From: an uncultured Acidimicrobiaceae bacterium
Lineage (GTDB): Bacteria; Actinomycetota; Acidimicrobiia; Acidimicrobiales; RAAP-2
Direction: 5' to 3'
Assembly: GCA_963783245.1 (NCBI GenBank)
Contig: CAWAMS010000008.1
Coordinates: 32,817 to 96,816 of the forward strand
Length of the DNA: 64,000 nt
Shown here: piece after piece, positions 1 to 64,000 of the stretch
How positions within the stretch are numbered: position 1 is the stretch's first letter
How the letters are laid out: the number at the start of each line of letters is the position of its first letter
The notes under the pieces: generated by a model
What the model was told of the DNA's origin: nothing
What the model saw: only the letters and a program-made list of their open reading frames with translations
Databases searched by the model: none
Translations under genes and position numbers: made by a program

Positions 1-645
1 GGGCACGCTCGTCTATGGCTCGCCGATCATGCACGTGACGGGCGATCGCACGGTGGAGCATGGGCTGGCCACCGTCGCCATCGACAGCGAGGGCGTGGCG
101 GGGCAGTCGTTCGACCTGATCCGCGACGGCGTTGCTCGTGGGGTATCAGCTCGACCGCGCCATCGCCGCCAGCATGAAGCTGGGGCCCTCCAACGGATGC
201 GCCTTCGCCGACTCGCCTCTGCACGTGCCAATCCAACGGATGGCGAACGTCTCGTTGCGCCGGCGGCGCCGGCCGCGGCGGCGGGGACGGGCCGACGACG
301 GACGAGCTCATCAGCGGCGTCGAGCGCGGTCTCTACATCGTCGGCGACAAGAGCTGGTCCATCGACATGCAGCGCTACAACTTCCAGTTCACCGGCCAAC
401 GGTTCTTCAAGATCGAGGGCGGCAAGCTGGTGGGGCAGGTGAAGGACGTGGCGTATCAAGCCACAACGACCGATTTTTGGGGCTCGATGGAGGCCGTCGG
501 CGGGCGTTCGACCTACGTGCTGGGTGGTGCGTTCAACTGCGGCAAGGGACAACCGGGACAAGTGGCGCCGGTCAGTCACGGGTGCCCGTCGGTCCTCGTG
601 CGCGGCGTGCGTGTGCTCAACGCGCGTGAAGAGGCCGGTCGATGA
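1..645 (+). CDS. tldD: TldD-type metalloprotease (peptidase U62), C-terminal part; 5' end outside window; frame interrupted at least twice as sequenced
   Basis: Family blocks run consecutively in frame 2 (ATVAIDSEGVAGQSFDLIRDGV, to ~133), frame 3 (LVGYQLDRAIAASMKLGPSNGCAFADSPLHVPIQRMANVSL) and frame 1 (TDELISGVERGLYIVGDKSWSIDMQRYNFQFTG...NCGKGQPGQVAPVSHGCP). TGA 643-645 overlaps the next ATG (ATGA). Confidence 0.8.
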
Positions 646-2201
646 TCGAGGCGCAGGCCGTCGTCGAGTTGGCGTTGGCCGCGGCGGCACGAGGTGGAGC
701 CGACGGCTGCATCGTGCTGGTCGACGAGACGAGCCATGCCGATGTGCGGTTCGCGCTGAACACGACCACGACCAACGGAGTGCGCCGGGACCGTTCGGTT
801 ACCGTCATCGCGTTGGTCGTCGTCGCGCCCGGATCGTCGCCGTCGGTCGGGGTGTCGCGTCGCAGTGGTGTCGTCGATGTGGAGCAGATGGTGTCGGCCG
901 CGTTGACGGATGCACGCGGAGCGCCGCCAGCCGAAGATGCATTCACATTGGTCGACGGGATGGGTGCCGCACGTGCAGGCGGGGGCGCAACGTCGTTGGC
1001 GTACGGGCGTGCGCCCGTCGAGACAGACCTGTCGGTATTGGGGGGCGTGCTCTCGGGGCTGTCGTCCGCCTTCCGGCGGGCGGCGGCGGACGATGTCGTG
1101 CTGGCGGGATTTGCGGAGTACGGCGTGTCGACGTTGTATCTCGGGAGCTCGACCGGGGTGCGCATGTCGTACGCGCAGCCGACCGGCGCCGTCAATCTGG
1201 TCGGGCGATCACGTGACGGTGTCCGCTCCGCATGGACCGGCGTGGGAGCAGAGCGGATCGGCGAGATCTCCTTCGGCGAGATGGAAGAGGAACTGTGGCG
1301 GCGCCTGGCGTGGGCTGCGCGGTCGATCTCGCTCGATGCCGGACGCTACGAGGTGATCCTTCCGCCCTCGGGCGTGGCCGACATGATGGGGTCGCTCCTC
1401 TTCTACGGGATGGGCGGGCAGGACGCCGAGGACGGGCGAACGGTGTTTTCGGCGGCTGCGACAGACGGTCGCGGACATCGGGGTGCCGCCGGCACGCGCG
1501 TGGGCGAGCGTCTGAGCGATGTGCCGTTCACGCTGTACAGCGACCCATTCGAACCCGGTGTCGAGTGTCTGCCGTTCGTCGCTGCCGGCTCGTCGGACTC
1601 GGAGACCTCTGTCTTCGACAACGCACTGCCGTTGGAGCGCGTGGCGTGGATCGAAGATGGGTATCTCGCCCACCTCCGGTATCACCGGGCTGGCGCGGCC
1701 CGTTCAGGCGTCGACGTCGCTCCCTACATCGACAACTTGATACTGCGGGCGGGCGGCGGCGGCACGGGCGGCACGGGCAACGGCGGCGGCACCGGCAACG
1801 GCGGCGGCACCGGCGGCGGCACGGGCGGCACGGGCGGCACGGGCGGCGGCACGGGCGGCACGGGCAACGGCGGCGGCACCGTGGAGGACATGGTGGCCCG
1901 CACCGAACGGGGGCTCCTCTTGACGTGTCTGTGGTACATCCGAGAAGTCGACCCGGCCACAGCGCTCCTCACCGGTCTGACGCGAGACGGCGTCTACGTC
2001 ATCGAAAACGGGGTGGTCGTGGGGGCGGCCAACAACTTTCGATTCAACGAAAGTCCCGTCGACCTGCTCGCCCGGGCGACCGAGGTTGGCACCAGTGTGC
2101 GTGCACTAGGTCGAGAACTCGGCGAGTACCTGAATCGTTGCATCATGCCGCCGCTCCGCATCCCCGACTTCAACATGAGCTCGGTGAGCCAAGCCAGCTG
2201 A
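642..2201 (+). CDS. TldD/PmbA-family protein (PmbA-like partner) with a ~40-aa Gly/Thr/Asn repeat insertion
   Basis: Intact 519-aa ORF translationally coupled to the upstream TldD. Family-like blocks: [68 protein letters not shown]. Confidence 0.75.
1750..1880. repeat. Imperfect GGC-rich tandem repeat (ggcggcacg / ggcaacggcggcggcacc units) inside the PmbA-like gene
   Basis: Read directly. About 130 nt of ggc/acg/aac codons encoding GGGGTGGTGNGGGTGNGGGTGGGTGGTGGTGGGTGGTGNGGGT, in frame. Confidence 0.9.
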
Positions 2202-2263
2202 CCGTCCGATCGATCTGGCGAATCGCACGTACGTTTCCTCCCGAGATCCGACATTTCCTCGGT

Positions 2264-3445
2264 ATGGAGCTCGTGGTTGAGAAGACATCGACGGCCGACC
2301 TGATGGACGAGTGCGAGACGGCTCGGCCGCGTCATCGCCTCCGCAATGGGAAACCTGCTGACTGCCGCTGGAGAATTGGACCGGCGTGAGGCGTGGCGGT
2401 CCGAGGGGGCGACCTCGTCCGGCGCCTGGATCAGCCAGCGCCTCGGCGTGGCCGAGGGAACCGGTCGAATCTGGTCCCACGTGGCTGAAAAGTTGTGGGA
2501 CCTCCCGCATTTGGCGCAGGGACTTCGCGTGGGTGCACTCAGCTTCGACAAGGTTCGGGCAGCGGTCGAAATCGCCACACCCGAATCCGATGCATCCGTC
2601 CTTCGACAAGCCGAGGAGTGCACAGTTCGTCAGATGACCGATATCGTCCGCGAGAGCCCGGAGGTGACTGACGAGCAGTCCGAATCCCGGCACGAGTACC
2701 GATATCTTCGATGCAACGACGCCCGACGTTCAATCACCGCGCAGTTGACCGAGGATGCGTACGCTCTCGTACGAGCGGCGATAGCGGAGCGGGCTCGCGC
2801 ATTCCCGTCCGACGGCGAAACTCCCTATGACCAGCGCCGGGCCGATGCGCTCGTGGACATCTGCCGGATACGCACCGGCCGTCGTGGAACCGGATCCGGG
2901 TCAGCTGATGGCGAGGGCAGCGCCGGGACGGCCGATCTCACAAATGCCCGACGGATCCGCATCGAACTTCCTCGTGATCGCCCACACGGATCTTGCGCTC
3001 TTGCAAGGTGGCACTGGTCGGGCCGAGATCGAGCGGATGGGGTTCTTGAGTGGCTGAGGCCATCAGACGAATCGGTTGCGACGCCTCTGTCGCCTTGGCA
3101 CTCGACGATGCCTTCGGTCACACGATGTTCGAAGGTCGTTCCAAGCGATTCGCCACCCAGGCACAGCGCCACGAAGTCCAGCGGCGCGATCGACGATGCC
3201 GGTTCCCGAGTTGCCCCAACAACACGTTCACCGATGTCCACCATGTCGTGCACTGGGCGGACCAAGGACCCACGGATCTGCCCAATCTGGTGACGCTGTG
3301 CGACCATCACCATCATCGGGTCCATGAGGGAAAATGGCAGGTGACCGGCAACGCCAACGGGATTCTGCGATTCGTCGGGCCCAGCGGCCGCATGATGACG
3401 TCGCGTCCTTCGCCCTTGTGGACGAGAAGGCGAAGAGCCGGCTGA
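2264..3445 (+). CDS. DUF222-type HNH endonuclease (REP13E12-like); three +1 frame breaks as sequenced
   Basis: ATG 2264 (MELVVEKTSTADLMDECETA, frame 2) continues in frame 3 (VIASAMGNLLTAAGELDRREAWRSEGATSSGAWISQRLGV...YDQRRADALVDICR). It then continues in frame 1 (NFLVIAHTDLALLQGGTGRAEIERMGFLS) and back to frame 2 (EAIRRIGCDASV...RRDRRCRFPSCPNNTFTDVHHVVHWADQGPTDLPNLVTLCDHHHHRVHEG). The span is 3n, consistent with three 1-nt insertions. Confidence 0.8.
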
Positions 3446-3474
3446 ACTCGTCTCGCCGACTCTGGCGTCGCCTC

Positions 3475-4055
3475 TCACGCGCCGGAATGCCCGGCCGCCG
3501 CTGTCGCCACACGACGCACGATCGGCATCCAGTCACTCAGTCCGAGGACGACGAGTCCATCGACCTTGCCGCCCTCGTCTGCCCGGCGGAGCAAGAGCAC
3601 GTCTTGCGCGTACGGCAAGCGTTCGAACGAGCGCTGCTCGAGCGGGTGCAGAGGACCACCCTGCAGTGCGAGCGAGGTCACGCTGTCGGGGGCCAGCGTC
3701 CCTCCGTAGGTGTCCTGGCGCGCCACGAGATACCGCTTTGCCGCAACGTGCAGTCCCACCAACCCGGCCACCCGCTCCCCGAGCGCCCCCCGGACTGCGG
3801 CTGCACCGGCCTCGGCGTGTTGGGCATCGTCGACCCCCGACAAGAGATGACCGACGTCGTGCACCAATCCGGCCACGGCGAGCTCCTGGTCCCCCGGCGC
3901 CTCCGCCCGTAGGACCGACGCCGTCTGCGGGGCATGATCGAGCTGCGAAAAGGGCTTCGTCCCGATCCGATCTCGACTGGTCGCGACTCACCCGAGACCA
4001 AAAGTCGCTCGATGTCGTCCACGGTCAAGGTCACGGGGCCATTCTCCACTCTCAT
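3475..4055 (-). CDS. HD-domain protein, PhnZ-like (phosphonate-operon-associated HD family); one frame break near 3945
   Basis: The N-terminus MRVENGPVTLTVDDIERLLVSG lies in one frame. It continues as FSQLDHAPQTASVLRAEAPGDQELAVAGLVHDVGHLL...LHVAAKRYLVARQDTYGGTLAPDSVTSLALQGGPL in the frame of ORF 3475..3876. Confidence 0.65.
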
Positions 4056-4191
4056 CGACGCGGCGACCCTGCACCGTGACGGGCACCGACCGGACATCCG
4101 GACTCGCAAACGATCGGGTCACCATGTTTACAGAGTCGCCCGAACGGGGACGCACCCGATAGTTTCGCAGCACTATCTGGGAGGACCCAAC

Positions 4192-5575
4192 GTGCCCGAC
4201 ACCACGACATCTGATATCGATTTATCAGGCGACTCCGACACGGACGAGCTCCTCAGCGAGCTACGGGCCTGGCTGGCCGAGAATTGGGATCCCGACCTCA
4301 CCGTCGGCGAATGGTGGGAGCGCCTGGGCCTCGCGGGCTGGTCCGCGCCCGGCCTACCCGAAAATGCGTACGGACGGGGGATGGCCCGGGCTGACGCAGT
4401 GCTGGTCGCCCAGGAGATTTCCCAGTTCGGGGCACTTGGGGCACCGGCAGGGTTGGGCCTTCTCCTCGCCGCTCCGACGATCGCCACACATGGCACGCAG
4501 GAACAGGTCGAAACGTACGTCCGCGAGATCGTCACGGGACGAAAGGGCTGGTGCCAACTCTTCAGCGAACCGCAAGCAGGGTCCGACCTCGCCGGCCTGC
4601 AGACGAGGGCGGTGCGGGACGGCGACGAGTGGGTCATCAATGGACAAAAGGTGTGGACCTCGGGTGGCCAGTCCGCGGATCTGGGCATGCTGTTGGCCCG
4701 TACCGATTCCAGTGTGCCCAAGCATGCCGGAATCTCCTATTTCGCGTTCGAGATGCTGCAAGATGGCGTCGACGTGCGACCGCTCAGGGAGATGACCGGT
4801 CACGCGCTCTTCAACGAGGTCTTCCTCACCGACGCTCGGGTAGCGGATTCGGCGCTCATCGGCGGGGTCAACAACGGATGGGCGGCGGCGAACACGACAC
4901 TGATGAACGAGCGGGCCGGACTGGGTTCTGGCGGCGGCAACGCCGCCGGCGGTGATTCGGCGCAGCCCGGTTCAGTGCCCGGGGCACTGGGAAGGCGTGT
5001 GGGCGACTTCGTCGAGCGTCGGGGCAGCAAGGGCACCAACGCGTCGCGGACCAGCCAAGGATGCCGGCGAAGACGGCGGTGGACTGATGAGCGTGATGCG
5101 GGGGGGAGCGGACCTCCTGATCCGCATGGCCCAGTTCAGCGGGGTCAACAAGGATGCCGGCGTGCGACAGGATCTGGTCCGCCTGTACACCTTGGGCGAG
5201 CTGGGGCGGTTCAACGGACTGCGGGTCAAAGCCGTCAAGGAGAAGGGTGGCGACATCCCGGGCATGCCCAATGTGGCAAAGCTGTCGATGAGCCAGATCG
5301 TGAGGCTGACCCGTGATCTCGGGCTGCGGATTGCCGGGCCGGCCGGGACGCTGCACGCCTACAAGAACGACGAGAAGGCCGGCTTGGCCAGGATCGTCGG
5401 GAATCCCTTCGTCGGGGGTATCACGGAGATGGCGCTGTTTGCGCAGGCACCTTCTATCTACGGCGGCACTGACCAGGTACAGCGCAACATCATCGGTGAG
5501 CGCGTGCTCGGTCTGCCCAAGGAGCCGAATAACGACCGTGTGACCCCCTTCTCCGAGCTGCCCAAGAACGCCTGA
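4192..5575 (+). CDS. Acyl-CoA dehydrogenase; one +1 frame break between ~5000 and 5090
   Basis: GTG 4192 follows GGGAGGA. Motifs: QLFSEPQAGSDLAGLQTRAVRDGDEWVINGQKVWTSG. The C-terminal part lies in frame 2 (ITEMALFAQAPSIYGGTDQVQRNIIGERVLGLPKEP). Span is 3n+1. Confidence 0.8.
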
Positions 5576-5742
5576 GCCGAGGGCCGGAGGCGGCTGGCCC
5601 ACTTTCCGTGCCCACGCAACCTAGATTTCACCCCGCTGTTGGCGCGCGAGGATACGGGAAAGGTCTACGAGGACCTGTTGCTGGGCCGTATCGAGCCTGG
5701 GCGTGACACACGAGATCGCGAACATAAGGAGAGAAGAGAACC

Positions 5743-6654
5743 ATGGGTATTTGTGACGGACGCGTCGTCGTCATCACCGGAGCGGGTCGGGGCATCGGAC
5801 GTGAGCACGCCCTCGAATTCGCCAGCCAAGGGGCGAAGATCGTCGTCAACGACCTCGGTGCAGAAATCGACGGGACCGGCAGCTCCGCCGGGCCGGCAGG
5901 CGAAGTCGTCGACGAGATCCGCGGAATGGGCGGCGAAGCTGTCGCGAACGGCGACGACGTGTCGGACTACGAGGGCGCCGGCCGACTCATCCAGACGGCG
6001 ATCGACACGTTCGGGACCATCGATGTCCTGGTCAACAACGCGGGGATCCTGCGTGACCGGATGCTCGTCAACATGACCATCGACGAGTGGGACGCAGTGA
6101 TCCGCGTCCACCTCCGTGGCACCTTCGCCCCGACGCGGCACGCCGCGGAGTACTGGCGGAATCGGACGAAGGCGGGAGAGGCGAACGATGCCCGTGTCAT
6201 CAACACGACCTCTCCTTCGGGCATTTACGGCAACGTCGGACAGACGAACTACGGAGCGGCCAAGGCAGGTATCGCCTCGTTCACGGTCATTGCGGCCATG
6301 GAACTCGGTCGTTACGGCGTGACCGTGAACGCGATCGCGCCCGCGGCCTTGACCCGCATGACCGAGAATCTGGGCGGTTTCGACGAGTCGGCGAAGAAGC
6401 CCGAGCAGTTCGACCCGCTCGCCCCCGGCAACATCGCTCCCCTGGTGGTCTGGCTCGGCAGCCCCGAGTCCGCGTCCATCACCGGTCGCGTCTTCAACGT
6501 CCAGGGCGACCACATCAGCGTCGCCGAGGGATGGGTGGAAGGCCCGGCTGCGGACAAGGGCGACCGCTGGGACCCGGCAGAGCTCGGCAAGATCGTCCCC
6601 GACCTGGTGGCTCAGGCAGCCCCCAACGCGAACATGGGCGGCAAAAGGAAGTGA
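5743..6654 (+). CDS. SDR-family oxidoreductase (MFE-2 / 17-beta-HSD4-like subgroup)
   Basis: Intact ORF with RBS AAGGAGA. Motifs: [25 protein letters not shown] (YxxxK). Confidence 0.85.
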   Translation: MGICDGRVVVITGAGRGIGREHALEFASQGAKIVVNDLGAEIDGTGSSAGPAGEVVDEIRGMGGEAVANGDDVSDYEGAGRLIQTAIDTFGTIDVLVNNAGILRDRMLVNMTIDEWDAVIRVHLRGTFAPTRHAAEYWRNRTKAGEANDARVINTTSPSGIYGNVGQTNYGAAKAGIASFTVIAAMELGRYGVTVNAIAPAALTRMTENLGGFDESAKKPEQFDPLAPGNIAPLVVWLGSPESASITGRVFNVQGDHISVAEGWVEGPAADKGDRWDPAELGKIVPDLVAQAAPNANMGGKRK

Positions 6655-6696
6655 CGTGACGGTCAGCGGCAGCCTTCGGGCTGACCGGGACGTCTG

Positions 6697-7108
6697 ATGG
6701 CCCGACCGCACGCCATATCGAGTACCAGTTCCGCGGTGGCTCGGATCCGGGCCATCTGCCTCGCGTTGCCTGAGGCGACCGAGAAGCCGTTCGGCGGCCA
6801 CACGTCCCCGGCCTTCCGGGTGCGGGACAAGATGTTCGTCGTCGTTGCCGAAGATCAAGACGTCGATCACCCTGAAGGCTCCCAAGGGCGTCCAGGGGAT
6901 TCTGGTGCACTCCGACCCGGAGCGGTTCTTCGTGCCCAAGTACGTCGGGAGCAAGGGATGGGTCGGGGTGCGACTCGACCTGGCCCGTCCGCCGGACTGG
7001 GAGGAGATGGCCGAGATCATCTACGAGAGCTACTGCCTCCTGGCCCCGGCCCGACTGGTGCGGCAGCTGGAGGCCGACCTCGATGCGGGTAACTGGGTGC
7101 CCGGGTGA
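6697..7108 (+). CDS. MmcQ/YjbR-family (DUF419) protein; one +1 frame break near 6850
   Basis: ICLALPEATEKPFGGHTSPAFRVRDKMFVVV (frame 1) continues as SITLKAPKGVQGILVHSDPERFFVPKYVGSKGWVGVRLD (frame 2). Span is 3n+1. Confidence 0.6.
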
Positions 7109-7354
7109 CCGAGTGACCGGATCTGGGCGTCGCCAGGAGCCCTGAAGGCCTGATCCGAAGGCCCAGGCCAGGCACGATGGAGGGGCCGGATCCGGATTTT
7201 TCGCCGTCGATCTCCGTTTGAGCAGCGCAGCGCGCTATTGTTGTCGTTGAGGGCACCACCATTACAGATTTGGAAATCCCTCTGGCTCGCGAGAGTCACC
7301 GGCCATGACCCCCGACAAGGGGTCAAATCTGGCCAGGGAAGGAGTGGATTTTCA

Positions 7355-7559
7355 ATGGCAACTGGTTCCGTGAAGTGGTTTAACGGTGAGAAGGGCTTCG
7401 GCTTCATCACTCAGGACGGTGGCGGCCCCGACGTATTCGTGCATTTCGAGCGCGATCTCCGGTACGGGGTACCGCAACCTCGAAGAAGGACAGAAGGTTG
7501 AGTTCGAGACCAACCAAGGCCCCAAGGGGCTGCAGGCCGCAAACGTGCGCGCCATCTGA
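7355..7559 (+). CDS. Cold-shock protein (CspA family); single inserted base at ~7448
   Basis: RBS GGAAGGAG precedes the start. [31 protein letters not shown] is followed, after 'cat ttc G agc gcg', by [36 protein letters not shown]. Span is 205 nt (3n+1). Confidence 0.9.
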
Positions 7560-7594
7560 TCCCGACGAGCCGACGAGATCGGCCGACAGAACAG

Positions 7595-7649
7595 CCAGAA
7601 ATCAGGGCCCTCTCTCCATTAGCGAGCGGGGGCCCTGTCTGGTTTCTGG
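7595..7649. terminator. Imperfect hairpin between convergent csp and cysQ (possible bidirectional terminator)
   Basis: The arms ccagaaa(t)cagggccc and gggccctg(tctgg)tttctgg flank a ~19-nt loop. There is no clear U-tract. Confidence 0.35.
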
Positions 7650-7654
7650 GGCGG

Positions 7655-8437
7655 TCAGTAGTAGGGGCGGTAGTCCCGGGTGGTGACGCCCAGCACGGCT
7701 TCGGCCAGCTCAGGTCGGCAGACCATGAGATCGGGCAACCACGCATCCGGGGCCCCGTAGCGCAGCGGTTCCCCATTCAGCCGAGATGCGTGCAACCCAC
7801 TCGCCTCCGCCACCGCCACCGGTGCACACGAGTCCCACTCGTACTGTCCCCCGGCGTGGATGTAGACGTCGGCGAGGCCCATGATCACGGCGCCGATTTT
7901 GGCGCCGGCCGAGCCCATGGGGATCATCGTGCCGCCGATCGCTTCCGCCACCTCGTACGCCACCTCGGGCGGTCGGCTCCGGCTGACGACGACCCGGGGC
8001 GGGGCGCTGGCGTCGAACGGCGCCAGCTCGAGGGGGGCGCCCGTGGACAGGGTCACGTCTATGGCCGGCAGCGCCACGGCACCGACAACGGCCACACCGC
8101 TTACCGCCATTGCCACGTGGACGGCCCAGTCCGGCCGCCCGGGCTGGCCGAACTCACGGGTGCCGTCCAGAGGGTCGATGATCCAGAGCCGTCCGTTACC
8201 CGAGACGTGCTCGAGCCCCTCCTCCGACCGCACATCGTCGTCCGGGTAAAGGCGATTCAGCTCTTTGACGAGGAGATGGTGGGCCAGCCGATCTCCGGCC
8301 GCACCCACGCCTCTGCCGGCGGACGGCCCATCTCTCAACTCCAGCAAGGCCCGACCCGCCATGGTCGCCAGGGCAGCCGCGTCACGGTGCTCGGCTGTGA
8401 GATCCACGACTCCCCTTTCCCGCTCTTGGACGTCCAA
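7655..8437 (-). CDS. cysQ: 3'(2'),5'-bisphosphate nucleotidase CysQ (IMPase family)
   Basis: Intact ORF. Motifs: WIIDPLDGTREF, GSAGAKIGAV, GGQYEWDSCAP, LPDLMVCRPE. Close by eye to mycobacterial CysQ. The start is either TTG 8437 or GTG 8407. Confidence 0.85.
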   Translation of the reverse strand: MDVQERERGVVDLTAEHRDAAALATMAGRALLELRDGPSAGRGVGAAGDRLAHHLLVKELNRLYPDDDVRSEEGLEHVSGNGRLWIIDPLDGTREFGQPGRPDWAVHVAMAVSGVAVVGAVALPAIDVTLSTGAPLELAPFDASAPPRVVVSRSRPPEVAYEVAEAIGGTMIPMGSAGAKIGAVIMGLADVYIHAGGQYEWDSCAPVAVAEASGLHASRLNGEPLRYGAPDAWLPDLMVCRPELAEAVLGVTTRDYRPYY

Positions 8438-8469
8438 TGTCTAGCCGCCACGTGACCACGCGGCGGCCG

Positions 8470-9127
8470 TCAGACGAGTCGGCGGTCGGTGGCCCAGCGG
8501 GTCAGCTCGTGACGGGTCGAGAGCTGGAGCTTGCGCAGGACGGACGAGACGTGTGACTCGACCGTCTTGGCCGAGATGGTCAGGTCCCGTGCCACCTCTT
8601 TGTAGGTGTAACCCCGGGCGATGAGGCGCAGGACTTCGCGCTCCCGGGGCGAGAGTTGGTCGAGCTCGGGGTCGAGGCCTCGCCCCGGTCCCTGCGCCGA
8701 TGGATCCTTGCGCGAAGGCATCGAGGACGAAGCCGGCCAAGCGCGGCGAGAAGACGGCATCACCGGCTGCGACCCGGTAGACCGCCTGCAACAGTTCGCC
8801 GCCGGAAATGGTCTTGGTGATATAGCCGCGGGCTCCGGCACGGATGACTGCGATGACATCCTCGGGCGCGTCGGAGACGGAGAGGGCGAGAAACTGCACC
8901 TCAGGATGGTGGGGCAGGACGCCGTGGAGGACGGCTTGACCGCCGCCGCCGGGGAGATGGACATCGAGGAGGACGACGTCGGGGAGGCGCTCGCCGATCA
9001 GCTCGATGGCCGCTGCCACCTCGTCCGCCTCGCCGACGACCTCGACGGCGTCCCCGAGCTCGGCCCGCACGCCGGCCCGGAAGACCGCATGGTCCTCGAC
9101 GAGGAAGATCCTCGGTCGGTCGCTCAT
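8470..9127 (-). CDS. NarL/LuxR-family response regulator; one +1 frame break near 8712
   Basis: ATG 9127 overlaps the kinase stop (ATGA). The receiver reads RIFLVEDHAVFRAG...DVVLLDVHLPGGGG. After FVLDAF the LuxR HTH continues in another frame (LSPREREVLRLIARGYTYKEVARDLTISAKTVESHVSSVLRKL). Span is 3n+1. Confidence 0.85.
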
Positions 9128-10320
9128 CGGGGCATCGACAGCTCGACCTCGGTCCCTTCGCCGGGTGCTGATCGGATGGTCACGGCGCCACCGTAGCGAG
9201 CCATCCGAGCCTTGATGGACTGCGCGATGCCCTGGCGATCGGGGGGAACGCTCTCTGGGTCGAAACCCTGGCCACGGTCCCGTACGTACAGCATGACGGC
9301 GTGGGGCTCGACCTCGGCGTAGAGCGAGACCTGGGCGGCGCCGGACCATTTGGCGGCGTTGACCGTGGCTTCTCGGGCCGCATCGAGGAGGGCGCGGAGG
9401 CCCTCGGTGAGCTCGCAGTCGCCGACCAGCACGACCTGGACCGTGATCCCGTGATCGGCCTCTACGTGGCGCTGGAGCAGCCCGACCCCTTCGGCCAGCA
9501 TCGTGGCATCCTCGCTGATCGTCCCGGGCGCCTTCCCCTCGAAGAGCCAGGCCCGGAGCTCCCGCTCCTGGGCCCTCGCCAGGCGGACCACGTTCTGGGG
9601 ATCGTCTGACGACCGCTGGATCAGAGCGAGCGTCTGGAGCACCGAGTCGTGGACGTGCGCCGCCATCTGCGACCGCTCCTCGGCCATCGCCCGCGCTTCT
9701 CGCTCCGACATCAGGTCGCGGACGAGGCTCAGCCACCATGGGCCGAAGATCACCACGATGGCGGCGATGACCAGCAGGGCGCCGCTGAGCGGCCGCAGCG
9801 CGGCGGTGCTCGGGTGGCCCAGGATCAGGACCACGATGCCGCCCGCCGCCAGGAGCGCGCCTGCGCCGACGCGCAGGACCAGCTTCCAGTGCCGCCCACC
9901 CTCGCTCCCGACGCTGAGCATCGGGACGAGGTCGTCGTTCATCCAGACGCGTTCTGCCTCACTGGCGTTGCGCCAGATCAGGATGGTCAGGCCGACGGCC
10001 AGGAAGACCGGCCAGCTGATGATCCCGACGAAACCGATGTGGAGCGCCGAGACGACGACCTGCGTGACGATGACGATCGGGATGACGGCGATGACCAGGC
10101 GGATACCGCGCCGGTCGTTGATCGCTCTCGAGAAGATGTTGGTCGACTCGCCCTCGAGGGGGACGATGAGCCACGCCAACGCGTAGACGAGTACGGGGAC
10201 GCCGCTGGCCAACCCGACGAGGACGAAGCCGATCCGCACGATCGTGACGTCGATGCCCGTGGCCTGGGAGAACCCACCGCAGTTGCCCGCCAGGACTCTT
10301 GCGTCTGACGAGCGGCGCAT
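9124..10320 (-). CDS. PspC-domain sensor histidine kinase (HisKA_3 type)
   Basis: ATG 10320. PspC N-terminus RRSSDARVLAGNCGGFSQATGIDVTIVRIGFVL, several TM segments, H-box MAAHVHDSVLQTLALI, ATPase motif VRDRGQGFDP. Confidence 0.85.
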   Translation of the reverse strand: MRRSSDARVLAGNCGGFSQATGIDVTIVRIGFVLVGLASGVPVLVYALAWLIVPLEGESTNIFSRAINDRRGIRLVIAVIPIVIVTQVVVSALHIGFVGIISWPVFLAVGLTILIWRNASEAERVWMNDDLVPMLSVGSEGGRHWKLVLRVGAGALLAAGGIVVLILGHPSTAALRPLSGALLVIAAIVVIFGPWWLSLVRDLMSEREARAMAEERSQMAAHVHDSVLQTLALIQRSSDDPQNVVRLARAQERELRAWLFEGKAPGTISEDATMLAEGVGLLQRHVEADHGITVQVVLVGDCELTEGLRALLDAAREATVNAAKWSGAAQVSLYAEVEPHAVMLYVRDRGQGFDPESVPPDRQGIAQSIKARMARYGGAVTIRSAPGEGTEVELSMPR

Positions 10321-10753
10321 GTCCCGCAGGTGATGATGGCGGGGGCGGCCGCCGTGGGGACGCCACCCGTGGGACCACGACGGCGATGGTGGTCCTGTCG
10401 TCTGGGAGCAGGCCTGAGCCTGCATCGGGAACTGGCCGTGATCCGTCGGCCGTGCCCGGTGGGCGTGCCGCCAGGAGGCCGGGCGGCCGTCGCCCTGCGA
10501 AGGCTCGGTCGTGACGCCTTCCTGCGGGCGCGTGGCGGGATCGGTTGACTCGGGGATACCACGATGATCGCGCGCCCGGCACTCGACGACCATCAGGGAA
10601 ATCCCTGAGTGCGGAGGGTGGGAGTCAGGGTACGACCCGGGTCATGCCGGATGTCGTTCCGGCCGCCGCTCGCTCAGGCTGGAGGCATGACTACTCCATC
10701 TGCATCGCACGAAGACCCGGGTTCCGTGGCCGGCCACGGCACCACCGAAGGCG

Positions 10754-11074
10754 GTGACACGTCCCGAATTGGGAGCCTCCACCTTGACGGCACCCCCGTC
10801 AGACGCGTCGGAATCGGCGGCCGAGGCGTCGGGCTCGGGCTCGTCTGACAGCTTGCGCCGGGGAGGACCGGATCGAATGCTCGCCGGCGTCGCCGTCGGA
10901 CTGGCCGACTACTTCGACATCGACCCAACCCTGGTCCGTGTCGGATTCGTCGCCCTTTCCCTCCTGGGCGGACTGGCCGTCCCGCTGTACCTGGCCGGAT
11001 GGCTCCTCATCCCCGAGCAAGGTGCCGAGCAATCGGTGGCCGAGGAGCTGTTGGCCCGTGAACGAATCCGCTGA
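10754..11074 (+). CDS. PspC-domain membrane protein
   Basis: LRRGGPDRMLAGVAVGLADYFDIDPTLVRVGFVALSLLGGLAVPLYLAGWLLIP. The start is uncertain: GTG 10754, or an upstream start if another frame break is present. Confidence 0.65.
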   Translation: MTRPELGASTLTAPPSDASESAAEASGSGSSDSLRRGGPDRMLAGVAVGLADYFDIDPTLVRVGFVALSLLGGLAVPLYLAGWLLIPEQGAEQSVAEELLARERIR

Positions 11075-11141
11075 CCGGCCCCGTCGATCGATCGACGCCG
11101 ACATCGAGTACCTGCTGAGCCATTTCCACCCGAAAGGACAC

Positions 11142-11561
11142 ATGATGCGCCTTCGCCCCGATGCTGCCCGCTGGACCTCGCCGGCCTCCACTGCCAACCT
11201 GCGCGTGTCGGACGCCGAGCGCAACGAGGTGGCCGACAAGCTGTCACGGCATTTCTCCGATGGCCGGCTGGACCAGACCGAGTTCAAAGAACGCCTCGAC
11301 GCTGCGATGTCCGCCAAAACACAGGGCGATCTGGTCGGTCTCTTCGACGACCTGCCGTCTCTGGCCGACGAACCACCGCCACCTCCGTCACGCCGTCGAC
11401 GTCTGGTCCCCTTCCTCGTCATGATCGCCTTCATCGCCATCGTCGCCGGCTCGACCGTCTCGCTGTGGCACGCGTTCCGGATCCCGTGGCTCCTCGTGGC
11501 CGTGATCGCCTTCTTCCTCTGGCACCGGGCTGGAGCCAGGCATCACCACACGACGGACTGA
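11142..11561 (+). CDS. DUF1707-domain membrane protein
   Basis: RBS GAAAGGA precedes ATG 11142. Motif LRVSDAERNEVADKLSRHFSDGRLDQTEFKERLDAAMSAKTQGDL, plus two C-terminal TM segments. Confidence 0.7.
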   Translation: MMRLRPDAARWTSPASTANLRVSDAERNEVADKLSRHFSDGRLDQTEFKERLDAAMSAKTQGDLVGLFDDLPSLADEPPPPPSRRRRLVPFLVMIAFIAIVAGSTVSLWHAFRIPWLLVAVIAFFLWHRAGARHHHTTD

Positions 11562-11743
11562 AGCGGTTGGGAAATCCACAGGCAGGGTGCCACTCGGTCG
11601 CCCGACGCCAGTGAGTAGCATGGCCATCGCTCGCCACCCCTGACCTGGTGATCTACGCACCGTACCGGGACAGCTAGCGTCGAGTCCAGCGCTGGAACCA
11701 CAGCCGCCCCCAGCCCCAGTGAAACCTCAGGAGAGATTCATTT

Positions 11744-13954
11744 ATGCGCACCCTGGCCGGGTGGTGTGTCAATCACCGCCGTCTCGTGCTCCTCATCTGG
11801 GCAATTGTCCTTGTCGTGTCCCTGGGACTGTCGAACGCGATCGGGACCGCCTACTCGAACTCGTTCAACTTCCCGAAGACCGAGTCGTTCGACGCCATCA
11901 AGCTTCTGCAGGCGTCCGCCCCCAAGGACTCGGGCGACACCGAGCAGATCGTCTTCGCCACGTCCGGCGGGGCGAAGGTGACCGACCCCGACGTGATGGC
12001 GAGCATCAACGAGATGATCGGCAAGATCGAGCAGCTCCCCCACGTCGGCCGGGTGGTGAGCCCGTACACTCCCCAGGGGGCGACCCAGATCAGCGCCGAC
12101 AAGACCGTGGCGTTCATCCCCGTCACGCTGAACCGCCAGCAGAACTTGCTGACCGAGTCCGAGGGTAAGCAGTTCGTCGCCACAGCCAAGACGGCCGACG
12201 GACCGAACCTCCAGGTGGCGGTCTCGGGTCAGTTGGCCGAATTGACCAACCCGCAGTCCTTCAGCGGGACGGGGGTGGGCGTGCTCCTGGCCTTCATCGT
12301 CCTGATCCTTGTCTTCGGATCGTTCTTCGCAGCCATACTTCCCATCGTCTCCGCGCTCTTTGCGCTGGGCACGGCCATCGGCGTCATCGGCATGCTCACC
12401 CATGTCCTCAAGATGCCGTCGATCTCCCCGATTCTGGTGCTCCTCATCGGGTTGGGAGTGGGCGTCGACTATGCGCTGTTCATCGTCACCCGTCACCGCC
12501 AAGGCCTGGTCGCCGGGCAGACGATCGAGTCATCGATCATCAACGCGGTCAACACGTCGGGCCGGGCCGTCATGTTCGCCGGGATCATCGTCTGTATCGC
12601 CCTTCTCGGCATGTTCGCCCTGGGTGTCAGCTTCCTCTACGGCCTCGCCGTGTCGGCGGCGATCGGGGTGCTCTTCACCATGATCTCGGCCCTCACCTTG
12701 CTCCCGGCGATGTTGGGCTTCATCGGCCCCAAGGTCATGAGCCGCAAGCAGAAGCGCGGACTGGTGGAGAACGGCCCGCGCATCGTCGGGGTCGGCACCA
12801 CCGGCTTCTGGCCCCGCTGGGCCGACCGGATCCAGCGCCGTCCGGCGTTTTCGGCCGCGGCGGCGTTGCTCGTCATCGTGGTGATCGCCCTCCCGTTCTT
12901 CTCCTTACGGCTCGGCTCAACCGACCAGGGCAGCGACCCGACCGGGACCACGACGCGCACGGCTTACAACCTGTTGGCCAAGGGATTCGGACCCGGTTTC
13001 AACGGCCCGCTCCAACTGGTCTCCGTCGTTTCGACGCCGGCGCAAAAGGACGTCATCGAAAACGTCGCCGACGAGGTGCGCAAGCAGTCAGACGTGGCGA
13101 CGGTGGCCGATCCGGTCTACATCCCCAGCAAAACGGGCGACGGCTCCGAAGTGGCGTTGATCAGCGTCTTCCCGAAAACGGCGCCACAGGACGCGGCGAC
13201 GACCGATCTCATCTACCACTTGCGCGGTGACACGATCCCTATGGTCGTCGGCGATAGCGGAGTGAAGATCCTGGTCGGTGGCGACACCGCCATCTTCGTC
13301 GACTTCGCGCACGTGCTGTCTTCCAAACTTCCGCTCTTCATCGCCCTGGTGGTGATCCTGTCCTTCATTCTGCTGGCGATCGTGTTCCGAAGTTTCGTGA
13401 TCCCGCTGACGGCCGCCGCCATGAACCTGCTCTCCATCGGTGCGGCATTTGGCATCCTGGTGGCGGTGTACCAGTGGGGGGACGTCGACAGGCTGTTCGG
13501 CATCGATCGCACCGGACCGGTCGAGTCGTTCATTCCGGTGTTGCTGTTCGCGATCCTCTTCGGGCTGTCCATGGACTACCAGGTCTTCCTGGTCAGCCGT
13601 ATGCACGAGGAGTACCTCAAGTCGGGCGACAACCGGACCGCCGTTCGCAACGGCCTCGCCGCCACCGGTAAGACCATCACCGCGGCGGCGTTGATCATGA
13701 TCCTGGTCTTCGCTTCGTTCGTTCTCGGCGGTCAGGCCGTGATCAAGGAGTTCGGGATCGGTTTGGCCGGAGGCGTCCTCGTCGATGCGGTCTTGATCCG
13801 CATGGCCGTGGTCCCTTCACTGATGATGCTGCTGGGCAAGGCCAACTGGTGGTTCCCGAAGAGCCTGGACCGGATCCTGCCCCGGCTGTCGGTCGAGGCG
13901 AAGGACCTCGAAGCGCTCCCGACAGTCACGGTGCCGGACGCCGAACTCGTCTGA
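11744..13954 (+). CDS. MMPL-family (RND superfamily) transporter
   Basis: Intact 736-aa ORF with RBS AGGAGAG. It has a duplicated 6-TM architecture. Motifs: GVGVDYALFIVTRHR and GLSMDYQVFLVSRMHEE. Confidence 0.9.
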   Translation: MRTLAGWCVNHRRLVLLIWAIVLVVSLGLSNAIGTAYSNSFNFPKTESFDAIKLLQASAPKDSGDTEQIVFATSGGAKVTDPDVMASINEMIGKIEQLPHVGRVVSPYTPQGATQISADKTVAFIPVTLNRQQNLLTESEGKQFVATAKTADGPNLQVAVSGQLAELTNPQSFSGTGVGVLLAFIVLILVFGSFFAAILPIVSALFALGTAIGVIGMLTHVLKMPSISPILVLLIGLGVGVDYALFIVTRHRQGLVAGQTIESSIINAVNTSGRAVMFAGIIVCIALLGMFALGVSFLYGLAVSAAIGVLFTMISALTLLPAMLGFIGPKVMSRKQKRGLVENGPRIVGVGTTGFWPRWADRIQRRPAFSAAAALLVIVVIALPFFSLRLGSTDQGSDPTGTTTRTAYNLLAKGFGPGFNGPLQLVSVVSTPAQKDVIENVADEVRKQSDVATVADPVYIPSKTGDGSEVALISVFPKTAPQDAATTDLIYHLRGDTIPMVVGDSGVKILVGGDTAIFVDFAHVLSSKLPLFIALVVILSFILLAIVFRSFVIPLTAAAMNLLSIGAAFGILVAVYQWGDVDRLFGIDRTGPVESFIPVLLFAILFGLSMDYQVFLVSRMHEEYLKSGDNRTAVRNGLAATGKTITAAALIMILVFASFVLGGQAVIKEFGIGLAGGVLVDAVLIRMAVVPSLMMLLGKANWWFPKSLDRILPRLSVEAKDLEALPTVTVPDAELV

Positions 13955-13980
13955 CGGGCGACGGGCGACGGGCGACGGGC
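13953..13980. repeat. Heptamer tandem repeat (gacgggc)x4 filling the gap between convergent MMPL and AKR genes
   Basis: Read directly. Four perfect copies, the first overlapping the MMPL stop codon. Confidence 0.95.
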
Positions 13981-13981
13981 G

Positions 13982-14953
13982 CTACCAGGCGTAGTCCTCG
14001 GGGGCGGTCTTGTGCCCGGGGAAGAGCTCATCGAGCTCGGTCAGGACCTTGTCGTCGAGGGTGATCTCGACCGCATCGAGGGCACCGTCGAGCTGCTCAA
14101 TCGTGCGGGGCCCGATAATGGGAGCGGTGACGGCGGGCCGGGTGAGCAGCCACGCCAGGGCGACGACCGAGGGCTCGTGCCCGATTTCGTCGCAGAGCTC
14201 TTCGTAACGCTCGAGCTGGGGACGGTGCGTCTCGAGGGACTTTGCGGCCCGATTTTGGTGGCGGCGGACCCCCTCTCGCTCCTTACGGACGACGCCACCG
14301 AGCAGGCCACCCTGTAGCGGCGACCAGGGGATGACGCCGAGTCCGAAGTCCTCGGCGGCGGGAAGCAGTTCCCGCTCGACGTCGCGCACCAAAAGGTTGT
14401 AGATCGACTGCTCGCTCACCAATCCCATGAAATGGCGCTCGGCTGCCGCAGCCTGGGCTTTCGCAATGTGCCAGCCCGCGAAATTGGATGAGCCGACGTA
14501 GAGGATCTTGCCCTGGTTCCGCAGGACCTCCATGGCCTCCCAGATCTCGTCCCATCCCGTCGCCCGGTCGACATGGTGCATCTGGTATAGGTCGATGTAG
14601 TCCGTCTGCATGCGCTTGAGCGACGCGTCGCAGGCCCGGCGAATGTTCAGGGCCGACAACTTTCCTTCATTCGGCCAATCCCCCATGTCGATGTAGAGCT
14701 TGGTGGCCATAACGGTGCGCTCCCGCCGACCCCCTCCCTGGGCGAACCAGCGGCCCACGATCTCCTCGGTGGCGCCGCGCCGTCCGTAGGCGTTGGCGGA
14801 GTCGAAGAAGTTGATGCCCACCTCGTGCGCCTTGTCCATGATGGCGAACGAGGTTGGTTCATCGGTCTGGGGACCGAAGTTCATGGTGCCGAGGCAGAGG
14901 CGACTGACGCTGAGACCGGTACGACCGAGGTTGGTGAAGTGCATGACGGCCAA
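13982..14953 (-). CDS. Aldo/keto reductase
   Basis: Intact 323-aa ORF. Motifs: LGTMNFG, GINFFDSANAYG, DYIDLYQMHHVD, VGSSNFAGW. Confidence 0.9.
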   Translation of the reverse strand: MAVMHFTNLGRTGLSVSRLCLGTMNFGPQTDEPTSFAIMDKAHEVGINFFDSANAYGRRGATEEIVGRWFAQGGGRRERTVMATKLYIDMGDWPNEGKLSALNIRRACDASLKRMQTDYIDLYQMHHVDRATGWDEIWEAMEVLRNQGKILYVGSSNFAGWHIAKAQAAAAERHFMGLVSEQSIYNLLVRDVERELLPAAEDFGLGVIPWSPLQGGLLGGVVRKEREGVRRHQNRAAKSLETHRPQLERYEELCDEIGHEPSVVALAWLLTRPAVTAPIIGPRTIEQLDGALDAVEITLDDKVLTELDELFPGHKTAPEDYAW

Positions 14954-14982
14954 CCTAGACGCGTGACTCGGGACAGTCGTCT

Positions 14983-15050
14983 ACGGCCGGGCGCGTCGCC
15001 GGCTCACAGGCACGGCCGGGCGCGTCGCCGGCTCACAGGCACGGCCGGGC
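14983..15050. repeat. 29-bp tandem repeat (acggccgggcgcgtcgccggctcacaggc) x2.4 in the divergent AKR / DUF35 intergenic region
   Basis: Read directly. Two perfect copies (14983-15011 and 15012-15040) plus a 12-nt partial third copy. Confidence 0.95.
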
Positions 15051-15150
15051 GGTCCGGCACGGTGGCCGGCCCCCGAACTAGCGTCCGTTTTGCCCCGACC
15101 ACTACGGTGGCGAGGTAACTCCTGTCCGGACGTCCGACGTGAGGGGGAAG

Positions 15151-15549
15151 ATGGCTGCGCAAATTCCGCTGGTCGATTATCTGGTGCTCGGGGATTCCCC
15201 TCACCTCGTGGCGAACGAGTGCACCTCGTGCGGTGCCCGCTTCTTCGACCGCCGCAATGCCTGCGCCAACTGCGGCAAGACCGAATTCACCAAGGCCGAT
15301 ATCGCCACCAACGGCGAGGTGCGGGCCTTCACCATCGTGACCTTCGCCGCCCCCGGGGTACCTGTCCCCTACGTCGCTGCCGTGGTCGACTGCGACGGGA
15401 CGAGCGTCCGGGGCAACCTGATCAACGTCGATCCCGATCCTGAGCACGTCGCCCTCGGAATGAAGGTCCGACTGGCCACGTTGGGACTAGGCATCGACGA
15501 CAACGGTACCGAGGCAATCGGGTTCGGCTTCGAACCCCTGGGAGGTTGA
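15151..15549 (+). CDS. DUF35 Zn-ribbon / OB-fold protein (thiolase-associated)
   Basis: RBS GAGGGGGA precedes ATG 15151. Motifs: [19 protein letters not shown] (CxxC...CxxC), then an OB-fold-like [22 protein letters not shown]. Confidence 0.85.
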
Positions 15550-15554
15550 GCATC

Positions 15555-16758
15555 ATGGCAAGTGACGACGTCTGGATCCTGGGCATTCACATGACCAAGT
15601 TCGGCAAGCACCCCGACAAGGATCTCACCGACCTCTCCTCCGAAGCGGTGCTGGGCGCACTCGCCGACGGCGGCGTGACGATGAAGGACATGGGCGTCAT
15701 CGGGGCGGGCAACCTCCTCGGTGGTGGCGGCGGTGCGGGGCAGGCGCTGCAGAAGCAGCTCGGTCAGACCGGCATTCCCGTCTACAACGTCTCCAACGCC
15801 TGTGCGACGGGCGCCACGGCCCTGCGGGTGGCCGTGATGGCGATCAAGGCCGGGGAATGTGACATGGGCCTGGCCTTCGGGGTCGAGAAGCTGTCAGGGG
15901 CGGGGCTCCTGGCCGGTGGAACGCGCAAAGAGGACGACGGAACGTGGACCCCGTCGGGTCGCTACGGTGCGGTGGCGGCGGTCGACGGCCGCATCGGCAC
16001 CGAGATCATGCCAGGCGTCTTCGCACAGATCGGCATGGAATACGGTCACAAGTACGGCGGCACCAGCTTCGAGCTCTTCGCCAAAATCAGCGAGAAGAAT
16101 CACGCCCACTCCACCCTCAACCCGCTTGGCGGCGTACACCAAGCGGATGAGCCTGGAGGAGATTATGGGCGACGTGATGATCGCCTATCCCAACACGCGC
16201 CCGATGTGCTCGGCCAACTGCGACGGTGCGGCGGCGGCGGTCGTCGTGAGCGGGTCCAAGCTCAAGACGTTGTCCTTGGAACAGCAGAAGCGGGCCGTGA
16301 AGATTTCGGCCTCGATCCTGACCACCGACCCGTGGGAGGAGGCGTGCCAGATCCTCCCCGACGTCAACACGTTGACGCGCAATGCGGTCACGCAGGCCTA
16401 CGAACAGGCGGGCGTCGGGCCATCGGATCTCGATCTCGTGGAGTTGCACGACTGCTTCGCCACGGCCGAGTTGGTGCACTACGACAACCTCATGTTGTGC
16501 GAACAGGGTGGTGCGGTGGACTTCTTCAACTCGGGCGCCACGTGGCGGGACGGCACCACGCCGGTCAACGTCTCGGGAGGCCTCGAGTCAAAGGGCCACC
16601 CGATCGCAGCGACGGGGATCGCCAACGTGTGGGAAGTGGCCACGCACCTGCGTGGCGAGGCGGGCGATCGCCAGATCGCCGGCGCCAAGGTTGGTATGAC
16701 CCACGTCATCGGATTGGGATCCGCCTGTGGGATTCACATTTTGGAGAGGGCGGCCTAG
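15555..16758 (+). CDS. SCP-x / nonspecific lipid-transfer-type thiolase; one +1 frame break at ~16124
   Basis: RBS GGAGG precedes the start. [27 protein letters not shown] (Cys). After ...HSTLNP the sequence continues in frame 1 ([36 protein letters not shown]...[14 protein letters not shown]...GLGSACG). Span is 3n+1. Confidence 0.85.
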
Positions 16759-16763
16759 CCGGC

Positions 16764-17853
16764 ATGGCTTCGACGGTGCGCGGCGTGGTGGCACGGGCCA
16801 AGGGTGCGCCGGTCACGCTCGAGGAGATTGTCGTCCCGGACCCCGGGCCGGGTGAAGCCGTGGTGGCGGTGAAGGCGTGCGGCGTATGCCACACGGATCT
16901 GCACTACCGCGAGGGAGGGATCAACGACGAGTTTCCCTTCTTGCTCGGGCACGAGGCGGCAGGGATCGTCGACGCGGTCGGGCCGGGCGTGACGTCGGTG
17001 GCGCCGGGGGATTTCGTCGTTCTGAACTGGCGGGCGGTGTGCGGCGAGTGCCGGGCGTGTCGCCGCGGCCGGCCGTGGTACTGCTTCGCCACGCACAACG
17101 CGACGCAGAAGATGACTTTGACGGACGGGACGCCACTCTCGCCCGCGCTGGGCATCGGCGCGTTTGCGGAGAAGACGTTGGTGGCCGCCGGGCAATGCAC
17201 CAAGGTCGACCCGTCGGCGCGGCCCGAGGCGGTCGGACTGCTCGGGTGCGGCGTGATGGCGGGGATCGGGTCGGCCATGTTCACCGGCGCCGTGGGGCTG
17301 GGCGACTCGGTCGCGGTCTTCGGCTGCGGTGGCGTTGGGTGCGCGGCCATCGCGGGGGCGAAGCTGGCCGGGGCGACCACCATCATCGCCATAGATCTCG
17401 ATGCGAGGAAGCTCGAACAGGCGAAGCAGTTCGGCGCAACCGATGTCGTCGACGCCAGCGTCGGTGGATCCCGTGGCGGCGGTGCAGGGATTGACGGGTG
17501 GGAATGGGGCGGACGTCTGTATCGAGGCGGTCGGGAATCCGAAGGTGATGGAACAGGCGTTTTACGCTCGGGACCTCGCCGGGACGCTCGTGCAGGTGGG
17601 GGTGCCGACTCCCGAGATGCGCATCGACCTCCCCATGATCGAGTTCTTCGGCCGGGGCGGCGCGCTCAAGCCGAGCTGGTACGGCGACTGCCTGCCCGAT
17701 CGGGACTTCCCCAAGTTGGTCGACTTGTATCTGGCCGGGCGCCTCGATCTGGACCTCTTCGTCAGCGAGACCATCGCCCTCGATCAAGTGGAAGAGGCGT
17801 TCCACCGGATGCAGCGGGGCGAGGTCCTGCGCTCCGTCGTCGTTCTGGGATAG
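16764..17853 (+). CDS. Zn-dependent class III alcohol dehydrogenase, S-(hydroxymethyl)mycothiol dehydrogenase-like; one +1 frame break near 17460
   Basis: Motifs: [61 protein letters not shown]. The C-terminus lies in frame 1 ([34 protein letters not shown]...[10 protein letters not shown]). Very similar by eye to mycobacterial MscR/AdhE2. Confidence 0.85.
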
Positions 17854-17915
17854 TACCGACGGGCTGAGCGGGGGCGAAGAGTTAGCCGGGAGGGCGGATT
17901 GGGAATGGTGAGAGC

Positions 17916-18083
17916 ATGAGCCACCACGAACTGGAAGAGGAGCCGTCGCACGAGGCGGTCATGTCACGCGCCAGTGGACGTCCGCCCGAAGAAGCGTCGA
18001 GCGAGGACCCCGAGCATCAGGCCGAGGTGATCCTCGAGGAGTCGGAGGAACGGTTGGAGGAGGGCGCCGACAAGTCGACGTGA
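17916..18083 (+). CDS. Small (55 aa) highly acidic hypothetical protein
   Basis: Not in the ORF track (<60 aa). The ATG 17916 ... TGA 18083 ORF has GC3-rich codons. Sequence: MSHHELEEEPSHEAVMSRASGRPPEEASSEDPEHQAEVILEESEERLEEGADKST. No recognisable family. Confidence 0.4.
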   Translation: MSHHELEEEPSHEAVMSRASGRPPEEASSEDPEHQAEVILEESEERLEEGADKST

Positions 18084-18101
18084 TCATGCTATGCCTTGCG
18101 C

Positions 18102-19745
18102 ATGGCGTATCCCCTCGCCCCGTTCGCATCCGTCACCGGCCTACGCGGCATGGTCAGCGCGGCGGACCATCTGGCGTCGACGGCGGGCCTCGGCCTGTTG
18201 GCACAAGGCGGATCAGCGGCTGACGCCGCTGTCGGTGCCGCAGCAGTGATGGCGGTCACCAGTCCGTATCTCTGCGGCATGGGTGGCGACATGTTGGCGG
18301 TGGTCGAGCGCGCCCGGTGCCGATCCCGATGGCACTCCTGGCAACGGGGCGCGCCGGATCGGGCGTCGACGCGGCCGGGCTGCGCGCCGAAGGCCACTCC
18401 ATCATGCCGGTGCGGGGTGACTTCCGGACCGTGCCGGTGCCCGGTGCGGTCGATGGATGGCTCGCCCTTCACGACGCGCTTCGGCCGCCTCGCGCTGGCC
18501 GACGTGTTCGGTCCCGCGATCGGGTTGGCGGAGGACGGGTTCGTGGCGTCGTTGATGCTGTCGTTGGCGAGTCATCTCGTCCATCAGGTCCCGGGGGCGC
18601 AGGAGCTGTGCCCCGACGGCCCGCTCCCCCTCGAGGCCCGTGTGCGCCTCCCCTCTGCGGCGCGCACGCTGCGCGCCATCGTCGACGAGGGGCGGCAGGG
18701 CTTCTACGGGGGCGAGTTCGGGCGTGAGCTGGTCGATCGGGGACGCGGCATCTACGTGGAGGACGACCTGGCCCACGACCTCGCACAGTGGTGCGAGCCG
18801 TCGTGCCTACGGGTCTGGGGGCACGATCTGTGGACCGTTCCGGCGCCCTCCCAGGGCTACCTGACCCTCGCCAGCTCCGCAATCGCCGAGCGGGTCGGCC
18901 TCGGGACCGACCCGTCCGATCCCCTCTGGGCGCACCTCATCGTCGAGGCCTCCCGGGCGGCGGGACACGACCGCCCGGCCGTCCTCTACGACGGGGCGAA
19001 GGCTTCGTTCCTCCTCAGCGAGGAGCGACTCTGCGCCGCGGCCGAACGCATCGCGCACGATCGAGCGGCGCCGTCAGACGTGCGGCCCGGGGCGCAGGAC
19101 GATCCGAGTGCCGGCATCCCCCGGGTGGCCGACGGCGACACGACCCACCTGTGTGCGGTGGACGCCGATGGCCTCGGGATCTCGCTGACACAGTCCAACG
19201 CCCTCGACTTCGGCTCGCACCTGGTCGCCGGCTCGACCGGGATCTTCCTGCACAACCGGGGGGTCGGGTTCTCCCTGGTGCCCGGGCATCGCGCCGAGCT
19301 GGCGCCACGGACACGACCGCCCCACACCCTGTCCCCCATGCTGGCCACGAATTCCGACGGTGCGCTCTCGCACGTCCTCGGCGCCATGGGCGGCGACGCC
19401 CAGCCGCAGATCCTCCAACAGGTTCTGGCCCGGATGTTGCATGCCGGCGAGGACCCGGCCACTGCCGTCGCCTCGGCCCGCGTCTCGCTCGTGGCGCCCG
19501 GAGCGGGGCCGTTCCGCCTGTGGTGGGGCGACGACCTGCAGATCTGCGTCGAGGGCCACGCCCCGCCGGCATGGTCGGAAGGGCTGCGGGCCCGGGGGCA
19601 CCGGGTGATCCCGGTCACGGCGTTCGAACCCAACGCCGTCGGCGGCTGTCAGGTCATTGCCGTCGTTGCCGACGCTGACGGCTCACGGCATTTCGTCGGC
19701 GCGGCCGACCCACGCAGCCCGTGCGCAGGGACGGCGAGCCGCTAG
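18102..19745 (+). CDS. Gamma-glutamyltransferase-family protein; two compensating frame breaks (~18305-18320 and ~18475)
   Basis: Motifs: GMVSAADHLASTAG, GGSAADAAVGAAAVMAV, DGDTTHLCAVDADG (Thr nucleophile), GAMGGDAQPQ. Between the breaks the family sequence is in frame 2 (ALLATGRAGSGVDAAGLRAEGHSIMPVRGDFRTVPVPGAVDGWLALHD). Confidence 0.8.
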   Translation: MAYPLAPFASVTGLRGMVSAADHLASTAGLGLLAQGGSAADAAVGAAAVMAVTSPYLCGMGGDMLAVVERARCRSRWHSWQRGAPDRASTRPGCAPKATPSCRCGVTSGPCRCPVRSMDGSPFTTRFGRLALADVFGPAIGLAEDGFVASLMLSLASHLVHQVPGAQELCPDGPLPLEARVRLPSAARTLRAIVDEGRQGFYGGEFGRELVDRGRGIYVEDDLAHDLAQWCEPSCLRVWGHDLWTVPAPSQGYLTLASSAIAERVGLGTDPSDPLWAHLIVEASRAAGHDRPAVLYDGAKASFLLSEERLCAAAERIAHDRAAPSDVRPGAQDDPSAGIPRVADGDTTHLCAVDADGLGISLTQSNALDFGSHLVAGSTGIFLHNRGVGFSLVPGHRAELAPRTRPPHTLSPMLATNSDGALSHVLGAMGGDAQPQILQQVLARMLHAGEDPATAVASARVSLVAPGAGPFRLWWGDDLQICVEGHAPPAWSEGLRARGHRVIPVTAFEPNAVGGCQVIAVVADADGSRHFVGAADPRSPCAGTASR

Positions 19746-19790
19746 CCCCCGGGCGCGGCGCCGTCCGCCCCTTCCTGACAGAATCGGGCA

Positions 19791-20991
19791 ATGACCACCA
19801 TCACGACACGGCACGAGATGTTGCTGCCGGACCCCGAGCCGCGTCCGGTGCACTACACGGTGATCTCCGTCGACGATCACCTCGTCGAGCCACCCGACAT
19901 GTTCGAGGGTCGCCTGCCGAGCCGCTTTGCGGACCTCGCCCCCAAGATCATCGAGAACGACCAGGGGCACCAGGTGTGGGAGTTCGACGGTGCGGTCTAC
20001 ACACAGGTCGGGATGAATGCGGTGGCCGGACGCCGCCCTGAAGATATCAAGGTGGAGCCGACGCGGTTCGAAGACATGCGGCGCGGCTGCTGGAATATCG
20101 ACGACCGCATCGCCGACATGGACATCAACGGGGTGTGGGCGTCGCTCAACTTCCCGTCGATGATCACCGGGTTCTGCGGCAAGGTCTTCTCGGCCGCTCA
20201 GTGATCCCGCGTTGGGGTTGGCCGTCACGAAAGCGTGGAACGACTGGCTCTACGAGGCGTGGTGGCAGCCGTATCCGGACCGCATCATCCCGTGCGGGAT
20301 CACCTTCCTGGCCGACCCCGAACTCGGTGCGGCCGAGATCCGACGCAACGCTGAACGCGGGTTCCGGTCGGTGACACTGCCCGAGCGGCCGCATCGCATC
20401 GATCTGCCGAGCCTCTTCTCCGGTTACTGGGACCCGATCGTCGCCGCGTGTGAGGAGACCGACACCGTGATCTCGCTCCACGTCGGGTCCTCGGGCATGG
20501 CCGACGTGGCCGACGACAGCCCGATGGTCCCGCTCGTCGCCACCCTCTTCGGTCAGATGTCGTTGTCGGCCTGCGCCGAGTGGCTGTGGTCCGGTCTGCC
20601 GTCGCGCTTCAGCAACATCAAGATCGCCATGAGCGAAGGTGGGATCGGCTGGGTGGCGATGCTGCTCGACCGTCTCGACAACATCGTCGATCGCTCGGGC
20701 TACGGTCGTGACTACGACGCCACGGGACTGCGCCCGGCCGAGGTTCTGGCGCGGAACTTCTGGTTCTGCACCATCGACGACCCGTCGACCATCGACACCC
20801 GCCACCGGATCGGCGTCGATCACATCATGGTCGAGGTCGACTACCCGCACGGTGACTCGACGTGGCCGGACACCCAGGAGATCATCAAGCGCTACTGGGG
20901 CCATCTCCCCGTGGAGGACCTGCGCAAGATGACGCACGAGAACGCGGCACAGCTGTTCCGCTGGCCCCTCCCGCCCGATGTGCTGCCTTGA
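19791..20991 (+). CDS. Amidohydrolase-2 family (ACMSD-like) metal-dependent hydrolase; one +1 frame break near 20196
   Basis: VISVDDHLVEPPDMFEGRLP...GVWASLNFPSMITGFCGKVFSAA continues in frame 1 as SDPALGLAVTKAWNDWLYE...VDYPHGDSTWPD. Span is 3n+1. Confidence 0.75.
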
Positions 20992-22310
20992 AGGCGACCA
21001 CCCCCACGGCCGACCGTCGGCTCTCCGCCGACCGGCGCCACCGATTCCTCGAAACGCTCCTTGCACCGATCCGAGCAGAAGGAGTAGCGATCTCCCCCGT
21101 GGACGAGCGATGCGGGTGCGTTGGCGATCGTCGACCTGCATGCCGCACACCGGGTCGAGCGCAGTCCCCTGCCCACCGCCGAGGCGTTCGCGGTTGCGGT
21201 ACGCCCAATAGAGAACGCCGAACACGACCAGGAACACAAGATTGAGATATGTCGTGTAGTTCCACGAGAAGCTGTCGGGTGCGATCTGGGTGGGGCGTGT
21301 GTGCGGAATGAGGCCGGCGGCGTGGAAGATCCCTTCGGTCACCAGCCCCGCGATGGACATGACGGCCCAGAGCAGCGCCAGCATCCGCACCATCAGACGG
21401 GTGCCGTAGTAGCGACGGTAGATGAGCAGGAGCGGGAACGTGATGAGGTCGGCGAAAATGAACGACACGACGCCGCCGAAGGAGATTCCGCCCTTCCACA
21501 GGGCGGCGGCCAAGGGCACATTGCCGATGGAGCACACGAAGCTGACAATGGCGATGAAGGGACCGACGATGACGTTCTCGACGCTCGTCCAGAATCCGTG
21601 GCCGTGCAGGAAAACGGCGTTCCACACCGACGTCGGCACGAGGATCGTCAGGAAGCCGGCGACGACGTAACCGATCACCAGCTCACGGCGCAGCATCGTG
21701 AGATCGGACATGGTGTAGGTGGCCGGCGTCGGCCCAACCACCCTTCGATCGCAACTTCTCGCGCCAGCGCTCACCTTGGAGAGCGGTGTTCTCCGGCGGG
21801 CCGGGACGTGGACGTGGTCGTGACCCGGACACTGCCTCGTCGTTCAGTCGGGTGCGGGCTTGCGCGATCGCCTTGCCCCTGAACCAGAGGCCGCCGAGCG
21901 TCGCGAGGAGGGCGATCATGATGACCCCGCCGACGAACTCGCTCGCGGCGAACTGCCATCCCATCAGAACGACGAGCACGATCCCCAACTCGATGACCAG
22001 GTTGGTCGAGGCCACCATGAAGACCAGCGACGCGACGAAGTCCGCTCCCTTGACGAAGAGCGACTTGGCCATGGCGGATGCCGCATACGAGCAGGACGAC
22101 GAGACGACGCCGTAACCCGACGCTCGCACGACGGCCCGCGGCTTGTGATCCCCCAACTTCCGCTGCATGGCCTCGTGGCTGACGAACGCCTGCACCGCCC
22201 CCGACGACCGCGAACCCGAGGATGAGCGGCCAGAGCGTCTCCCAGAACATGAAGAAGCCTTCGCGAAGGCTTCTTCCGATGGCATCGAGCCAACTGGCGT
22301 CGGCGAGCAT
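20892..22310 (-). CDS. Predicted permease (DUF318/ArsP-like, two-Cys-motif family) fused to a C-terminal YHS metal-binding domain; three +1 frame breaks (~22199, ~21722, ~21125)
   Basis: The sequence follows across frames in four pieces. (1) MLADASWLDAIGRSLREGFFMFWETLWPLILGFAVVG. (2) AVQAFVSHEAMQRKLG...VVSSSCSYAASAMAKSLF.... (3) ATYTMSDLTMLRRELVIGYVVAGF...VSFVCSIGNVPLAAALW.... (4) DPVCGMQVD / IANAPASLVHGGDRYSFCSDRCKERFEES. The span is 3n. The 3' end is uncertain because the ORF overlaps the convergent amidohydrolase by ~100 nt. Confidence 0.7.
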
Positions 22311-22350
22311 CACACCCGACAGACCTCCGCTGGCAGGTCGGGACGGTGGA

Positions 22351-22638
22351 TCACGAGTGCACCAGACGGGCGATGGCGGCGGATGCCTCGTCGAGCTTTG
22401 CCTTCGCCTCGTCGCCACCGCTCTTGACGGCATCGGCGACACAGTGCGCCATATGGTCGTTGAGCAGTTGCAGCGCCACTGACTGCAGGGCACGTGTCGC
22501 GGCCGAGACCTGTTCGAGCACGTCGATGCAATAGCGGTCCTCGTCCACCATGCGCTGCAGGCCCCTGACCTGCCCTTCGATGCGCCGTAATCGCTTTTGG
22601 ACTGCTTCTTTCTGGTCGACGTATCCCGGATCTGCCAT
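22351..22638 (-). CDS. csoR: CsoR/RcnR-family metal-sensing repressor (Cu-type Cys-His-Cys signature)
   Basis: ATG 22638 follows GGAGGGAG. KRLRRIEGQVRGLQRMVDEDRYCIDVLEQVSAATRALQSVALQLLNDHMAHCV; the C...H...C ligands are present. Confidence 0.85.
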   Translation of the reverse strand: MADPGYVDQKEAVQKRLRRIEGQVRGLQRMVDEDRYCIDVLEQVSAATRALQSVALQLLNDHMAHCVADAVKSGGDEAKAKLDEASAAIARLVHS

Positions 22639-22711
22639 CTGCGCTCCCTCCACTCCCAGGGCCCGGTCCCTGGTCCCTGGTCCCGGGTCGCTGGTCGGTT
22701 GTCCGTGTCGT

Positions 22712-22728
22712 ATACCCCCTACGGGTAT
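22712..22728. promoter_or_regulatory. Candidate CsoR operator (ATACCC-N5-GGGTAT pseudo-palindrome) ~75 bp upstream of csoR
   Basis: Read directly: tATACCCcctacGGGTATt. On the csoR strand it reads TACCCGTAGGGGGTA, the same architecture as the TACCC...GGGGGTA operators described for CsoR regulators. A local AT-rich patch (gtattgagtatat) lies next to it. Confidence 0.6.
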
Positions 22729-22869
22729 TGAGTATATGCCGGGGACCGGTGCATGCGGGCCGCTGTCAGACCTCAAGAGAGACCGTCTCCCTCACCGGAA
22801 TTCATCCCTACTCCAAGGAGGATCAAGTCTTGTGTGATCATCCCTGTTCGGAGTAGTGTCCCTGGTGAG

Positions 22870-23337
<468 letters not shown>

Positions 23338-23388
23338 GGCGGTGGGTGGATCGATCATGATGCCAGGCGGCTCGGGACGGGCAGTCGC

Positions 23389-25232
23389 ATGAGCCTCTCT
23401 CTTCGTAGCTCCGCCACCTCACCCCGGGCACGGATGGCGCGACCGGGCATCGACGCACCGCATCCCCGAGAACTACAAGTGGACGGCCTTGTTCATCTCC
23501 ACTCTCGGCATGCTGATGGCGACGATCGACGGGTCCATCGTCCTCATCGCACTGCCCGACTATCTTCCGCGGCATTGGCATAGACCCCCTGGAGCCCGGC
23601 AACAGCTTCTATCTGTTGTGGATGATTCTGGGATTCCTCGTCGTGACGAGCGTGCTGGTGACCACGCTGGGTCGCCTGGGCGACATTTACGGTCGCGTCC
23701 GTACCTACAACCTGGGCTTCGCCGTCTACACGTTCTTCTCGCTGCTCCTCACCATCACGTGGATGACCGGTCACATCGCAGGAATTTGGCTGATCGTCAT
23801 GCGGATCTTCCAGGCCGTCGGCGCCGCCATGTTGATGGCGAACTCCTCGGCCATCCTGACCGATGCGTTCCCCGCCGAACAGCGGGGCATGGCCATGGGT
23901 ATCAACTCGGCCGCTGCGTTCAGCGGGGTGTTCATCGGACTGGTGCTGGGCGGCCTTCTGGCCCCCATCAACTGGCGGCTCATCTTCTTGGTGTCGGTGC
24001 CGATCGGGCTCTTCGCCACCATCTACGGGTACATGAACCTGCGCGAGCTCAGCCCACGGCGACCGGCCAAGATCGACTGGCCGGGGAATATCACCTTTGC
24101 CCTGGGGCTGATTCTCGTGATGATCGGTATCACCTACGGCATCGAGCCATACCGGCAGCACACGATGGGGTGGACGAATCCGCGCGTCATGGGATCGCTC
24201 ATTTTGGGCGTCCTCTTCCTGATTGCCTTCGGCTTCATCGAGACCAGGGTCAAACAGCCGATGTTCCGACTGCAGCTGTTCAAGATCCGCGCGTTCACAG
24301 CGGGAATCCTGGCCAGCTTCCTGGCCGCCATGGCCCGGGGCGGCCTCATGTTCATGCTCATCATCTGGCTGCAAGGGATCTGGTTGCCCCTCCATGGCTA
24401 CGACTTCGCCCAGACGCCCTTGTGGGCCGGCCTGGCCATGCTCCCGCTCACCGCCGGCTTCCTCATCGCCGGACCCGTCTCGGGCTACCTTTCAGACCGC
24501 TACGGTGCGCGACCATTCGCCACAGGCGGGATGATCGGCGCCGCCTTCAGCTTCGCTCTCCTCGAGTTGTTGCCGATCGATTTCCCGTACTGGGTCTTTG
24601 GGGCCGTCCTGCTGATCACCGGTCTGACCATGTCCATGTTCGGTTCTCCGAACCGGGCGGCGATCATGAGCAGCCTGCCTCCCGAGCACCGCGGTGCCGG
24701 CTCGGGAATGGCCACGACGGCCATGAACACGGCGCAGGTCCTCTCGATCGGGATCTTCTTCACCCTGCTCATCGCGGGTCTGTCCACGGCGCTTCCGGCA
24801 AGCCTGTACCACGGCCTCGTGGCGCACGGGGTGTCGCACAGCGACGCGACCCGCATCTCCCACCTCCCACCTGTCTCCACGCTTTTTGCGGCCTTCTTGG
24901 GATACAACCCGGTGCAGCATCTGGTCGGCCCGCAGGTCCTGACCCATCTCACGGCGGCGCAACAGGCCACGCTCACCGGTCGCAGCTTCTTCCCCAGCCT
25001 TATCGCGGTGCCGTTCCGTGATGGGCTGCACACCGCCCTCGACTTTTCCATTGTGATGAGCCTTCTCGCTGCGGCCGCCTCGTGGACACGCGGAACCAGC
25101 TATGTCTACTCAGACGTGCACGCAGTCGACGAAGGGTTCGACCCCGACCTGCCGTTCCTCGAGGAGGACGAAGAGGACGGGGACACCATTGATGCCGCAC
25201 CCTCACTCGCCGCCAAAGGAGTATCCCGATGA
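23389..25232 (+). CDS. MFS transporter, DHA2 (EmrB/QacA-like, 14-TMS) type; two +1 frame breaks (~23460 and 23561)
   Basis: The N-terminus starts in frame 1 (MSLSLRSS...MARPGIDAP). It continues in frame 2 (ENYKWTALFISTLGMLMATIDGSIVLIALPD), then frame 3 (IFRGIGIDPLEPGNSFYLLWMILGFLVV...). Many TM segments; motif LGRLGDIYGR. Span is 3n+2. The start could instead be ATG 23434. Confidence 0.8.
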
Positions 25233-25960
25233 CAACAAAGTCCAACATCACCATTGACACCGTCGACGGGCCGATGCCCGCATTCGAGGCCTTGCCCGAC
25301 GCCGAAGCTAAGGGTGGCATCGTCGTCGTCCAAGAAGCATTCGGCGTCACGACCCACATCGAGGACATCTGCACCCGCCTGGCTGATGCCGGATGGCGTG
25401 CTGTCGCACCGGCATTCTTTCACCGTCAGGGCTCCCCCGTCCTGGCCTACGACGATTTGAGTGCCGTCATGCCGGTGATGATGGAGCTCACGCCCGGTGG
25501 CATCACCACTGACCTCCTCGCCTCGTTTGCCTATCTCAACGAGGTCGGATTTACGGCGGCGCAGACGGGTATCGTCGGATTCTGCATGGGCGGCAGTGTC
25601 ACGTTCTATGCCGCGACGCTGCGCCCACTGGGCGCCGCCGTGACCTTCTACGGGGGCGGCGTGGCCGAAGGGCGATTCGGACTGCCCTCGCTCATTGAGC
25701 AGGCTCCGCAGCTCCAGACACCGTGGCTCGGCTTGTACGGCGACCTCGATCAGGGCATCCCATCTGACGATGTCGACCAACTCCGCAAGGTCGCCGCCGC
25801 GACGCAGGTGCCAACGGAGGTCGTCCAATATCCGGAGGCCGACCATGGGTTCAACTGCAACGACCGCCCTGCGGTGTTCAATCCGACGGCCGCCGCAGCA
25901 GCCTGGGACCGTGCGCTCGATTGGTTCGAACGACACGTCGGAAGGTCCGGCGAGGGCTGA
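25229..25960 (+). CDS. Dienelactone hydrolase-family protein
   Basis: Intact ORF; its ATG overlaps the MFS stop (ATGA). Motifs: GIVVVQEAFGV, GIVGFCMGG (nucleophile elbow), YPEADHGF. Confidence 0.8.
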   Translation: MTTKSNITIDTVDGPMPAFEALPDAEAKGGIVVVQEAFGVTTHIEDICTRLADAGWRAVAPAFFHRQGSPVLAYDDLSAVMPVMMELTPGGITTDLLASFAYLNEVGFTAAQTGIVGFCMGGSVTFYAATLRPLGAAVTFYGGGVAEGRFGLPSLIEQAPQLQTPWLGLYGDLDQGIPSDDVDQLRKVAAATQVPTEVVQYPEADHGFNCNDRPAVFNPTAAAAAWDRALDWFERHVGRSGEG

Positions 25961-26117
25961 ACGCCCGCCGCGCCGCGGCACGATGTGGCATGGGGCTCCG
26001 GAACGATCGGCAACCGTCCTGCCATCGACCTGCCACCGTCCTGGGGCCCGGCGCCTGTACCTCCCACCCCTCAGCCGGTATCCTGACCAGGTCACACTCA
26101 GACCGGGAGGTCACGAA

Positions 26118-26669
26118 ATGCAAAATCGGCGGCTTTTGCAGACATGCAGCGTGGCGGTCCTGGGCTTCGGTCTGGCCTGCGCCCCCATGACCCTGGCGTC
26201 GGCCAAGAGTCAACCCAAGAAACACCACAAAGCACCGAAGCACCACGCCTCGAAGAAGGCCGCCTTCACCACGGGCAGCGCGACCTGTAAGAACTACCTC
26301 AACACGGAGAGCGGCTCGAGCGGCTTGGGCACCGCCCTGGAAAAGGCCATGGCGAACGAAGGAAGCGGCTTCGCCGGCGTGAAGCAGGCCTTCATCACCT
26401 ACTTCAACACCATTCAGAAGTACGAAGCACCGTTTGAGTCCGAACTGAGCTCGGCACCCGCGAATGTGCAAGCTGCGGGCAAGGGGATCTTTGCCTTCTT
26501 CAACACCCTCAAGACGGATGTGGCGAACTCGACGAGCCTGGAGCAGCTCGGCACGTCGATGGAGTCCCTGGGGAACAACAGCGCCTTGAAATCCGACGCC
26601 CAAACTCTCGCCACCTACTTCGGATCCATCTGCGGGTCCGTGACGACGACGACGGCCTCAGTCCCCTAA
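26118..26669 (+). CDS. Secreted hypothetical protein (signal peptide, Lys/His-rich N-terminal tract)
   Basis: RBS GGGAGG precedes ATG 26118. MQNRRLLQTCSVAVLGFGLACAPMTLASA|KSQPKKHHKAPKHH. Visibly lower GC than its neighbours. No recognisable family. Confidence 0.6.
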   Translation: MQNRRLLQTCSVAVLGFGLACAPMTLASAKSQPKKHHKAPKHHASKKAAFTTGSATCKNYLNTESGSSGLGTALEKAMANEGSGFAGVKQAFITYFNTIQKYEAPFESELSSAPANVQAAGKGIFAFFNTLKTDVANSTSLEQLGTSMESLGNNSALKSDAQTLATYFGSICGSVTTTTASVP

Positions 26670-29600
26670 GGCGCTGCGCATGCCGGACGCGGACGCGGAC
26701 GCGGACGCCGGGCGCTGACCCGCCTGCTCGAAGGCGTCCCACATCGACGCGTAGCGTCCCCCGAGCGTACGCAGCTCCTCGTGCGATCCGACCTCGGAGA
26801 TCCGTCCCTCGTGGAGAACGACGATACGGTTGGCCGATCTGGCGGTCTGCAGGCGGTGGGCGATGATGATGGTGGTGCGATTCCGGGATACCCGTTGCAT
26901 CGCTTCGGCCACCCGAGCCTCGGTGGCGAGGTCGAGGTTCGAGGTGGCTTCATCGAGGAGGAGGACCACCGGGTCCACCAACTCGGCACGTGCCAGGGCG
27001 ATGAGCTGGCGCTGACCAGCCGAGAGCGACCGTCCACGCTCGAGCAATGCATGGTGGTAGCCGCCCGGTAGCCCGACGATGAATTGGTGGGCGCCCACAG
27101 CCCGGGCGGCGGCCTCCACTTCGTCGTTGCCCGCGTCGGGACGACCGTAGGCGATGTTGTCACGGATGCTGCCGGTGAAGAGGAAGGCCTCTTGGGGGAC
27201 GTACCCGAGCTGGCGCCGGTACCCGAGGAGATCGATGGTGCGCAGATCGAGCCCGTCGACCCGTACAGCACCCTGATCGGGATCGTAGAACCGGGCCACC
27301 ATCTTCATGACTGTCGATTTCCCCGCGCCGGTCTGCCCCACCAATGCCACCGTCTCACCGGCTTCGATGTGCAGGTCGATGCCGCGCAACGCCTCGGGTG
27401 GCTTGTAGTGGCCGGCGTCGGCCGCCCGCAGGATTCTCGGGTCCTTCGGACCTCTCCGCTCGGCGGAGGATGCCCGACCGGTACCGGGCCGGGCCGGCAC
27501 TGACGGATAGGCGAATCGAAGGTTCTCGAGGGTGATCTCACCGCGCAGTCGCCCGGGCGCTATCGGATTCACTGCGTCCGGGGTGAGCGGCTCCAACTCC
27601 ATCAGCTCGGTGATGCGGCCGACGGAGACGCGGGTCTGCTGCCACGAGTCAAAGACCTGGGAGAGCTGTTGGATGGGTGAGAAGAATAGGTCGATGTAGA
27701 GGATGAACGCGATCAGAGCGCCGGAGGAGAGATGACCCGACGCGATGAGTCCGGCGCCTACCCCGAGCACGATGGCGTCGGCGATGCCCGAAAGGAACTG
27801 GACGAACGGGAAGTAGATGGCCACGAGCCGCTGGGCGGCAATGCGCGAGTCGAGGTAGTCGCGTCCCAGTCCGTGAAACCGCTGCATCGTTTCGGCCCGG
27901 TGCACGAAGGCTTGTGCGACGCGCACGCCCGAAAGGCTCTCCTGGAAGTCGGCGTTGACGATCGCGATGCGCTCCCGCGAGAGGTCGTAGAGCCGTGCCG
28001 CCTTGCGGCGGAAGATCACCGTGGCCACTGCCAGCGGAACGACAACAGTGAGCGTGCATAACCCGAGCTCGAGATTGATCACGACCAGGGCGCATCCGAC
28101 CCCGACGAAGGTGACGAGCGCCACGAGCGCGGAGAGCAGTCCGTTCTCTATGAGCGATTCGAACTGATCCACGTCGGTCGTCATCCGCGTCATGATGCGC
28201 CCCGCCATCTCGCGTTCGTAGTAGTCCAGTGAGAGGCGTTGCAGCTGGGCCCAGATGCGAATGCGGAGCGAGAGCATGATCCGCTCTGCCGCCCGACCGG
28301 TCACGAATGTCTCACCGATCTGGTCGATGAGGTCGACGAGAACGACCACGAGGAAGATGCCCGACGCCACAAAGAGCACGTCTGCCGATCCCTTGGCGAC
28401 GCCGTTGTCGATCCCGGTCTTGATCAGGATCGGACCCAAGAGGGTGGCCAGCGCATCGATGACAACGAGCACGAGACCGAGAAGGAGGGGCCGACGGAAT
28501 GCACTGAGGAGCCGAGACAACCTGAAGTTCCTCTCATGACGCGATTCCGTCTCCAGGTCAACCTGGGCGCTATCGCGCACAGGCGGGAGTGCCGCGACGC
28601 GCGCCAGAAGCTCAGGCGTCGGGGGGAGGTTGAGTCGCCACGAGCCACCGCTGCTGCGGCCGAGGCCGGCACCGAGGCTCGGAGCGCCGACCGTTCGCGT
28701 CGCAGTCGGGGTCTCCGCCGTATCCGGGGCCAGCGGTTTCCAGGCCGAAGAGGTCGTCCCGTCGCTACCGTTCCGGGCACCGATCGCAGCGCCCTCTCCC
28801 GACGACGACCCGAGCGCGGCCAGCAGCTCGATCCTGTCCCCGACGTCCTGCGCCAGATCCTCTTCGATACCCGAGAGCAAGGTTCTGTAGACCGCGCTGC
28901 GGACGACGAGCTCGTCGTGCGTGCCCTCGTCCACGACACGACCATGGACCAGGACCACGATCCGATCGGCCAAATGCAGGGTGGACTGCCGATTCGCGAT
29001 GAGAAGGGTGGTCCGCTCAGCCATCACGGCGCGAAGACCCTCGTGAATCGCCTCCTCGACTTTCGAGTCGATCGCGCTCGTGGCATCGTCGAGGATGAGG
29101 ATGCGGGGGTCGGCCACAATGGCTCGGGCCAACGCAATGCGTTGCCGCTGGCCACCCGAAAGGGTGAGGCCACGTTCCCCGACGACCGTGTCGTAGCCAC
29201 GGGGAAGCTCGAGGATGAACTCGTGGGCCTGCGCCACACGCGCCGCATCTTCAATCTCTTCGTCTGACGCGTCCGGACGTCCGTAGGCGATGTTGGAGCG
29301 CACGGTGTCGGAGAACAAGAAGCTGTCATCGAAGACGACGCCGATCTGATGGCGCAGCGAATCCAGCGTTACCCTTCGGACATCGTGCCCGTCGACGAGG
29401 ACAGATCCCCGGTCCGGTTCGTAGAACCGTGACACCAACATGGCCACGGTCGACTTCCCACTCCCACTGGGGCCGACGATGGCCACCCGCTCCCCCGCCC
29501 GTATCTTGCAAATCCAAGCCCTGCAGCACAGGCGCGCCACCGCCGTAGGCAAAGTGCACGTCGGAGAAGACGATGTCACCCTTCAACGTCGGCAGCTCCG

Positions 29601-30606
29601 CGGCATCGGGCTCATCGACGATGGCCGGCTTGAGGTCCAACAATTGAAAGATCCGTTCGATGCCGGCCCGGGCTTGTTGCCCCACCGTCAGGACGCCGGC
29701 GAGCTGGCGGGCAGGAGCGACGAGCTGGACGATGTAGGTGGAGAAGGCGAGGAACGTACCAAGCGTGATCTCGTGCTGCAGGGCCAGCCAGCCCCCGAAG
29801 GCCAGGATCGCAACCTGGCCGATGGTGGGTATCGCTTCGAGGATCGGCTGGTAGCGCGATTGCAGGCGAACGGCCCGCATCTGCGAGCCGTACAGGGTCT
29901 GCGAGGCGTCGGCGACCCGCTCGAGTTCTCGCTGTTCCTGGCCGAACGCTTTGACGACGCGCACGCCATTGACGTCTTCGTCCACGATCTGGATGACATC
30001 GCCCTCTCGCTGTTGACCGTCCCACGTGGCGGGAAAGACCTGCCGTCGCATCCGGTACGAGACGATGAGCAATGTCGGAGCGATGATCACGCTGACGACC
30101 GAGAGCAAGGGCGACAGGTAGATCATGACGCCGAGCGAGAACAGCATCAGGAGTATGTTGCCGCTCATGATGGGGAAGAAACTGAGGAGACCCTGCACGA
30201 GCGCCGAATCCGAATTGGCCCGGGCGACCACTTGACCCGTGGGCATGCGGTCGAGGTTGTCGAAGTCCATCACCTGAAGGTGGTCGTGCATGGCGTTTCG
30301 CAGGTCGTACTGCACGCTGAGCGCCACGCGCCCGCCGCGATAGCGGCGCACATAGAGGAAACCGAACGAAGCGAGGGCGAGCGCAACGAGGAGCACGAGC
30401 CACGGCCACAACGACGACGTGCGGGCAACCACCACCCCGTCGATGATCTGACGCTCAACGAGCGGGATCGTGGTCTGGCAGACGCTTCCGAGCAATGCCG
30501 CGGAGACGGCTAGCGTCACGTCCCGGCGATGGCGCATCATGTATCCCCACAGGCGCCGCACCCAACCTCGATTCGTCGCCGTCGCGGCAGGGGCGTCTGA
30601 GGGCAC
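26658..30606 (-). CDS. ABC exporter, apparently a single fused TMD-NBD-TMD-NBD polypeptide (~1315 aa); one +1 frame break at ~29505
   Basis: GTG 30606 follows GGAGAGGGA (RRLWGYMMRHRRDV...). TMD1 runs in the frame of ORF 29326..30672 up to VLQGLDLQ. It then continues as IRAGERVAIVGPSGSGKST, LSGGQRQR, ILILDDATS. No stop codon occurs across a ~110-aa low-complexity linker. It continues into TPELLARVAALPPVRD, TMD2, GQTGAGKST, LSAGQRQL, LLLDEATS. Confidence 0.8.
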
Positions 30607-31105
30607 TACGTCCCTCTCCGCTCTGCCGCCTGCGCAGCCGCTCGCGAACGTGCATGTCGTCAATGGCGGCACCGAGCCAGACGAGCGACTCCATCAGCTG
30701 GTCGCCGTCGGGCGTCCGCGCACTCAGATCCTCGATGCGACGGATCATTTCGGCCTCGACGCGAGAAAGAAGCGCGACGCCCTCGCGGGTCAGGTGCAGT
30801 GCGGCCACGCGGTGATCTCCGTCGACTCCCGTCCGGACCAGCAGTCCCCGTTCGGCCAGGGCGTCGACGGCGGCGCTCACCGTAGGTTTGCCCACGGCGA
30901 GTCGACGCGCGACGCGCGACGCGCGCTCGTCCCCCGAGGCGACCGCCGAGAGAACCCTGTAGTGGGCCAGGCTGAGCTCCCCCGACGCCCGTTCGAGGAC
31001 ACGGGTGGCCCGGGCCAATGCCCGCACGGCCTCGACCTCCCTCGGGGCGTGGCCCGAGAGGGGGTTCCTCGTCCGCGTTGCCCGCTTTTGCGCGTCACCC
31101 GTCAC
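30455..31105 (-). CDS. MarR-family transcriptional regulator upstream of the ABC exporter (both ends uncertain)
   Basis: wHTH region: LSLAHYRVLSAVASGDERASRVARRLAVGKPTVSAAVDALAERGLLVRTGVDGDHRVAALHLTREG. The as-sequenced ORF spans 30455..31177. Its last ~50 codons overlap the ABC gene out of frame and are probably spurious. The alternative start GTG 31105 leaves the 31126-31140 palindrome upstream. Confidence 0.7.
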   Translation of the reverse strand: MTGDAQKRATRTRNPLSGHAPREVEAVRALARATRVLERASGELSLAHYRVLSAVASGDERASRVARRLAVGKPTVSAAVDALAERGLLVRTGVDGDHRVAALHLTREGVALLSRVEAEMIRRIEDLSARTPDGDQLMESLVWLGAAIDDMHVRERLRRRQSGEGRSALRRPCRDGDESRLGAAPVGIHDAPSPGRDASRLRGIARKRLPDHDPAR

Positions 31106-31125
31106 CGCTCCAGGATACCTGGATA

Positions 31126-31140
31126 GTTCGTTTATCGAAC
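31126..31140. promoter_or_regulatory. Perfect 5-5-5 palindrome GTTCGtttatCGAAC in an AT-richer patch upstream of the MarR gene (candidate MarR operator)
   Basis: Read directly. It lies in the divergent region between the MarR gene (-) and the LapA-like gene (+). Confidence 0.4.
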
Positions 31141-31208
31141 CATTCGCCGCTGTCCCCGGGGTCGCTGGCGCGTACACCGTTACAACAAGGGTTCATTTGG
31201 GTAAGGCA

Positions 31209-31634
31209 ATGGTGTGTCCCTCATCGAATCGCGGTCCGAGAACGAGCAACCTACGACGAGCGGGACGGCTGACGTCGCTCCGGTGCAGGCCGAAGGACCT
31301 GGTCGTCGAAAGGCCGACTGGAGATGGCGTCCATCACACCCGTATCGGCGGAGCGTGGGTCGCGGTGGCGGTGGCCGTTGTGCTCGGTGTTGCACTGATC
31401 GATTTCATCGTCCAGAACACCCGCTCGGTCCGCGTCGAGTTCTTCGCGGCGAACGGCCAGATGCCGGTGGCCGTTGCGCTGCTGGGGGCGGCCCTCGCCG
31501 GGGCGTTCTTGGTCCTGGCGGTCGGTATCGCCCGGACCACGCAACTGCGTATCGCCAATCGCCGTGGGAAGAAACGTGAGGAGCAGGCGGCTTCACTGGC
31601 AGCTGACACCGAGGCTGAGCGCCCCGCGGGTTGA
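31209..31634 (+). CDS. LapA-domain (DUF1049-like) small membrane protein
   Basis: WVAVAVAVVLGVALIDFIVQNTRSVRVEFFAANGQMPVAVALLGAALAGAFLVLAVGIARTTQLR. The start is uncertain. Confidence 0.55.
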   Translation: MVCPSSNRGPRTSNLRRAGRLTSLRCRPKDLVVERPTGDGVHHTRIGGAWVAVAVAVVLGVALIDFIVQNTRSVRVEFFAANGQMPVAVALLGAALAGAFLVLAVGIARTTQLRIANRRGKKREEQAASLAADTEAERPAG

Positions 31635-31731
31635 TTCTCGGGGTGCGGCGGCCGGAGCGGCCGGACACCGGACAACAGCCCAGGCCATCGGCGAATTCCA
31701 TTGCAATCCACTGCCCGGTAACATCGCTGGC

Positions 31732-32271
31732 GTGCGTGAGCGGTGGCTATCCAGACGGGCCGTGTTCCTGCACCTCGCGTGTCTCCTCTTTGTGCCCTTC
31801 TGCATCGCTGCCACCTGGTGGCAGATCACCCGGGCGGAGGACGGCAACGGCTTGAGCTACCTCTACACGTTCGAGTGGCCCGTGTTCGCCATCGTCGGGA
31901 TCTACTTCTGGTGGCAGTTCTTGCACACTGACTACGACGCCGTCGGGCTCAAGGGCATGCGGAATCACGCGGCGGAGGTACCGACGTCCGGCGTCGATAC
32001 CGATCCCGCTCGGCGCCTGCAGCCGGCGACGGCCCTGATGACGACAGCCCGCCCTGGCTCGGCCCACCTCTCCGCTTCCGCACCCTTGTCATCCACGACG
32101 GCAACGCCACCGACGACACCGACGACGCCCATGCCCGCCGACCCTTCCACGGCGCTCGAGGACGAGAATCCGGAGCTCGCGGCCTACAACGCCCGACTCG
32201 CTGCCTTGTCGGCGAGCGGCGCAAAAACCTGGAGGAAGCCCGAAACTCCCATCGCTCGCAGGCCTCAGTGA
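31732..32271 (+). CDS. Hypothetical membrane protein with Pro/Thr-rich C-terminal tail
   Basis: GTG 31732. Two TM segments (AVFLHLACLLFVPFCIAATWW and WPVFAIVGIYFWWQFL). The stop overlaps the next start (GTGA). Confidence 0.5.
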   Translation: MRERWLSRRAVFLHLACLLFVPFCIAATWWQITRAEDGNGLSYLYTFEWPVFAIVGIYFWWQFLHTDYDAVGLKGMRNHAAEVPTSGVDTDPARRLQPATALMTTARPGSAHLSASAPLSSTTATPPTTPTTPMPADPSTALEDENPELAAYNARLAALSASGAKTWRKPETPIARRPQ

Positions 32272-32633
32272 GGCGCCTCACGGAACGAGGCCTCAAAGGA
32301 GCGCTTTTCCGCTACCAGCTCATGGCGAACATCGTCGGAACTCTGATCATTCCGCTCTTCATCTTCACGGGCATCAAGATCGGCACCGGGCACGGCAAAC
32401 TGGAGGTCGAGATCTTCGGCGTCCTGCACGGCTACCTGTACATCGTGTACCTCATCACCGTCGGCATTCTTTCGTTCAAGACGCGGCTGAACATCTTGTG
32501 GGTCCTCGTCATGTGCGGCGCGGGGCTCATCCCCGGGCTGACGTTCGTCGTCGAGTGGTGGATCGTCACCCGCAAGATCCACCCACTTCTCGCGTCCGAG
32601 GCCGAGGTCGGAGCCCCCTCTCTTCCCTCCTGA
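32268..32633 (+). CDS. DUF3817-domain membrane protein
   Basis: ALFRYQLMANIVGTLIIPLFIF...VLHGYLYIVYLITV...CGAGLIPGLTFVVEWW. Confidence 0.7.
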   Translation: MRRLTERGLKGALFRYQLMANIVGTLIIPLFIFTGIKIGTGHGKLEVEIFGVLHGYLYIVYLITVGILSFKTRLNILWVLVMCGAGLIPGLTFVVEWWIVTRKIHPLLASEAEVGAPSLPS

Positions 32634-32653
32634 CCGAGCGTCGTCGGCCCGAG

Positions 32654-33436
32654 TCAGGTATTCAGTTCTTCAACCTGCCCGACGGCTGTCGCGGCAGCCG
32701 CCTCGCGCCGGGCCATCAACGATTCCACCGCGCGGCCGGCGCCCGCGGTGTCGCCGTCGTACGCCACCGATCCCCGGTCGAGGACGACTGCCTTACCCGC
32801 CAGCTCGAGCACCCGCGCGATCTGCTGTTCGACCACGACCAGCGCGGTCCCGTTCGCATTGATCTCCCGCAGGCCCTCGTAGACAGCATCGACGACCACC
32901 GGTGCCAACCCCAACGAGAGCTCATCGGCGATCAGCACCTTCGGTGGGACCACGAGGACCTTGGCCAGAGAGAGCAGGCGCTGCTGTCCCCCGGACAGTG
33001 TTCCTGCCATCTGCCGCCGCCGCTCTCCGAGAATTGAGAAGGCGGTGTACGCCCGCTCCAAATTGGCCGACAGCAGTTGGCGGCCGGCCCGTTGCCGGAA
33101 CGCCAGCGTCAGGTTCTCCTCGACGGTGAGGCTCGAGAAGACGCCCCTCCCCTCGACGACATGCGCCATACCGAGGCGCGCGATCTTGTAAGCCGGCATC
33201 TGGGTGACGTCGAGGCCGCAGAAGGTCACTTTGCCGAGAGTGGCGTGCACCAGGCCGGTGACCGTGCGGGCCACCGTCGACTTACCCGCTCCATTGGAGC
33301 CGACGAGGGCCACGATCCCACCCGCCGGGACACGGAATGACACGTCGAAGAGCGCACGGTAGGGTCCGTAGGCCGCGCTCACGTGTTCGAGAACCAGCAC
33401 GTCGCCGCCCTCCGCCGCCTGCCCGCCCGCAGTCAT
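32654..33436 (-). CDS. livF: Branched-chain amino acid ABC transporter ATP-binding protein (LivF type)
   Basis: Intact ORF. Motifs: GSNGAGKST, LSGGQQRLLSLA, LIADELSLGLAP. Confidence 0.85.
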   Translation of the reverse strand: MTAGGQAAEGGDVLVLEHVSAAYGPYRALFDVSFRVPAGGIVALVGSNGAGKSTVARTVTGLVHATLGKVTFCGLDVTQMPAYKIARLGMAHVVEGRGVFSSLTVEENLTLAFRQRAGRQLLSANLERAYTAFSILGERRRQMAGTLSGGQQRLLSLAKVLVVPPKVLIADELSLGLAPVVVDAVYEGLREINANGTALVVVEQQIARVLELAGKAVVLDRGSVAYDGDTAGAGRAVESLMARREAAAATAVGQVEELNT

Positions 33437-34206
33437 GACACCCCCATTTGGCCCAGATATGCCTTCCGCACGACCGGGTCGGCCATCACATCGTCGAAGG
33501 TGCCCTCGGCCAGCATCGCACCCAGATCCATCACGACGGTGCGGTCCACGACCTCACCCACCATGGCGAGGTCGTGCTCGACCAGCAGGATGGCAGTGCC
33601 GCGCTCTCGTTGGACGGTGCGGAGGACGGCAGCGACCTCCGCCGTCTCGTGGAGGTCGAGACCGGAGGAGGGCTCGTCCGCCAAAAGGATCTTCGGCTCG
33701 GCGACCAGGGCTCGGGCCAGCTCGACGAGACGGCAATGCCCCAGGCCGAGCGCGTTCACCGACGTCTCGGCAAACGGGGCGATGCCCACGAGCTCCAAGC
33801 ACGCCTCGACATTGGCCGACTCCTCCTTGGTGACGGCGCTCATGCTCAGGAGGTCCTTCCAGAGGCGGCCCTCTCCCCGACGCGAACGTTCGGCGACCAG
33901 CAGGTGGTCCCGCACGCTCATGTCGGTGAACATCTCCACCTTCTGATACGTGCGGCCGATGCCCAGCCGTGCCCGTTTGAAGGTGGGCAGCGCGGTCAGC
34001 GACACGCCACCGAACACGATGTCACCCTCATCGTTGCGCAACTGACCGCACACGCAATTGAACAGGGTCGTCTTCCCGGCCCCATTGGGCCCGACGAGGC
34101 CGACGCTCTCCCCCGCGCGCACGTCGAAGGAGATGTCGTGGACCGCATGGATCCCCCCGAAGGACTTGGACACATGGCGGAGTGAGAGCAGCGGGACGTC
34201 AGCCAT
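33433..34206 (-). CDS. livG: Branched-chain amino acid ABC transporter ATP-binding protein (LivG type)
   Basis: ATG 34206 overlaps the permease stop. Motifs: GPNGAGKTT, LGLGHCRLVELARAL, LLADEPSSGLD. Confidence 0.85.
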   Translation of the reverse strand: MADVPLLSLRHVSKSFGGIHAVHDISFDVRAGESVGLVGPNGAGKTTLFNCVCGQLRNDEGDIVFGGVSLTALPTFKRARLGIGRTYQKVEMFTDMSVRDHLLVAERSRRGEGRLWKDLLSMSAVTKEESANVEACLELVGIAPFAETSVNALGLGHCRLVELARALVAEPKILLADEPSSGLDLHETAEVAAVLRTVQRERGTAILLVEHDLAMVGEVVDRTVVMDLGAMLAEGTFDDVMADPVVRKAYLGQMGVS

Positions 34207-36232
34207 GCGACCCTGGCACCACGTCGGCGGGCACCCCGGCCGGCTCCCCGTTGGGGGGTGGCGCCTCGGATGGGTGCATGGCGTAATACTCGGTTGGAAA
34301 GAGGCGCTTCTCGAACCATTGGGTGGAGCGCCTCTTCTGAAACTCGAGGATGCCCTCGGGGTGCTTGGCATATTGCAACGATCCGAAGGCGAAGAGAACG
34401 ATGACCAGACTGCCGCCGCCCACGCGGGCCGGCAGATAGGTCAAGAGCTGGTCGACAACGAAGAATCCGATCCCGGCCTGAATGGCTCCTTCCACCGTGG
34501 AGACACCCGTGGTGACCACCAACACGATGAAGACCAGCGAGAAGCTGTAGTTCCATTGGGCCGAGTTGGCCACCTGCTGCTGAATGGTGACCAGCACGCC
34601 GCCAATGCCGGCGATGGCCCCGGCGAGGGCGAACACCACGATGCGCTGCCAGGTCAGATTGATGCCCAGTCCGGCCGCCGCCGTCTCGCTTCCACGCATC
34701 GCCGCCAGATTGCGGCCGACGGTGCCCTTTCGGACCTGGAGGACGATGCCCACACAGGCCGCGAGAACCGCAATGCTCAGGATGAAATACGCGTGACCGT
34801 TGAAATTGAAGAACTCCGATGTCCCGAGCCAACGCGCCTTGAGACTCAAGCCTGATCCTCCCCCGCTGATCGACACGTCGTTGAAGAACGTGTTGTCGAA
34901 CAGCAGGGCGGCCGCCAATGTCATCAGAGCCAGCCCCAGGCCGCGCAGCCGCAACGACAGCAGGGCCAGGACCACGGCCACGACGGCTGCCAATGCCGCG
35001 CCCACCAATCCACCGAGCAACATGTTCAATCCGAGGTGGTGCGCCAGTTGGGCCGCGGTGAACGCGCCCACCCCGGCCAAGGTGCCCTGGCAGAGTGACA
35101 GCTGTCCCGCCATCCCGGTGATCAGCGTGATGGACAACAGGACCGTCGAGAGAGCGATCCCCGAGTTGAACACGCCCTCCCACGCCTTGGGCATCCACGT
35201 CAACATCGAGACGATGAACACGGCCAGGACGACCCACCACAGCCGTCGGATGATGCGGTCCATGCTGGGGGCCCGCGACGAGGCGGCGATCGGTGGCGGT
35301 GGTGGATCGATCGTCGCCAGAGGATCGCGGTTCAGGTCGAGGGAACGCATGCCCGGGAGGATGAGGAGCGCGGCGACCAGAACGAAGAACGGGAGCGACG
35401 GGAGAACCGCCGAATAGAGGATGCTGCTCGTGGGCAGATAGCCCTGGAGGATCGTGCTCACCACTCCGATGAGCACCGCCACCCCGGTCGCAACGGGAAT
35501 GGAGCGCAGAAGGCCCCACGCGGCGGCCGCAATGGCGGCCACCACCAGGGTCGCGTAGGTATCGGCTTGGAACGCCCCGTACACGGGCGCCAGGACGACG
35601 CCGGCCAGGCCCGCCATGAAGCTCGAGATGGCCCAGGCCAGCGCCACCACTCCGCCCGAGTTGACGCCGTCGAGTTGGACCAGTCGACGGCTCTCCACGG
35701 CGCCTCGCATCTGGAGACCCAGGTTCGTGAACCTCAACAGCACCGTCAGCGAAACGAGGACGATCAGGGTCACGCTGATGACGGCGAGGTAGATCCCGTT
35801 GATCGGCGTTCCCAGCACGGTGGCATAGACGACGTTGGGATTGAAGAAGGGGAGAATCGTGGCGGTGTCGTCCAGATTCTGCGGACCGAAGATGACCGGG
35901 AGGATGGAAGGGATGCCGACCAGCAAGGCGATCGAGATGACCAACTTCGCGGTCGTGTTCGAGTTGGGGATGTTCCGGAAGAGCAGTCGATCGAAGGCGA
36001 TACCGATCAGCGGGGAAAGGACCACGACGGAGACGATGAAGGCCGGGAATCCCCCCCAATGGTCGTTCTGGGTGAGGACGGTGAACACGAAGGCCGCTGC
36101 GAACGCTTGGGCTCCGAAGGCGAAGTTGAAGACACCGGTGGCCTGATACGTGAGGACCAGCCCCACGGCCACGATGGCATAGGTACACCCGTAGGGGATA
36201 CCGGGAATCGCGAAACCGAAGAACTGTTCCAT
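34199..36232 (-). CDS. Branched-chain amino acid ABC transporter permease, fused LivH-LivM type
   Basis: Intact 677-aa polytopic ORF. N-half LivH-like (GCTYAIVAVGLVLTYQATGVFNFAFG). C-half LivM-like (ITGMAGQLSLCQGTLAGVGAF). Confidence 0.85.
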   Translation of the reverse strand: MEQFFGFAIPGIPYGCTYAIVAVGLVLTYQATGVFNFAFGAQAFAAAFVFTVLTQNDHWGGFPAFIVSVVVLSPLIGIAFDRLLFRNIPNSNTTAKLVISIALLVGIPSILPVIFGPQNLDDTATILPFFNPNVVYATVLGTPINGIYLAVISVTLIVLVSLTVLLRFTNLGLQMRGAVESRRLVQLDGVNSGGVVALAWAISSFMAGLAGVVLAPVYGAFQADTYATLVVAAIAAAAWGLLRSIPVATGVAVLIGVVSTILQGYLPTSSILYSAVLPSLPFFVLVAALLILPGMRSLDLNRDPLATIDPPPPPIAASSRAPSMDRIIRRLWWVVLAVFIVSMLTWMPKAWEGVFNSGIALSTVLLSITLITGMAGQLSLCQGTLAGVGAFTAAQLAHHLGLNMLLGGLVGAALAAVVAVVLALLSLRLRGLGLALMTLAAALLFDNTFFNDVSISGGGSGLSLKARWLGTSEFFNFNGHAYFILSIAVLAACVGIVLQVRKGTVGRNLAAMRGSETAAAGLGINLTWQRIVVFALAGAIAGIGGVLVTIQQQVANSAQWNYSFSLVFIVLVVTTGVSTVEGAIQAGIGFFVVDQLLTYLPARVGGGSLVIVLFAFGSLQYAKHPEGILEFQKRRSTQWFEKRLFPTEYYAMHPSEAPPPNGEPAGVPADVVPGSHG

Positions 36233-36270
36233 TCGTGCTTACGGGGAGGTGGCCGAGCGGGGACGAACCA

Positions 36271-37651
36271 TCAGGGAAGGGGCGGCGTTCCCGGTGGCAG
36301 CTTCTTCAGGGGCTGGGGGTTCTTCCCGCTCGTGGTGGCGAAGCAGACGAACACGTTCTTCTTCGAGGTGTTGAGGACCGGCACGTACTTGGTGCCCTGC
36401 GCCTGGATGTACGACGCGCAGTACGGGGGTGCGTGACCGGAGTGCCCGGCATCCTTCCAGTTCGTCGGGGTGGTCAATCCGCCTGCGTTGTACGTCGTGA
36501 GCGTGTTCGTCTGCTTGATCACGTTGGCCTGGGTGAGATTGTTGCCCGCCATACGCACTCCTTGGACGAAGAGTGCCGCGGACTCCCAACCCTGAATGGC
36601 CACCTCGTCGGTGGCGTACTTGGGCTCGTACTTGTTCATCACCGAGAGGTACTGCTTGAGACCCGGGTACGACCGTCTGCGACGCGAGGAACGGCACATG
36701 GGCAATGTAGAAGTACACGTTCTGCATCAGGCTCTCGTTCTGATTCAACGTCGACTGGTCGTTGCCGCTGAGCCAGAATTGCGTGGCCTTCAGTCCGTAC
36801 TGCTTAATGGCCCGGGCCATAGTGACATTGCCCTGGACATCCATGCAGCTCAACACGAAGTCAGCGCCGGCCTGCTTCATACGCTGCACGTCGGTGGCCA
36901 CTGTCGTGCCCGGGTAGGCGATCTTGTAGTCGGTGTAGCTCACCTTGATGCCGGCCGCAGTGAGGCCCTTGGCATCCGTTTGGCACGACGCCGCCGAGGC
37001 GGCGATGCCGTATGCCAGGACGGCCACCGACTTGGCGTGGACCTTGTTCACCAGGTAGGCCACCTCGGGAATTCCGCCGGGCAGGTACTGGGTCGATCCG
37101 CCGCCACCGGCTGCGAAGAGGTTGTTCGGCCCCGCCCAGTTGTTGGAGACGTTGTAGCCGTAGGTGGGGATCTTCGCCTCCACGAAGAGGTTCGGCGTGA
37201 AGAACGCTGAGGCGACGCCGGTGACGGCGAAGACGTGGTCCTGGTTGATGAGGGTGGACACGAGCTGGTTGAACTGGCTCGGATTGCCGCCGTCGTCGAG
37301 TTGGTACCTGTAGTTGATCTTGCGGCCGTTGACGCCTCCTTGGGCGTTTATGTAGTTGAAATAGGCCTTTTCTCCATAAATGAGCGATCCGAAGTTCGCA
37401 GCCAGGGTCCCGGTCTGCGTCGAGATCGTCCCGACCGTGATGGAGTTCTTGGTGACTCCCGGGGCCGCACTCGCAGCGGCTCCCGCCGAAGCCGATCTCG
37501 CGGCGGCTCCCGCCGAAGCCGATGGCAGTCCCAAGGTGACGGCGGCGGAAGCCAACGTCACCCCACCGAGGACCACCTTGGCCAGCGTTCCCCCATGTTG
37601 ACGGCCACTGCTGCGTCGACGCCGGCCCATGTGCGGCGCGCTCGTTCGCAT
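36271..37651 (-). CDS. ABC transporter substrate-binding protein (LivJ/K type); one +1 frame break near 36690
   Basis: ATG 37651 follows AGGGGGGA, with a signal-like N-terminus. SITVGTISTQTGTLAANFGSLIYGEKAYFNYINAQGGVNGRKINY... continues after YFYIAHVPFLA in another frame (YPGLKQYLSVMNKYEPKYATDEVAIQGWESAALF). A 27-nt in-frame duplication sits at 37469-37522. Span is 3n+1. Confidence 0.8.
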
Positions 37652-37818
37652 CGCGATCCCCCCTTGTTCCACCCACCGTCGCATCCCATGTGGATGCTGT
37701 TCTCCGTCGGGGTCAACCCTCTTCGACGAACGATCCATTCGTAGCATCATTACCTTTCGCAATTGCTTCAGGACGAGTGATTCAGTGCGGACGAGCGATG
37801 TACGCCGGGAAGAGCCGT

Positions 37819-39520
37819 TTACTTCAGGAAGAGCCGTTGGCGGTCGAATTCTCTCAAGGCGGCCACTTCACCCGGCGAGAGGGGGGCCAGTTCCTCGACG
37901 TCCCGTGCAATGTCCGGTTCGTAGCCGCACGCCTCGACGAACGCACGCGTGCGCTCCTCGACGGTTCCGGCGCCGGCGGGAACAGCCGCCACCCGGAGGA
38001 CCCCGTCGAGACGCCGGAGGACGCCCTTATCCGTCACCACGCTCACCACTCGATGCCCGGGCGACGTGACGTAGGCCACGGATTCGGGCAGTCGTTCCGG
38101 ACGGGCCAACGTGATGACGACGCATGCTTCGGCCCGGCTCGCCACATCGTTGGCCCCGCCCGAACCCACCAGGAATCGGCCTCCGGCCAGTTCGGTCGAG
38201 TTGAGGCGGCCTCGGGAGTCGACTTCGGCCGCACCGAGGCACCCCACGGTCCGAGTACCCGGACCTCCGATCACCATGCCCAACACGGCCGATGCATCAG
38301 AGAGGTACGGGGTATCGGGAAAGACCCGGTGGTTGAAGATGTAGGGATCGGCCGGTGTCGGCTCGTAGCCCCACAGCCCGAGCTCGGCCGTCAGCATGAC
38401 CCGGCTCCCACCCGCACGCGCCCGCCCCACTGCGACCCACGCCGCGAGATTCGCCGCCCCGGCGCCCGCCAGCACCGCATCGGCAGCAACGTCGGCCACG
38501 ACTCGTTCGACCTCACGCGCCCCGAAGGCCGCCGCGTGCTCCCATGCCGAGAAGACCGGGTCGTCGGAAACGGGGGTCGCCTCTGCATCGGCCTTCCACG
38601 ACGCTGGATCCGACCGGCCCTCGAGCCAACGGAGGTGATCATCGCCGAGCAGCCGCAGATAGTCGTCATGGGTGGCCGGGCCCAGTACCCATCTTTCGGC
38701 GAACTCCTCGAAGGTCCCCTTTGCGGCGGCCTCGGCGGCGAGGCTCCAGTGCGCGATGTCCTCGCCGTAGCTCCGCACGGGCAGCCCAGGTGCATAACAA
38801 CCCCCGGGGTGCGCCCCGAACGGGCGCCTCCACCACGGCCAGGACCCGGTGGCCCGGCACCCGCACCCGGTGACCCAGACCGTGCAGATTGTCGACGACC
38901 TTTTCCACCGTGGCCACCACGCCACGTCGTGCGGCCAAGGCCCCCCAAACACCCTCGAGGAGCGGCTCGGAGAACGCGAGATTTCCTGCGTGGTCGGCCG
39001 CAGCGGCATGGACGAGTGCCACATCGGGTGCCAGTGGCGAGAGCAGCCCGAGCCGGCCGAACGGGGAATCGACCTCGGTGAACCCCTGATTCGCGGCCAT
39101 GGAGGACCCGGCCAGGGAGCCGGTCACCATGGCCGGCAGACCCCGGGCCGCCGCTTCCATCCGCTGGGACATCGTGAGAATCGACCAGTGCTCGACCTCG
39201 ACCGCGCCGGACTCGTACGCCTTGCGGAAGATCGGGTTCGGGTTGTACGTCGGAAAGCTGTTGCCCGAATAGGCGGTCACGACCTTCTTGACGAGCCCCC
39301 CTTGGAAGAAGATGCCGCCGAGTGCCCCCAGACTGGTCATGACGAGGGTGAACCCGGGGTCCTTGCCCCAGAATTGGCGCGCCACCTCGCGGGCGCCGGC
39401 CGTCCATCGACTGTGGCCGAGCATCACGTGGACGGTGTCACCCGGGCGCACGTTGGTGGAGACCGCGTCCTCGAGGCCCGTCACCCGAGAGCCGGGCACG
39501 GCTGAGGTCGATGGCGTCAC
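37819..39520 (-). CDS. CoA-transferase with fused subunit-A-like and subunit-B-like halves (glutaconate/3-oxoacid CoA-transferase family); one +1 frame break at ~38822
   Basis: N-half: DTVHVMLGHSRWTAGAREVARQFWG...SGAVEVEHWSILTMSQRMEAAARGLPAMVTGSLAGSSMA...HRVLAVVEAP. It continues in another frame: FGAHPGGCYAPGLPVRSYGEDIAHW...LTAELGLWGY...FLVGSGGANDVAS. Span is 3n+1. Confidence 0.75.
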
Positions 39521-39587
39521 TTCAGCGGGCTCCTGACGCCTGCGTCAGAGAAAACCCCCTGGTCCCGCCTCATTCCTTTCCCCGCTC

Positions 39588-39611
39588 TAACCTGACCACC
39601 GTGTCAGGTTA
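39588..39611. promoter_or_regulatory. Perfect 9-6-9 palindrome TAACCTGAC-caccgt-GTCAGGTTA between divergent CoA-transferase and TetR genes (candidate TetR operator)
   Basis: Read directly. A second palindrome, CTGACGC-ct-GCGTCAG, lies at 39533-39548, just upstream of the CoA-transferase start. Confidence 0.6.
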
Positions 39612-39649
39612 GCCATTTCGGCCAACCCGGGCACTACGATGCCCACAAC

Positions 39650-40480
39650 ATGGCGCCGCCTCCTGCCCAACCCGACGTGGCAAGCCCTCCGGCAGGCACG
39701 AAGGTGAAGGCGCCCGACGGGGCAGCGGATGACACGTCCGGCGACACCCCCGACCCGGCACTCGAGGGCGCGACCCTCGGGATGCCCGACGGGATGGGAG
39801 AGGGGTCGGGGGGCGTCGGCTTGCCGGCCAGCAAGCGGGTCCTCCGCAGCCAGGGGCGGCGCACCATGCGACGGCTGCTCGATGCCGCCATGATCTGCTT
39901 CGACGAACGCGGGTACTACGACACCCGGGTGAACGATGTCGTGAAGATCGCCAAGACGTCACACGGCACCTTCTACCTCTATTTCTCCAACAAGGAAGAC
40001 CTGCTGCGGGCCCTTGTCGCCGAGGCGGGCACCGCGGCACAGCATGTCGCCGACGCCCTCAACAGACCGCCGACGTCGGGCGGCCAACCCCAGTGGGAAG
40101 ACGTGCGCGGCTGGGTCACGCTGTACTCGGACCTTTGGATGCGCCACGCTGCCCTCTTCCGGGCCTGGACCGACCTGGCGAGGATCGACCCGGGGCTGAC
40201 CAGCACCCTGCGCGAGATCTTCACCGTGATGTCCGACGCTCTGGCTCGCCAGATCACTTCCGAGGACGCCGATCACAGGATCGACCCCCAAGCCGCCGCC
40301 GTCGGGGTGCTGGCCATGCTCGACAGGTTCCACGACGTACGGGGATTCGTGCGTCAACCGGTGGACGATGTGGCCTTGGACACGCTGACGACCATGGTGT
40401 ATCGAGCCCTGTTCGACGCATCGCGATGGGGTCAGGTGCACACGGACCTGCCCATCGGCGTGGCGGCGTCGAATCCCTGA
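39650..40480 (+). CDS. TetR/AcrR-family transcriptional regulator with ~60-aa low-complexity N-terminal extension
   Basis: HTH: RRLLDAAMICFDERGYYDTRVNDVVKIAKTSHGTFYLYFSNKEDLL. Confidence 0.85.
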   Translation: MAPPPAQPDVASPPAGTKVKAPDGAADDTSGDTPDPALEGATLGMPDGMGEGSGGVGLPASKRVLRSQGRRTMRRLLDAAMICFDERGYYDTRVNDVVKIAKTSHGTFYLYFSNKEDLLRALVAEAGTAAQHVADALNRPPTSGGQPQWEDVRGWVTLYSDLWMRHAALFRAWTDLARIDPGLTSTLREIFTVMSDALARQITSEDADHRIDPQAAAVGVLAMLDRFHDVRGFVRQPVDDVALDTLTTMVYRALFDASRWGQVHTDLPIGVAASNP

Positions 40481-40535
40481 GCGGCACGGCCGGCGCGGCA
40501 CGGCGGGCGCGACACGACCGCGCCAGCGGGCAGCC

Positions 40536-41321
40536 TTACCCTTGTACGGGGTAGATCAGGTCGAAAAGGCCGTCGACGCCCGACCCGTGCAACGTGAGCC
40601 CGCCATCCACGACGATGTTCTGGCCCGTCACGAAGCGGGACAGGTCCGAGCAGAGGAAGATCACCACATCCGCGATGTCCTCGGGGTCACCGATGCGACC
40701 CGCCGGCGTGTCCCTCTGGAAACGACCTTCCTGCTCCGGAAAGATCTCGAACCACGGCTTCGTCATTTTGGTGCGAATCATTCCGGGTGACACGGCGTTC
40801 ACCCGTATCTCGGGCCCGTACTCGAGCGCGGCCGATGCGGTGAGCGCCGCCACCGCCGCTTTGCTCGCAGCGTAGGGCCCCTCACCGGCGGCGGGCCTCG
40901 TCCCGCTGATGGACGCCGTGCTGACGACGGAACCTCCCCCGCCTGATCGCATATGCGGGATGGCCGCGCGAAACCCGGCCCACACGCCGGTCAGGTTGAC
41001 GCGGACAAGCCGGTCCCACTCGGCGGGGTCCCAATCCTCGAGCCGGCTGAAACTGCCGACGCCGGCGTTGTTGTAGAGCAGGCTCAGACCGCCCAGTGAG
41101 GCAACGGCGGCGTCGACGACCTGGCGCATCCCATCGGGATCCCCGACGTCGACGGCGAATCCCACCCCGTCGATCTCCTTGGCCACGAGTGAGGCGGCAT
41201 CACCATCGACGTCGAGCACGGCGACGGTCGCTCCCTCTTCGGCCATGCGGCGACATGTCGCCCGCCCGATGCCCGACCCACCGCCTGTCACGATCGCTTT
41301 CTTCCCGTCAAGCAGCCCCAT
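40536..41321 (-). CDS. SDR-family oxidoreductase
   Basis: Motifs: KKAIVTGGGSGIGR, NNAGV, YAASKAA, VNAVSPG. The start is ATG 41321 or 41342. Confidence 0.85.
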   Translation of the reverse strand: MGLLDGKKAIVTGGGSGIGRATCRRMAEEGATVAVLDVDGDAASLVAKEIDGVGFAVDVGDPDGMRQVVDAAVASLGGLSLLYNNAGVGSFSRLEDWDPAEWDRLVRVNLTGVWAGFRAAIPHMRSGGGGSVVSTASISGTRPAAGEGPYAASKAAVAALTASAALEYGPEIRVNAVSPGMIRTKMTKPWFEIFPEQEGRFQRDTPAGRIGDPEDIADVVIFLCSDLSRFVTGQNIVVDGGLTLHGSGVDGLFDLIYPVQG

Positions 41322-41457
41322 TGCCTTCCGTCCTCTCTCCATAGACGATCCTCGTCCGACGACCTCGTCGATGCCGGTCCTCGGATCGACCCGATCAGAG
41401 GGACACCGTCCCACACTTCCTACCTGAAGGCACCGATGCTGCGCCGCCGGCCCGCTG

Positions 41458-42355
41458 TCAGAGCTTCCTGATCAGCAGTTCCTGGGCCATGCTCAGATAC
41501 AGCACCCCGTCCTCGCCGTACATGGTGCCCCGGATCGTCGAACGACCAGAGGCGTTCAGGAGAGCCTGGAAATCGAAGAGATTCCACTCATCGGCCCGAC
41601 GCGGGCGGTGAAACCAGACCGCATGGTCAAGGCTGGCGTCGGTATAGCCGCCCCAGGAATCAAGACTGAGCGGCCGGAACGCCGCACCGGTCATGTCCGA
41701 GAGATACGCCAGCACGCACGCGTGGAGCGCCGGATCGTCGGGCAGGCGCTGGCGGGTGCGGAACCAACAGCGCCGGGTGGAGAGATACGTCCCGTCCTGT
41801 CTTCGGCGGGTCGACCGCAGATCCCGGACGTCGAACGGGGACGGCGACGACGGGGAGGACGACGAAGCCGGCACCGCGTCGCCCTCGGTGGCGATCGCCT
41901 CGGGGTACCCGACGTCGCCGGCCATCGGCAATTGGTACTCGTCGCCCTCCTCGGCTCGATGAAACGAGCACGCCATCCGGAACGTCTCGCGTCCCTCCGA
42001 CCTCGGAGACGACCTCCCTCGTGCTGAACGACCGACCGTCACGAAGCCGTCCCACCTTGTGCGTGGAGGGTGTCCCCGGCTTCGACGGGCGGAGGAAGTA
42101 CCCGTGGAGCGAGTGGATGTCGAGGTCGTCCGCAACCGTCTGCGCAGCAGCCGACAGCGCCTGCGCCACCACCATGCCGCCGAACGTCCGCTCCCCACCC
42201 CACCAATCCGGAGACGTGGTGACGAACGTCGAGGGCCCGTCGATCGCCGAGGTCCCCGCCCGCCCCGATGTCCCGTCCCCTACGGGAAGCGCCACCATGC
42301 CGGCGACGAGCTCGGACAAGGTGCCGCCGGTGAACTCGTCCTCCTCCGTCCACAC
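41458..42355 (-). CDS. tesB: Acyl-CoA thioesterase II (double hot-dog, TesB type); one +1 frame break near 42000
   Basis: FGGMVVAQALSAAAQTV, IHSLHGYFLRPSKPG, RLRDGRSFSTREV. It continues in another frame: GRETFRMACSFH...LAYLSDMTGAAF...ASLDHAVWFHRP. Span is 3n+1. Confidence 0.75.
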
Positions 42356-42373
42356 GAGGTGTACCCCTCAGAC

Positions 42374-42913
42374 TCAGACGAGTTGGACGTCGACCTCGAG
42401 GCCCAACGCCGCCAGATCGATGCAGGTGTTGTCCTCGGCGTAGCGCAGACCCTGGACGTTGAAGAGCCGTACGCGGTCGTCGGCGATCGGGAAGGGCCCC
42501 CAGTGCCACGTGCCGCGGCTCAGTACCAGGGGCTCCAACGGCTCGAGCCGGAAGACGTGGATGGCATCGACATCCGCCGGGTCCGAGAAATCGACTGCGG
42601 CCGGCGCCACGGTGATGACGGCAGGCACGTCAAGCGACATCACGCTCTGGGTGTGGGTGTCGTGCCGGTAGAGCATCTGGCATCGGAGCCCGTCGGCGGT
42701 CTCGGGGACCTCGGCCCGAGCGTGCCCGATGATGTTGACGTGCACGTCGTCCCAGGCAAAGGACAGGCGATGCTCGCCGTCACGTGGATCGGTGTCGGCC
42801 ACGGGGAGCCATCCAAAGGGTGCCCAGGCCGTCTCCGTCAAGGGCTCGGGACCGATCTTCCGCCGTTCCTTGGACACGCCTTCCCCTCGCTCGCTCGCTC
42901 GCTCAATCTGCAA
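42374..42913 (-). CDS. Ureidoglycolate lyase/hydrolase-like (AllA-fold) protein
   Basis: PLTETAWAPFGWLPV...VNIIGH...MLYRHDTHTQSVMSL...GTWHWGPFP. The family assignment is tentative. The start is TTG 42913 or GTG 42877. Confidence 0.5.
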   Translation of the reverse strand: MQIERASERGEGVSKERRKIGPEPLTETAWAPFGWLPVADTDPRDGEHRLSFAWDDVHVNIIGHARAEVPETADGLRCQMLYRHDTHTQSVMSLDVPAVITVAPAAVDFSDPADVDAIHVFRLEPLEPLVLSRGTWHWGPFPIADDRVRLFNVQGLRYAEDNTCIDLAALGLEVDVQLV

Positions 42914-42931
42914 TTCATGCGCGCCCGCATC

Positions 42932-42955
42932 TAACCTGACGCAGTAGTCAGTCTA
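42932..42955. promoter_or_regulatory. Degenerate second copy of the 39588-39611 palindrome (TAACCTGAC-gcagta-GTCAGTCTA) between divergent AllA-like and cupin genes
   Basis: Read directly. The left arm is identical (also the preceding TC), the right arm matches 7/9, and the spacer is again 6 nt. Confidence 0.5.
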
Positions 42956-42977
42956 GGTAGGGAAAGAGGGACACGAG

Positions 42978-43361
42978 ATGGACGTGCGCAGCATTGAGGA
43001 AAAGGCTCCGGTCGTCGAGCACAACGGCACCGTCCCGGTCTGGTGGATGATCGAATCCCGCGAGTTCAAGGACATCACCGACGGAGGCTTCCTCGAGCTG
43101 GTCAACGAATTCGAGGTTCCCGGCGGCGGGTTGGTCGACCCCCACTCCCACCCGACGCACGAGTTCTATTACGTGATGAACGGCCGCGGCATCATGACGA
43201 TCGACGGTGAAGATCGCCCGATCGCCCAAGGCGACCTCGTGTACATCCCGCCGGACAAGGTGCACTCGTTGCGTCCGGTGAGCGACCACGCACCCATTCA
43301 TTGCTTCTGCTTCGCCATCGGCGTCAAGGGCGCGGGCGAGATCAACTACACCACCCACTAG
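42978..43361 (+). CDS. Cupin-domain protein
   Basis: RBS GGGAAAGAGGGA precedes the start. Cupin motifs: GGGLVDPHSHPTHEFYYVMNGRG and GDLVYIPPDKVHSL. Confidence 0.8.
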   Translation: MDVRSIEEKAPVVEHNGTVPVWWMIESREFKDITDGGFLELVNEFEVPGGGLVDPHSHPTHEFYYVMNGRGIMTIDGEDRPIAQGDLVYIPPDKVHSLRPVSDHAPIHCFCFAIGVKGAGEINYTTH

Positions 43362-44306
43362 GTGGCGCGGGTACTCGTCACCCGACGCTTGACCGACGGC
43401 GGTACCGATCCTCTCCTGCAGGCGGGGCACGACATCGTCACGACCGACGACGACGTCCCCCTCACGGCGGAGGAACTGGCGTCCGAGGCGGCCGCGTGCG
43501 ACGGCATCGTCTGCCTTCTCACCGACCGTATCGATGCGGAGGTGCTCGCAGCCGGCCACCGCGGCCGCCTGCGCGTCGTCGGCAACGCCGCCGTGGGCTA
43601 CGACAACATCGACGTGGCGACCGCACGCTCGCTCGGCATCGCGGTCTGCAACACCCCGGGCGTGCTCGATGCGACGACGGCCGATCTCACGTTCCTCCTG
43701 ATCCTCGCGGCCACCCGCGGCTCGACCCAGGCCGAGGACGATCTCCGTCACGGACGCTGGACCGGCTGGGGGTTCAACACCCACCTGGCCCACGACGTGC
43801 ACGGCGCCACGCTCGGCCTCGTCGGCTACGGACGCATCGCCCGCGCCGTGGCGCAACGCGCGGCGGGGTTCGACATGGAGGTCCTGCACACTTCGCGCCA
43901 TGACACCGGACTGCCCGGGTACGTGCCCGAGTTGGGCGAGCTCCTGGCGCGCGCCGACATCGTGAGCCTCCATGTCCCCCTGACCGAGTCGACGCACCAT
44001 CTCATCGACGCGGCGGCACTGGCTCTGATGAAGCCGACCGCAGTCCTCGTCAACACGGCGCGGGGCCCCGTCGTCGACGAGAACGCCTTGGTCGACGCCC
44101 TCTCTGCCGGCACCATTCACGGCGCCGGGCTCGATGTGTTCGAAGGCGAACCCGCGCTCAATCCCCGGCTCCTCGACGCCCCCCGCATCACCCTCCTGCC
44201 GCATATCGGCAGCGCGACGGTCGCCACACGCACCCGGATGGCCCGGCTCGCCTGCCAGGGAGTGTGCGACGTGCTGGCGGGCCGGACGCCCCCGAACCTG
44301 GTCTGA
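43362..44306 (+). CDS. D-2-hydroxyacid dehydrogenase (glyoxylate/hydroxypyruvate reductase type)
   Basis: GTG follows the cupin TAG directly. Motifs: GLVGYGRIARAVA (NAD fold), NTARGPVVDE, LLPHIGSAT. Confidence 0.85.
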   Translation: MARVLVTRRLTDGGTDPLLQAGHDIVTTDDDVPLTAEELASEAAACDGIVCLLTDRIDAEVLAAGHRGRLRVVGNAAVGYDNIDVATARSLGIAVCNTPGVLDATTADLTFLLILAATRGSTQAEDDLRHGRWTGWGFNTHLAHDVHGATLGLVGYGRIARAVAQRAAGFDMEVLHTSRHDTGLPGYVPELGELLARADIVSLHVPLTESTHHLIDAAALALMKPTAVLVNTARGPVVDENALVDALSAGTIHGAGLDVFEGEPALNPRLLDAPRITLLPHIGSATVATRTRMARLACQGVCDVLAGRTPPNLV

Positions 44307-44364
44307 GCCGGTCGACAGGCCGCCCGGCCGTGCCTGCAGGGGGTCCTGCCAATAGAATGAAGGC

Positions 44365-44823
44365 GTGAGCAAGCCCCAGGGCCCGGTCGTCATCGACGCG
44401 GGCGACGCGACGACGGTCGAAGGGGTGCTCGACATCGTGCGCAAGCAAGGCGGGAGGGTCACCTCCTCGCGACGGCTCCTGCTGCGTGCCCTCTTCGAGG
44501 GCAACGGACACCGCACGGCGGAGGACCTTGCCGCCGTGGTGCAGGAGCAAGCTCCCGACGTCCACCTGTCGACGATCTACCGCAATCTCGACGAGCTCGA
44601 ACGACTCGGTGTGATCGTGCACGCGCATCTCGGCCACGGGCCCGCGACGTACCACCTGGCCGCGACGGCGCACGGGCACCTCGTCTGTGAAGAGTGCGGG
44701 AAGATGATCGAAGCCCCCGATCTCCTCTTCCGCAGCCTGGCCAAAGAGGCCAAGGCGCAGTTCGGGTTCACGATCGATCCCCACCACTTCGCCATGCTCG
44801 GGCGCTGCGCCGACTGTTCATGA
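44365..44823 (+). CDS. Fur-family metalloregulator
   Basis: TSSRRLLLRALFEG..HRTAEDL, LSTIYRNLDELERLGVI, HGHLVCEECG, C-terminal RCADC. Confidence 0.85.
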   Translation: MSKPQGPVVIDAGDATTVEGVLDIVRKQGGRVTSSRRLLLRALFEGNGHRTAEDLAAVVQEQAPDVHLSTIYRNLDELERLGVIVHAHLGHGPATYHLAATAHGHLVCEECGKMIEAPDLLFRSLAKEAKAQFGFTIDPHHFAMLGRCADCS

Positions 44824-44854
44824 CGTCATAGCGCCACGGGCATCCGTCACGTGA

Positions 44855-45502
44855 TCAGCGGCGGTCCCCGCTGACGGCGATCAGTGACGCGTCGAGGTCG
44901 AGCAGTTCGACGGTCGTCCTGCCCTCGCGCAGTGCGCTGAAGAATCCGGCCTCCTTGGATTCACGCGCCTGCCCGGCCTGCCGGACCGCCTCGAGCGATC
45001 CGGCGGGGACCACCGTGACGCCGTCGACATCGCCGACAACCCAGTCACCCTGGCTCACCGTGACGCCCCCGACACGTACCGGAGCGCCGACCGTCCCGGG
45101 CAGATTCTTGGTGGCCCCCGTGAGTGCGATGGTCGAGGAGAAGACGGGAAACCCGTGCGCTTCCAGAGCGGCCACGTCGCGCACGCCGCCGTCGAGCACC
45201 AGGCCGAGAAGTCCGGCCGCCTCCGCTGCGGTGGTCAGCACCTCTCCCCAATACCCGCGGTCGGGCACCTCCCCGACGTCGACGACGAGCACGCTGCCGG
45301 CGGGAGCGGTCGTCACGGCCACGTGGACGGCGAGATTGTCCCCCGGTGTGCAGCCCACCGGGTACGCCGGAGCGGCCAGGGACGCCCCGGGCCACGACGG
45401 CTTCAGCCGCCGATCGGTGGCCAACCCCCCGGACTCGCCCAACGTGGCCGATCCCAGGCGCAGCAGGGCTGCGGCGATCTCTTGCTGGCTTTCGGTGCTC
45501 AT
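44855..45502 (-). CDS. RraA-family protein (4-hydroxy-4-methyl-2-oxoglutarate aldolase / RNase E inhibitor fold)
   Basis: ATG 45502. Motifs: GSVLVVDVGEVPDRGYWGEVLTTAA, VLDGGVRDV, GDWVVGDVDGV. Confidence 0.75.
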   Translation of the reverse strand: MSTESQQEIAAALLRLGSATLGESGGLATDRRLKPSWPGASLAAPAYPVGCTPGDNLAVHVAVTTAPAGSVLVVDVGEVPDRGYWGEVLTTAAEAAGLLGLVLDGGVRDVAALEAHGFPVFSSTIALTGATKNLPGTVGAPVRVGGVTVSQGDWVVGDVDGVTVVPAGSLEAVRQAGQARESKEAGFFSALREGRTTVELLDLDASLIAVSGDRR

Positions 45503-45612
45503 CGGGCCTCCTCGTCGACGACGCCGCGTGCGTGCAGCGAACATCGTGCGTGCATTGGAGCATCCCGCGGGGCCCGCGCACCAGCCGTACACTCCCCTTC
45601 GTGCCCGAGCCC

Positions 45613-46293
45613 ATGCTGATAGTGACCCAGGTCGCCCCCTATACCGACGGCCCGGCGGGGGTGCACGGCGTACTGGCCCAGGCCACGACCGCCCTCAGCG
45701 AGCTGGCCGAACTGGCGGGGCTCTCGCCGGTCGTGGTCGACGACGTGCGTGACCTCTCCCCCCACCAGCTCGGCGCCGCCGGCGTGCTCGCACTGTTCAC
45801 GATCGGCGAGACCCCGTTCTCCTCAGCGCAACAGTCGGCGCTGCTCGACTCGTGGCATGCCGGTCGCCTCCACGTGCTGGGCGTGCACTCGGCGACCGAC
45901 GCCTGCCATGCATGGCCGGACTACGGCGCCCTCATCGGCGCACGTTTCGACGGTCATCCGTGGACGCAGTCCTTCACCATCGACATCGTGGACGCGGACC
46001 ACCCGGCGACCGCGCACCTCGGGGCGACCTGGCCCTGGCACGACGAGATCTACCTCTTTCGCTCGTTACGCCCCGATGCGCGGGTACTCCTGCGTCTCGC
46101 CGACGACCAGGTGGACCTCTCCGCGCCCGGCGGGCGTGTGCCCGAGTGCGGCTTCCCGCTGGCCTGGTGCCACGGCGAGGAGGAGGGACGCACGTTCTAC
46201 AGCGCCCTGGGCCACTTCCCCGGCGCATGGGAGACCCCGGCCTACCTCCGGCATCTGGCCGGGGGCCTCGCCTGGCTCCGAGAGCGCGCCTAA
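45613..46293 (+). CDS. ThuA-domain protein
   Basis: VLALFTIGETPFS, VLGVHSATDA, HPWTQSFTIDIVDADHPAT, FPLAWCHGEEEGRTFYSALGH. The start is ATG 45613 or GTG 45601. Confidence 0.65.
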   Translation: MLIVTQVAPYTDGPAGVHGVLAQATTALSELAELAGLSPVVVDDVRDLSPHQLGAAGVLALFTIGETPFSSAQQSALLDSWHAGRLHVLGVHSATDACHAWPDYGALIGARFDGHPWTQSFTIDIVDADHPATAHLGATWPWHDEIYLFRSLRPDARVLLRLADDQVDLSAPGGRVPECGFPLAWCHGEEEGRTFYSALGHFPGAWETPAYLRHLAGGLAWLRERA

Positions 46294-46356
46294 CCTGGCC
46301 GCTGGAACCGGACAGGGATACCTCGCCGTCTCGGTGATACCGGAGGTGCACAGCGC

Positions 46357-46824
46357 ATGACGAATCTCTTCAACCCGCCGAGCCACCGCTTCTACCCGTC
46401 GGGGCCGCCCCGGTTCAATCATGTCGCCATGTCGCTTCCGGCCGACCTCCTGGGCGAGGAGAGCCGCAAGGAGATCCTCGGTTTCTTCGACGAGGTGCTC
46501 GGTTTCGAGGAGATGCCGACCATGACCGAGGACCGTCGGCGCATGATCCTCGGCTGTGTCCACTGGGACCAGTTCATTTTCCTGGTGGCCGACGACGACC
46601 CGATGAAGTGCCCGCGCCTGGACCACTACGGGTTCTCGGTGGGATCGCTCGACGAGCTCCGGGGTATTCAGGAGCGGGCGGAAGCCTTCCGCGCGAACGA
46701 CGACCGCGTGGACCTGATCGACCTCCACGTCGATGACCAAGGGGTCGTGAAGATCCACTCGCTCTATGTCCACTACATCCTCCCCATGATGATCGAGTTC
46801 CAGTACTGGGAATTCGCGTCGTAA
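46357..46824 (+). CDS. VOC (glyoxalase/bleomycin-resistance/dioxygenase) superfamily protein
   Basis: RBS GGAGG precedes the start. RFNHVAMSLP...LDHYGFSV. Weak family signal. Confidence 0.5.
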   Translation: MTNLFNPPSHRFYPSGPPRFNHVAMSLPADLLGEESRKEILGFFDEVLGFEEMPTMTEDRRRMILGCVHWDQFIFLVADDDPMKCPRLDHYGFSVGSLDELRGIQERAEAFRANDDRVDLIDLHVDDQGVVKIHSLYVHYILPMMIEFQYWEFAS

Positions 46825-46829
46825 GGGGG

Positions 46830-47666
46830 ATGGTGGACCGAGAGGCACCTTCGCGTCAGGCCGAGCTGGCGGCCACGTTCCTCCGCCTTCATCAACCGGG
46901 GACTCCCCTGCTGATGCCGAACGCGTGGGATGTCGGGTCCGCCGTCCTGCTGGCCGCCCTCGGCTTCGACGCGCTCGCCACGACGAGCGGGGGCTTCGCC
47001 GCCAGCAAAGGACGGCTGGACGGCTCCATGCGGCGCGAGGAGGTGCTCGCCCACGCACAGGAGCTGGCGGCGGCCACGGCGCTCCCCCTTTCCGCCGATC
47101 TCGAGAACTGCTTCGCCCACGAGCCCGATGGTGTGGCCGAAACGGCCCGCGCCGCTGTCCACGCCGGCGTGGCCGGGTTCTCCGTCGAGGACTTCACCGG
47201 CAACGGGGACGATCCGATCTACGAGCTGGACGTGGCGGCCGAGAGGGTGCGGGCGGCGTGCGAGGTGGCACACGACGGCGAACGGCACATTGTGGTGACG
47301 GCGCGGGCCGAGAACTACCTCCACGGACGTCCGGACCTGGCGGACACCATCGCACGGTTGCAGGCGTACCAATCGGCCGGCGCGGACGTCGTGTTCGCGC
47401 CGCGGGTCGACGATCCGAGCGAGCTGCACAAGCTCGTCGGCGCGCTGGACGTCCCCGTCAGTGTCCTGGCCGGGCCCAACGCCCCGAACGTGGCGGAGCT
47501 GTCGGCGTTGGGGGTGAGCCGCGTGTCGGTCGGCGGAGCCTTCGCCGTGGCGGCCTACGGCGCACTCGTCGATGCAGCCACCGAGCTGCGGGACGCCGGG
47601 ACCTACGGCTACTGGGAGTTGACCAAAAGAGGCAACCGGGCCGTACGCGACGCCTTCAGTCGCTGA
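46830..47666 (+). CDS. Isocitrate lyase / PEP mutase-family enzyme (2-methylisocitrate-lyase-like)
   Basis: RBS AAGGGGG precedes the start. Motifs: LLMPNAWDVGSA, ALATTSGG, PLSADLENCF, GFSVEDF, TARAENYL, AGADVVFAP. Confidence 0.8.
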   Translation: MVDREAPSRQAELAATFLRLHQPGTPLLMPNAWDVGSAVLLAALGFDALATTSGGFAASKGRLDGSMRREEVLAHAQELAAATALPLSADLENCFAHEPDGVAETARAAVHAGVAGFSVEDFTGNGDDPIYELDVAAERVRAACEVAHDGERHIVVTARAENYLHGRPDLADTIARLQAYQSAGADVVFAPRVDDPSELHKLVGALDVPVSVLAGPNAPNVAELSALGVSRVSVGGAFAVAAYGALVDAATELRDAGTYGYWELTKRGNRAVRDAFSR

Positions 47667-47712
47667 CGGCTGCGTCGTCGGACGGCTGCGTCGTCGGACG
47701 GCTGCGTCGTCG
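47665..47712. repeat. 16-bp tandem repeat (gacggctgcgtcgtcg)x3 between convergent PEP-mutase-family and RidA genes
   Basis: Read directly. Three perfect copies, the first overlapping the upstream TGA. Each unit contains the mini-palindrome gacg-gctg-cgtc. Confidence 0.95.
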
Positions 47713-47718
47713 GAGGAT

Positions 47719-48189
47719 TCAGTCGACCAGAGCGACCGTCACCTCAATCTCGACGGCCCCGTTGCGGGGCAGCGCGGCCACGCCGACGGCTGAGCGCGTA
47801 TGACGACCGGCGTCACCGAAGACGTCGGCCAACACCTTGCTCGCGCCGTCAACCACTGCGGGCTGCTCGTGGAAGTCGGGGGCCGACGAGACGAATCCGG
47901 TGACGGTGAGCACACGCGCCACCCGGTCGAGCGAGCCGAGCGCCTCCTGCAGCACCGCCAGGGCGTTGAGGGCGCACACCGCGGCAGCCTCCCTGCCCTC
48001 TTCGACGGTGACGGTGTCGCCGAGACGTCCGAGGCACGTGAGCTGCCCGTCGATGCGCGGCAGCTGGCCCGACGTGCGCGCCGTCCCGTTGTGGACGACG
48101 ACGGCGTCCAGCGGGTCGTGGGGCGGGTGCGGCCCGTGCAGCGTGAGGCCCAACTCCGCCAGCCGCGCTGCGATCTTTCCTTCTGCCAT
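47719..48189 (-). CDS. RidA/YjgF-family protein
   Basis: ATG 48189. ARTSGQLPRIDGQL...VARVLTVTGFV...RSAVGVAALPRNGAVEIEV. The rest of the 540-aa track ORF is antisense to the SDR gene. Confidence 0.75.
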   Translation of the reverse strand: MAEGKIAARLAELGLTLHGPHPPHDPLDAVVVHNGTARTSGQLPRIDGQLTCLGRLGDTVTVEEGREAAAVCALNALAVLQEALGSLDRVARVLTVTGFVSSAPDFHEQPAVVDGASKVLADVFGDAGRHTRSAVGVAALPRNGAVEIEVTVALVD

Positions 48190-48342
48190 CGGTGCCGCTC
48201 CTTCGCTTTGCCGTGCGCTCTTCCGTTTGCGTCCCGCTACGTTTCGTCGGGCGGCGGCGGGCGCCCGCCGGGAGGATGGTAGCTGCCTCCTCCGCCCCCT
48301 CTGCGCTGTCAGTGCCCGGAGGTGTCGGGGTAGTGTCGCCGG

Positions 48343-49233
48343 ATGGGACTTCTCAATGATCGAGTAGCAGTGGTGACCGGAGCAGGGCGGGGGATCGGCC
48401 GCGACATCGCGCTCTGCCTGGCGGCGGAAGGGGCCAAGGTCGTGGTCAACGACGTCGGCGTGTCCCTGGGCGGAGACGGCACGGGTGAGAACCCGGCCGC
48501 CGACGTGTGCAAGGAGATCGAGGCGGCAGGAGGGAATGCCGTCCCCAACCACGATTCCGTGAGCGACTTCGACGGCGCGGGCCGCATCATCGCCACGGCG
48601 GTCGACTCGTTCGGCTCGATCGACATCCTGGTGAACAACGCCGGCATCGTGCGCGACCGCACGATCGTCAAAATGGACGAGTCGGACTACGACGCCGTCA
48701 TCGCCGTGCATCAGAAGGGCACGTTCAACACCGTCCGTCACGCCGCGCCGATCATGAAGGAGGCCGGGTACGGACGCATCGTGAACATGACGTCGTCGGC
48801 CGGGCTCCGGGGCAACTTCGGGCAGACCAACTACGGCGCGGCCAAGGCGGCGATCATGGGCATGACCTTCGTGTGGGCCGTGGAATTGGGCAAGTACGGC
48901 ATCACCGTCAACGCCATGGCGCCGGCCGGTCTCACCCGCATGACCGAGAGCCTCTACGCCGGGGCCGAGGCGCCGGCGGACCAGGACCCGGCGCTCAACG
49001 CGCCGCTCGTGGCCTTCTTGGCCAGCGAAGGCGCCTCCTACGTCAACGGGCAGGTGCTCGGGCGGACCGGCTTTGGCTACACGCTCTTCCAGACACCGCG
49101 TCAGATCGCCACCATGTGGGCCGACGGCGGGTGGACGCCCCAAGAGGTCGCGGACCACTTCCACGAGGTGCTGGGCCAGCACCTGCAGCCCGTGGGCATG
49201 GGCAACCATCCCCTCCTGGGCAAGAAGGACTGA
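48343..49233 (+). CDS. SDR-family oxidoreductase (MFE-2-like subgroup; paralogue of 5743..6654)
   Basis: Motifs: [25 protein letters not shown]. Collinear with the 5743 product over most of its length. Confidence 0.85.
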
Positions 49234-49324
49234 CGGCCGAAGGCTGACGTCGGCGGCTCGGGCGGGCGAAATGTGCCCGGGCGGAGGTAGGGTCGCGACC
49301 GAGCACACGGCAAGGGAGGGCATC

Positions 49325-50743
49325 ATGGACGTCCGCGACAAGATCTACATCAACGGAGCCTGGGTTCCATCGACCGGGACCGGCACCCTGGAGGTCATCG
49401 ACTCCACGACCGAAGAGGTCCTCGCCACCATCCCCGAGGGGACGCCCGAAGATGTCGACAAGGCCGTCGAGGCGGCTGCCGCCGCCTTCCCGGCGTGGGC
49501 GGCCACATCACGTGAGGAGCGGGCCAAGACGCTGCTCCGCATCGGCGAAGCCCTGGGTGCCCGCACCGACGAGATCGCCGACACCATCACCCACGAGCTG
49601 GGCATGCCCCGCTCGCTCTCCGGCATGATCCAGGTCGGCCTCCCCGCCGGCGCGTTCGCCGATGCGGCCCACGCCGCCGAGACCTTCCCCTGGGAGGAAG
49701 AGATGGGGAACTCGCTCGTCGTACGCGAGCCCGTCGGCGTCGTGGGCGCCATCACGCCGTGGAACTACCCGCTCTTCCAGATCGTGCTCAAGGTCGCCCC
49801 GGCACTGGCCGCCGGCTGCACCGTGGTGCTCAAGCCGAGCGAGGTCGCTCCCCTCAACGCGTTCGCCCTGGCCGAGGTCATCGACGAGGTGGGCCTGCCC
49901 GCCGGCGTCTTCAACCTGGTCACCGGCGTCGGGCCCGTCGTCGGCGAAGCCATCGCGTCACACCCCAAGGTGGACATGGTGTCGTTCACCGGCTCGACCC
50001 GGGCCGGCAAGCGGGTCATGGAACTGGCCTCGAACAGCATCAAGCGCGTGTCACTCGAGCTGGGCGGGAAGTCCGCCAACATCATGCTCGACGACACCGA
50101 CTTCGCCACGGCGGTGCCGGCGGGCCTGTTCGCCTGCTACATGAACTCGGGACAGACCTGCTCCGCCCTCACCCGGATGCTCGTCCCCCGCAACCGGCTG
50201 GCCGAAGTGGAGAAGCTGGCCCTCGAGGGCACCGCCGGCTTCGCGCCGGGTGATCCCTTCGAGGAGGGGAAGCTGCTCGGACCGCTCGTCTCCTCGGTAC
50301 AACGCGACCGGGTGCGGGCCTACATCAACAAGGGCATCGAGGAAGGCGCCAAGCTCGTCACCGGCGGCGCCGAGGCCCCCGACGGATTGGAGAAGGGCTT
50401 CTTCGTGCAGCCGACGATCTTCTCCGAGGTCACCCGCACCATGACCATCGCCCGGGAGGAGATCTTCGGCCCCGTCCTCTCCATCATCCCCTACGACACC
50501 GAGGAAGAGGCGATCGAGATCGCCAACGACACCCCGTACGGCCTCGCCGGCGCAGTCTGGAGCGGCGACCCGGCCCGGGCCGAGAAGGTGGCCCGGCAGC
50601 TCCGTACCGGCCAGGTCGACATCAACGGCGGCGCCTTCAACCCGAGCGCACCGTTCGGCGGCTACAAGCAGTCCGGCATCGGTCGCGAGCGCGGCCGTTA
50701 CGGCCTGGAGGAGTTCGTCGAGACCAAGTCGATGCAGCGCTGA
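49325..50743 (+). CDS. NAD(P)-dependent aldehyde dehydrogenase
   Basis: RBS GGGAGGG precedes ATG 49325. Motifs: [31 protein letters not shown] (Cys), [13 protein letters not shown]. Confidence 0.9.
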
Positions 50744-50768
50744 ACAGCAGCGCCGGCGGCCCGACGAA

Positions 50769-51998
50769 CTAGCGCGCGTCCTCCAGCGGGTTGCGCCAGC
50801 CGGGGGATCCGGTGTGGCCGCCCGCCGAGACACGGAGCCCGATGAAGTTCCGCTGGGCCTCCACGGTGCCCGCGCCGAAGCACAGGCCGCGGATATCGCG
50901 GTAGGCCCGCTCCAGCGGGTACTCCCGGCTGAAGCCGTACCCGCCGTGGATCTGCATGGCCTCGTCACAGACGAACTTGGCCGCCAGGTTGGCGGCCGTC
51001 TTGGCCAGGGCCGTCTCGAGGGGCGGCGGGGTCCCACCCTCGCCGGCCAGACGCACGGCACGCCCCAACAGCAGACGGGCGCCCTCCAGCTGCACGGCCA
51101 TGTCCGCCAGCTTCCACTGCAGGCCCTGGAGGTCGGCCAGCGGTCGCCCGCCGATCACCCGCTCCTGCATGTAGCGCACGGCGTGCTCCATGGCGCCCTG
51201 GGCGGCCCCGACGCACATGGCGGCATTCCCGCACCGTTCGTGGTTCAGATGCGACAGGAGCACCTTGAAGGCACTCGTCGACGACGGGTCGCCCGCCAGC
51301 AGGATGTCCTCTTCCCGGATCTCCACGCCGTCGAAAGCCAGCTCGGCCTCCGTCGCGGCATGGATCCCCATCCCCTTGTGGCGGCCGGTGACCGAGACTC
51401 CTTCGCGATCGGTCGGCACGATCACCGCGCCGATGCCCTTCGCCCCCTCGCCGCCGGGCCAGCGGCACCAGACCAGCACACCCTGGGCCACGTGGCCCAG
51501 GGTGGAGTAGTTCTTGTAGGCGTTGAGACGCCAGCGACCGGGACCGTCCTCGGTGAGGGCGGCCCGCATGTTCTGGACCGCCGAACCGGCGTCGGGCTCG
51601 GTGATGCCGATGCTGACGATGGCGTCGCCGTCCGCAGCAGCGGGGAGCCAGCGCTCCTTCATGGCCTCGGGCCCGAGATGCTCGATGCCCCGGGGCGGCC
51701 CGTTGAAGGTCAGCTGGCAGCAGATGGCGGACGAGACGTCGGCCCGGGCAATCTCCTCGAGGACGATGGAGGCCTCGACGTCCCCCAGGCCCATGCCCCC
51801 GTACTTCTCCCCGATCGTGATCCGGAGGAGGTCGGCGCTCGCCAATGCCTTGCGCACTTCGGGCGGGATCTCACCGGTCTCGTCACCTTGTGAGGCCCGG
51901 GGCGCCACCTCTCGCAGAGCCACGTCGCGCGCCAGCTGGCGCAGCGCCGTCTGATCCTCTGTCTCGGCCAGGAGATCGACGCCCGAGGCCCCGCTCAT
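50769..51998 (-). CDS. Acyl-CoA dehydrogenase
   Basis: ATG 51998 overlaps the thiolase stop (TGATG). Motifs: GITEPDAGSA, QIHGGYGFSREYPLERAYRD. Confidence 0.85.
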   Translation of the reverse strand: MSGASGVDLLAETEDQTALRQLARDVALREVAPRASQGDETGEIPPEVRKALASADLLRITIGEKYGGMGLGDVEASIVLEEIARADVSSAICCQLTFNGPPRGIEHLGPEAMKERWLPAAADGDAIVSIGITEPDAGSAVQNMRAALTEDGPGRWRLNAYKNYSTLGHVAQGVLVWCRWPGGEGAKGIGAVIVPTDREGVSVTGRHKGMGIHAATEAELAFDGVEIREEDILLAGDPSSTSAFKVLLSHLNHERCGNAAMCVGAAQGAMEHAVRYMQERVIGGRPLADLQGLQWKLADMAVQLEGARLLLGRAVRLAGEGGTPPPLETALAKTAANLAAKFVCDEAMQIHGGYGFSREYPLERAYRDIRGLCFGAGTVEAQRNFIGLRVSAGGHTGSPGWRNPLEDAR

Positions 51999-53201
51999 CA
52001 GTCGCCGAGCTCGCTGCCGACGATCCCCACGAAGCTCACGCACTCGCCGGGAGCGCCGCCCAGGTTGTGGGTCAGGCCGAGCGTCCGGCCCTGGCTCACC
52101 GTGGCGATCTGGCGGTCGGCCGGAGCCTCACCACGCAGCTGCAGCCAGCACTCGAAGAGCATCCGGAGCCCCGAGGCGCCGATGGGGTGCCCGAAGCTCT
52201 TGAGCCCACCGTCGGGGTTGACCGGCAGCTCACCGTCGCGGTCGAACGTGCCCGCCAGCACCTCTTTCCATGCCGTGCCCCGGGTGGCGAACCCCATGTC
52301 CTCCATGAGGACCAGCTCGGTCGGCGTGAAGCAGTCGTGCACTTCGGCCATGGCCAGCTGGGCCCGGGGATCGGTGATCCCGGCCTGCTGGTAGGCGTCC
52401 TCGGCCGAGCGCACCACTTCGGGGAAGGTGGTGTAGTCGTAGCCCGGGATCGATCGGTCCCGCGGCGGGCCCGGCCACGAAGCTGAGGGCCTTCACGTAC
52501 AGAGGGTTGGCGCAGTACTTGTGGGCGTCCTCGACCCGGCAGATGATGGCCGCCGCCGCACCGTCGCTCACACCGCTGCAGTCGAACACACCGAGCTCCC
52601 CGGCCACCAGCGGCGCCTTGGAGATGGTCTCCATGGAGATCTCCTTTTGGAACTGCGCCCTTGGGTTGCGTGCTCCGTTCTGGTGGTTCTTGAAGGCGAT
52701 CCGGCTCATGACTTCCTTCATCTCGGACTTGTCCACGCCGTACTTGTGGCCGTAGGAGGGAGCCAGGAAGGAGAAGGCGGCGGGCGAGGAGAGGCCGGGG
52801 TCCGTCCCGTCCCCGACGGCGCGGATGCCGGTCAGGCCCGAGTAGCCGGTGTCCTTGAGCTTCTCGACCCCGATGGCCATGGCGGTGTCGTAGGCACCCG
52901 AGGCCACGGCGTAGCAGGCATTGCGGAAGGCCTCCGAGCCGGTGGCGCAGAAGTTCTCGACCCGGGTCACCGGCTTGTAGTCGAGCTTGAGCGGGCGCGA
53001 GAGCGTGATGCCCGACACCGAGGAGGTCATGGTCCCCAGCCAGAACGCGTCGATGTCGTGGATCGGCAACCCGGCCGAGGTCGACGCCTCGACGGCGGCA
53101 TCGGTCAGGAGATCGTCGATCCCCTTGTCCCACAACTCGCCGAATTTGGTGCAGCCCATCCCGATGATGGCCACACGGTCGCGGATACCTCTGCTCGCCA
53201 T
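51998..53201 (-). CDS. SCP-x / lipid-transfer-type thiolase; one +1 frame break near 52445
   Basis: RBS AGAGGAG precedes the start. VAIIGMGCTKFGE, ENFCATGSEAF (Cys). It continues in another frame: EVVRSAEDAYQQAGI...AEVHDCFT...GGLKSFGHPIGASG. Span is 3n+1. Confidence 0.85.
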
Positions 53202-53204
53202 GGT

Positions 53205-54668
53205 CTACTCCTCTGTGCTTGTTGCCGGTTCGGGCACCGCAGGGGCACCCTGTAGGGGACGGGCCTTCCAGAAATAATTGTGCACGCCGAGCGCGGTGTA
53301 GATGCGTCGGAACGTCATTTCGACCCGGCCGCCGATCGCGATCTCGGGCACGCTGACGTCCGTCATCTCACACCGGTAGCGCCCGCCGCCGTCGAAGTCG
53401 ACGATGACGCCCACCACGGGCGGCGAGAGGCTGTAGGCGAGGTGGTCAACCGTGAACGTCGCGATGGTCCCCCGCACATCGGCCAGCCGCTCAGGCTGCA
53501 TCTGGTCGATGGAGTGGCACTCGAGGCAGACCCGGGTCGGCGGTAGATGACGGAACCCACACACTTGACAACGGCTGGCGGCGAAGGCGTATTTCCAGGC
53601 CTCCGAGCGGTGCACGATCGGTGCCCCCGGGCGCTCGGGATCGGGGCGCCGCGGCGGCTCACGGTGCAACTGGCCCCGCCAGGCCAAGAAGGCCGCGTAG
53701 GACAGATCGTCCCGGCCCGCCGCCACCTGCTCGGCCACGCTCGGCACTTCGGCGGCACGCCGGGCGGCCTGGGCCGCCGGGAGGGCGTCGGTCGTGCGCA
53801 GGACCAGGGCGTCGGCGCCGTCCGCCAGGGAGAGCACCACAATGAGCTGGCCCGGAAGGGCACGCTCGAGCACGTCCGCCAGGGCCACCCCGGCCTGGGC
53901 GGCGCCGAGGTTGCCGATCGACGCCAGGAGGTCGGGGGCGATGGCGCCGGCCGGCACCCCGAGCCGGCCCGTCACGGCCTTGACCGCCCGCAGGTGCAGC
54001 CCCGTCACGATGGCGTGATCGATGTCGCTCTCGGTGGCGCCGGCGTCCTTGAGGGCATCGGCAAAGGCCTCGCGGGCCAGCGGGACGTACATCTCCTCGC
54101 CGAAGCGCTCCTCCCAGACGTGGGAGTCGGTTTCCCCGGGAACCCGCCAGCGATCGAGGAACTCGTCACTGGCCGAACCCCGCCCGACCAGTTCGGCCAC
54201 TGCGCCGTCGGCGCCGCACAGGAAGGCGGCGGCGCCGTCCCCGGCGTCGCGCTCTTCGGCCCCGCCGGCCAAGCCGGTCCGGAGATCGGCGGAGATGGCC
54301 AGCGTCCGGCGCCAGGGCGCCGCCTGCAGCGCCATCAGCAGCGTGCCCAGAGCCGAGCGCGGCGCGCCGGAGAAGTCGTAGGCCGCAGCGGACCGGTCGA
54401 GCCCGAGCGCCGCGTGCAGGGTGGTGGCGCTGGTCTTGTCGAGGTAGCCGGGCGCCGGCGTGGAGAACAGCAGGTCGTCGGGCAGGGCTGGGCGCAACGC
54501 CAGGGCCCGCCGGCCCGCCTCGACGCCCAGGGTGGTGGTGTCCTCGTCATACGAGGCCACGGCACGGGTGCCCTTGGGAGGTCCCGAGCCCAGCACCTGC
54601 GCGATGGCTGAGCGCTGCAGCCGCCAGTACGGCAGGTAGGTCCCCCATGTCACGATCCCAGCGTTCAT
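53205..54668 (-). CDS. HMG-CoA-synthase-like domain fused to a C-terminal DUF35 (Zn-ribbon + OB-fold) module
   Basis: ATG 54668. HMGCS-like blocks: ASYDEDTTTLGVEAG, LAISADLRTGLAGGAEERDAGDGAAAFL, DEFLDRWRVPGE, SIGNLGAAQAG. DUF35 module: CQVCGFRHLPPTRVCLECHS...PPVVGVIVDFDGGGRY. Confidence 0.75.
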   Translation of the reverse strand: MNAGIVTWGTYLPYWRLQRSAIAQVLGSGPPKGTRAVASYDEDTTTLGVEAGRRALALRPALPDDLLFSTPAPGYLDKTSATTLHAALGLDRSAAAYDFSGAPRSALGTLLMALQAAPWRRTLAISADLRTGLAGGAEERDAGDGAAAFLCGADGAVAELVGRGSASDEFLDRWRVPGETDSHVWEERFGEEMYVPLAREAFADALKDAGATESDIDHAIVTGLHLRAVKAVTGRLGVPAGAIAPDLLASIGNLGAAQAGVALADVLERALPGQLIVVLSLADGADALVLRTTDALPAAQAARRAAEVPSVAEQVAAGRDDLSYAAFLAWRGQLHREPPRRPDPERPGAPIVHRSEAWKYAFAASRCQVCGFRHLPPTRVCLECHSIDQMQPERLADVRGTIATFTVDHLAYSLSPPVVGVIVDFDGGGRYRCEMTDVSVPEIAIGGRVEMTFRRIYTALGVHNYFWKARPLQGAPAVPEPATSTEE

Positions 54669-54847
54669 CTCCGCCCTTCCGTCCCGGCGCGTTCTCGGGG
54701 TCGTTGCCGTCCCCATCGACTGCCTTCCCGATCGCCCCTCCATCGCCCTACCAGGCGATTTGGGCGAAAGAAGGGCTGACCTCCGACCCTCCACTTTACA
54801 CCGGCACCCCGGGGGCCGATCACGGAGCTCCCCGCCTCCACCGAGCC

Positions 54848-55588
54848 CTACGCCGTCGCCTCCACCACCATCACCCAGCTGTCGATCTCGAGGGCCCCGC
54901 CCCCGCCCGCCGAGCACCGCACGTCGCTGAATCCGGCTCCTTCCAGCCACCGCGTCCACTCGGGCGGGGTGGGGAGCCTGATGTAGTGCGAGGTGCGCCG
55001 GACCTCGCCCCCTCGATACACGGTGCGATCCGTCACCATCCGCCCCGTCAGCGGGTCGAAGCGGGAGACGTCGACCTGCGCGTCGTCACCCCGCCACTCG
55101 ACGGTCGCGTCGGGCGCCCCCGTGTAGTGACGGACCACGCCGTCGTGATGCATGGTCTCGATCAGCACGGTGCCACCGGGACGCAGGACCCGGTGGAACT
55201 CGGCCAGGACCCGCCGGCAGTCGTCATCGTCGTGATAGCCGAAGGAGGTGAACCAGCACACGACGGCGTCAAAGGGACCCGACACGGGCAACTGGCGCAT
55301 GTCGCCCCGGTGGTAGGCGACGCGGCTTCCCGGCCCGACCGGCTCGGCTTCGGCCAGGGCGATGAACTGCGTGGAGCGGTCGACCCCGGTCACGTCGTAG
55401 CCGGCGGAGGCGAGGCGGCGCGAGATCCGGCCAAGGCCACAGGGCACATCGAGGATGCGGGACCCCGGAGGCAGACCCAGCCGTCCCACGATCTCCGCCG
55501 TGTCCTTGTCCGAATAGCCGTCGTCGGTGAACTCGGCGTAGAAGTACAGGTAGTCGTCCCCGAAGGTGGCATCGACGTCGAAGTCCAT
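54848..55588 (-). CDS. Class I SAM-dependent methyltransferase
   Basis: Intact ORF. Motif I ILDVPCGLGR; also FDAVVCWFTSFGY and LRPGG. Confidence 0.8.
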   Translation of the reverse strand: MDFDVDATFGDDYLYFYAEFTDDGYSDKDTAEIVGRLGLPPGSRILDVPCGLGRISRRLASAGYDVTGVDRSTQFIALAEAEPVGPGSRVAYHRGDMRQLPVSGPFDAVVCWFTSFGYHDDDDCRRVLAEFHRVLRPGGTVLIETMHHDGVVRHYTGAPDATVEWRGDDAQVDVSRFDPLTGRMVTDRTVYRGGEVRRTSHYIRLPTPPEWTRWLEGAGFSDVRCSAGGGGALEIDSWVMVVEATA

Positions 55589-55657
55589 GGCCCATCTTCG
55601 CCGACAACCTCGCTTCGGGCTTCGACTCGGCCGCGGCGGGCGCTACGGTCCCTTCAC

Positions 55658-56560
55658 ATGGCCCTCGCCCTCGGCATCATCACGCCGGTCCTGCACATGA
55701 ATCCGCGCTTCGACCCCCCGGCCTGGGAGACGACCGCCTCCGTCGAGGACGTGGTGACCGTGGTGAAGAGGGCCGAGGAGCTCGGCTTCGACTGGGTCGG
55801 GTGCTCGGAGCACATCGCCGTCCCTGCGGGTGGGCCCACCGTGCGCGGGGGACGGTACTGGGATCCCTTCTCGACGCTCGGTTTTCTGGCGGCACATACC
55901 CAGCGGATAGGCCTGCTGACCCATATGGCCGTCCTGCCCTACCACCACCCGTTGGAATTGGTGAAGCGCCTGGGCACGCTCGACATCCTCAGTCAGGGCC
56001 GCGTCATCGTCGGCGTCGGCGTCGGTTCGCTGCAGCCCGAGTTCGAGGTGCTGGGCCACACGTTCGAGGGGCGGGGCGAGCAATCGGACGACGCCATCAG
56101 GGCCCTCCGCGCCGCGTGGGGCACCCGGGTCCCGGAGTACCACGGGTCCCACTACGACTTCGAGGGCTTCGTCGTCGAGCCCTCGGGACTCCCCCGGCCG
56201 GTGCCGATCTGGGTGGGTGGGCGCACGCGCCGTTCACTGCGCCGCGCGCTGGAACTCGGCGACGCCTGGGTCCCCTTCGGCGGCAAGCTCGACGACCTCG
56301 CCGCCCTCCTGGCCGACGACGCGCTCGCCCGCGCCCGCCAGGACTACGCGACGGCGCACGGCGCCCCCCTCGAGATGATCCTCGCTCCCGAACCTCCCGT
56401 GGACCCGCTGGGAGATCCCGTGGGCACGGCGGCGTTCCTCGCCTCGTACGTCACACTCGGCGCCACGGGGTTCTGCCTCCGCTTCGAGCACCAGTCCCTC
56501 GCTCAGTACTGCGAGCAGATGGCGGCGATGGTCGACGTCGCCCCGCACATCGCCCACTGA
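55658..56560 (+). CDS. Luciferase-like monooxygenase (LLM) class oxidoreductase, probably F420-dependent
   Basis: ATG 55658. AEELGFDWVGCSEHI, HPLELVKRLGTLDILSQGRVIVGVGVG, PIWVGG. The upstream part of the 637-aa track ORF is antisense to the methyltransferase. Confidence 0.75.
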   Translation: MALALGIITPVLHMNPRFDPPAWETTASVEDVVTVVKRAEELGFDWVGCSEHIAVPAGGPTVRGGRYWDPFSTLGFLAAHTQRIGLLTHMAVLPYHHPLELVKRLGTLDILSQGRVIVGVGVGSLQPEFEVLGHTFEGRGEQSDDAIRALRAAWGTRVPEYHGSHYDFEGFVVEPSGLPRPVPIWVGGRTRRSLRRALELGDAWVPFGGKLDDLAALLADDALARARQDYATAHGAPLEMILAPEPPVDPLGDPVGTAAFLASYVTLGATGFCLRFEHQSLAQYCEQMAAMVDVAPHIAH

Positions 56561-56563
56561 GCG

Positions 56564-56962
56564 TCAGCGGACCACCACCCGCACCTGCCAGAGCAGGAGG
56601 AACTGCGGGCACGGCCGTCCCGACGCGCACGTGGGCGCACCGCCGGCGGTCAGTGTCGTGTGGCCGGCTTTGACCGCGGTGTAGAAGGCCGAGATCCCAC
56701 CGGCGCGGTACACGATCTTTCCGGAACGCCGAAGGAGGACGGGCCCGACTTGGCGCAACCCGCTCCATCGCAGCTCTGTCCCACCCAACGCCACCTTCAG
56801 GACCTGCCCCACCCGCACGTGCACGGTGCGGCCCCCGTCGGCCCGGTCGACGCACACCGTCCGACCGTGCGCAGGGCACCCTCCGCTGGTCATCGCCGGC
56901 GCCGCCTGCGCGTGTGGCGTCCCCAAGGCCACGATCGCGAGCACCAGGAGGACGAGCCTCAA
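56564..56962 (-). CDS. Small secreted Cys-containing hypothetical protein
   Basis: TTG 56962 overlaps the FadD stop (TTGA). Signal peptide (M)RLVLLVLAIVALGTPHAQA|AP; four Cys. No recognisable family. Confidence 0.45.
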   Translation of the reverse strand: MRLVLLVLAIVALGTPHAQAAPAMTSGGCPAHGRTVCVDRADGGRTVHVRVGQVLKVALGGTELRWSGLRQVGPVLLRRSGKIVYRAGGISAFYTAVKAGHTTLTAGGAPTCASGRPCPQFLLLWQVRVVVR

Positions 56963-58485
56963 TCGGCGACGACCGCCAATTGCGCGCGCAGGTCCGCCTT
57001 GACCACCTTGCCGGTCGGATTGCGCGGGAGCTCCTCGACGAAGAGGAACCGGCGCGGCACTTTGTAGTCCGCCAGTTGGTCGAGCGCGTGGGCGCGCAGG
57101 GCATCGCCGTCCACATCGCTGCCCTCGTGCACGACGACGAAGGCCACCACGTCCTCGCCCAACACCGCATGGGGTGCGCCGACGACGGCGACCTCGGCCA
57201 CCGCCTGGTGCTGCACCAGCACGTGCTCCACGTCGGTCGCGTAAATGTTGTTCCCGCCCCGGATGATCACGTCCTTGCTCCGGCCGACGATGTAGAGATA
57301 CCCCTCGTCGTCCAGCTTCCCCAGATCGCCCGTGACGATCCATCCGTCCTTCCACATTTCCGCCGTCGCCTCGGGATCCCCGAAGTACTCGCGTTGACGT
57401 CCGGGGAGTTGCATCCGGACCTCACCGACCTCGTTGGGCGGGACCGGCTCCTCGTTGACGTCCACGATGCGTACCACCGCCGGCGGGTTGATGCGTCCCA
57501 CCGAACCGGGATGCTTGGTCGCCTCCCCTTTGGGCATGGTGCAGTAGGCCGAGCCGGCCTCGGTCATGCCGTAATTGTTCGACACCATCGCGTCAGGCAT
57601 CCGCTCCTGCAACCGTTCGACCACGAACGGCGCCAGGGGCGCGCTCCCGATGGAACAGATCGAGACCGACGAAAGGTCCGCGGTCTCGAAGTGGGGATGG
57701 TCGAGGAGAAGGTGGGCCATGGCCGGGACGAGGAAGACCGCCACCGGACGCTCGGTCTCCACCTCCTTCAGCCATCGACCGGCGTCGAACTTGGGCATGT
57801 AGATCCCGCGCAGCCCGAGCTTCATGGGCGTGTAGACGAACGCAATGCCGGCGAAGGTGAACATGGGGCTGGCGTGCATCCAGCCGCCGCCGCTCCACGA
57901 AGGAGGCACGTCGCCGATCATCGAACCGTTGGAGTGACGAATGGCGACACCTTTCGGTCGTCCTGTCGTCCCCGAGGTGTACAAGATGTCCGCCAGGTCG
58001 TCGTCATCGCGCGGCACCTGCATGGCGTCGCGCGACCCCGAGGTGATGTCGCCCCAGCTCATCACCTGACCCGACGACCGAGCGGTGGCCCCGGAGGTGG
58101 CGTCGACCACCAGCGAGAGGCCCCCGTTCGCGGCACCGAGCGCCGTCGCGATCAGGGCGCCGTCGGCGACGACAACCGTGGCGCCGGAGTGCGCCAGCAT
58201 GCGCCCCACCTCCGCCGGGGCCAAACGGGGATTCATGGGGACGGCGACGCCCCCGGCCCGATGTGCCGCCGTGTAGGACACCAGCCAGCGCAAGGCCGAC
58301 TCGGCGTGCAGATGGAGACCGACCCTGTCTCCCGGCTTGAGTCCCCCCGCCACCAGGCCCCGGGCCATGGCATTCGCCATGCCGTCCCACTCCGCGAAGG
58401 TCAGCGCACCGACATCGACGACCGTGTAGGCCGTCTCGTCGGGGAACGTCTCGGCCATACGGCGTAGGTGTTCGTCGATCAACAC
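56959..58485 (-). CDS. Acyl-CoA synthetase / AMP-dependent ligase (FadD type)
   Basis: GTG 58485 follows GGGGAG. Motifs: YTSGTTGRPKG, YGMTEAG, GWIVTGDLG, IIRGGNNI, PRNPTGKV. Confidence 0.85.
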   Translation of the reverse strand: MLIDEHLRRMAETFPDETAYTVVDVGALTFAEWDGMANAMARGLVAGGLKPGDRVGLHLHAESALRWLVSYTAAHRAGGVAVPMNPRLAPAEVGRMLAHSGATVVVADGALIATALGAANGGLSLVVDATSGATARSSGQVMSWGDITSGSRDAMQVPRDDDDLADILYTSGTTGRPKGVAIRHSNGSMIGDVPPSWSGGGWMHASPMFTFAGIAFVYTPMKLGLRGIYMPKFDAGRWLKEVETERPVAVFLVPAMAHLLLDHPHFETADLSSVSICSIGSAPLAPFVVERLQERMPDAMVSNNYGMTEAGSAYCTMPKGEATKHPGSVGRINPPAVVRIVDVNEEPVPPNEVGEVRMQLPGRQREYFGDPEATAEMWKDGWIVTGDLGKLDDEGYLYIVGRSKDVIIRGGNNIYATDVEHVLVQHQAVAEVAVVGAPHAVLGEDVVAFVVVHEGSDVDGDALRAHALDQLADYKVPRRFLFVEELPRNPTGKVVKADLRAQLAVVAD

Positions 58486-58618
58486 GTTGCAACTCCCCGG
58501 GTGGTCCTCCCGCCAGCCGAAAATTGACGCCGGCAGCAGGTTCGTTGCAGCATGGCCGATGCCCGGGCGGGGGTCAATCTCGAACGTGCCGTCGGGCGCA
58601 ACCAAGGGGCAGGCACAG

Positions 58619-59026
58619 ATGACCACGGTTCGCTTCGACCTCCCGACTCCCGAAGGCGACACCATCGAGTTCTGGGAGGCGGCCAAGGAGGAACGGCTGC
58701 TCATTCGCCATTGCGCCGCGTGCGGTGCCTATTCCTATTACCCGCGGCCGTTCTGCCCGAAATGCTGGAGTGAGGACGTCGAGTGGGCCGAGGCCAGTGG
58801 GAAGGGCACGCTCTACACCTGGTCGGTGATCTACAGCAACGACATGCCACCTTTCAAGGATCGGGTGCCCTATGTCGCCGCCATCGTGGACCTGGCCGAG
58901 GGTCCCCGCATGACGACGAACGTCGTCGAGTGTCCTTTCGACGAGCTCGAGGTGGGCATGGCGCTGCAGGTCGTCTTCCGCCCGATCTCCGAGGACTTCA
59001 CCATCCCGGTCTTCGTCCGGGCCTGA
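58619..59026 (+). CDS. DUF35 Zn-ribbon / OB-fold protein (no adjacent thiolase)
   Basis: ATG 58619. Motifs: CAACGAYSYYPRPFCPKCWS, VPYVAAIVDLAEGPRMTTNVV. Confidence 0.8.
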   Translation: MTTVRFDLPTPEGDTIEFWEAAKEERLLIRHCAACGAYSYYPRPFCPKCWSEDVEWAEASGKGTLYTWSVIYSNDMPPFKDRVPYVAAIVDLAEGPRMTTNVVECPFDELEVGMALQVVFRPISEDFTIPVFVRA

Positions 59027-59034
59027 GGGCCGCG

Positions 59035-61014
59035 CTACTCCTTGTCCTCCGCCCCCGCCGCCATGCCGTCCTTGATGGCGTTGACGACGGTCGGATCCAT
59101 CAGCGTGGTGACATCCCCCAACTGGCGGTCCTCGGCCACATCGCGCAACAACCGGCGCATGATCTTCCCGCTGCGGGTCTTGGGCAACTCGGGCGTGAGC
59201 AAGATCTGACGGGGTTTTGCGATCGGGCCGATTTCATGCGCCACGTGGTTGCGCAACTCCTGGATGAACGCCTCCCCGTCTGCGGGATCGTCGAATCCGG
59301 TGCCCTTGACCGTGACGAAGGCCACGATGGCCTGGCCCGTGGTGTCGTCGCTGGCCCCGACCACTGCCGCCTCGGCCACCGCGGGGTGGCTGACGAGGGC
59401 GTGCTCAATTTCGGTCGTCGAGATCCGGTGGCCCGAGATGTTCATGACGTCATCCACCCGGCCCAGCAGCCAGAGGTCGCCGTCGTGGTCCCGCTTGGCT
59501 CCGTCGCCGGCGAAGTACTTTCCGGGGAAGCGCGACCAGTAGGTCTCCTTGTACCGCTCGTCGTCGCCCCAGATGCCGCGCAGCATGCCGGGCCAGGGCT
59601 CGGTGATGACCAGGTACCCCCCTTCGTCGTTGCCGACCGAACGGCCGTCGTTGTCGATGATGTCGACGGACACGCCGGGGAACGGCGTCATGGCCGCGCC
59701 GGGTTTGGTGGCGGTGATGCCGGGCAACGGGGTGATCAGGACACCCCCCGTCTCGGTCTGCCACCACGTGTCGACGATCGGACAGCGATCGCCGCCGATG
59801 TGGGTGCGGTACCAGATCCACGCCTCGGGGTTGATGGGCTCCCCGACTGATCCCAGCAGCCGCAGGCTGGTGAGGTCGTGCGATGCGGGGAGGTGCTCGC
59901 CCCACTTCATGAAGGTGCGGATCGTGGTCGGCGCCGTGTAGAGGATGTTGACCTTGTACTTCTCAATCAGCTGCCACCAGCGATCGCGCGCCGGGGTGTC
60001 CGGTGTCCCCTCGTACATCACCGAGGTGGTGGCGTTGGCCAACGGGCCGTAGACGATGTAGCTGTGGCCGGTCACCCAGCCGATGTCGGCGCCGGTCCAG
60101 TACACGTCCTCCTCCGGCTTGATATCGAAGATCAGACGATGGGTCGCCGCGACATGGGTCAGATAGCCGCCCGTTGTGTGCAGGATGCCCTTCGGCTTGG
60201 CCGTCGTGCCGCTGGTGTACATGATGTAGAGCGGGTGCTCGGCGTCGAACGCCTCGGCTTCGTGCGTGTCGCTCTGGCGGTCGACGACGTCGTGCCACCA
60301 CAGATCGCGCCCGTCGGTCCACGCCACGTCCTGGCCGGTGCGGCGCACCACGAGAACCTTTTCCACATCGGGACAGCCCTCGAGGGCTTCGTCGACCGCC
60401 GCTTTCAACGGGCTCGGTGCCCCCCGTCGGTAGCCACCGTCCGCGGTGATGACGAAATGTGCGTCACAGTCGAGGATGCGGCCACGCAGGGCGTCGGAGG
60501 AGAACCCACCGAAGACCACGGTGTGCGGTGCGCCCAGGCGGGCGCAGGCCAACATGGCCACCACCGTCTCGGGGATCATCGGCATGTAGATGGCGACCTT
60601 GTCGCCCGTGCGCACGCCCAACTCGGTCAGCGCATTGGCGGCCTGGCTCACCAACCCGAGAAGGTCGCGATACGTGATGGTGCGGGTGTCCCCGGGCTCT
60701 CCCTCCCAGTGAAATGCCACCCGATCGCCCAGGCCCGCATCAACGTGGCGGTCGATACAGTTGACCGCCACGTTGAGCCGGCCACCGACGAACCACTTCG
60801 CAAACGGTGCGTTGCTCCAGTCCAGCACGTCCGTCCACGGCGTGGCCCACGTGAGGCGCTCGGCTTGGGAGGCCCAGAAGGCAAGGGGGTCTGCCGCAGC
60901 CTCGTCATAGATCTCGGGTTGCGCATTGGCTCGCTTGGCCAGCGCTTCTGGCGGTGGAAACGTCCGCGTCTCGTGCAGGAGAGCCGAAAGGCCTTCTTCT
61001 CGAACTTCGCTCAT
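59035..61014 (-). CDS. acs: Acetyl-CoA synthetase (AMP-forming)
   Basis: RBS GAAGGAGA precedes ATG 61014. Intact, 659 aa. Motifs: WFVGGRLN, YTSGTTAKPKG, GWVTGHSY, DTWWQTETGG, PKTRSGKIMRR. Confidence 0.95.
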   Translation of the reverse strand: MSEVREEGLSALLHETRTFPPPEALAKRANAQPEIYDEAAADPLAFWASQAERLTWATPWTDVLDWSNAPFAKWFVGGRLNVAVNCIDRHVDAGLGDRVAFHWEGEPGDTRTITYRDLLGLVSQAANALTELGVRTGDKVAIYMPMIPETVVAMLACARLGAPHTVVFGGFSSDALRGRILDCDAHFVITADGGYRRGAPSPLKAAVDEALEGCPDVEKVLVVRRTGQDVAWTDGRDLWWHDVVDRQSDTHEAEAFDAEHPLYIMYTSGTTAKPKGILHTTGGYLTHVAATHRLIFDIKPEEDVYWTGADIGWVTGHSYIVYGPLANATTSVMYEGTPDTPARDRWWQLIEKYKVNILYTAPTTIRTFMKWGEHLPASHDLTSLRLLGSVGEPINPEAWIWYRTHIGGDRCPIVDTWWQTETGGVLITPLPGITATKPGAAMTPFPGVSVDIIDNDGRSVGNDEGGYLVITEPWPGMLRGIWGDDERYKETYWSRFPGKYFAGDGAKRDHDGDLWLLGRVDDVMNISGHRISTTEIEHALVSHPAVAEAAVVGASDDTTGQAIVAFVTVKGTGFDDPADGEAFIQELRNHVAHEIGPIAKPRQILLTPELPKTRSGKIMRRLLRDVAEDRQLGDVTTLMDPTVVNAIKDGMAAGAEDKE

Positions 61015-61113
61015 GGCTTTCTCCTTCTTCGATGTTCCGCTCGATGTGCCCTCATCCGTGCGTGCCGGCGCCGACTCCCCGGCGGGCACGGACTCGAGAC
61101 CGCAGTCCCCTCT

Positions 61114-61734
61114 TTATCCCCTCGCCAGCGGGATCACAGGCAAGATCGGCTTCTTGAAGGTGTCGTTGATAACCCCGGCCGCCGAAGCGTAGAACGCAAA
61201 GGCCGCCGTCACAACGCCGACCCAACCGCCCGCCTTGTTGAGATTGACGTTCGCCTCGAACGCGCCGATGGTCAGCAGCACGAACGTGATGTCCAGCGCC
61301 ACGAACACCGCCAGCACGGCCACATTGACCCGTAACGAGGCGATCATCAGGTAGAAGGTCAGGATCGTCCAGCCGAGCAGGAAGACGCCAACGGCCTGCC
61401 CGGCCACCAGCGGCCGCAGTCCACCCAGCAGGAAATGGCCGAGCACGTAGTACGAGATCCAGAACGCCCCGTACGACGTGAACGCAATCGCCCCGAAGGT
61501 GTTCTTTCTCGCGAACTCCCACATGCCGGCCAGCAACTGGGCAAACCCCCCGTAGACGAGGGCCAGCCCGAGAGCGGCAAAAGCTCCGGCGGGCCAGACG
61601 TTGGCGTTGCCCAGACTCAAGGCGAGCGTCGTCATGGCGAATGCCGCCAATCCCAATGGAGCCGGGTCGGCCACTGTATACAGCGGAGCTGTCCGCGCCA
61701 CATGGGCGCCTGTGCCCTCTTCGACAGTTGACAT
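61114..61734 (-). CDS. satP: Acetate/succinate uptake transporter (GPR1/FUN34/YaaH = SatP family)
   Basis: RBS GAGGAGG precedes ATG 61734. Motifs: ADPAPLGLAAFAMTT, YGGFAQLLAGMWEF..NTFG, FTSYGAFW. Six TM segments. Confidence 0.85.
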   Translation of the reverse strand: MSTVEEGTGAHVARTAPLYTVADPAPLGLAAFAMTTLALSLGNANVWPAGAFAALGLALVYGGFAQLLAGMWEFARKNTFGAIAFTSYGAFWISYYVLGHFLLGGLRPLVAGQAVGVFLLGWTILTFYLMIASLRVNVAVLAVFVALDITFVLLTIGAFEANVNLNKAGGWVGVVTAAFAFYASAAGVINDTFKKPILPVIPLARG

Positions 61735-61965
61735 GGTGCAGTACCTCCTCGGACGTGCTTTGGATGATCTCGGGGATCCGCACGGAGACGGGCGTCCCCC
61801 GAATGGGCGGGGGCCACGGTCCCCCAGCATCGGTCACAGCGGTTGCAGTTTGAGGCTGCTCGCCCCCACCCCCTTCCCTCCCGTCGCTCGCAACCCGCAA
61901 GCTGATGGCATTGTGCGGATGCACCATCTCCCCGACAAGAAGGCGGCGATGAACCGACAGCGGCC

Positions 61966-61998
61966 AGCGACGAGCGGTTACTTTGGAGCGACGAACGG
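61966..61998. promoter_or_regulatory. Direct repeat AGCGACGAGCGG-N9-AGCGACGAACGG (21-bp phasing) in the satP / lytS-like intergenic region; candidate LytTR binding site
   Basis: Read directly. The two 12-mers are 11/12 identical and their starts are 21 nt apart. They lie 232 nt upstream of the satP ATG and 130 nt upstream of the kinase ATG. Confidence 0.45.
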
Positions 61999-62127
61999 CA
62001 TCCCCGGACGATCGATGCACAGCCCCCCGGGTCAATCGTCCCGACCGGCGACCTTCTGTGGCACACTGCACTGGAGAGGGAACCGCTCTACGCAGGGGGG
62101 ACGCTGCGTACTTCCTTTGGGGGTGGC

Positions 62128-63308
62128 ATGAAAGAGGCCCTATGGCTTGCTCTGATCGCCATGGTGATCGTGATCGCCGGGGTTGTTCGCTTCGCCTTTC
62201 GCGGTCAGCGCCGCCTCGGGACCCCGACACAACGGGCGGCGCACATCGCGCTGCACACGGCGAACCTGGCCGCGCCCGCCCTGCGGACCGGGCTCAACAA
62301 GGATCGGCCGAGAGGTCCATTTCGCACCTGCGGAACCTCCTCGGCACGCGTGGCGTCCTCATCGCCGATGTCGATGCGATCCTGGCCGCGGAGGGGATCG
62401 ACGTTGCGCACTGCGCGCTCCTGGCCCCGGCCATCGGCACGGCGCGGAGCGCTGGTCGCCCCCAAGTGGTGACGACGAAGGACCTCGCGTGCGACGACCC
62501 GAACTTCTGCGAGTTGCAGTGCGGTGTGGTGGTGCCGCTCATCGCCGACGGTGCGATTGTCGGCGTCCTGGCCGCGTTGGATTCGACTGCTCCGGCCGGT
62601 CTCCTCCGCCTCTGCAGTGAGGTGGCGCAGTTTGTCTCGACGCAGCTGGAGCTGGCCGAGCTCGACCGCTCGCGCCAGCGCGCCGTGCAGGCCGAGCTGC
62701 GATTCCTGCGCGCGCAGATCTCTCCCCACTTCATCTATAACGCCTTGACGGCCATCGAGTCGTTCGTGCGTTCCGATCCCGATCGGGCCCGTGAGCTCTT
62801 GGTCGAATTCGCCGACTTCATTCGCTTCAGCTTTCGCTCCCATGGCCAGTTCGTCACGATGGCCGAAGAAATTCGGCTGGTCGACACCTACCTCGATCTG
62901 GAGCGAGCACGGTTCGGCGATCGACTGGCCGTCACCCTCCGGGTAGCACCGGAGGTCCTCGGCGTGCTCCTTCCACCCTTCGTGCTGCAACCCTTGGTGG
63001 AGAATGCCGTGCATCACGGCATAGAACCGAGCGAGAACCGGGGCCACCTCGAGATCATCATTCTGGACGCCGACACAGAGGCCGTGGTGAGCGTGGAGGA
63101 CGACGGCATCGGGGCCGACCCCACCTACCTTCGCCGGGCCCTTGCCGGTACCTCGGCAGACGAAGGCATCGGTCTGCATAATGTCGACGAGCGGCTGCGA
63201 ACGGTTTTCGGTGAAGAGCGCGGGCTGACCATCGAGACCGCCCTCGGTGCCGGCACCAAGGTCACCATGCGTATTCCCAAGTTCCATGCCGGGGTGGGTG
63301 CCGGATGA
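62128..63308 (+). CDS. LytS-type sensor histidine kinase (single TM + GAF-like + His_kinase/HATPase_c); one -1 frame break at ~62304
   Basis: MKEALWLALIAMVIVIAGVV...APALRTGLNKD continues in another frame: SAERSISHLRNLLGT...CGVVVPLIADGAIVGVLAAL...LRAQISPHFIYNALTAIESF...LVENAVHHGI. Span is 3n+2. Confidence 0.8.
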
Positions 63309-64000
63309 CCGGATTGTCGGTGTTGGCCGTCGACGACGAGCTCCCGGCCCTGGACGAGCTGACCTTCCTCCTCGAGAACTCGGCTCTCGTCAGTTCGGTC
63401 CGATCGGCCCGGAGCGCCACCGAGGCGTTGCACCACATGCACGACGAGCATTACGACGTCGTGCTGCTCGACATCGCGATGCCCGGCCTCGACGGACTCG
63501 AGCTCGCACGTGTGCTCGCCCGGTTCTCCCATCCTCCGGCCATCGTCTTTGTGACGGCCCACGAGGAGCATGCCCTCGAAGCCTTCGAAGTGGGAGGTGT
63601 GGGGTATCTGCTCAAACCCGTGACCCACGACCGATTGGTGACGACCCTGCGCCGGGTGGTGACCCGTCCCGCCGACGACGGCCCCCACGAGCCGTCGCTC
63701 GAGACGATTCCGGTCGAAATCGGAACCCTCACGCGGATTCTGGCCCGTGACGACGTGTCCTGGGTGGAGTCGGCCGGTGACTACGTCCGCCTCCATCTTC
63801 GTGGAGGCGGAAAGCACCTCGTGCGCATGCCCATCTCCCTCCTCGACGAAAAATGGAGCGACCACGGCTTTGCACGCATTCACCGGAGCTACGTCGTCGC
63901 GTTGCGCGACATCCGTGAATTACGTACCTCGGAGGGACACATGATGGTGCGGGTTGGAGACCATGACCTTCCCGTAAGTCGGCGCCATTCCAAGGAACTG
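63305..64000 (+). CDS. LytTR-family response regulator; 3' end outside window
   Basis: Not in the ORF track because it has no stop within the window. ATG 63305 overlaps the kinase TGA (ATGA). Receiver: VLAVDDELPALDEL...VVLLDIAMPGLDG...GYLLKP. LytTR domain: ILARDDVSWVESAGDYVRLH...FARIHRSYVVAL. Confidence 0.85.
   Translation, partial: MTGLSVLAVDDELPALDELTFLLENSALVSSVRSARSATEALHHMHDEHYDVVLLDIAMPGLDGLELARVLARFSHPPAIVFVTAHEEHALEAFEVGGVGYLLKPVTHDRLVTTLRRVVTRPADDGPHEPSLETIPVEIGTLTRILARDDVSWVESAGDYVRLHLRGGGKHLVRMPISLLDEKWSDHGFARIHRSYVVALRDIRELRTSEGHMMVRVGDHDLPVSRRHSKEL

Follow-up and report, generated by a model that had tools for sequence, protein, structure and literature searches.

A fusion protein and a thiolase encoded side by side on the minus strand would form two subunits of a bacterial ACAT/HMGS-DUF35-type thiolase complex, in which the thiolase is the sole catalyst and the HMG-CoA-synthase (HMGS)-like domain of the fusion is structural. 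We put the probability of this reading at about 0.7. The genes lie in a window, meaning the whole 64,000-nucleotide stretch of DNA analyzed, from an uncultured Acidimicrobiaceae bacterium. The reading draws on features observed directly, namely domain architecture, missing catalytic residues, the intact motifs of the thiolase, linkage of the genes, and purifying selection; the most likely function is that of a degradative thiolase complex whose partner subunit is non-catalytic. The features concerned are as follows.

53205..54668, minus strand: HMGS-like::DUF35 fusion gene, 487 residues (ATG at 54668, TAG at 53207-53205; ORF translation)
53649..54668, minus strand: HMG-CoA-synthase-like thiolase-fold domain, residues 1 to ~340 (HMMER alignments to 6esq_I and PhlA; Foldseek)
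53205..53648, minus strand: linker and DUF35 module, residues 341-487 (Pfam PF12172 and PF01796; PDB matches)
51998..53201, minus strand: SCP-x/archaeal-type thiolase gene with a +1 frameshift (split ORFs; repair test; PDB and NCBIfam matches)
52442..52442, minus strand: extra C (G on the plus strand) that shifts the thiolase frame (DNA alignment with relative L001; repair test)
50769..51998, minus strand: acyl-CoA dehydrogenase (ACAD) gene, 409 residues (Pfam, all four ACAD domains; alignment to 3pfd)
54848..55588, minus strand: SAM-dependent methyltransferase gene, 180 nt upstream of the fusion (Pfam Methyltransf_25)
15139-15549 and 58619-59026: further DUF35 genes (Pfam)
Starting at 15546: second SCP-x thiolase, frameshifted at ~16128 (ORF translations only)

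The 487-residue ORF matches the Pfam families ACP_syn_III_C (PF08541), zf-ChsH2 (PF12172), and OB_ChsH2_C (PF01796). Together with the NCBIfam match, this bears out the description in an earlier note of a DUF35 module joined to an HMGS-like domain; the peptide strings cited there are all found in the translated ORFs. The zinc ribbon spans approximately residues 362-386 and carries Cys367, Cys370, Cys381, and Cys384, each at least 90% conserved in column counts among relatives. The OB fold covers residues 397-454 according to the Pfam match and extends to about residue 471 in the AF2 model. This model, calculated for the fusion as a single chain, has a pLDDT of 93.1 and a pTM of 0.93. Foldseek identifies archaeal HMGCS (6esq) as its best structural match (TM = 0.89, normalized to the target), with PhlA (0.85) and MucA (0.84) as further matches. 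In PDB sequence searches the top match of the fusion is PhlA (2e-19), and the DUF35 part matches DUF35 6esq_E and PhlB 9skh_E. Homologs of the fusion number in the thousands, the nearest being 480-500 residues long.

Archaeal HMGS uses a tetrad of E82, C114, H238, and N270 (6esq_I). In alignments to 6esq_I, E82 corresponds to Pro71 of the fusion, H238 to Thr222, and N270 to Asn253, and C114 falls on Gly101 (HMMER) or on Pro103 (MAFFT, the register of the earlier note). Of the four, only the Asn is thus retained, and the Glu, Cys, and His are missing. Among 95 diverse relatives, the corresponding columns contain no Glu, no Cys, and no His (0/95 each), and 0-3 Cys occur in the three columns on each side of the Cys column; the Asn column holds Asn in only 28/95. 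As judged from these alignments, the HMGS-like domain is devoid of the catalytic Glu/Cys/His machinery. The Cys and Glu substitutions had been proposed by eye and they stand, with the loss of His now added; the intact Glu-Cys-His triad that would have spoken against them was looked for by alignment and is absent from the fusion. Both parts of the protein are under purifying selection, with dN/dS against relative L002 of 0.063 for the dead HMGS-like domain and 0.043 for DUF35.

Related loci were collected with a 10-sequence alignment of the fusion as query. At least 584 species genomes encode the fusion, and the family comprises about 600 clusters (50% identity, E below 1e-30). JGI names its members "hydroxymethylglutaryl-CoA synthase" and NCBI just "OB-fold domain-containing protein." In 68 of 71 loci, the thiolase lies immediately 3' of the fusion in the same orientation; a survey of this co-occurrence had been proposed before, and it finds the pairing to be nearly invariant. 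The phyla named for the pair are Actinomycetota, Bacillota, Desulfobacterota, Chloroflexota, and Rokubacteria, and no Pseudomonas member of the family was retrieved among the loci and clusters examined. Within approximately 5-6 kb of the pair, an ACAD is found at 47/86 loci, an acyl-CoA ligase at 32/86, an SDR at 30/86, and a family III CoA-transferase at 10/86. The genes identified beside the pair are ACAD, ligase, SDR, and ALDH; in the loci examined, no gene for a polyketide synthase or an NRPS was seen there. Among distant members (31-38% identical), three loci, two of which lie in Bacillota genomes, contain a full operon in the order ligase, fusion, thiolase, ACAD, MaoC-N, MaoC-C, SDR, and CoA_transf_3.

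In the window, the thiolase ATG at 53201 follows the fusion stop codon after a gap of 3 nt, and the thiolase TGA shares 1 nt with the ACAD start codon at 51998 (TGATG, 52000-51996); the ORF coordinates confirm both the gap and the overlap as first reported. Alignment to 3pfd places ACAD residues Glu254 and Ala376 in the arrangement that marks the catalytic-base position of isovaleryl-CoA and long-chain ACADs (IVD/LCAD), and all of the 39 ACADs neighboring fusion/thiolase pairs share it. An orthologous ACAD directly downstream of the pair is confined to the Acidimicrobiaceae clade (27/62 loci), and nothing points to the ACAD as part of a complex, contrary to the earlier suggestion that the fusion holds the thiolase beside the ACAD step. 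Only in the close clade does the methyltransferase gene precede the fusion (same order and orientation in 19 loci), and its membership in the operon is uncertain. The other modules first noticed in the window hold up in part: Pfam recovers both additional DUF35 genes and ORF translation the second thiolase, but the frame of the latter is broken at ~16128. The species spread, the 68/71 linkage, the β-oxidation setting, and the IVD-type base of the neighboring ACADs are new here.

Literature searches on the HMGS-like::DUF35 fusion returned one match, a 2026 paper in which the Pseudomonas fluorescens PfACAT/HMGS-DUF35 complex was expressed and assayed (Liao et al., Nat Commun 2026; PMC12960953). 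The P. fluorescens fusion has no E-C-H-N tetrad, and its ACAT retains Cys/HDxF/GHx. The complex cleaves acetoacetyl-CoA, the sole substrate with in vitro activity known for this type, makes neither HMG-CoA nor acetoacetyl-CoA, and is nearly inactivated by H294Y (PMC12960953). The statement in the earlier note that this is not a characterized system is thus outdated. By sequence, the window pair has the architecture, tetrad loss, and thiolase motifs of the PfACAT/HMGS-DUF35 type: HMGS-like domain and DUF35 share one polypeptide, the tetrad is lost (though the window fusion, unlike that of P. fluorescens, still has the Asn), the adjoining ACAT-type thiolase has Cys, HDxF, and GHx in its repaired product, and no PKS/NRPS neighbors were noticed. 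The likeness is one of architecture and motifs, and suggests homology. The window pair differs in coming from another phylum (Acidimicrobiaceae) and in its coupling to an IVD-type ACAD. Liao et al. term their complex an "evolutionary intermediate" (PMC12960953), whereas the distribution and context described above indicate an enzyme established in catabolism.

Other known systems are more distant in one respect or another. The archaeal thiolase/HMGCS/DUF35 complex (6esq) has the same three-module make-up and is nearest to the window HMGS-like fold and thiolase, but its HMGS, with the tetrad listed above, is active and yields HMG-CoA for mevalonate, whereas the window site is dead; its DUF35 is a separate chain rather than fused to the HMGS-like domain. 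PhlACB (P. protegens, PDB 5M3K/5MG5) and MucABC (Streptococcus macacae, PDB 9VBO/9VBT) are C-acetyltransferases in which, as in the window, a tetrad-less HMGS-like subunit is the non-catalytic partner of a thiolase-fold subunit and DUF35. Unlike the window thiolase, PhlC and MucB lack HDxF; the acceptors acetylated are phenolic or tetramic, and the subunits are encoded by separate genes inside secondary-metabolite clusters. In BbsAB, Ltp2-ChsH2(DUF35), Sal-Shy, and Saci_1121/1120, an SCP-x-type thiolase-fold enzyme needs DUF35, as proposed for the window. These systems act in acyl-CoA catabolism or synthesis, often with a fused DUF35 and sometimes with an inert partner domain, but in them DUF35 either stands alone or is joined to a MaoC hydratase domain instead of an HMGS-like one. 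The non-catalytic partner envisaged in the earlier note is supported by its agreement with the PhlACB and MucABC complexes, whose structures are solved, and with the P. fluorescens complex that was assayed (PMC12960953).

The thiolase span (53201-51998) measures 1204 nt, not a multiple of 3, and the window sequence as given needs a frame change within it. DNA alignment with the 95%-identical relative L001 reveals a single additional C at 52442, where the break sits between ...GPIDPG and YDYTTFPEVV... of the thiolase. The gene had been treated as intact, which its frame contradicts; the observation that it keeps its Cys (NFCATGS) is correct. The repaired thiolase has 400 residues, of which 397 are identical to those of L001, its nearest relative, and contains Cys85 (NFCATGS), His288-Asp-Cys-Phe291 (HDxF), and Gly-His338-Pro (GHP). 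Residues C85, H288, D289, F291, and H338 are present in 74/74 partner thiolases. The best PDB match of the repaired protein is 6esq_A (4e-59), with PhlC at only ~1e-21, and at 590.9 bits it exceeds the cutoff of 403 for the NCBIfam model NF004810 (PRK06157, acetyl-CoA acetyltransferase); the two fragments that the window encodes reach 348 and 229 bits. If the shift at 52442 were genuine, the thiolase would be a pseudogene, the fusion protein would be orphaned, and the decaying module would be inactive in this organism. We consider this quite unlikely. The shift is most likely an assembly error, because similar one-base breaks occur in at least two other conserved genes of the window (the second thiolase at ~16128 and a Zn-dependent alcohol dehydrogenase at ~17460) and dN/dS 3' of the shift is 0.04; the near identity of the repaired product to its nearest relative also argues against decay. 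The closest relative, whose isolate prefix MFD presumably denotes a long-read MAG series, has split genes as well. A codon-third-position GC frame-plot scan found the three known frameshifts, its other candidates being inseparable from ordinary gene junctions, and it is not counted as evidence here. In relative L003 (93% identical), an apparent 80-residue loss from the thiolase was considered as an independent lesion and rejected, because the scaffold has a run of N there.

Function can also be read in other ways. PhlA, the best PDB sequence match of the fusion, and MucA are likewise tetrad-less and work with thiolase-like and DUF35 subunits, which would suit a Friedel-Crafts-type C-acyltransferase that, like PhlACB/MucABC, passes acetyl to a non-CoA acceptor in a specialized-metabolite pathway. 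This is very unlikely: the HDxF motif lost in PhlC and MucB is kept in the window thiolase (HDCF) and in all partner thiolases, the window thiolase is much nearer to the archaeal one than to PhlC, and the identified neighbors are acyl-CoA catabolic genes. Moreover, the P. fluorescens complex of the same architecture thiolysed acetoacetyl-CoA, which SmaATase and PpATase were not seen to do (PMC12960953). An ordinary HMG-CoA synthase of the mevalonate pathway, as implied by the JGI names, has in its favor a full-length match to the NCBIfam model NF003274, but the match falls far short of the cutoff (142 bits against 244; for TIGR00748, 90 against 353), and the catalytic Glu, Cys, and His are missing in 95/95 relatives. 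Neither the archaeal enzyme with a mutated tetrad nor the P. fluorescens complex forms HMG-CoA (PMC12960953). This reading is refuted at the sequence level and retains a negligible probability.

It is unlikely, to a lesser degree, that the HMGS-like domain has acquired a new catalytic or substrate-delivery role, such as acyl-CoA or second-substrate binding, hydration, or a lyase or decarboxylation step. Its dN/dS is 0.06-0.2 against closer relatives and 0.35 against L017. Asp98, Asp128, Arg130, Glu139, Asp144, and Trp174 are among the residues at least 90% conserved in relatives, and at Arg130 and Asp144 the alignments show other residues in HMGS and PhlA; because such fusion-specific residues are conserved, a residual ligand-binding or catalytic role may exist. 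However, true HMGS and PhlA share most of the conserved residues, which are probably structural; PhlA and MucA reportedly lack any catalytic function themselves, and an obligate structural subunit would show constraint too.

In the preferred reading of a thiolase with a non-catalytic partner, the SCP-x/archaeal acetoacetyl-CoA-type thiolase would be the only catalyst, with Cys85 as acyl-accepting nucleophile alongside the HDxF histidine and GHP, and would split 3-ketoacyl-CoA using CoA. The HMGS-like domain, tethered covalently to the zinc ribbon and OB fold, would be an obligatory partner with a structural role. If the archaeal, Phl, and Muc complexes are a guide, the fusion would aid assembly and solubility and would probably contribute one wall to a shared CoA-binding chamber. 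What we infer is that a complex forms, in which direction the reaction runs, and which substrate it uses. In the window clade the pair is probably co-transcribed with the ACAD bearing the IVD/LCAD-type base, which makes the first and last steps of a specialized β-oxidation route the most likely role of the module, with branched or bulky acyl-CoAs as possible substrates. More tentatively, and at somewhat less than even odds, the pair may be a widespread, overlooked bacterial β-oxidation thiolase complex and no "evolutionary intermediate," serving IVD/LCAD-type ACADs and branched or bulky acyl-CoAs, with the dead domain as an indispensable half of the chamber.

The label "hydroxymethylglutaryl-CoA synthase" that JGI gives to the fusion would wrongly imply a mevalonate pathway. 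Reading the fusion as a non-catalytic thiolase partner would mend the pathways reconstructed for Acidimicrobiia that abound in soil and freshwater. The steady pairing with β-oxidation genes and IVD-type ACADs offers a testable physiological role for a complex whose sole published member had none assigned.

Three closely packed genes, all on the minus strand, form the cluster:

53205-54668, minus strand: fusion gene, an ORF of 487 aa from ATG 54668 to TAG 53207-53205
51998-53201, minus strand: thiolase gene, whose ATG (53201) lies 3 nt past the fusion stop
50769-51998, minus strand: acyl-CoA dehydrogenase (ACAD) gene, whose ATG (start 51998) overlaps the TGA of the thiolase by one base (TGATG, 52000-51996)

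Each of the peptide strings quoted in the earlier note was found in the window translations, and its observation is correct except that it overlooked a frameshift in the thiolase. The domain assignment it asked for is confirmed by Pfam, which places ACP_syn_III_C, a ChsH2 zinc ribbon and a ChsH2 OB fold (the last two constituting DUF35) on one chain, so that HMG-CoA synthase (HMGS)-like and DUF35 domains share a single ORF. The fusion matches the NCBIfam HMG-CoA synthase model NF003274 from end to end, with a score of 142 bits that falls short of the cutoff of 244. In the PDB its sequence comes closest to PhlA, from the PhlACB acyltransferase (2e-19), and to the synthase of the archaeal thiolase/HMGCS/DUF35 complex (6esq_I, 2e-16), followed by the DUF35 chains 6esq_E and PhlB. 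The AlphaFold2 model, computed with 34 diverse homologues as input, is confident over the whole length (pLDDT 93.1, pTM 0.93). The structures closest to the model are archaeal HMGCS from 6esq (TM 0.89, rmsd 1.9 Å), PhlA (0.85) and MucA (0.84), all TM-scores being normalised to the target.

The archaeal catalytic tetrad of E82, C114, H238 and N270 (numbering of PMC12960953) was placed by counting residues along the chain in the HMMER alignment, and corresponds to Pro71, Gly101, Thr222 and Asn253 of the fusion. MAFFT aligns C114 with Pro103, two residues further on, which is the register of the earlier note; the discrepancy is immaterial. Across 95 full-length relatives with 31-51% identity, Glu is found in 0/95 at its column (Thr, Ala or Ser instead) and His in 0/95 (Ser, Ala, Tyr or Thr instead). 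The Cys column likewise holds Cys in 0/95, with at most three Cys in any column within three positions. The tetrad Asn is present in the window fusion, yet in only 28/95 relatives. Because Glu, Cys and His are missing from these relatives, the entire family is predicted to be catalytically dead as an HMG-CoA synthase; the original suggestion that the domain lacks the catalytic Cys and Glu is thus borne out by both alignment maps and by the family columns. The HMGS-like domain has a dN/dS of 0.063 in comparison with the nearest relative, of 0.17-0.21 at ~75% identity and of 0.35 with the relative at locus L017 (66% identity within the domain), and each of the four cysteines of the zinc ribbon is conserved to at least 90%. 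Despite its dead site, the family is under strong purifying selection.

The thiolase span of 1204 nt is not a multiple of three, and the ORF listing splits the gene between two frames (53201-52230, with a nonsense tail, and 52417-51998). Alignment with L001, a relative that is 95% identical, locates one surplus C at 52442 (CCCGGGCTAC versus CCCGGG-TAC). Removing this base yields a product of 400 aa that is identical to its L001 counterpart at 397/400 positions. Single-base frame breaks interrupt at least two more conserved genes of the window:

15546-16758, plus strand: second SCP-x-type thiolase, just downstream of a DUF35 gene (15139-15549), with a break near 16127-16129
16764-17853, plus strand: Zn-dependent alcohol dehydrogenase (MASTVRGVV…), with a single-base frame break near 17459-17467

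The N-terminal part of this second thiolase lies in the 15546 frame and its C-terminal part in that of ORF 15859-16758 (…HSTLNPL / AAYTKRMS…); the dehydrogenase switches frame after …GATDVVDAS and continues in that of ORF 17401-17853. A third single-base break in the window suggests an indel-prone assembly. Genes are also split in the nearest relative, whose isolate prefix, MFD, we take to denote a long-read MAG series. An apparent 80-residue thiolase deletion at L003, which carries a 93%-identical relative, was rejected as a scaffold N run (L003 7193-7240). Given these observations, together with a dN/dS of 0.04 for the part of the gene past the shift, the frameshift at 52442 is probably not real.

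The closest solved relative of the repaired thiolase is the acetoacetyl-CoA thiolase of the archaeal complex (6esq_A, 4e-59); SCP2-type thiolases and BbsB follow, with PhlC far behind (~1e-21). It scores 590.9 bits against NCBIfam model NF004810, above the cutoff of 403. Cys85 (NFCATGS), His288-Asp-Cys-Phe291 (HDxF) and Gly-His338-Pro are retained, and the five active-site residues are kept in 74/74 partner thiolases from related loci.

The database search with the fusion gives 7903 relatives at E <= 1e-5. The best 120 of these are 480-555 aa long (nearly all 480-510) and 75-95% identical, and those bearing an NCBI name are Acidimicrobiales MAGs. When each 50%-identity cluster is represented by a single sequence, the search gives 3054 matches at E <= 1e-3, 597 of them with E <= 1e-30, the best being mostly full-length fusions. 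Scanning a single genome for each species finds the fusion in at least 584 genomes. Acidimicrobiia are in the majority among the best 80 loci, the remainder coming from Streptomyces, Mycobacterium, Amycolatopsis, Rokubacteria, Methylomirabilia, Chloroflexota and one Burkholderiales MAG; distant members occur in Effusibacillus, Falsibacillus, Bacillus, Aeribacillus and Desulfobacteraceae. Effusibacillus lacus, Aeribacillus pallidus, Bacillus ectoiniformans, Streptomyces and Mycobacterium sp. AZCC_0083 are carriers that can be cultivated. The best relatives are labelled 'hydroxymethylglutaryl-CoA synthase' by JGI and 'OB-fold domain-containing protein' by NCBI. The JGI name stands on the family in entries P0002-P0120, P0238 and P0270, although every family member examined lacks the catalytic Glu, Cys and His. 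The JGI naming is a systematic misannotation, which could yield false mevalonate-pathway calls.

In 68 of the 71 loci that have sufficient sequence, a thiolase lies immediately downstream of the fusion and in the same orientation; an orthologous ACAD (>60% identity) comes next in only 27/62, all with fusions at least 61% identical to that of the window, that is, within its own clade. Within ~5-6 kb of the pair, an ACAD of any kind is found at 47/86 loci, an acyl-CoA ligase at 32/86, an SDR at 30/86 and a family III CoA-transferase or racemase at 10/86. Three distant loci (L082, L084, L086, ~4400-12700; fusion identity 31-38%), two of them in Bacillota genomes, carry a complete beta-oxidation operon in the order ligase, fusion, thiolase, ACAD, MaoC-N, MaoC-C, SDR, CoA_transf_3, which is predicted to encode the full cycle. 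A sigma-54 PAS/CBS activator lies upstream of the operon in L084 and L086. One further member neighbours 3-oxoacid CoA-transferase subunits and an HMG-CoA-lyase-like gene.

The window ACAD has Ala at the position of the medium-chain base Glu376 (CFGAGT versus IYEGT) and Glu at that of Thr255 (NHERC versus DHTRP), which is the established isovaleryl-CoA/long-chain acyl-CoA dehydrogenase (IVD/LCAD) arrangement. Glu at window-ACAD position 254 with Ala or Gly at 376 recurs in 39/39 alignable ACADs near fusion-thiolase pairs. These comprise 27 orthologues and 12 enzymes at 23-30% identity, and the comparison covered the window gene and those at L029, L030, L039, L041, L045, L063, L064, L067, L074, L082, L084 and L086. 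Such base placement hints at branched or bulky substrates.

Elsewhere in the window, a free-standing DUF35 gene is paired with a ligase gene, and no thiolase adjoins the two:

58619-59026, plus strand: free-standing DUF35 gene, divergent from the ligase gene
56959-58704, minus strand: acyl-CoA ligase gene, beside the DUF35 gene

This pairing is retained in the closest relatives (L001-L003, L011, L059).

The earlier note took the system to be uncharacterised, a view now outdated by the 2026 description of the P. fluorescens PfACAT/HMGS-DUF35 complex (Liao et al., Nat Commun 2026, PMC12960953). In that study, the HMGS tetrad is missing from PhlA and MucA, and their thiolase-like partners PhlC and MucB, having lost HDxF, are Friedel-Crafts C-acetyltransferases. 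HMGS-like, acetoacetyl-CoA-thiolase-type (ACAT) and DUF35 domains are combined at 1,030 bacterial loci, 1,001 of them without secondary-metabolism neighbours. A representative, PfACAT/HMGS-DUF35, pairs a tetrad-less fused HMGS-DUF35 with an ACAT bearing Cys, HDxF and GHx; the complex cleaves acetoacetyl-CoA, produces neither HMG-CoA nor acetoacetyl-CoA, and loses almost all cleavage activity upon mutation of the HDxF His (PMC12960953). In architecture and motifs the window pair shows exactly these features, so we place it in the same kind; it would be another PfACAT/HMGS-DUF35-type system. Precedent and conservation lend good support to the proposal of a non-catalytic scaffold tethered to DUF35, while the idea that it keeps the thiolase close to the ACAD reaction finds none.

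The fusion-thiolase system is real, widespread and misannotated, yet already known. The original authors read PfACAT/HMGS-DUF35 as an 'evolutionary intermediate … not yet recruited' (PMC12960953), which fits poorly with the breadth, selection and catabolic context found here; this contrast is the single modestly new point.
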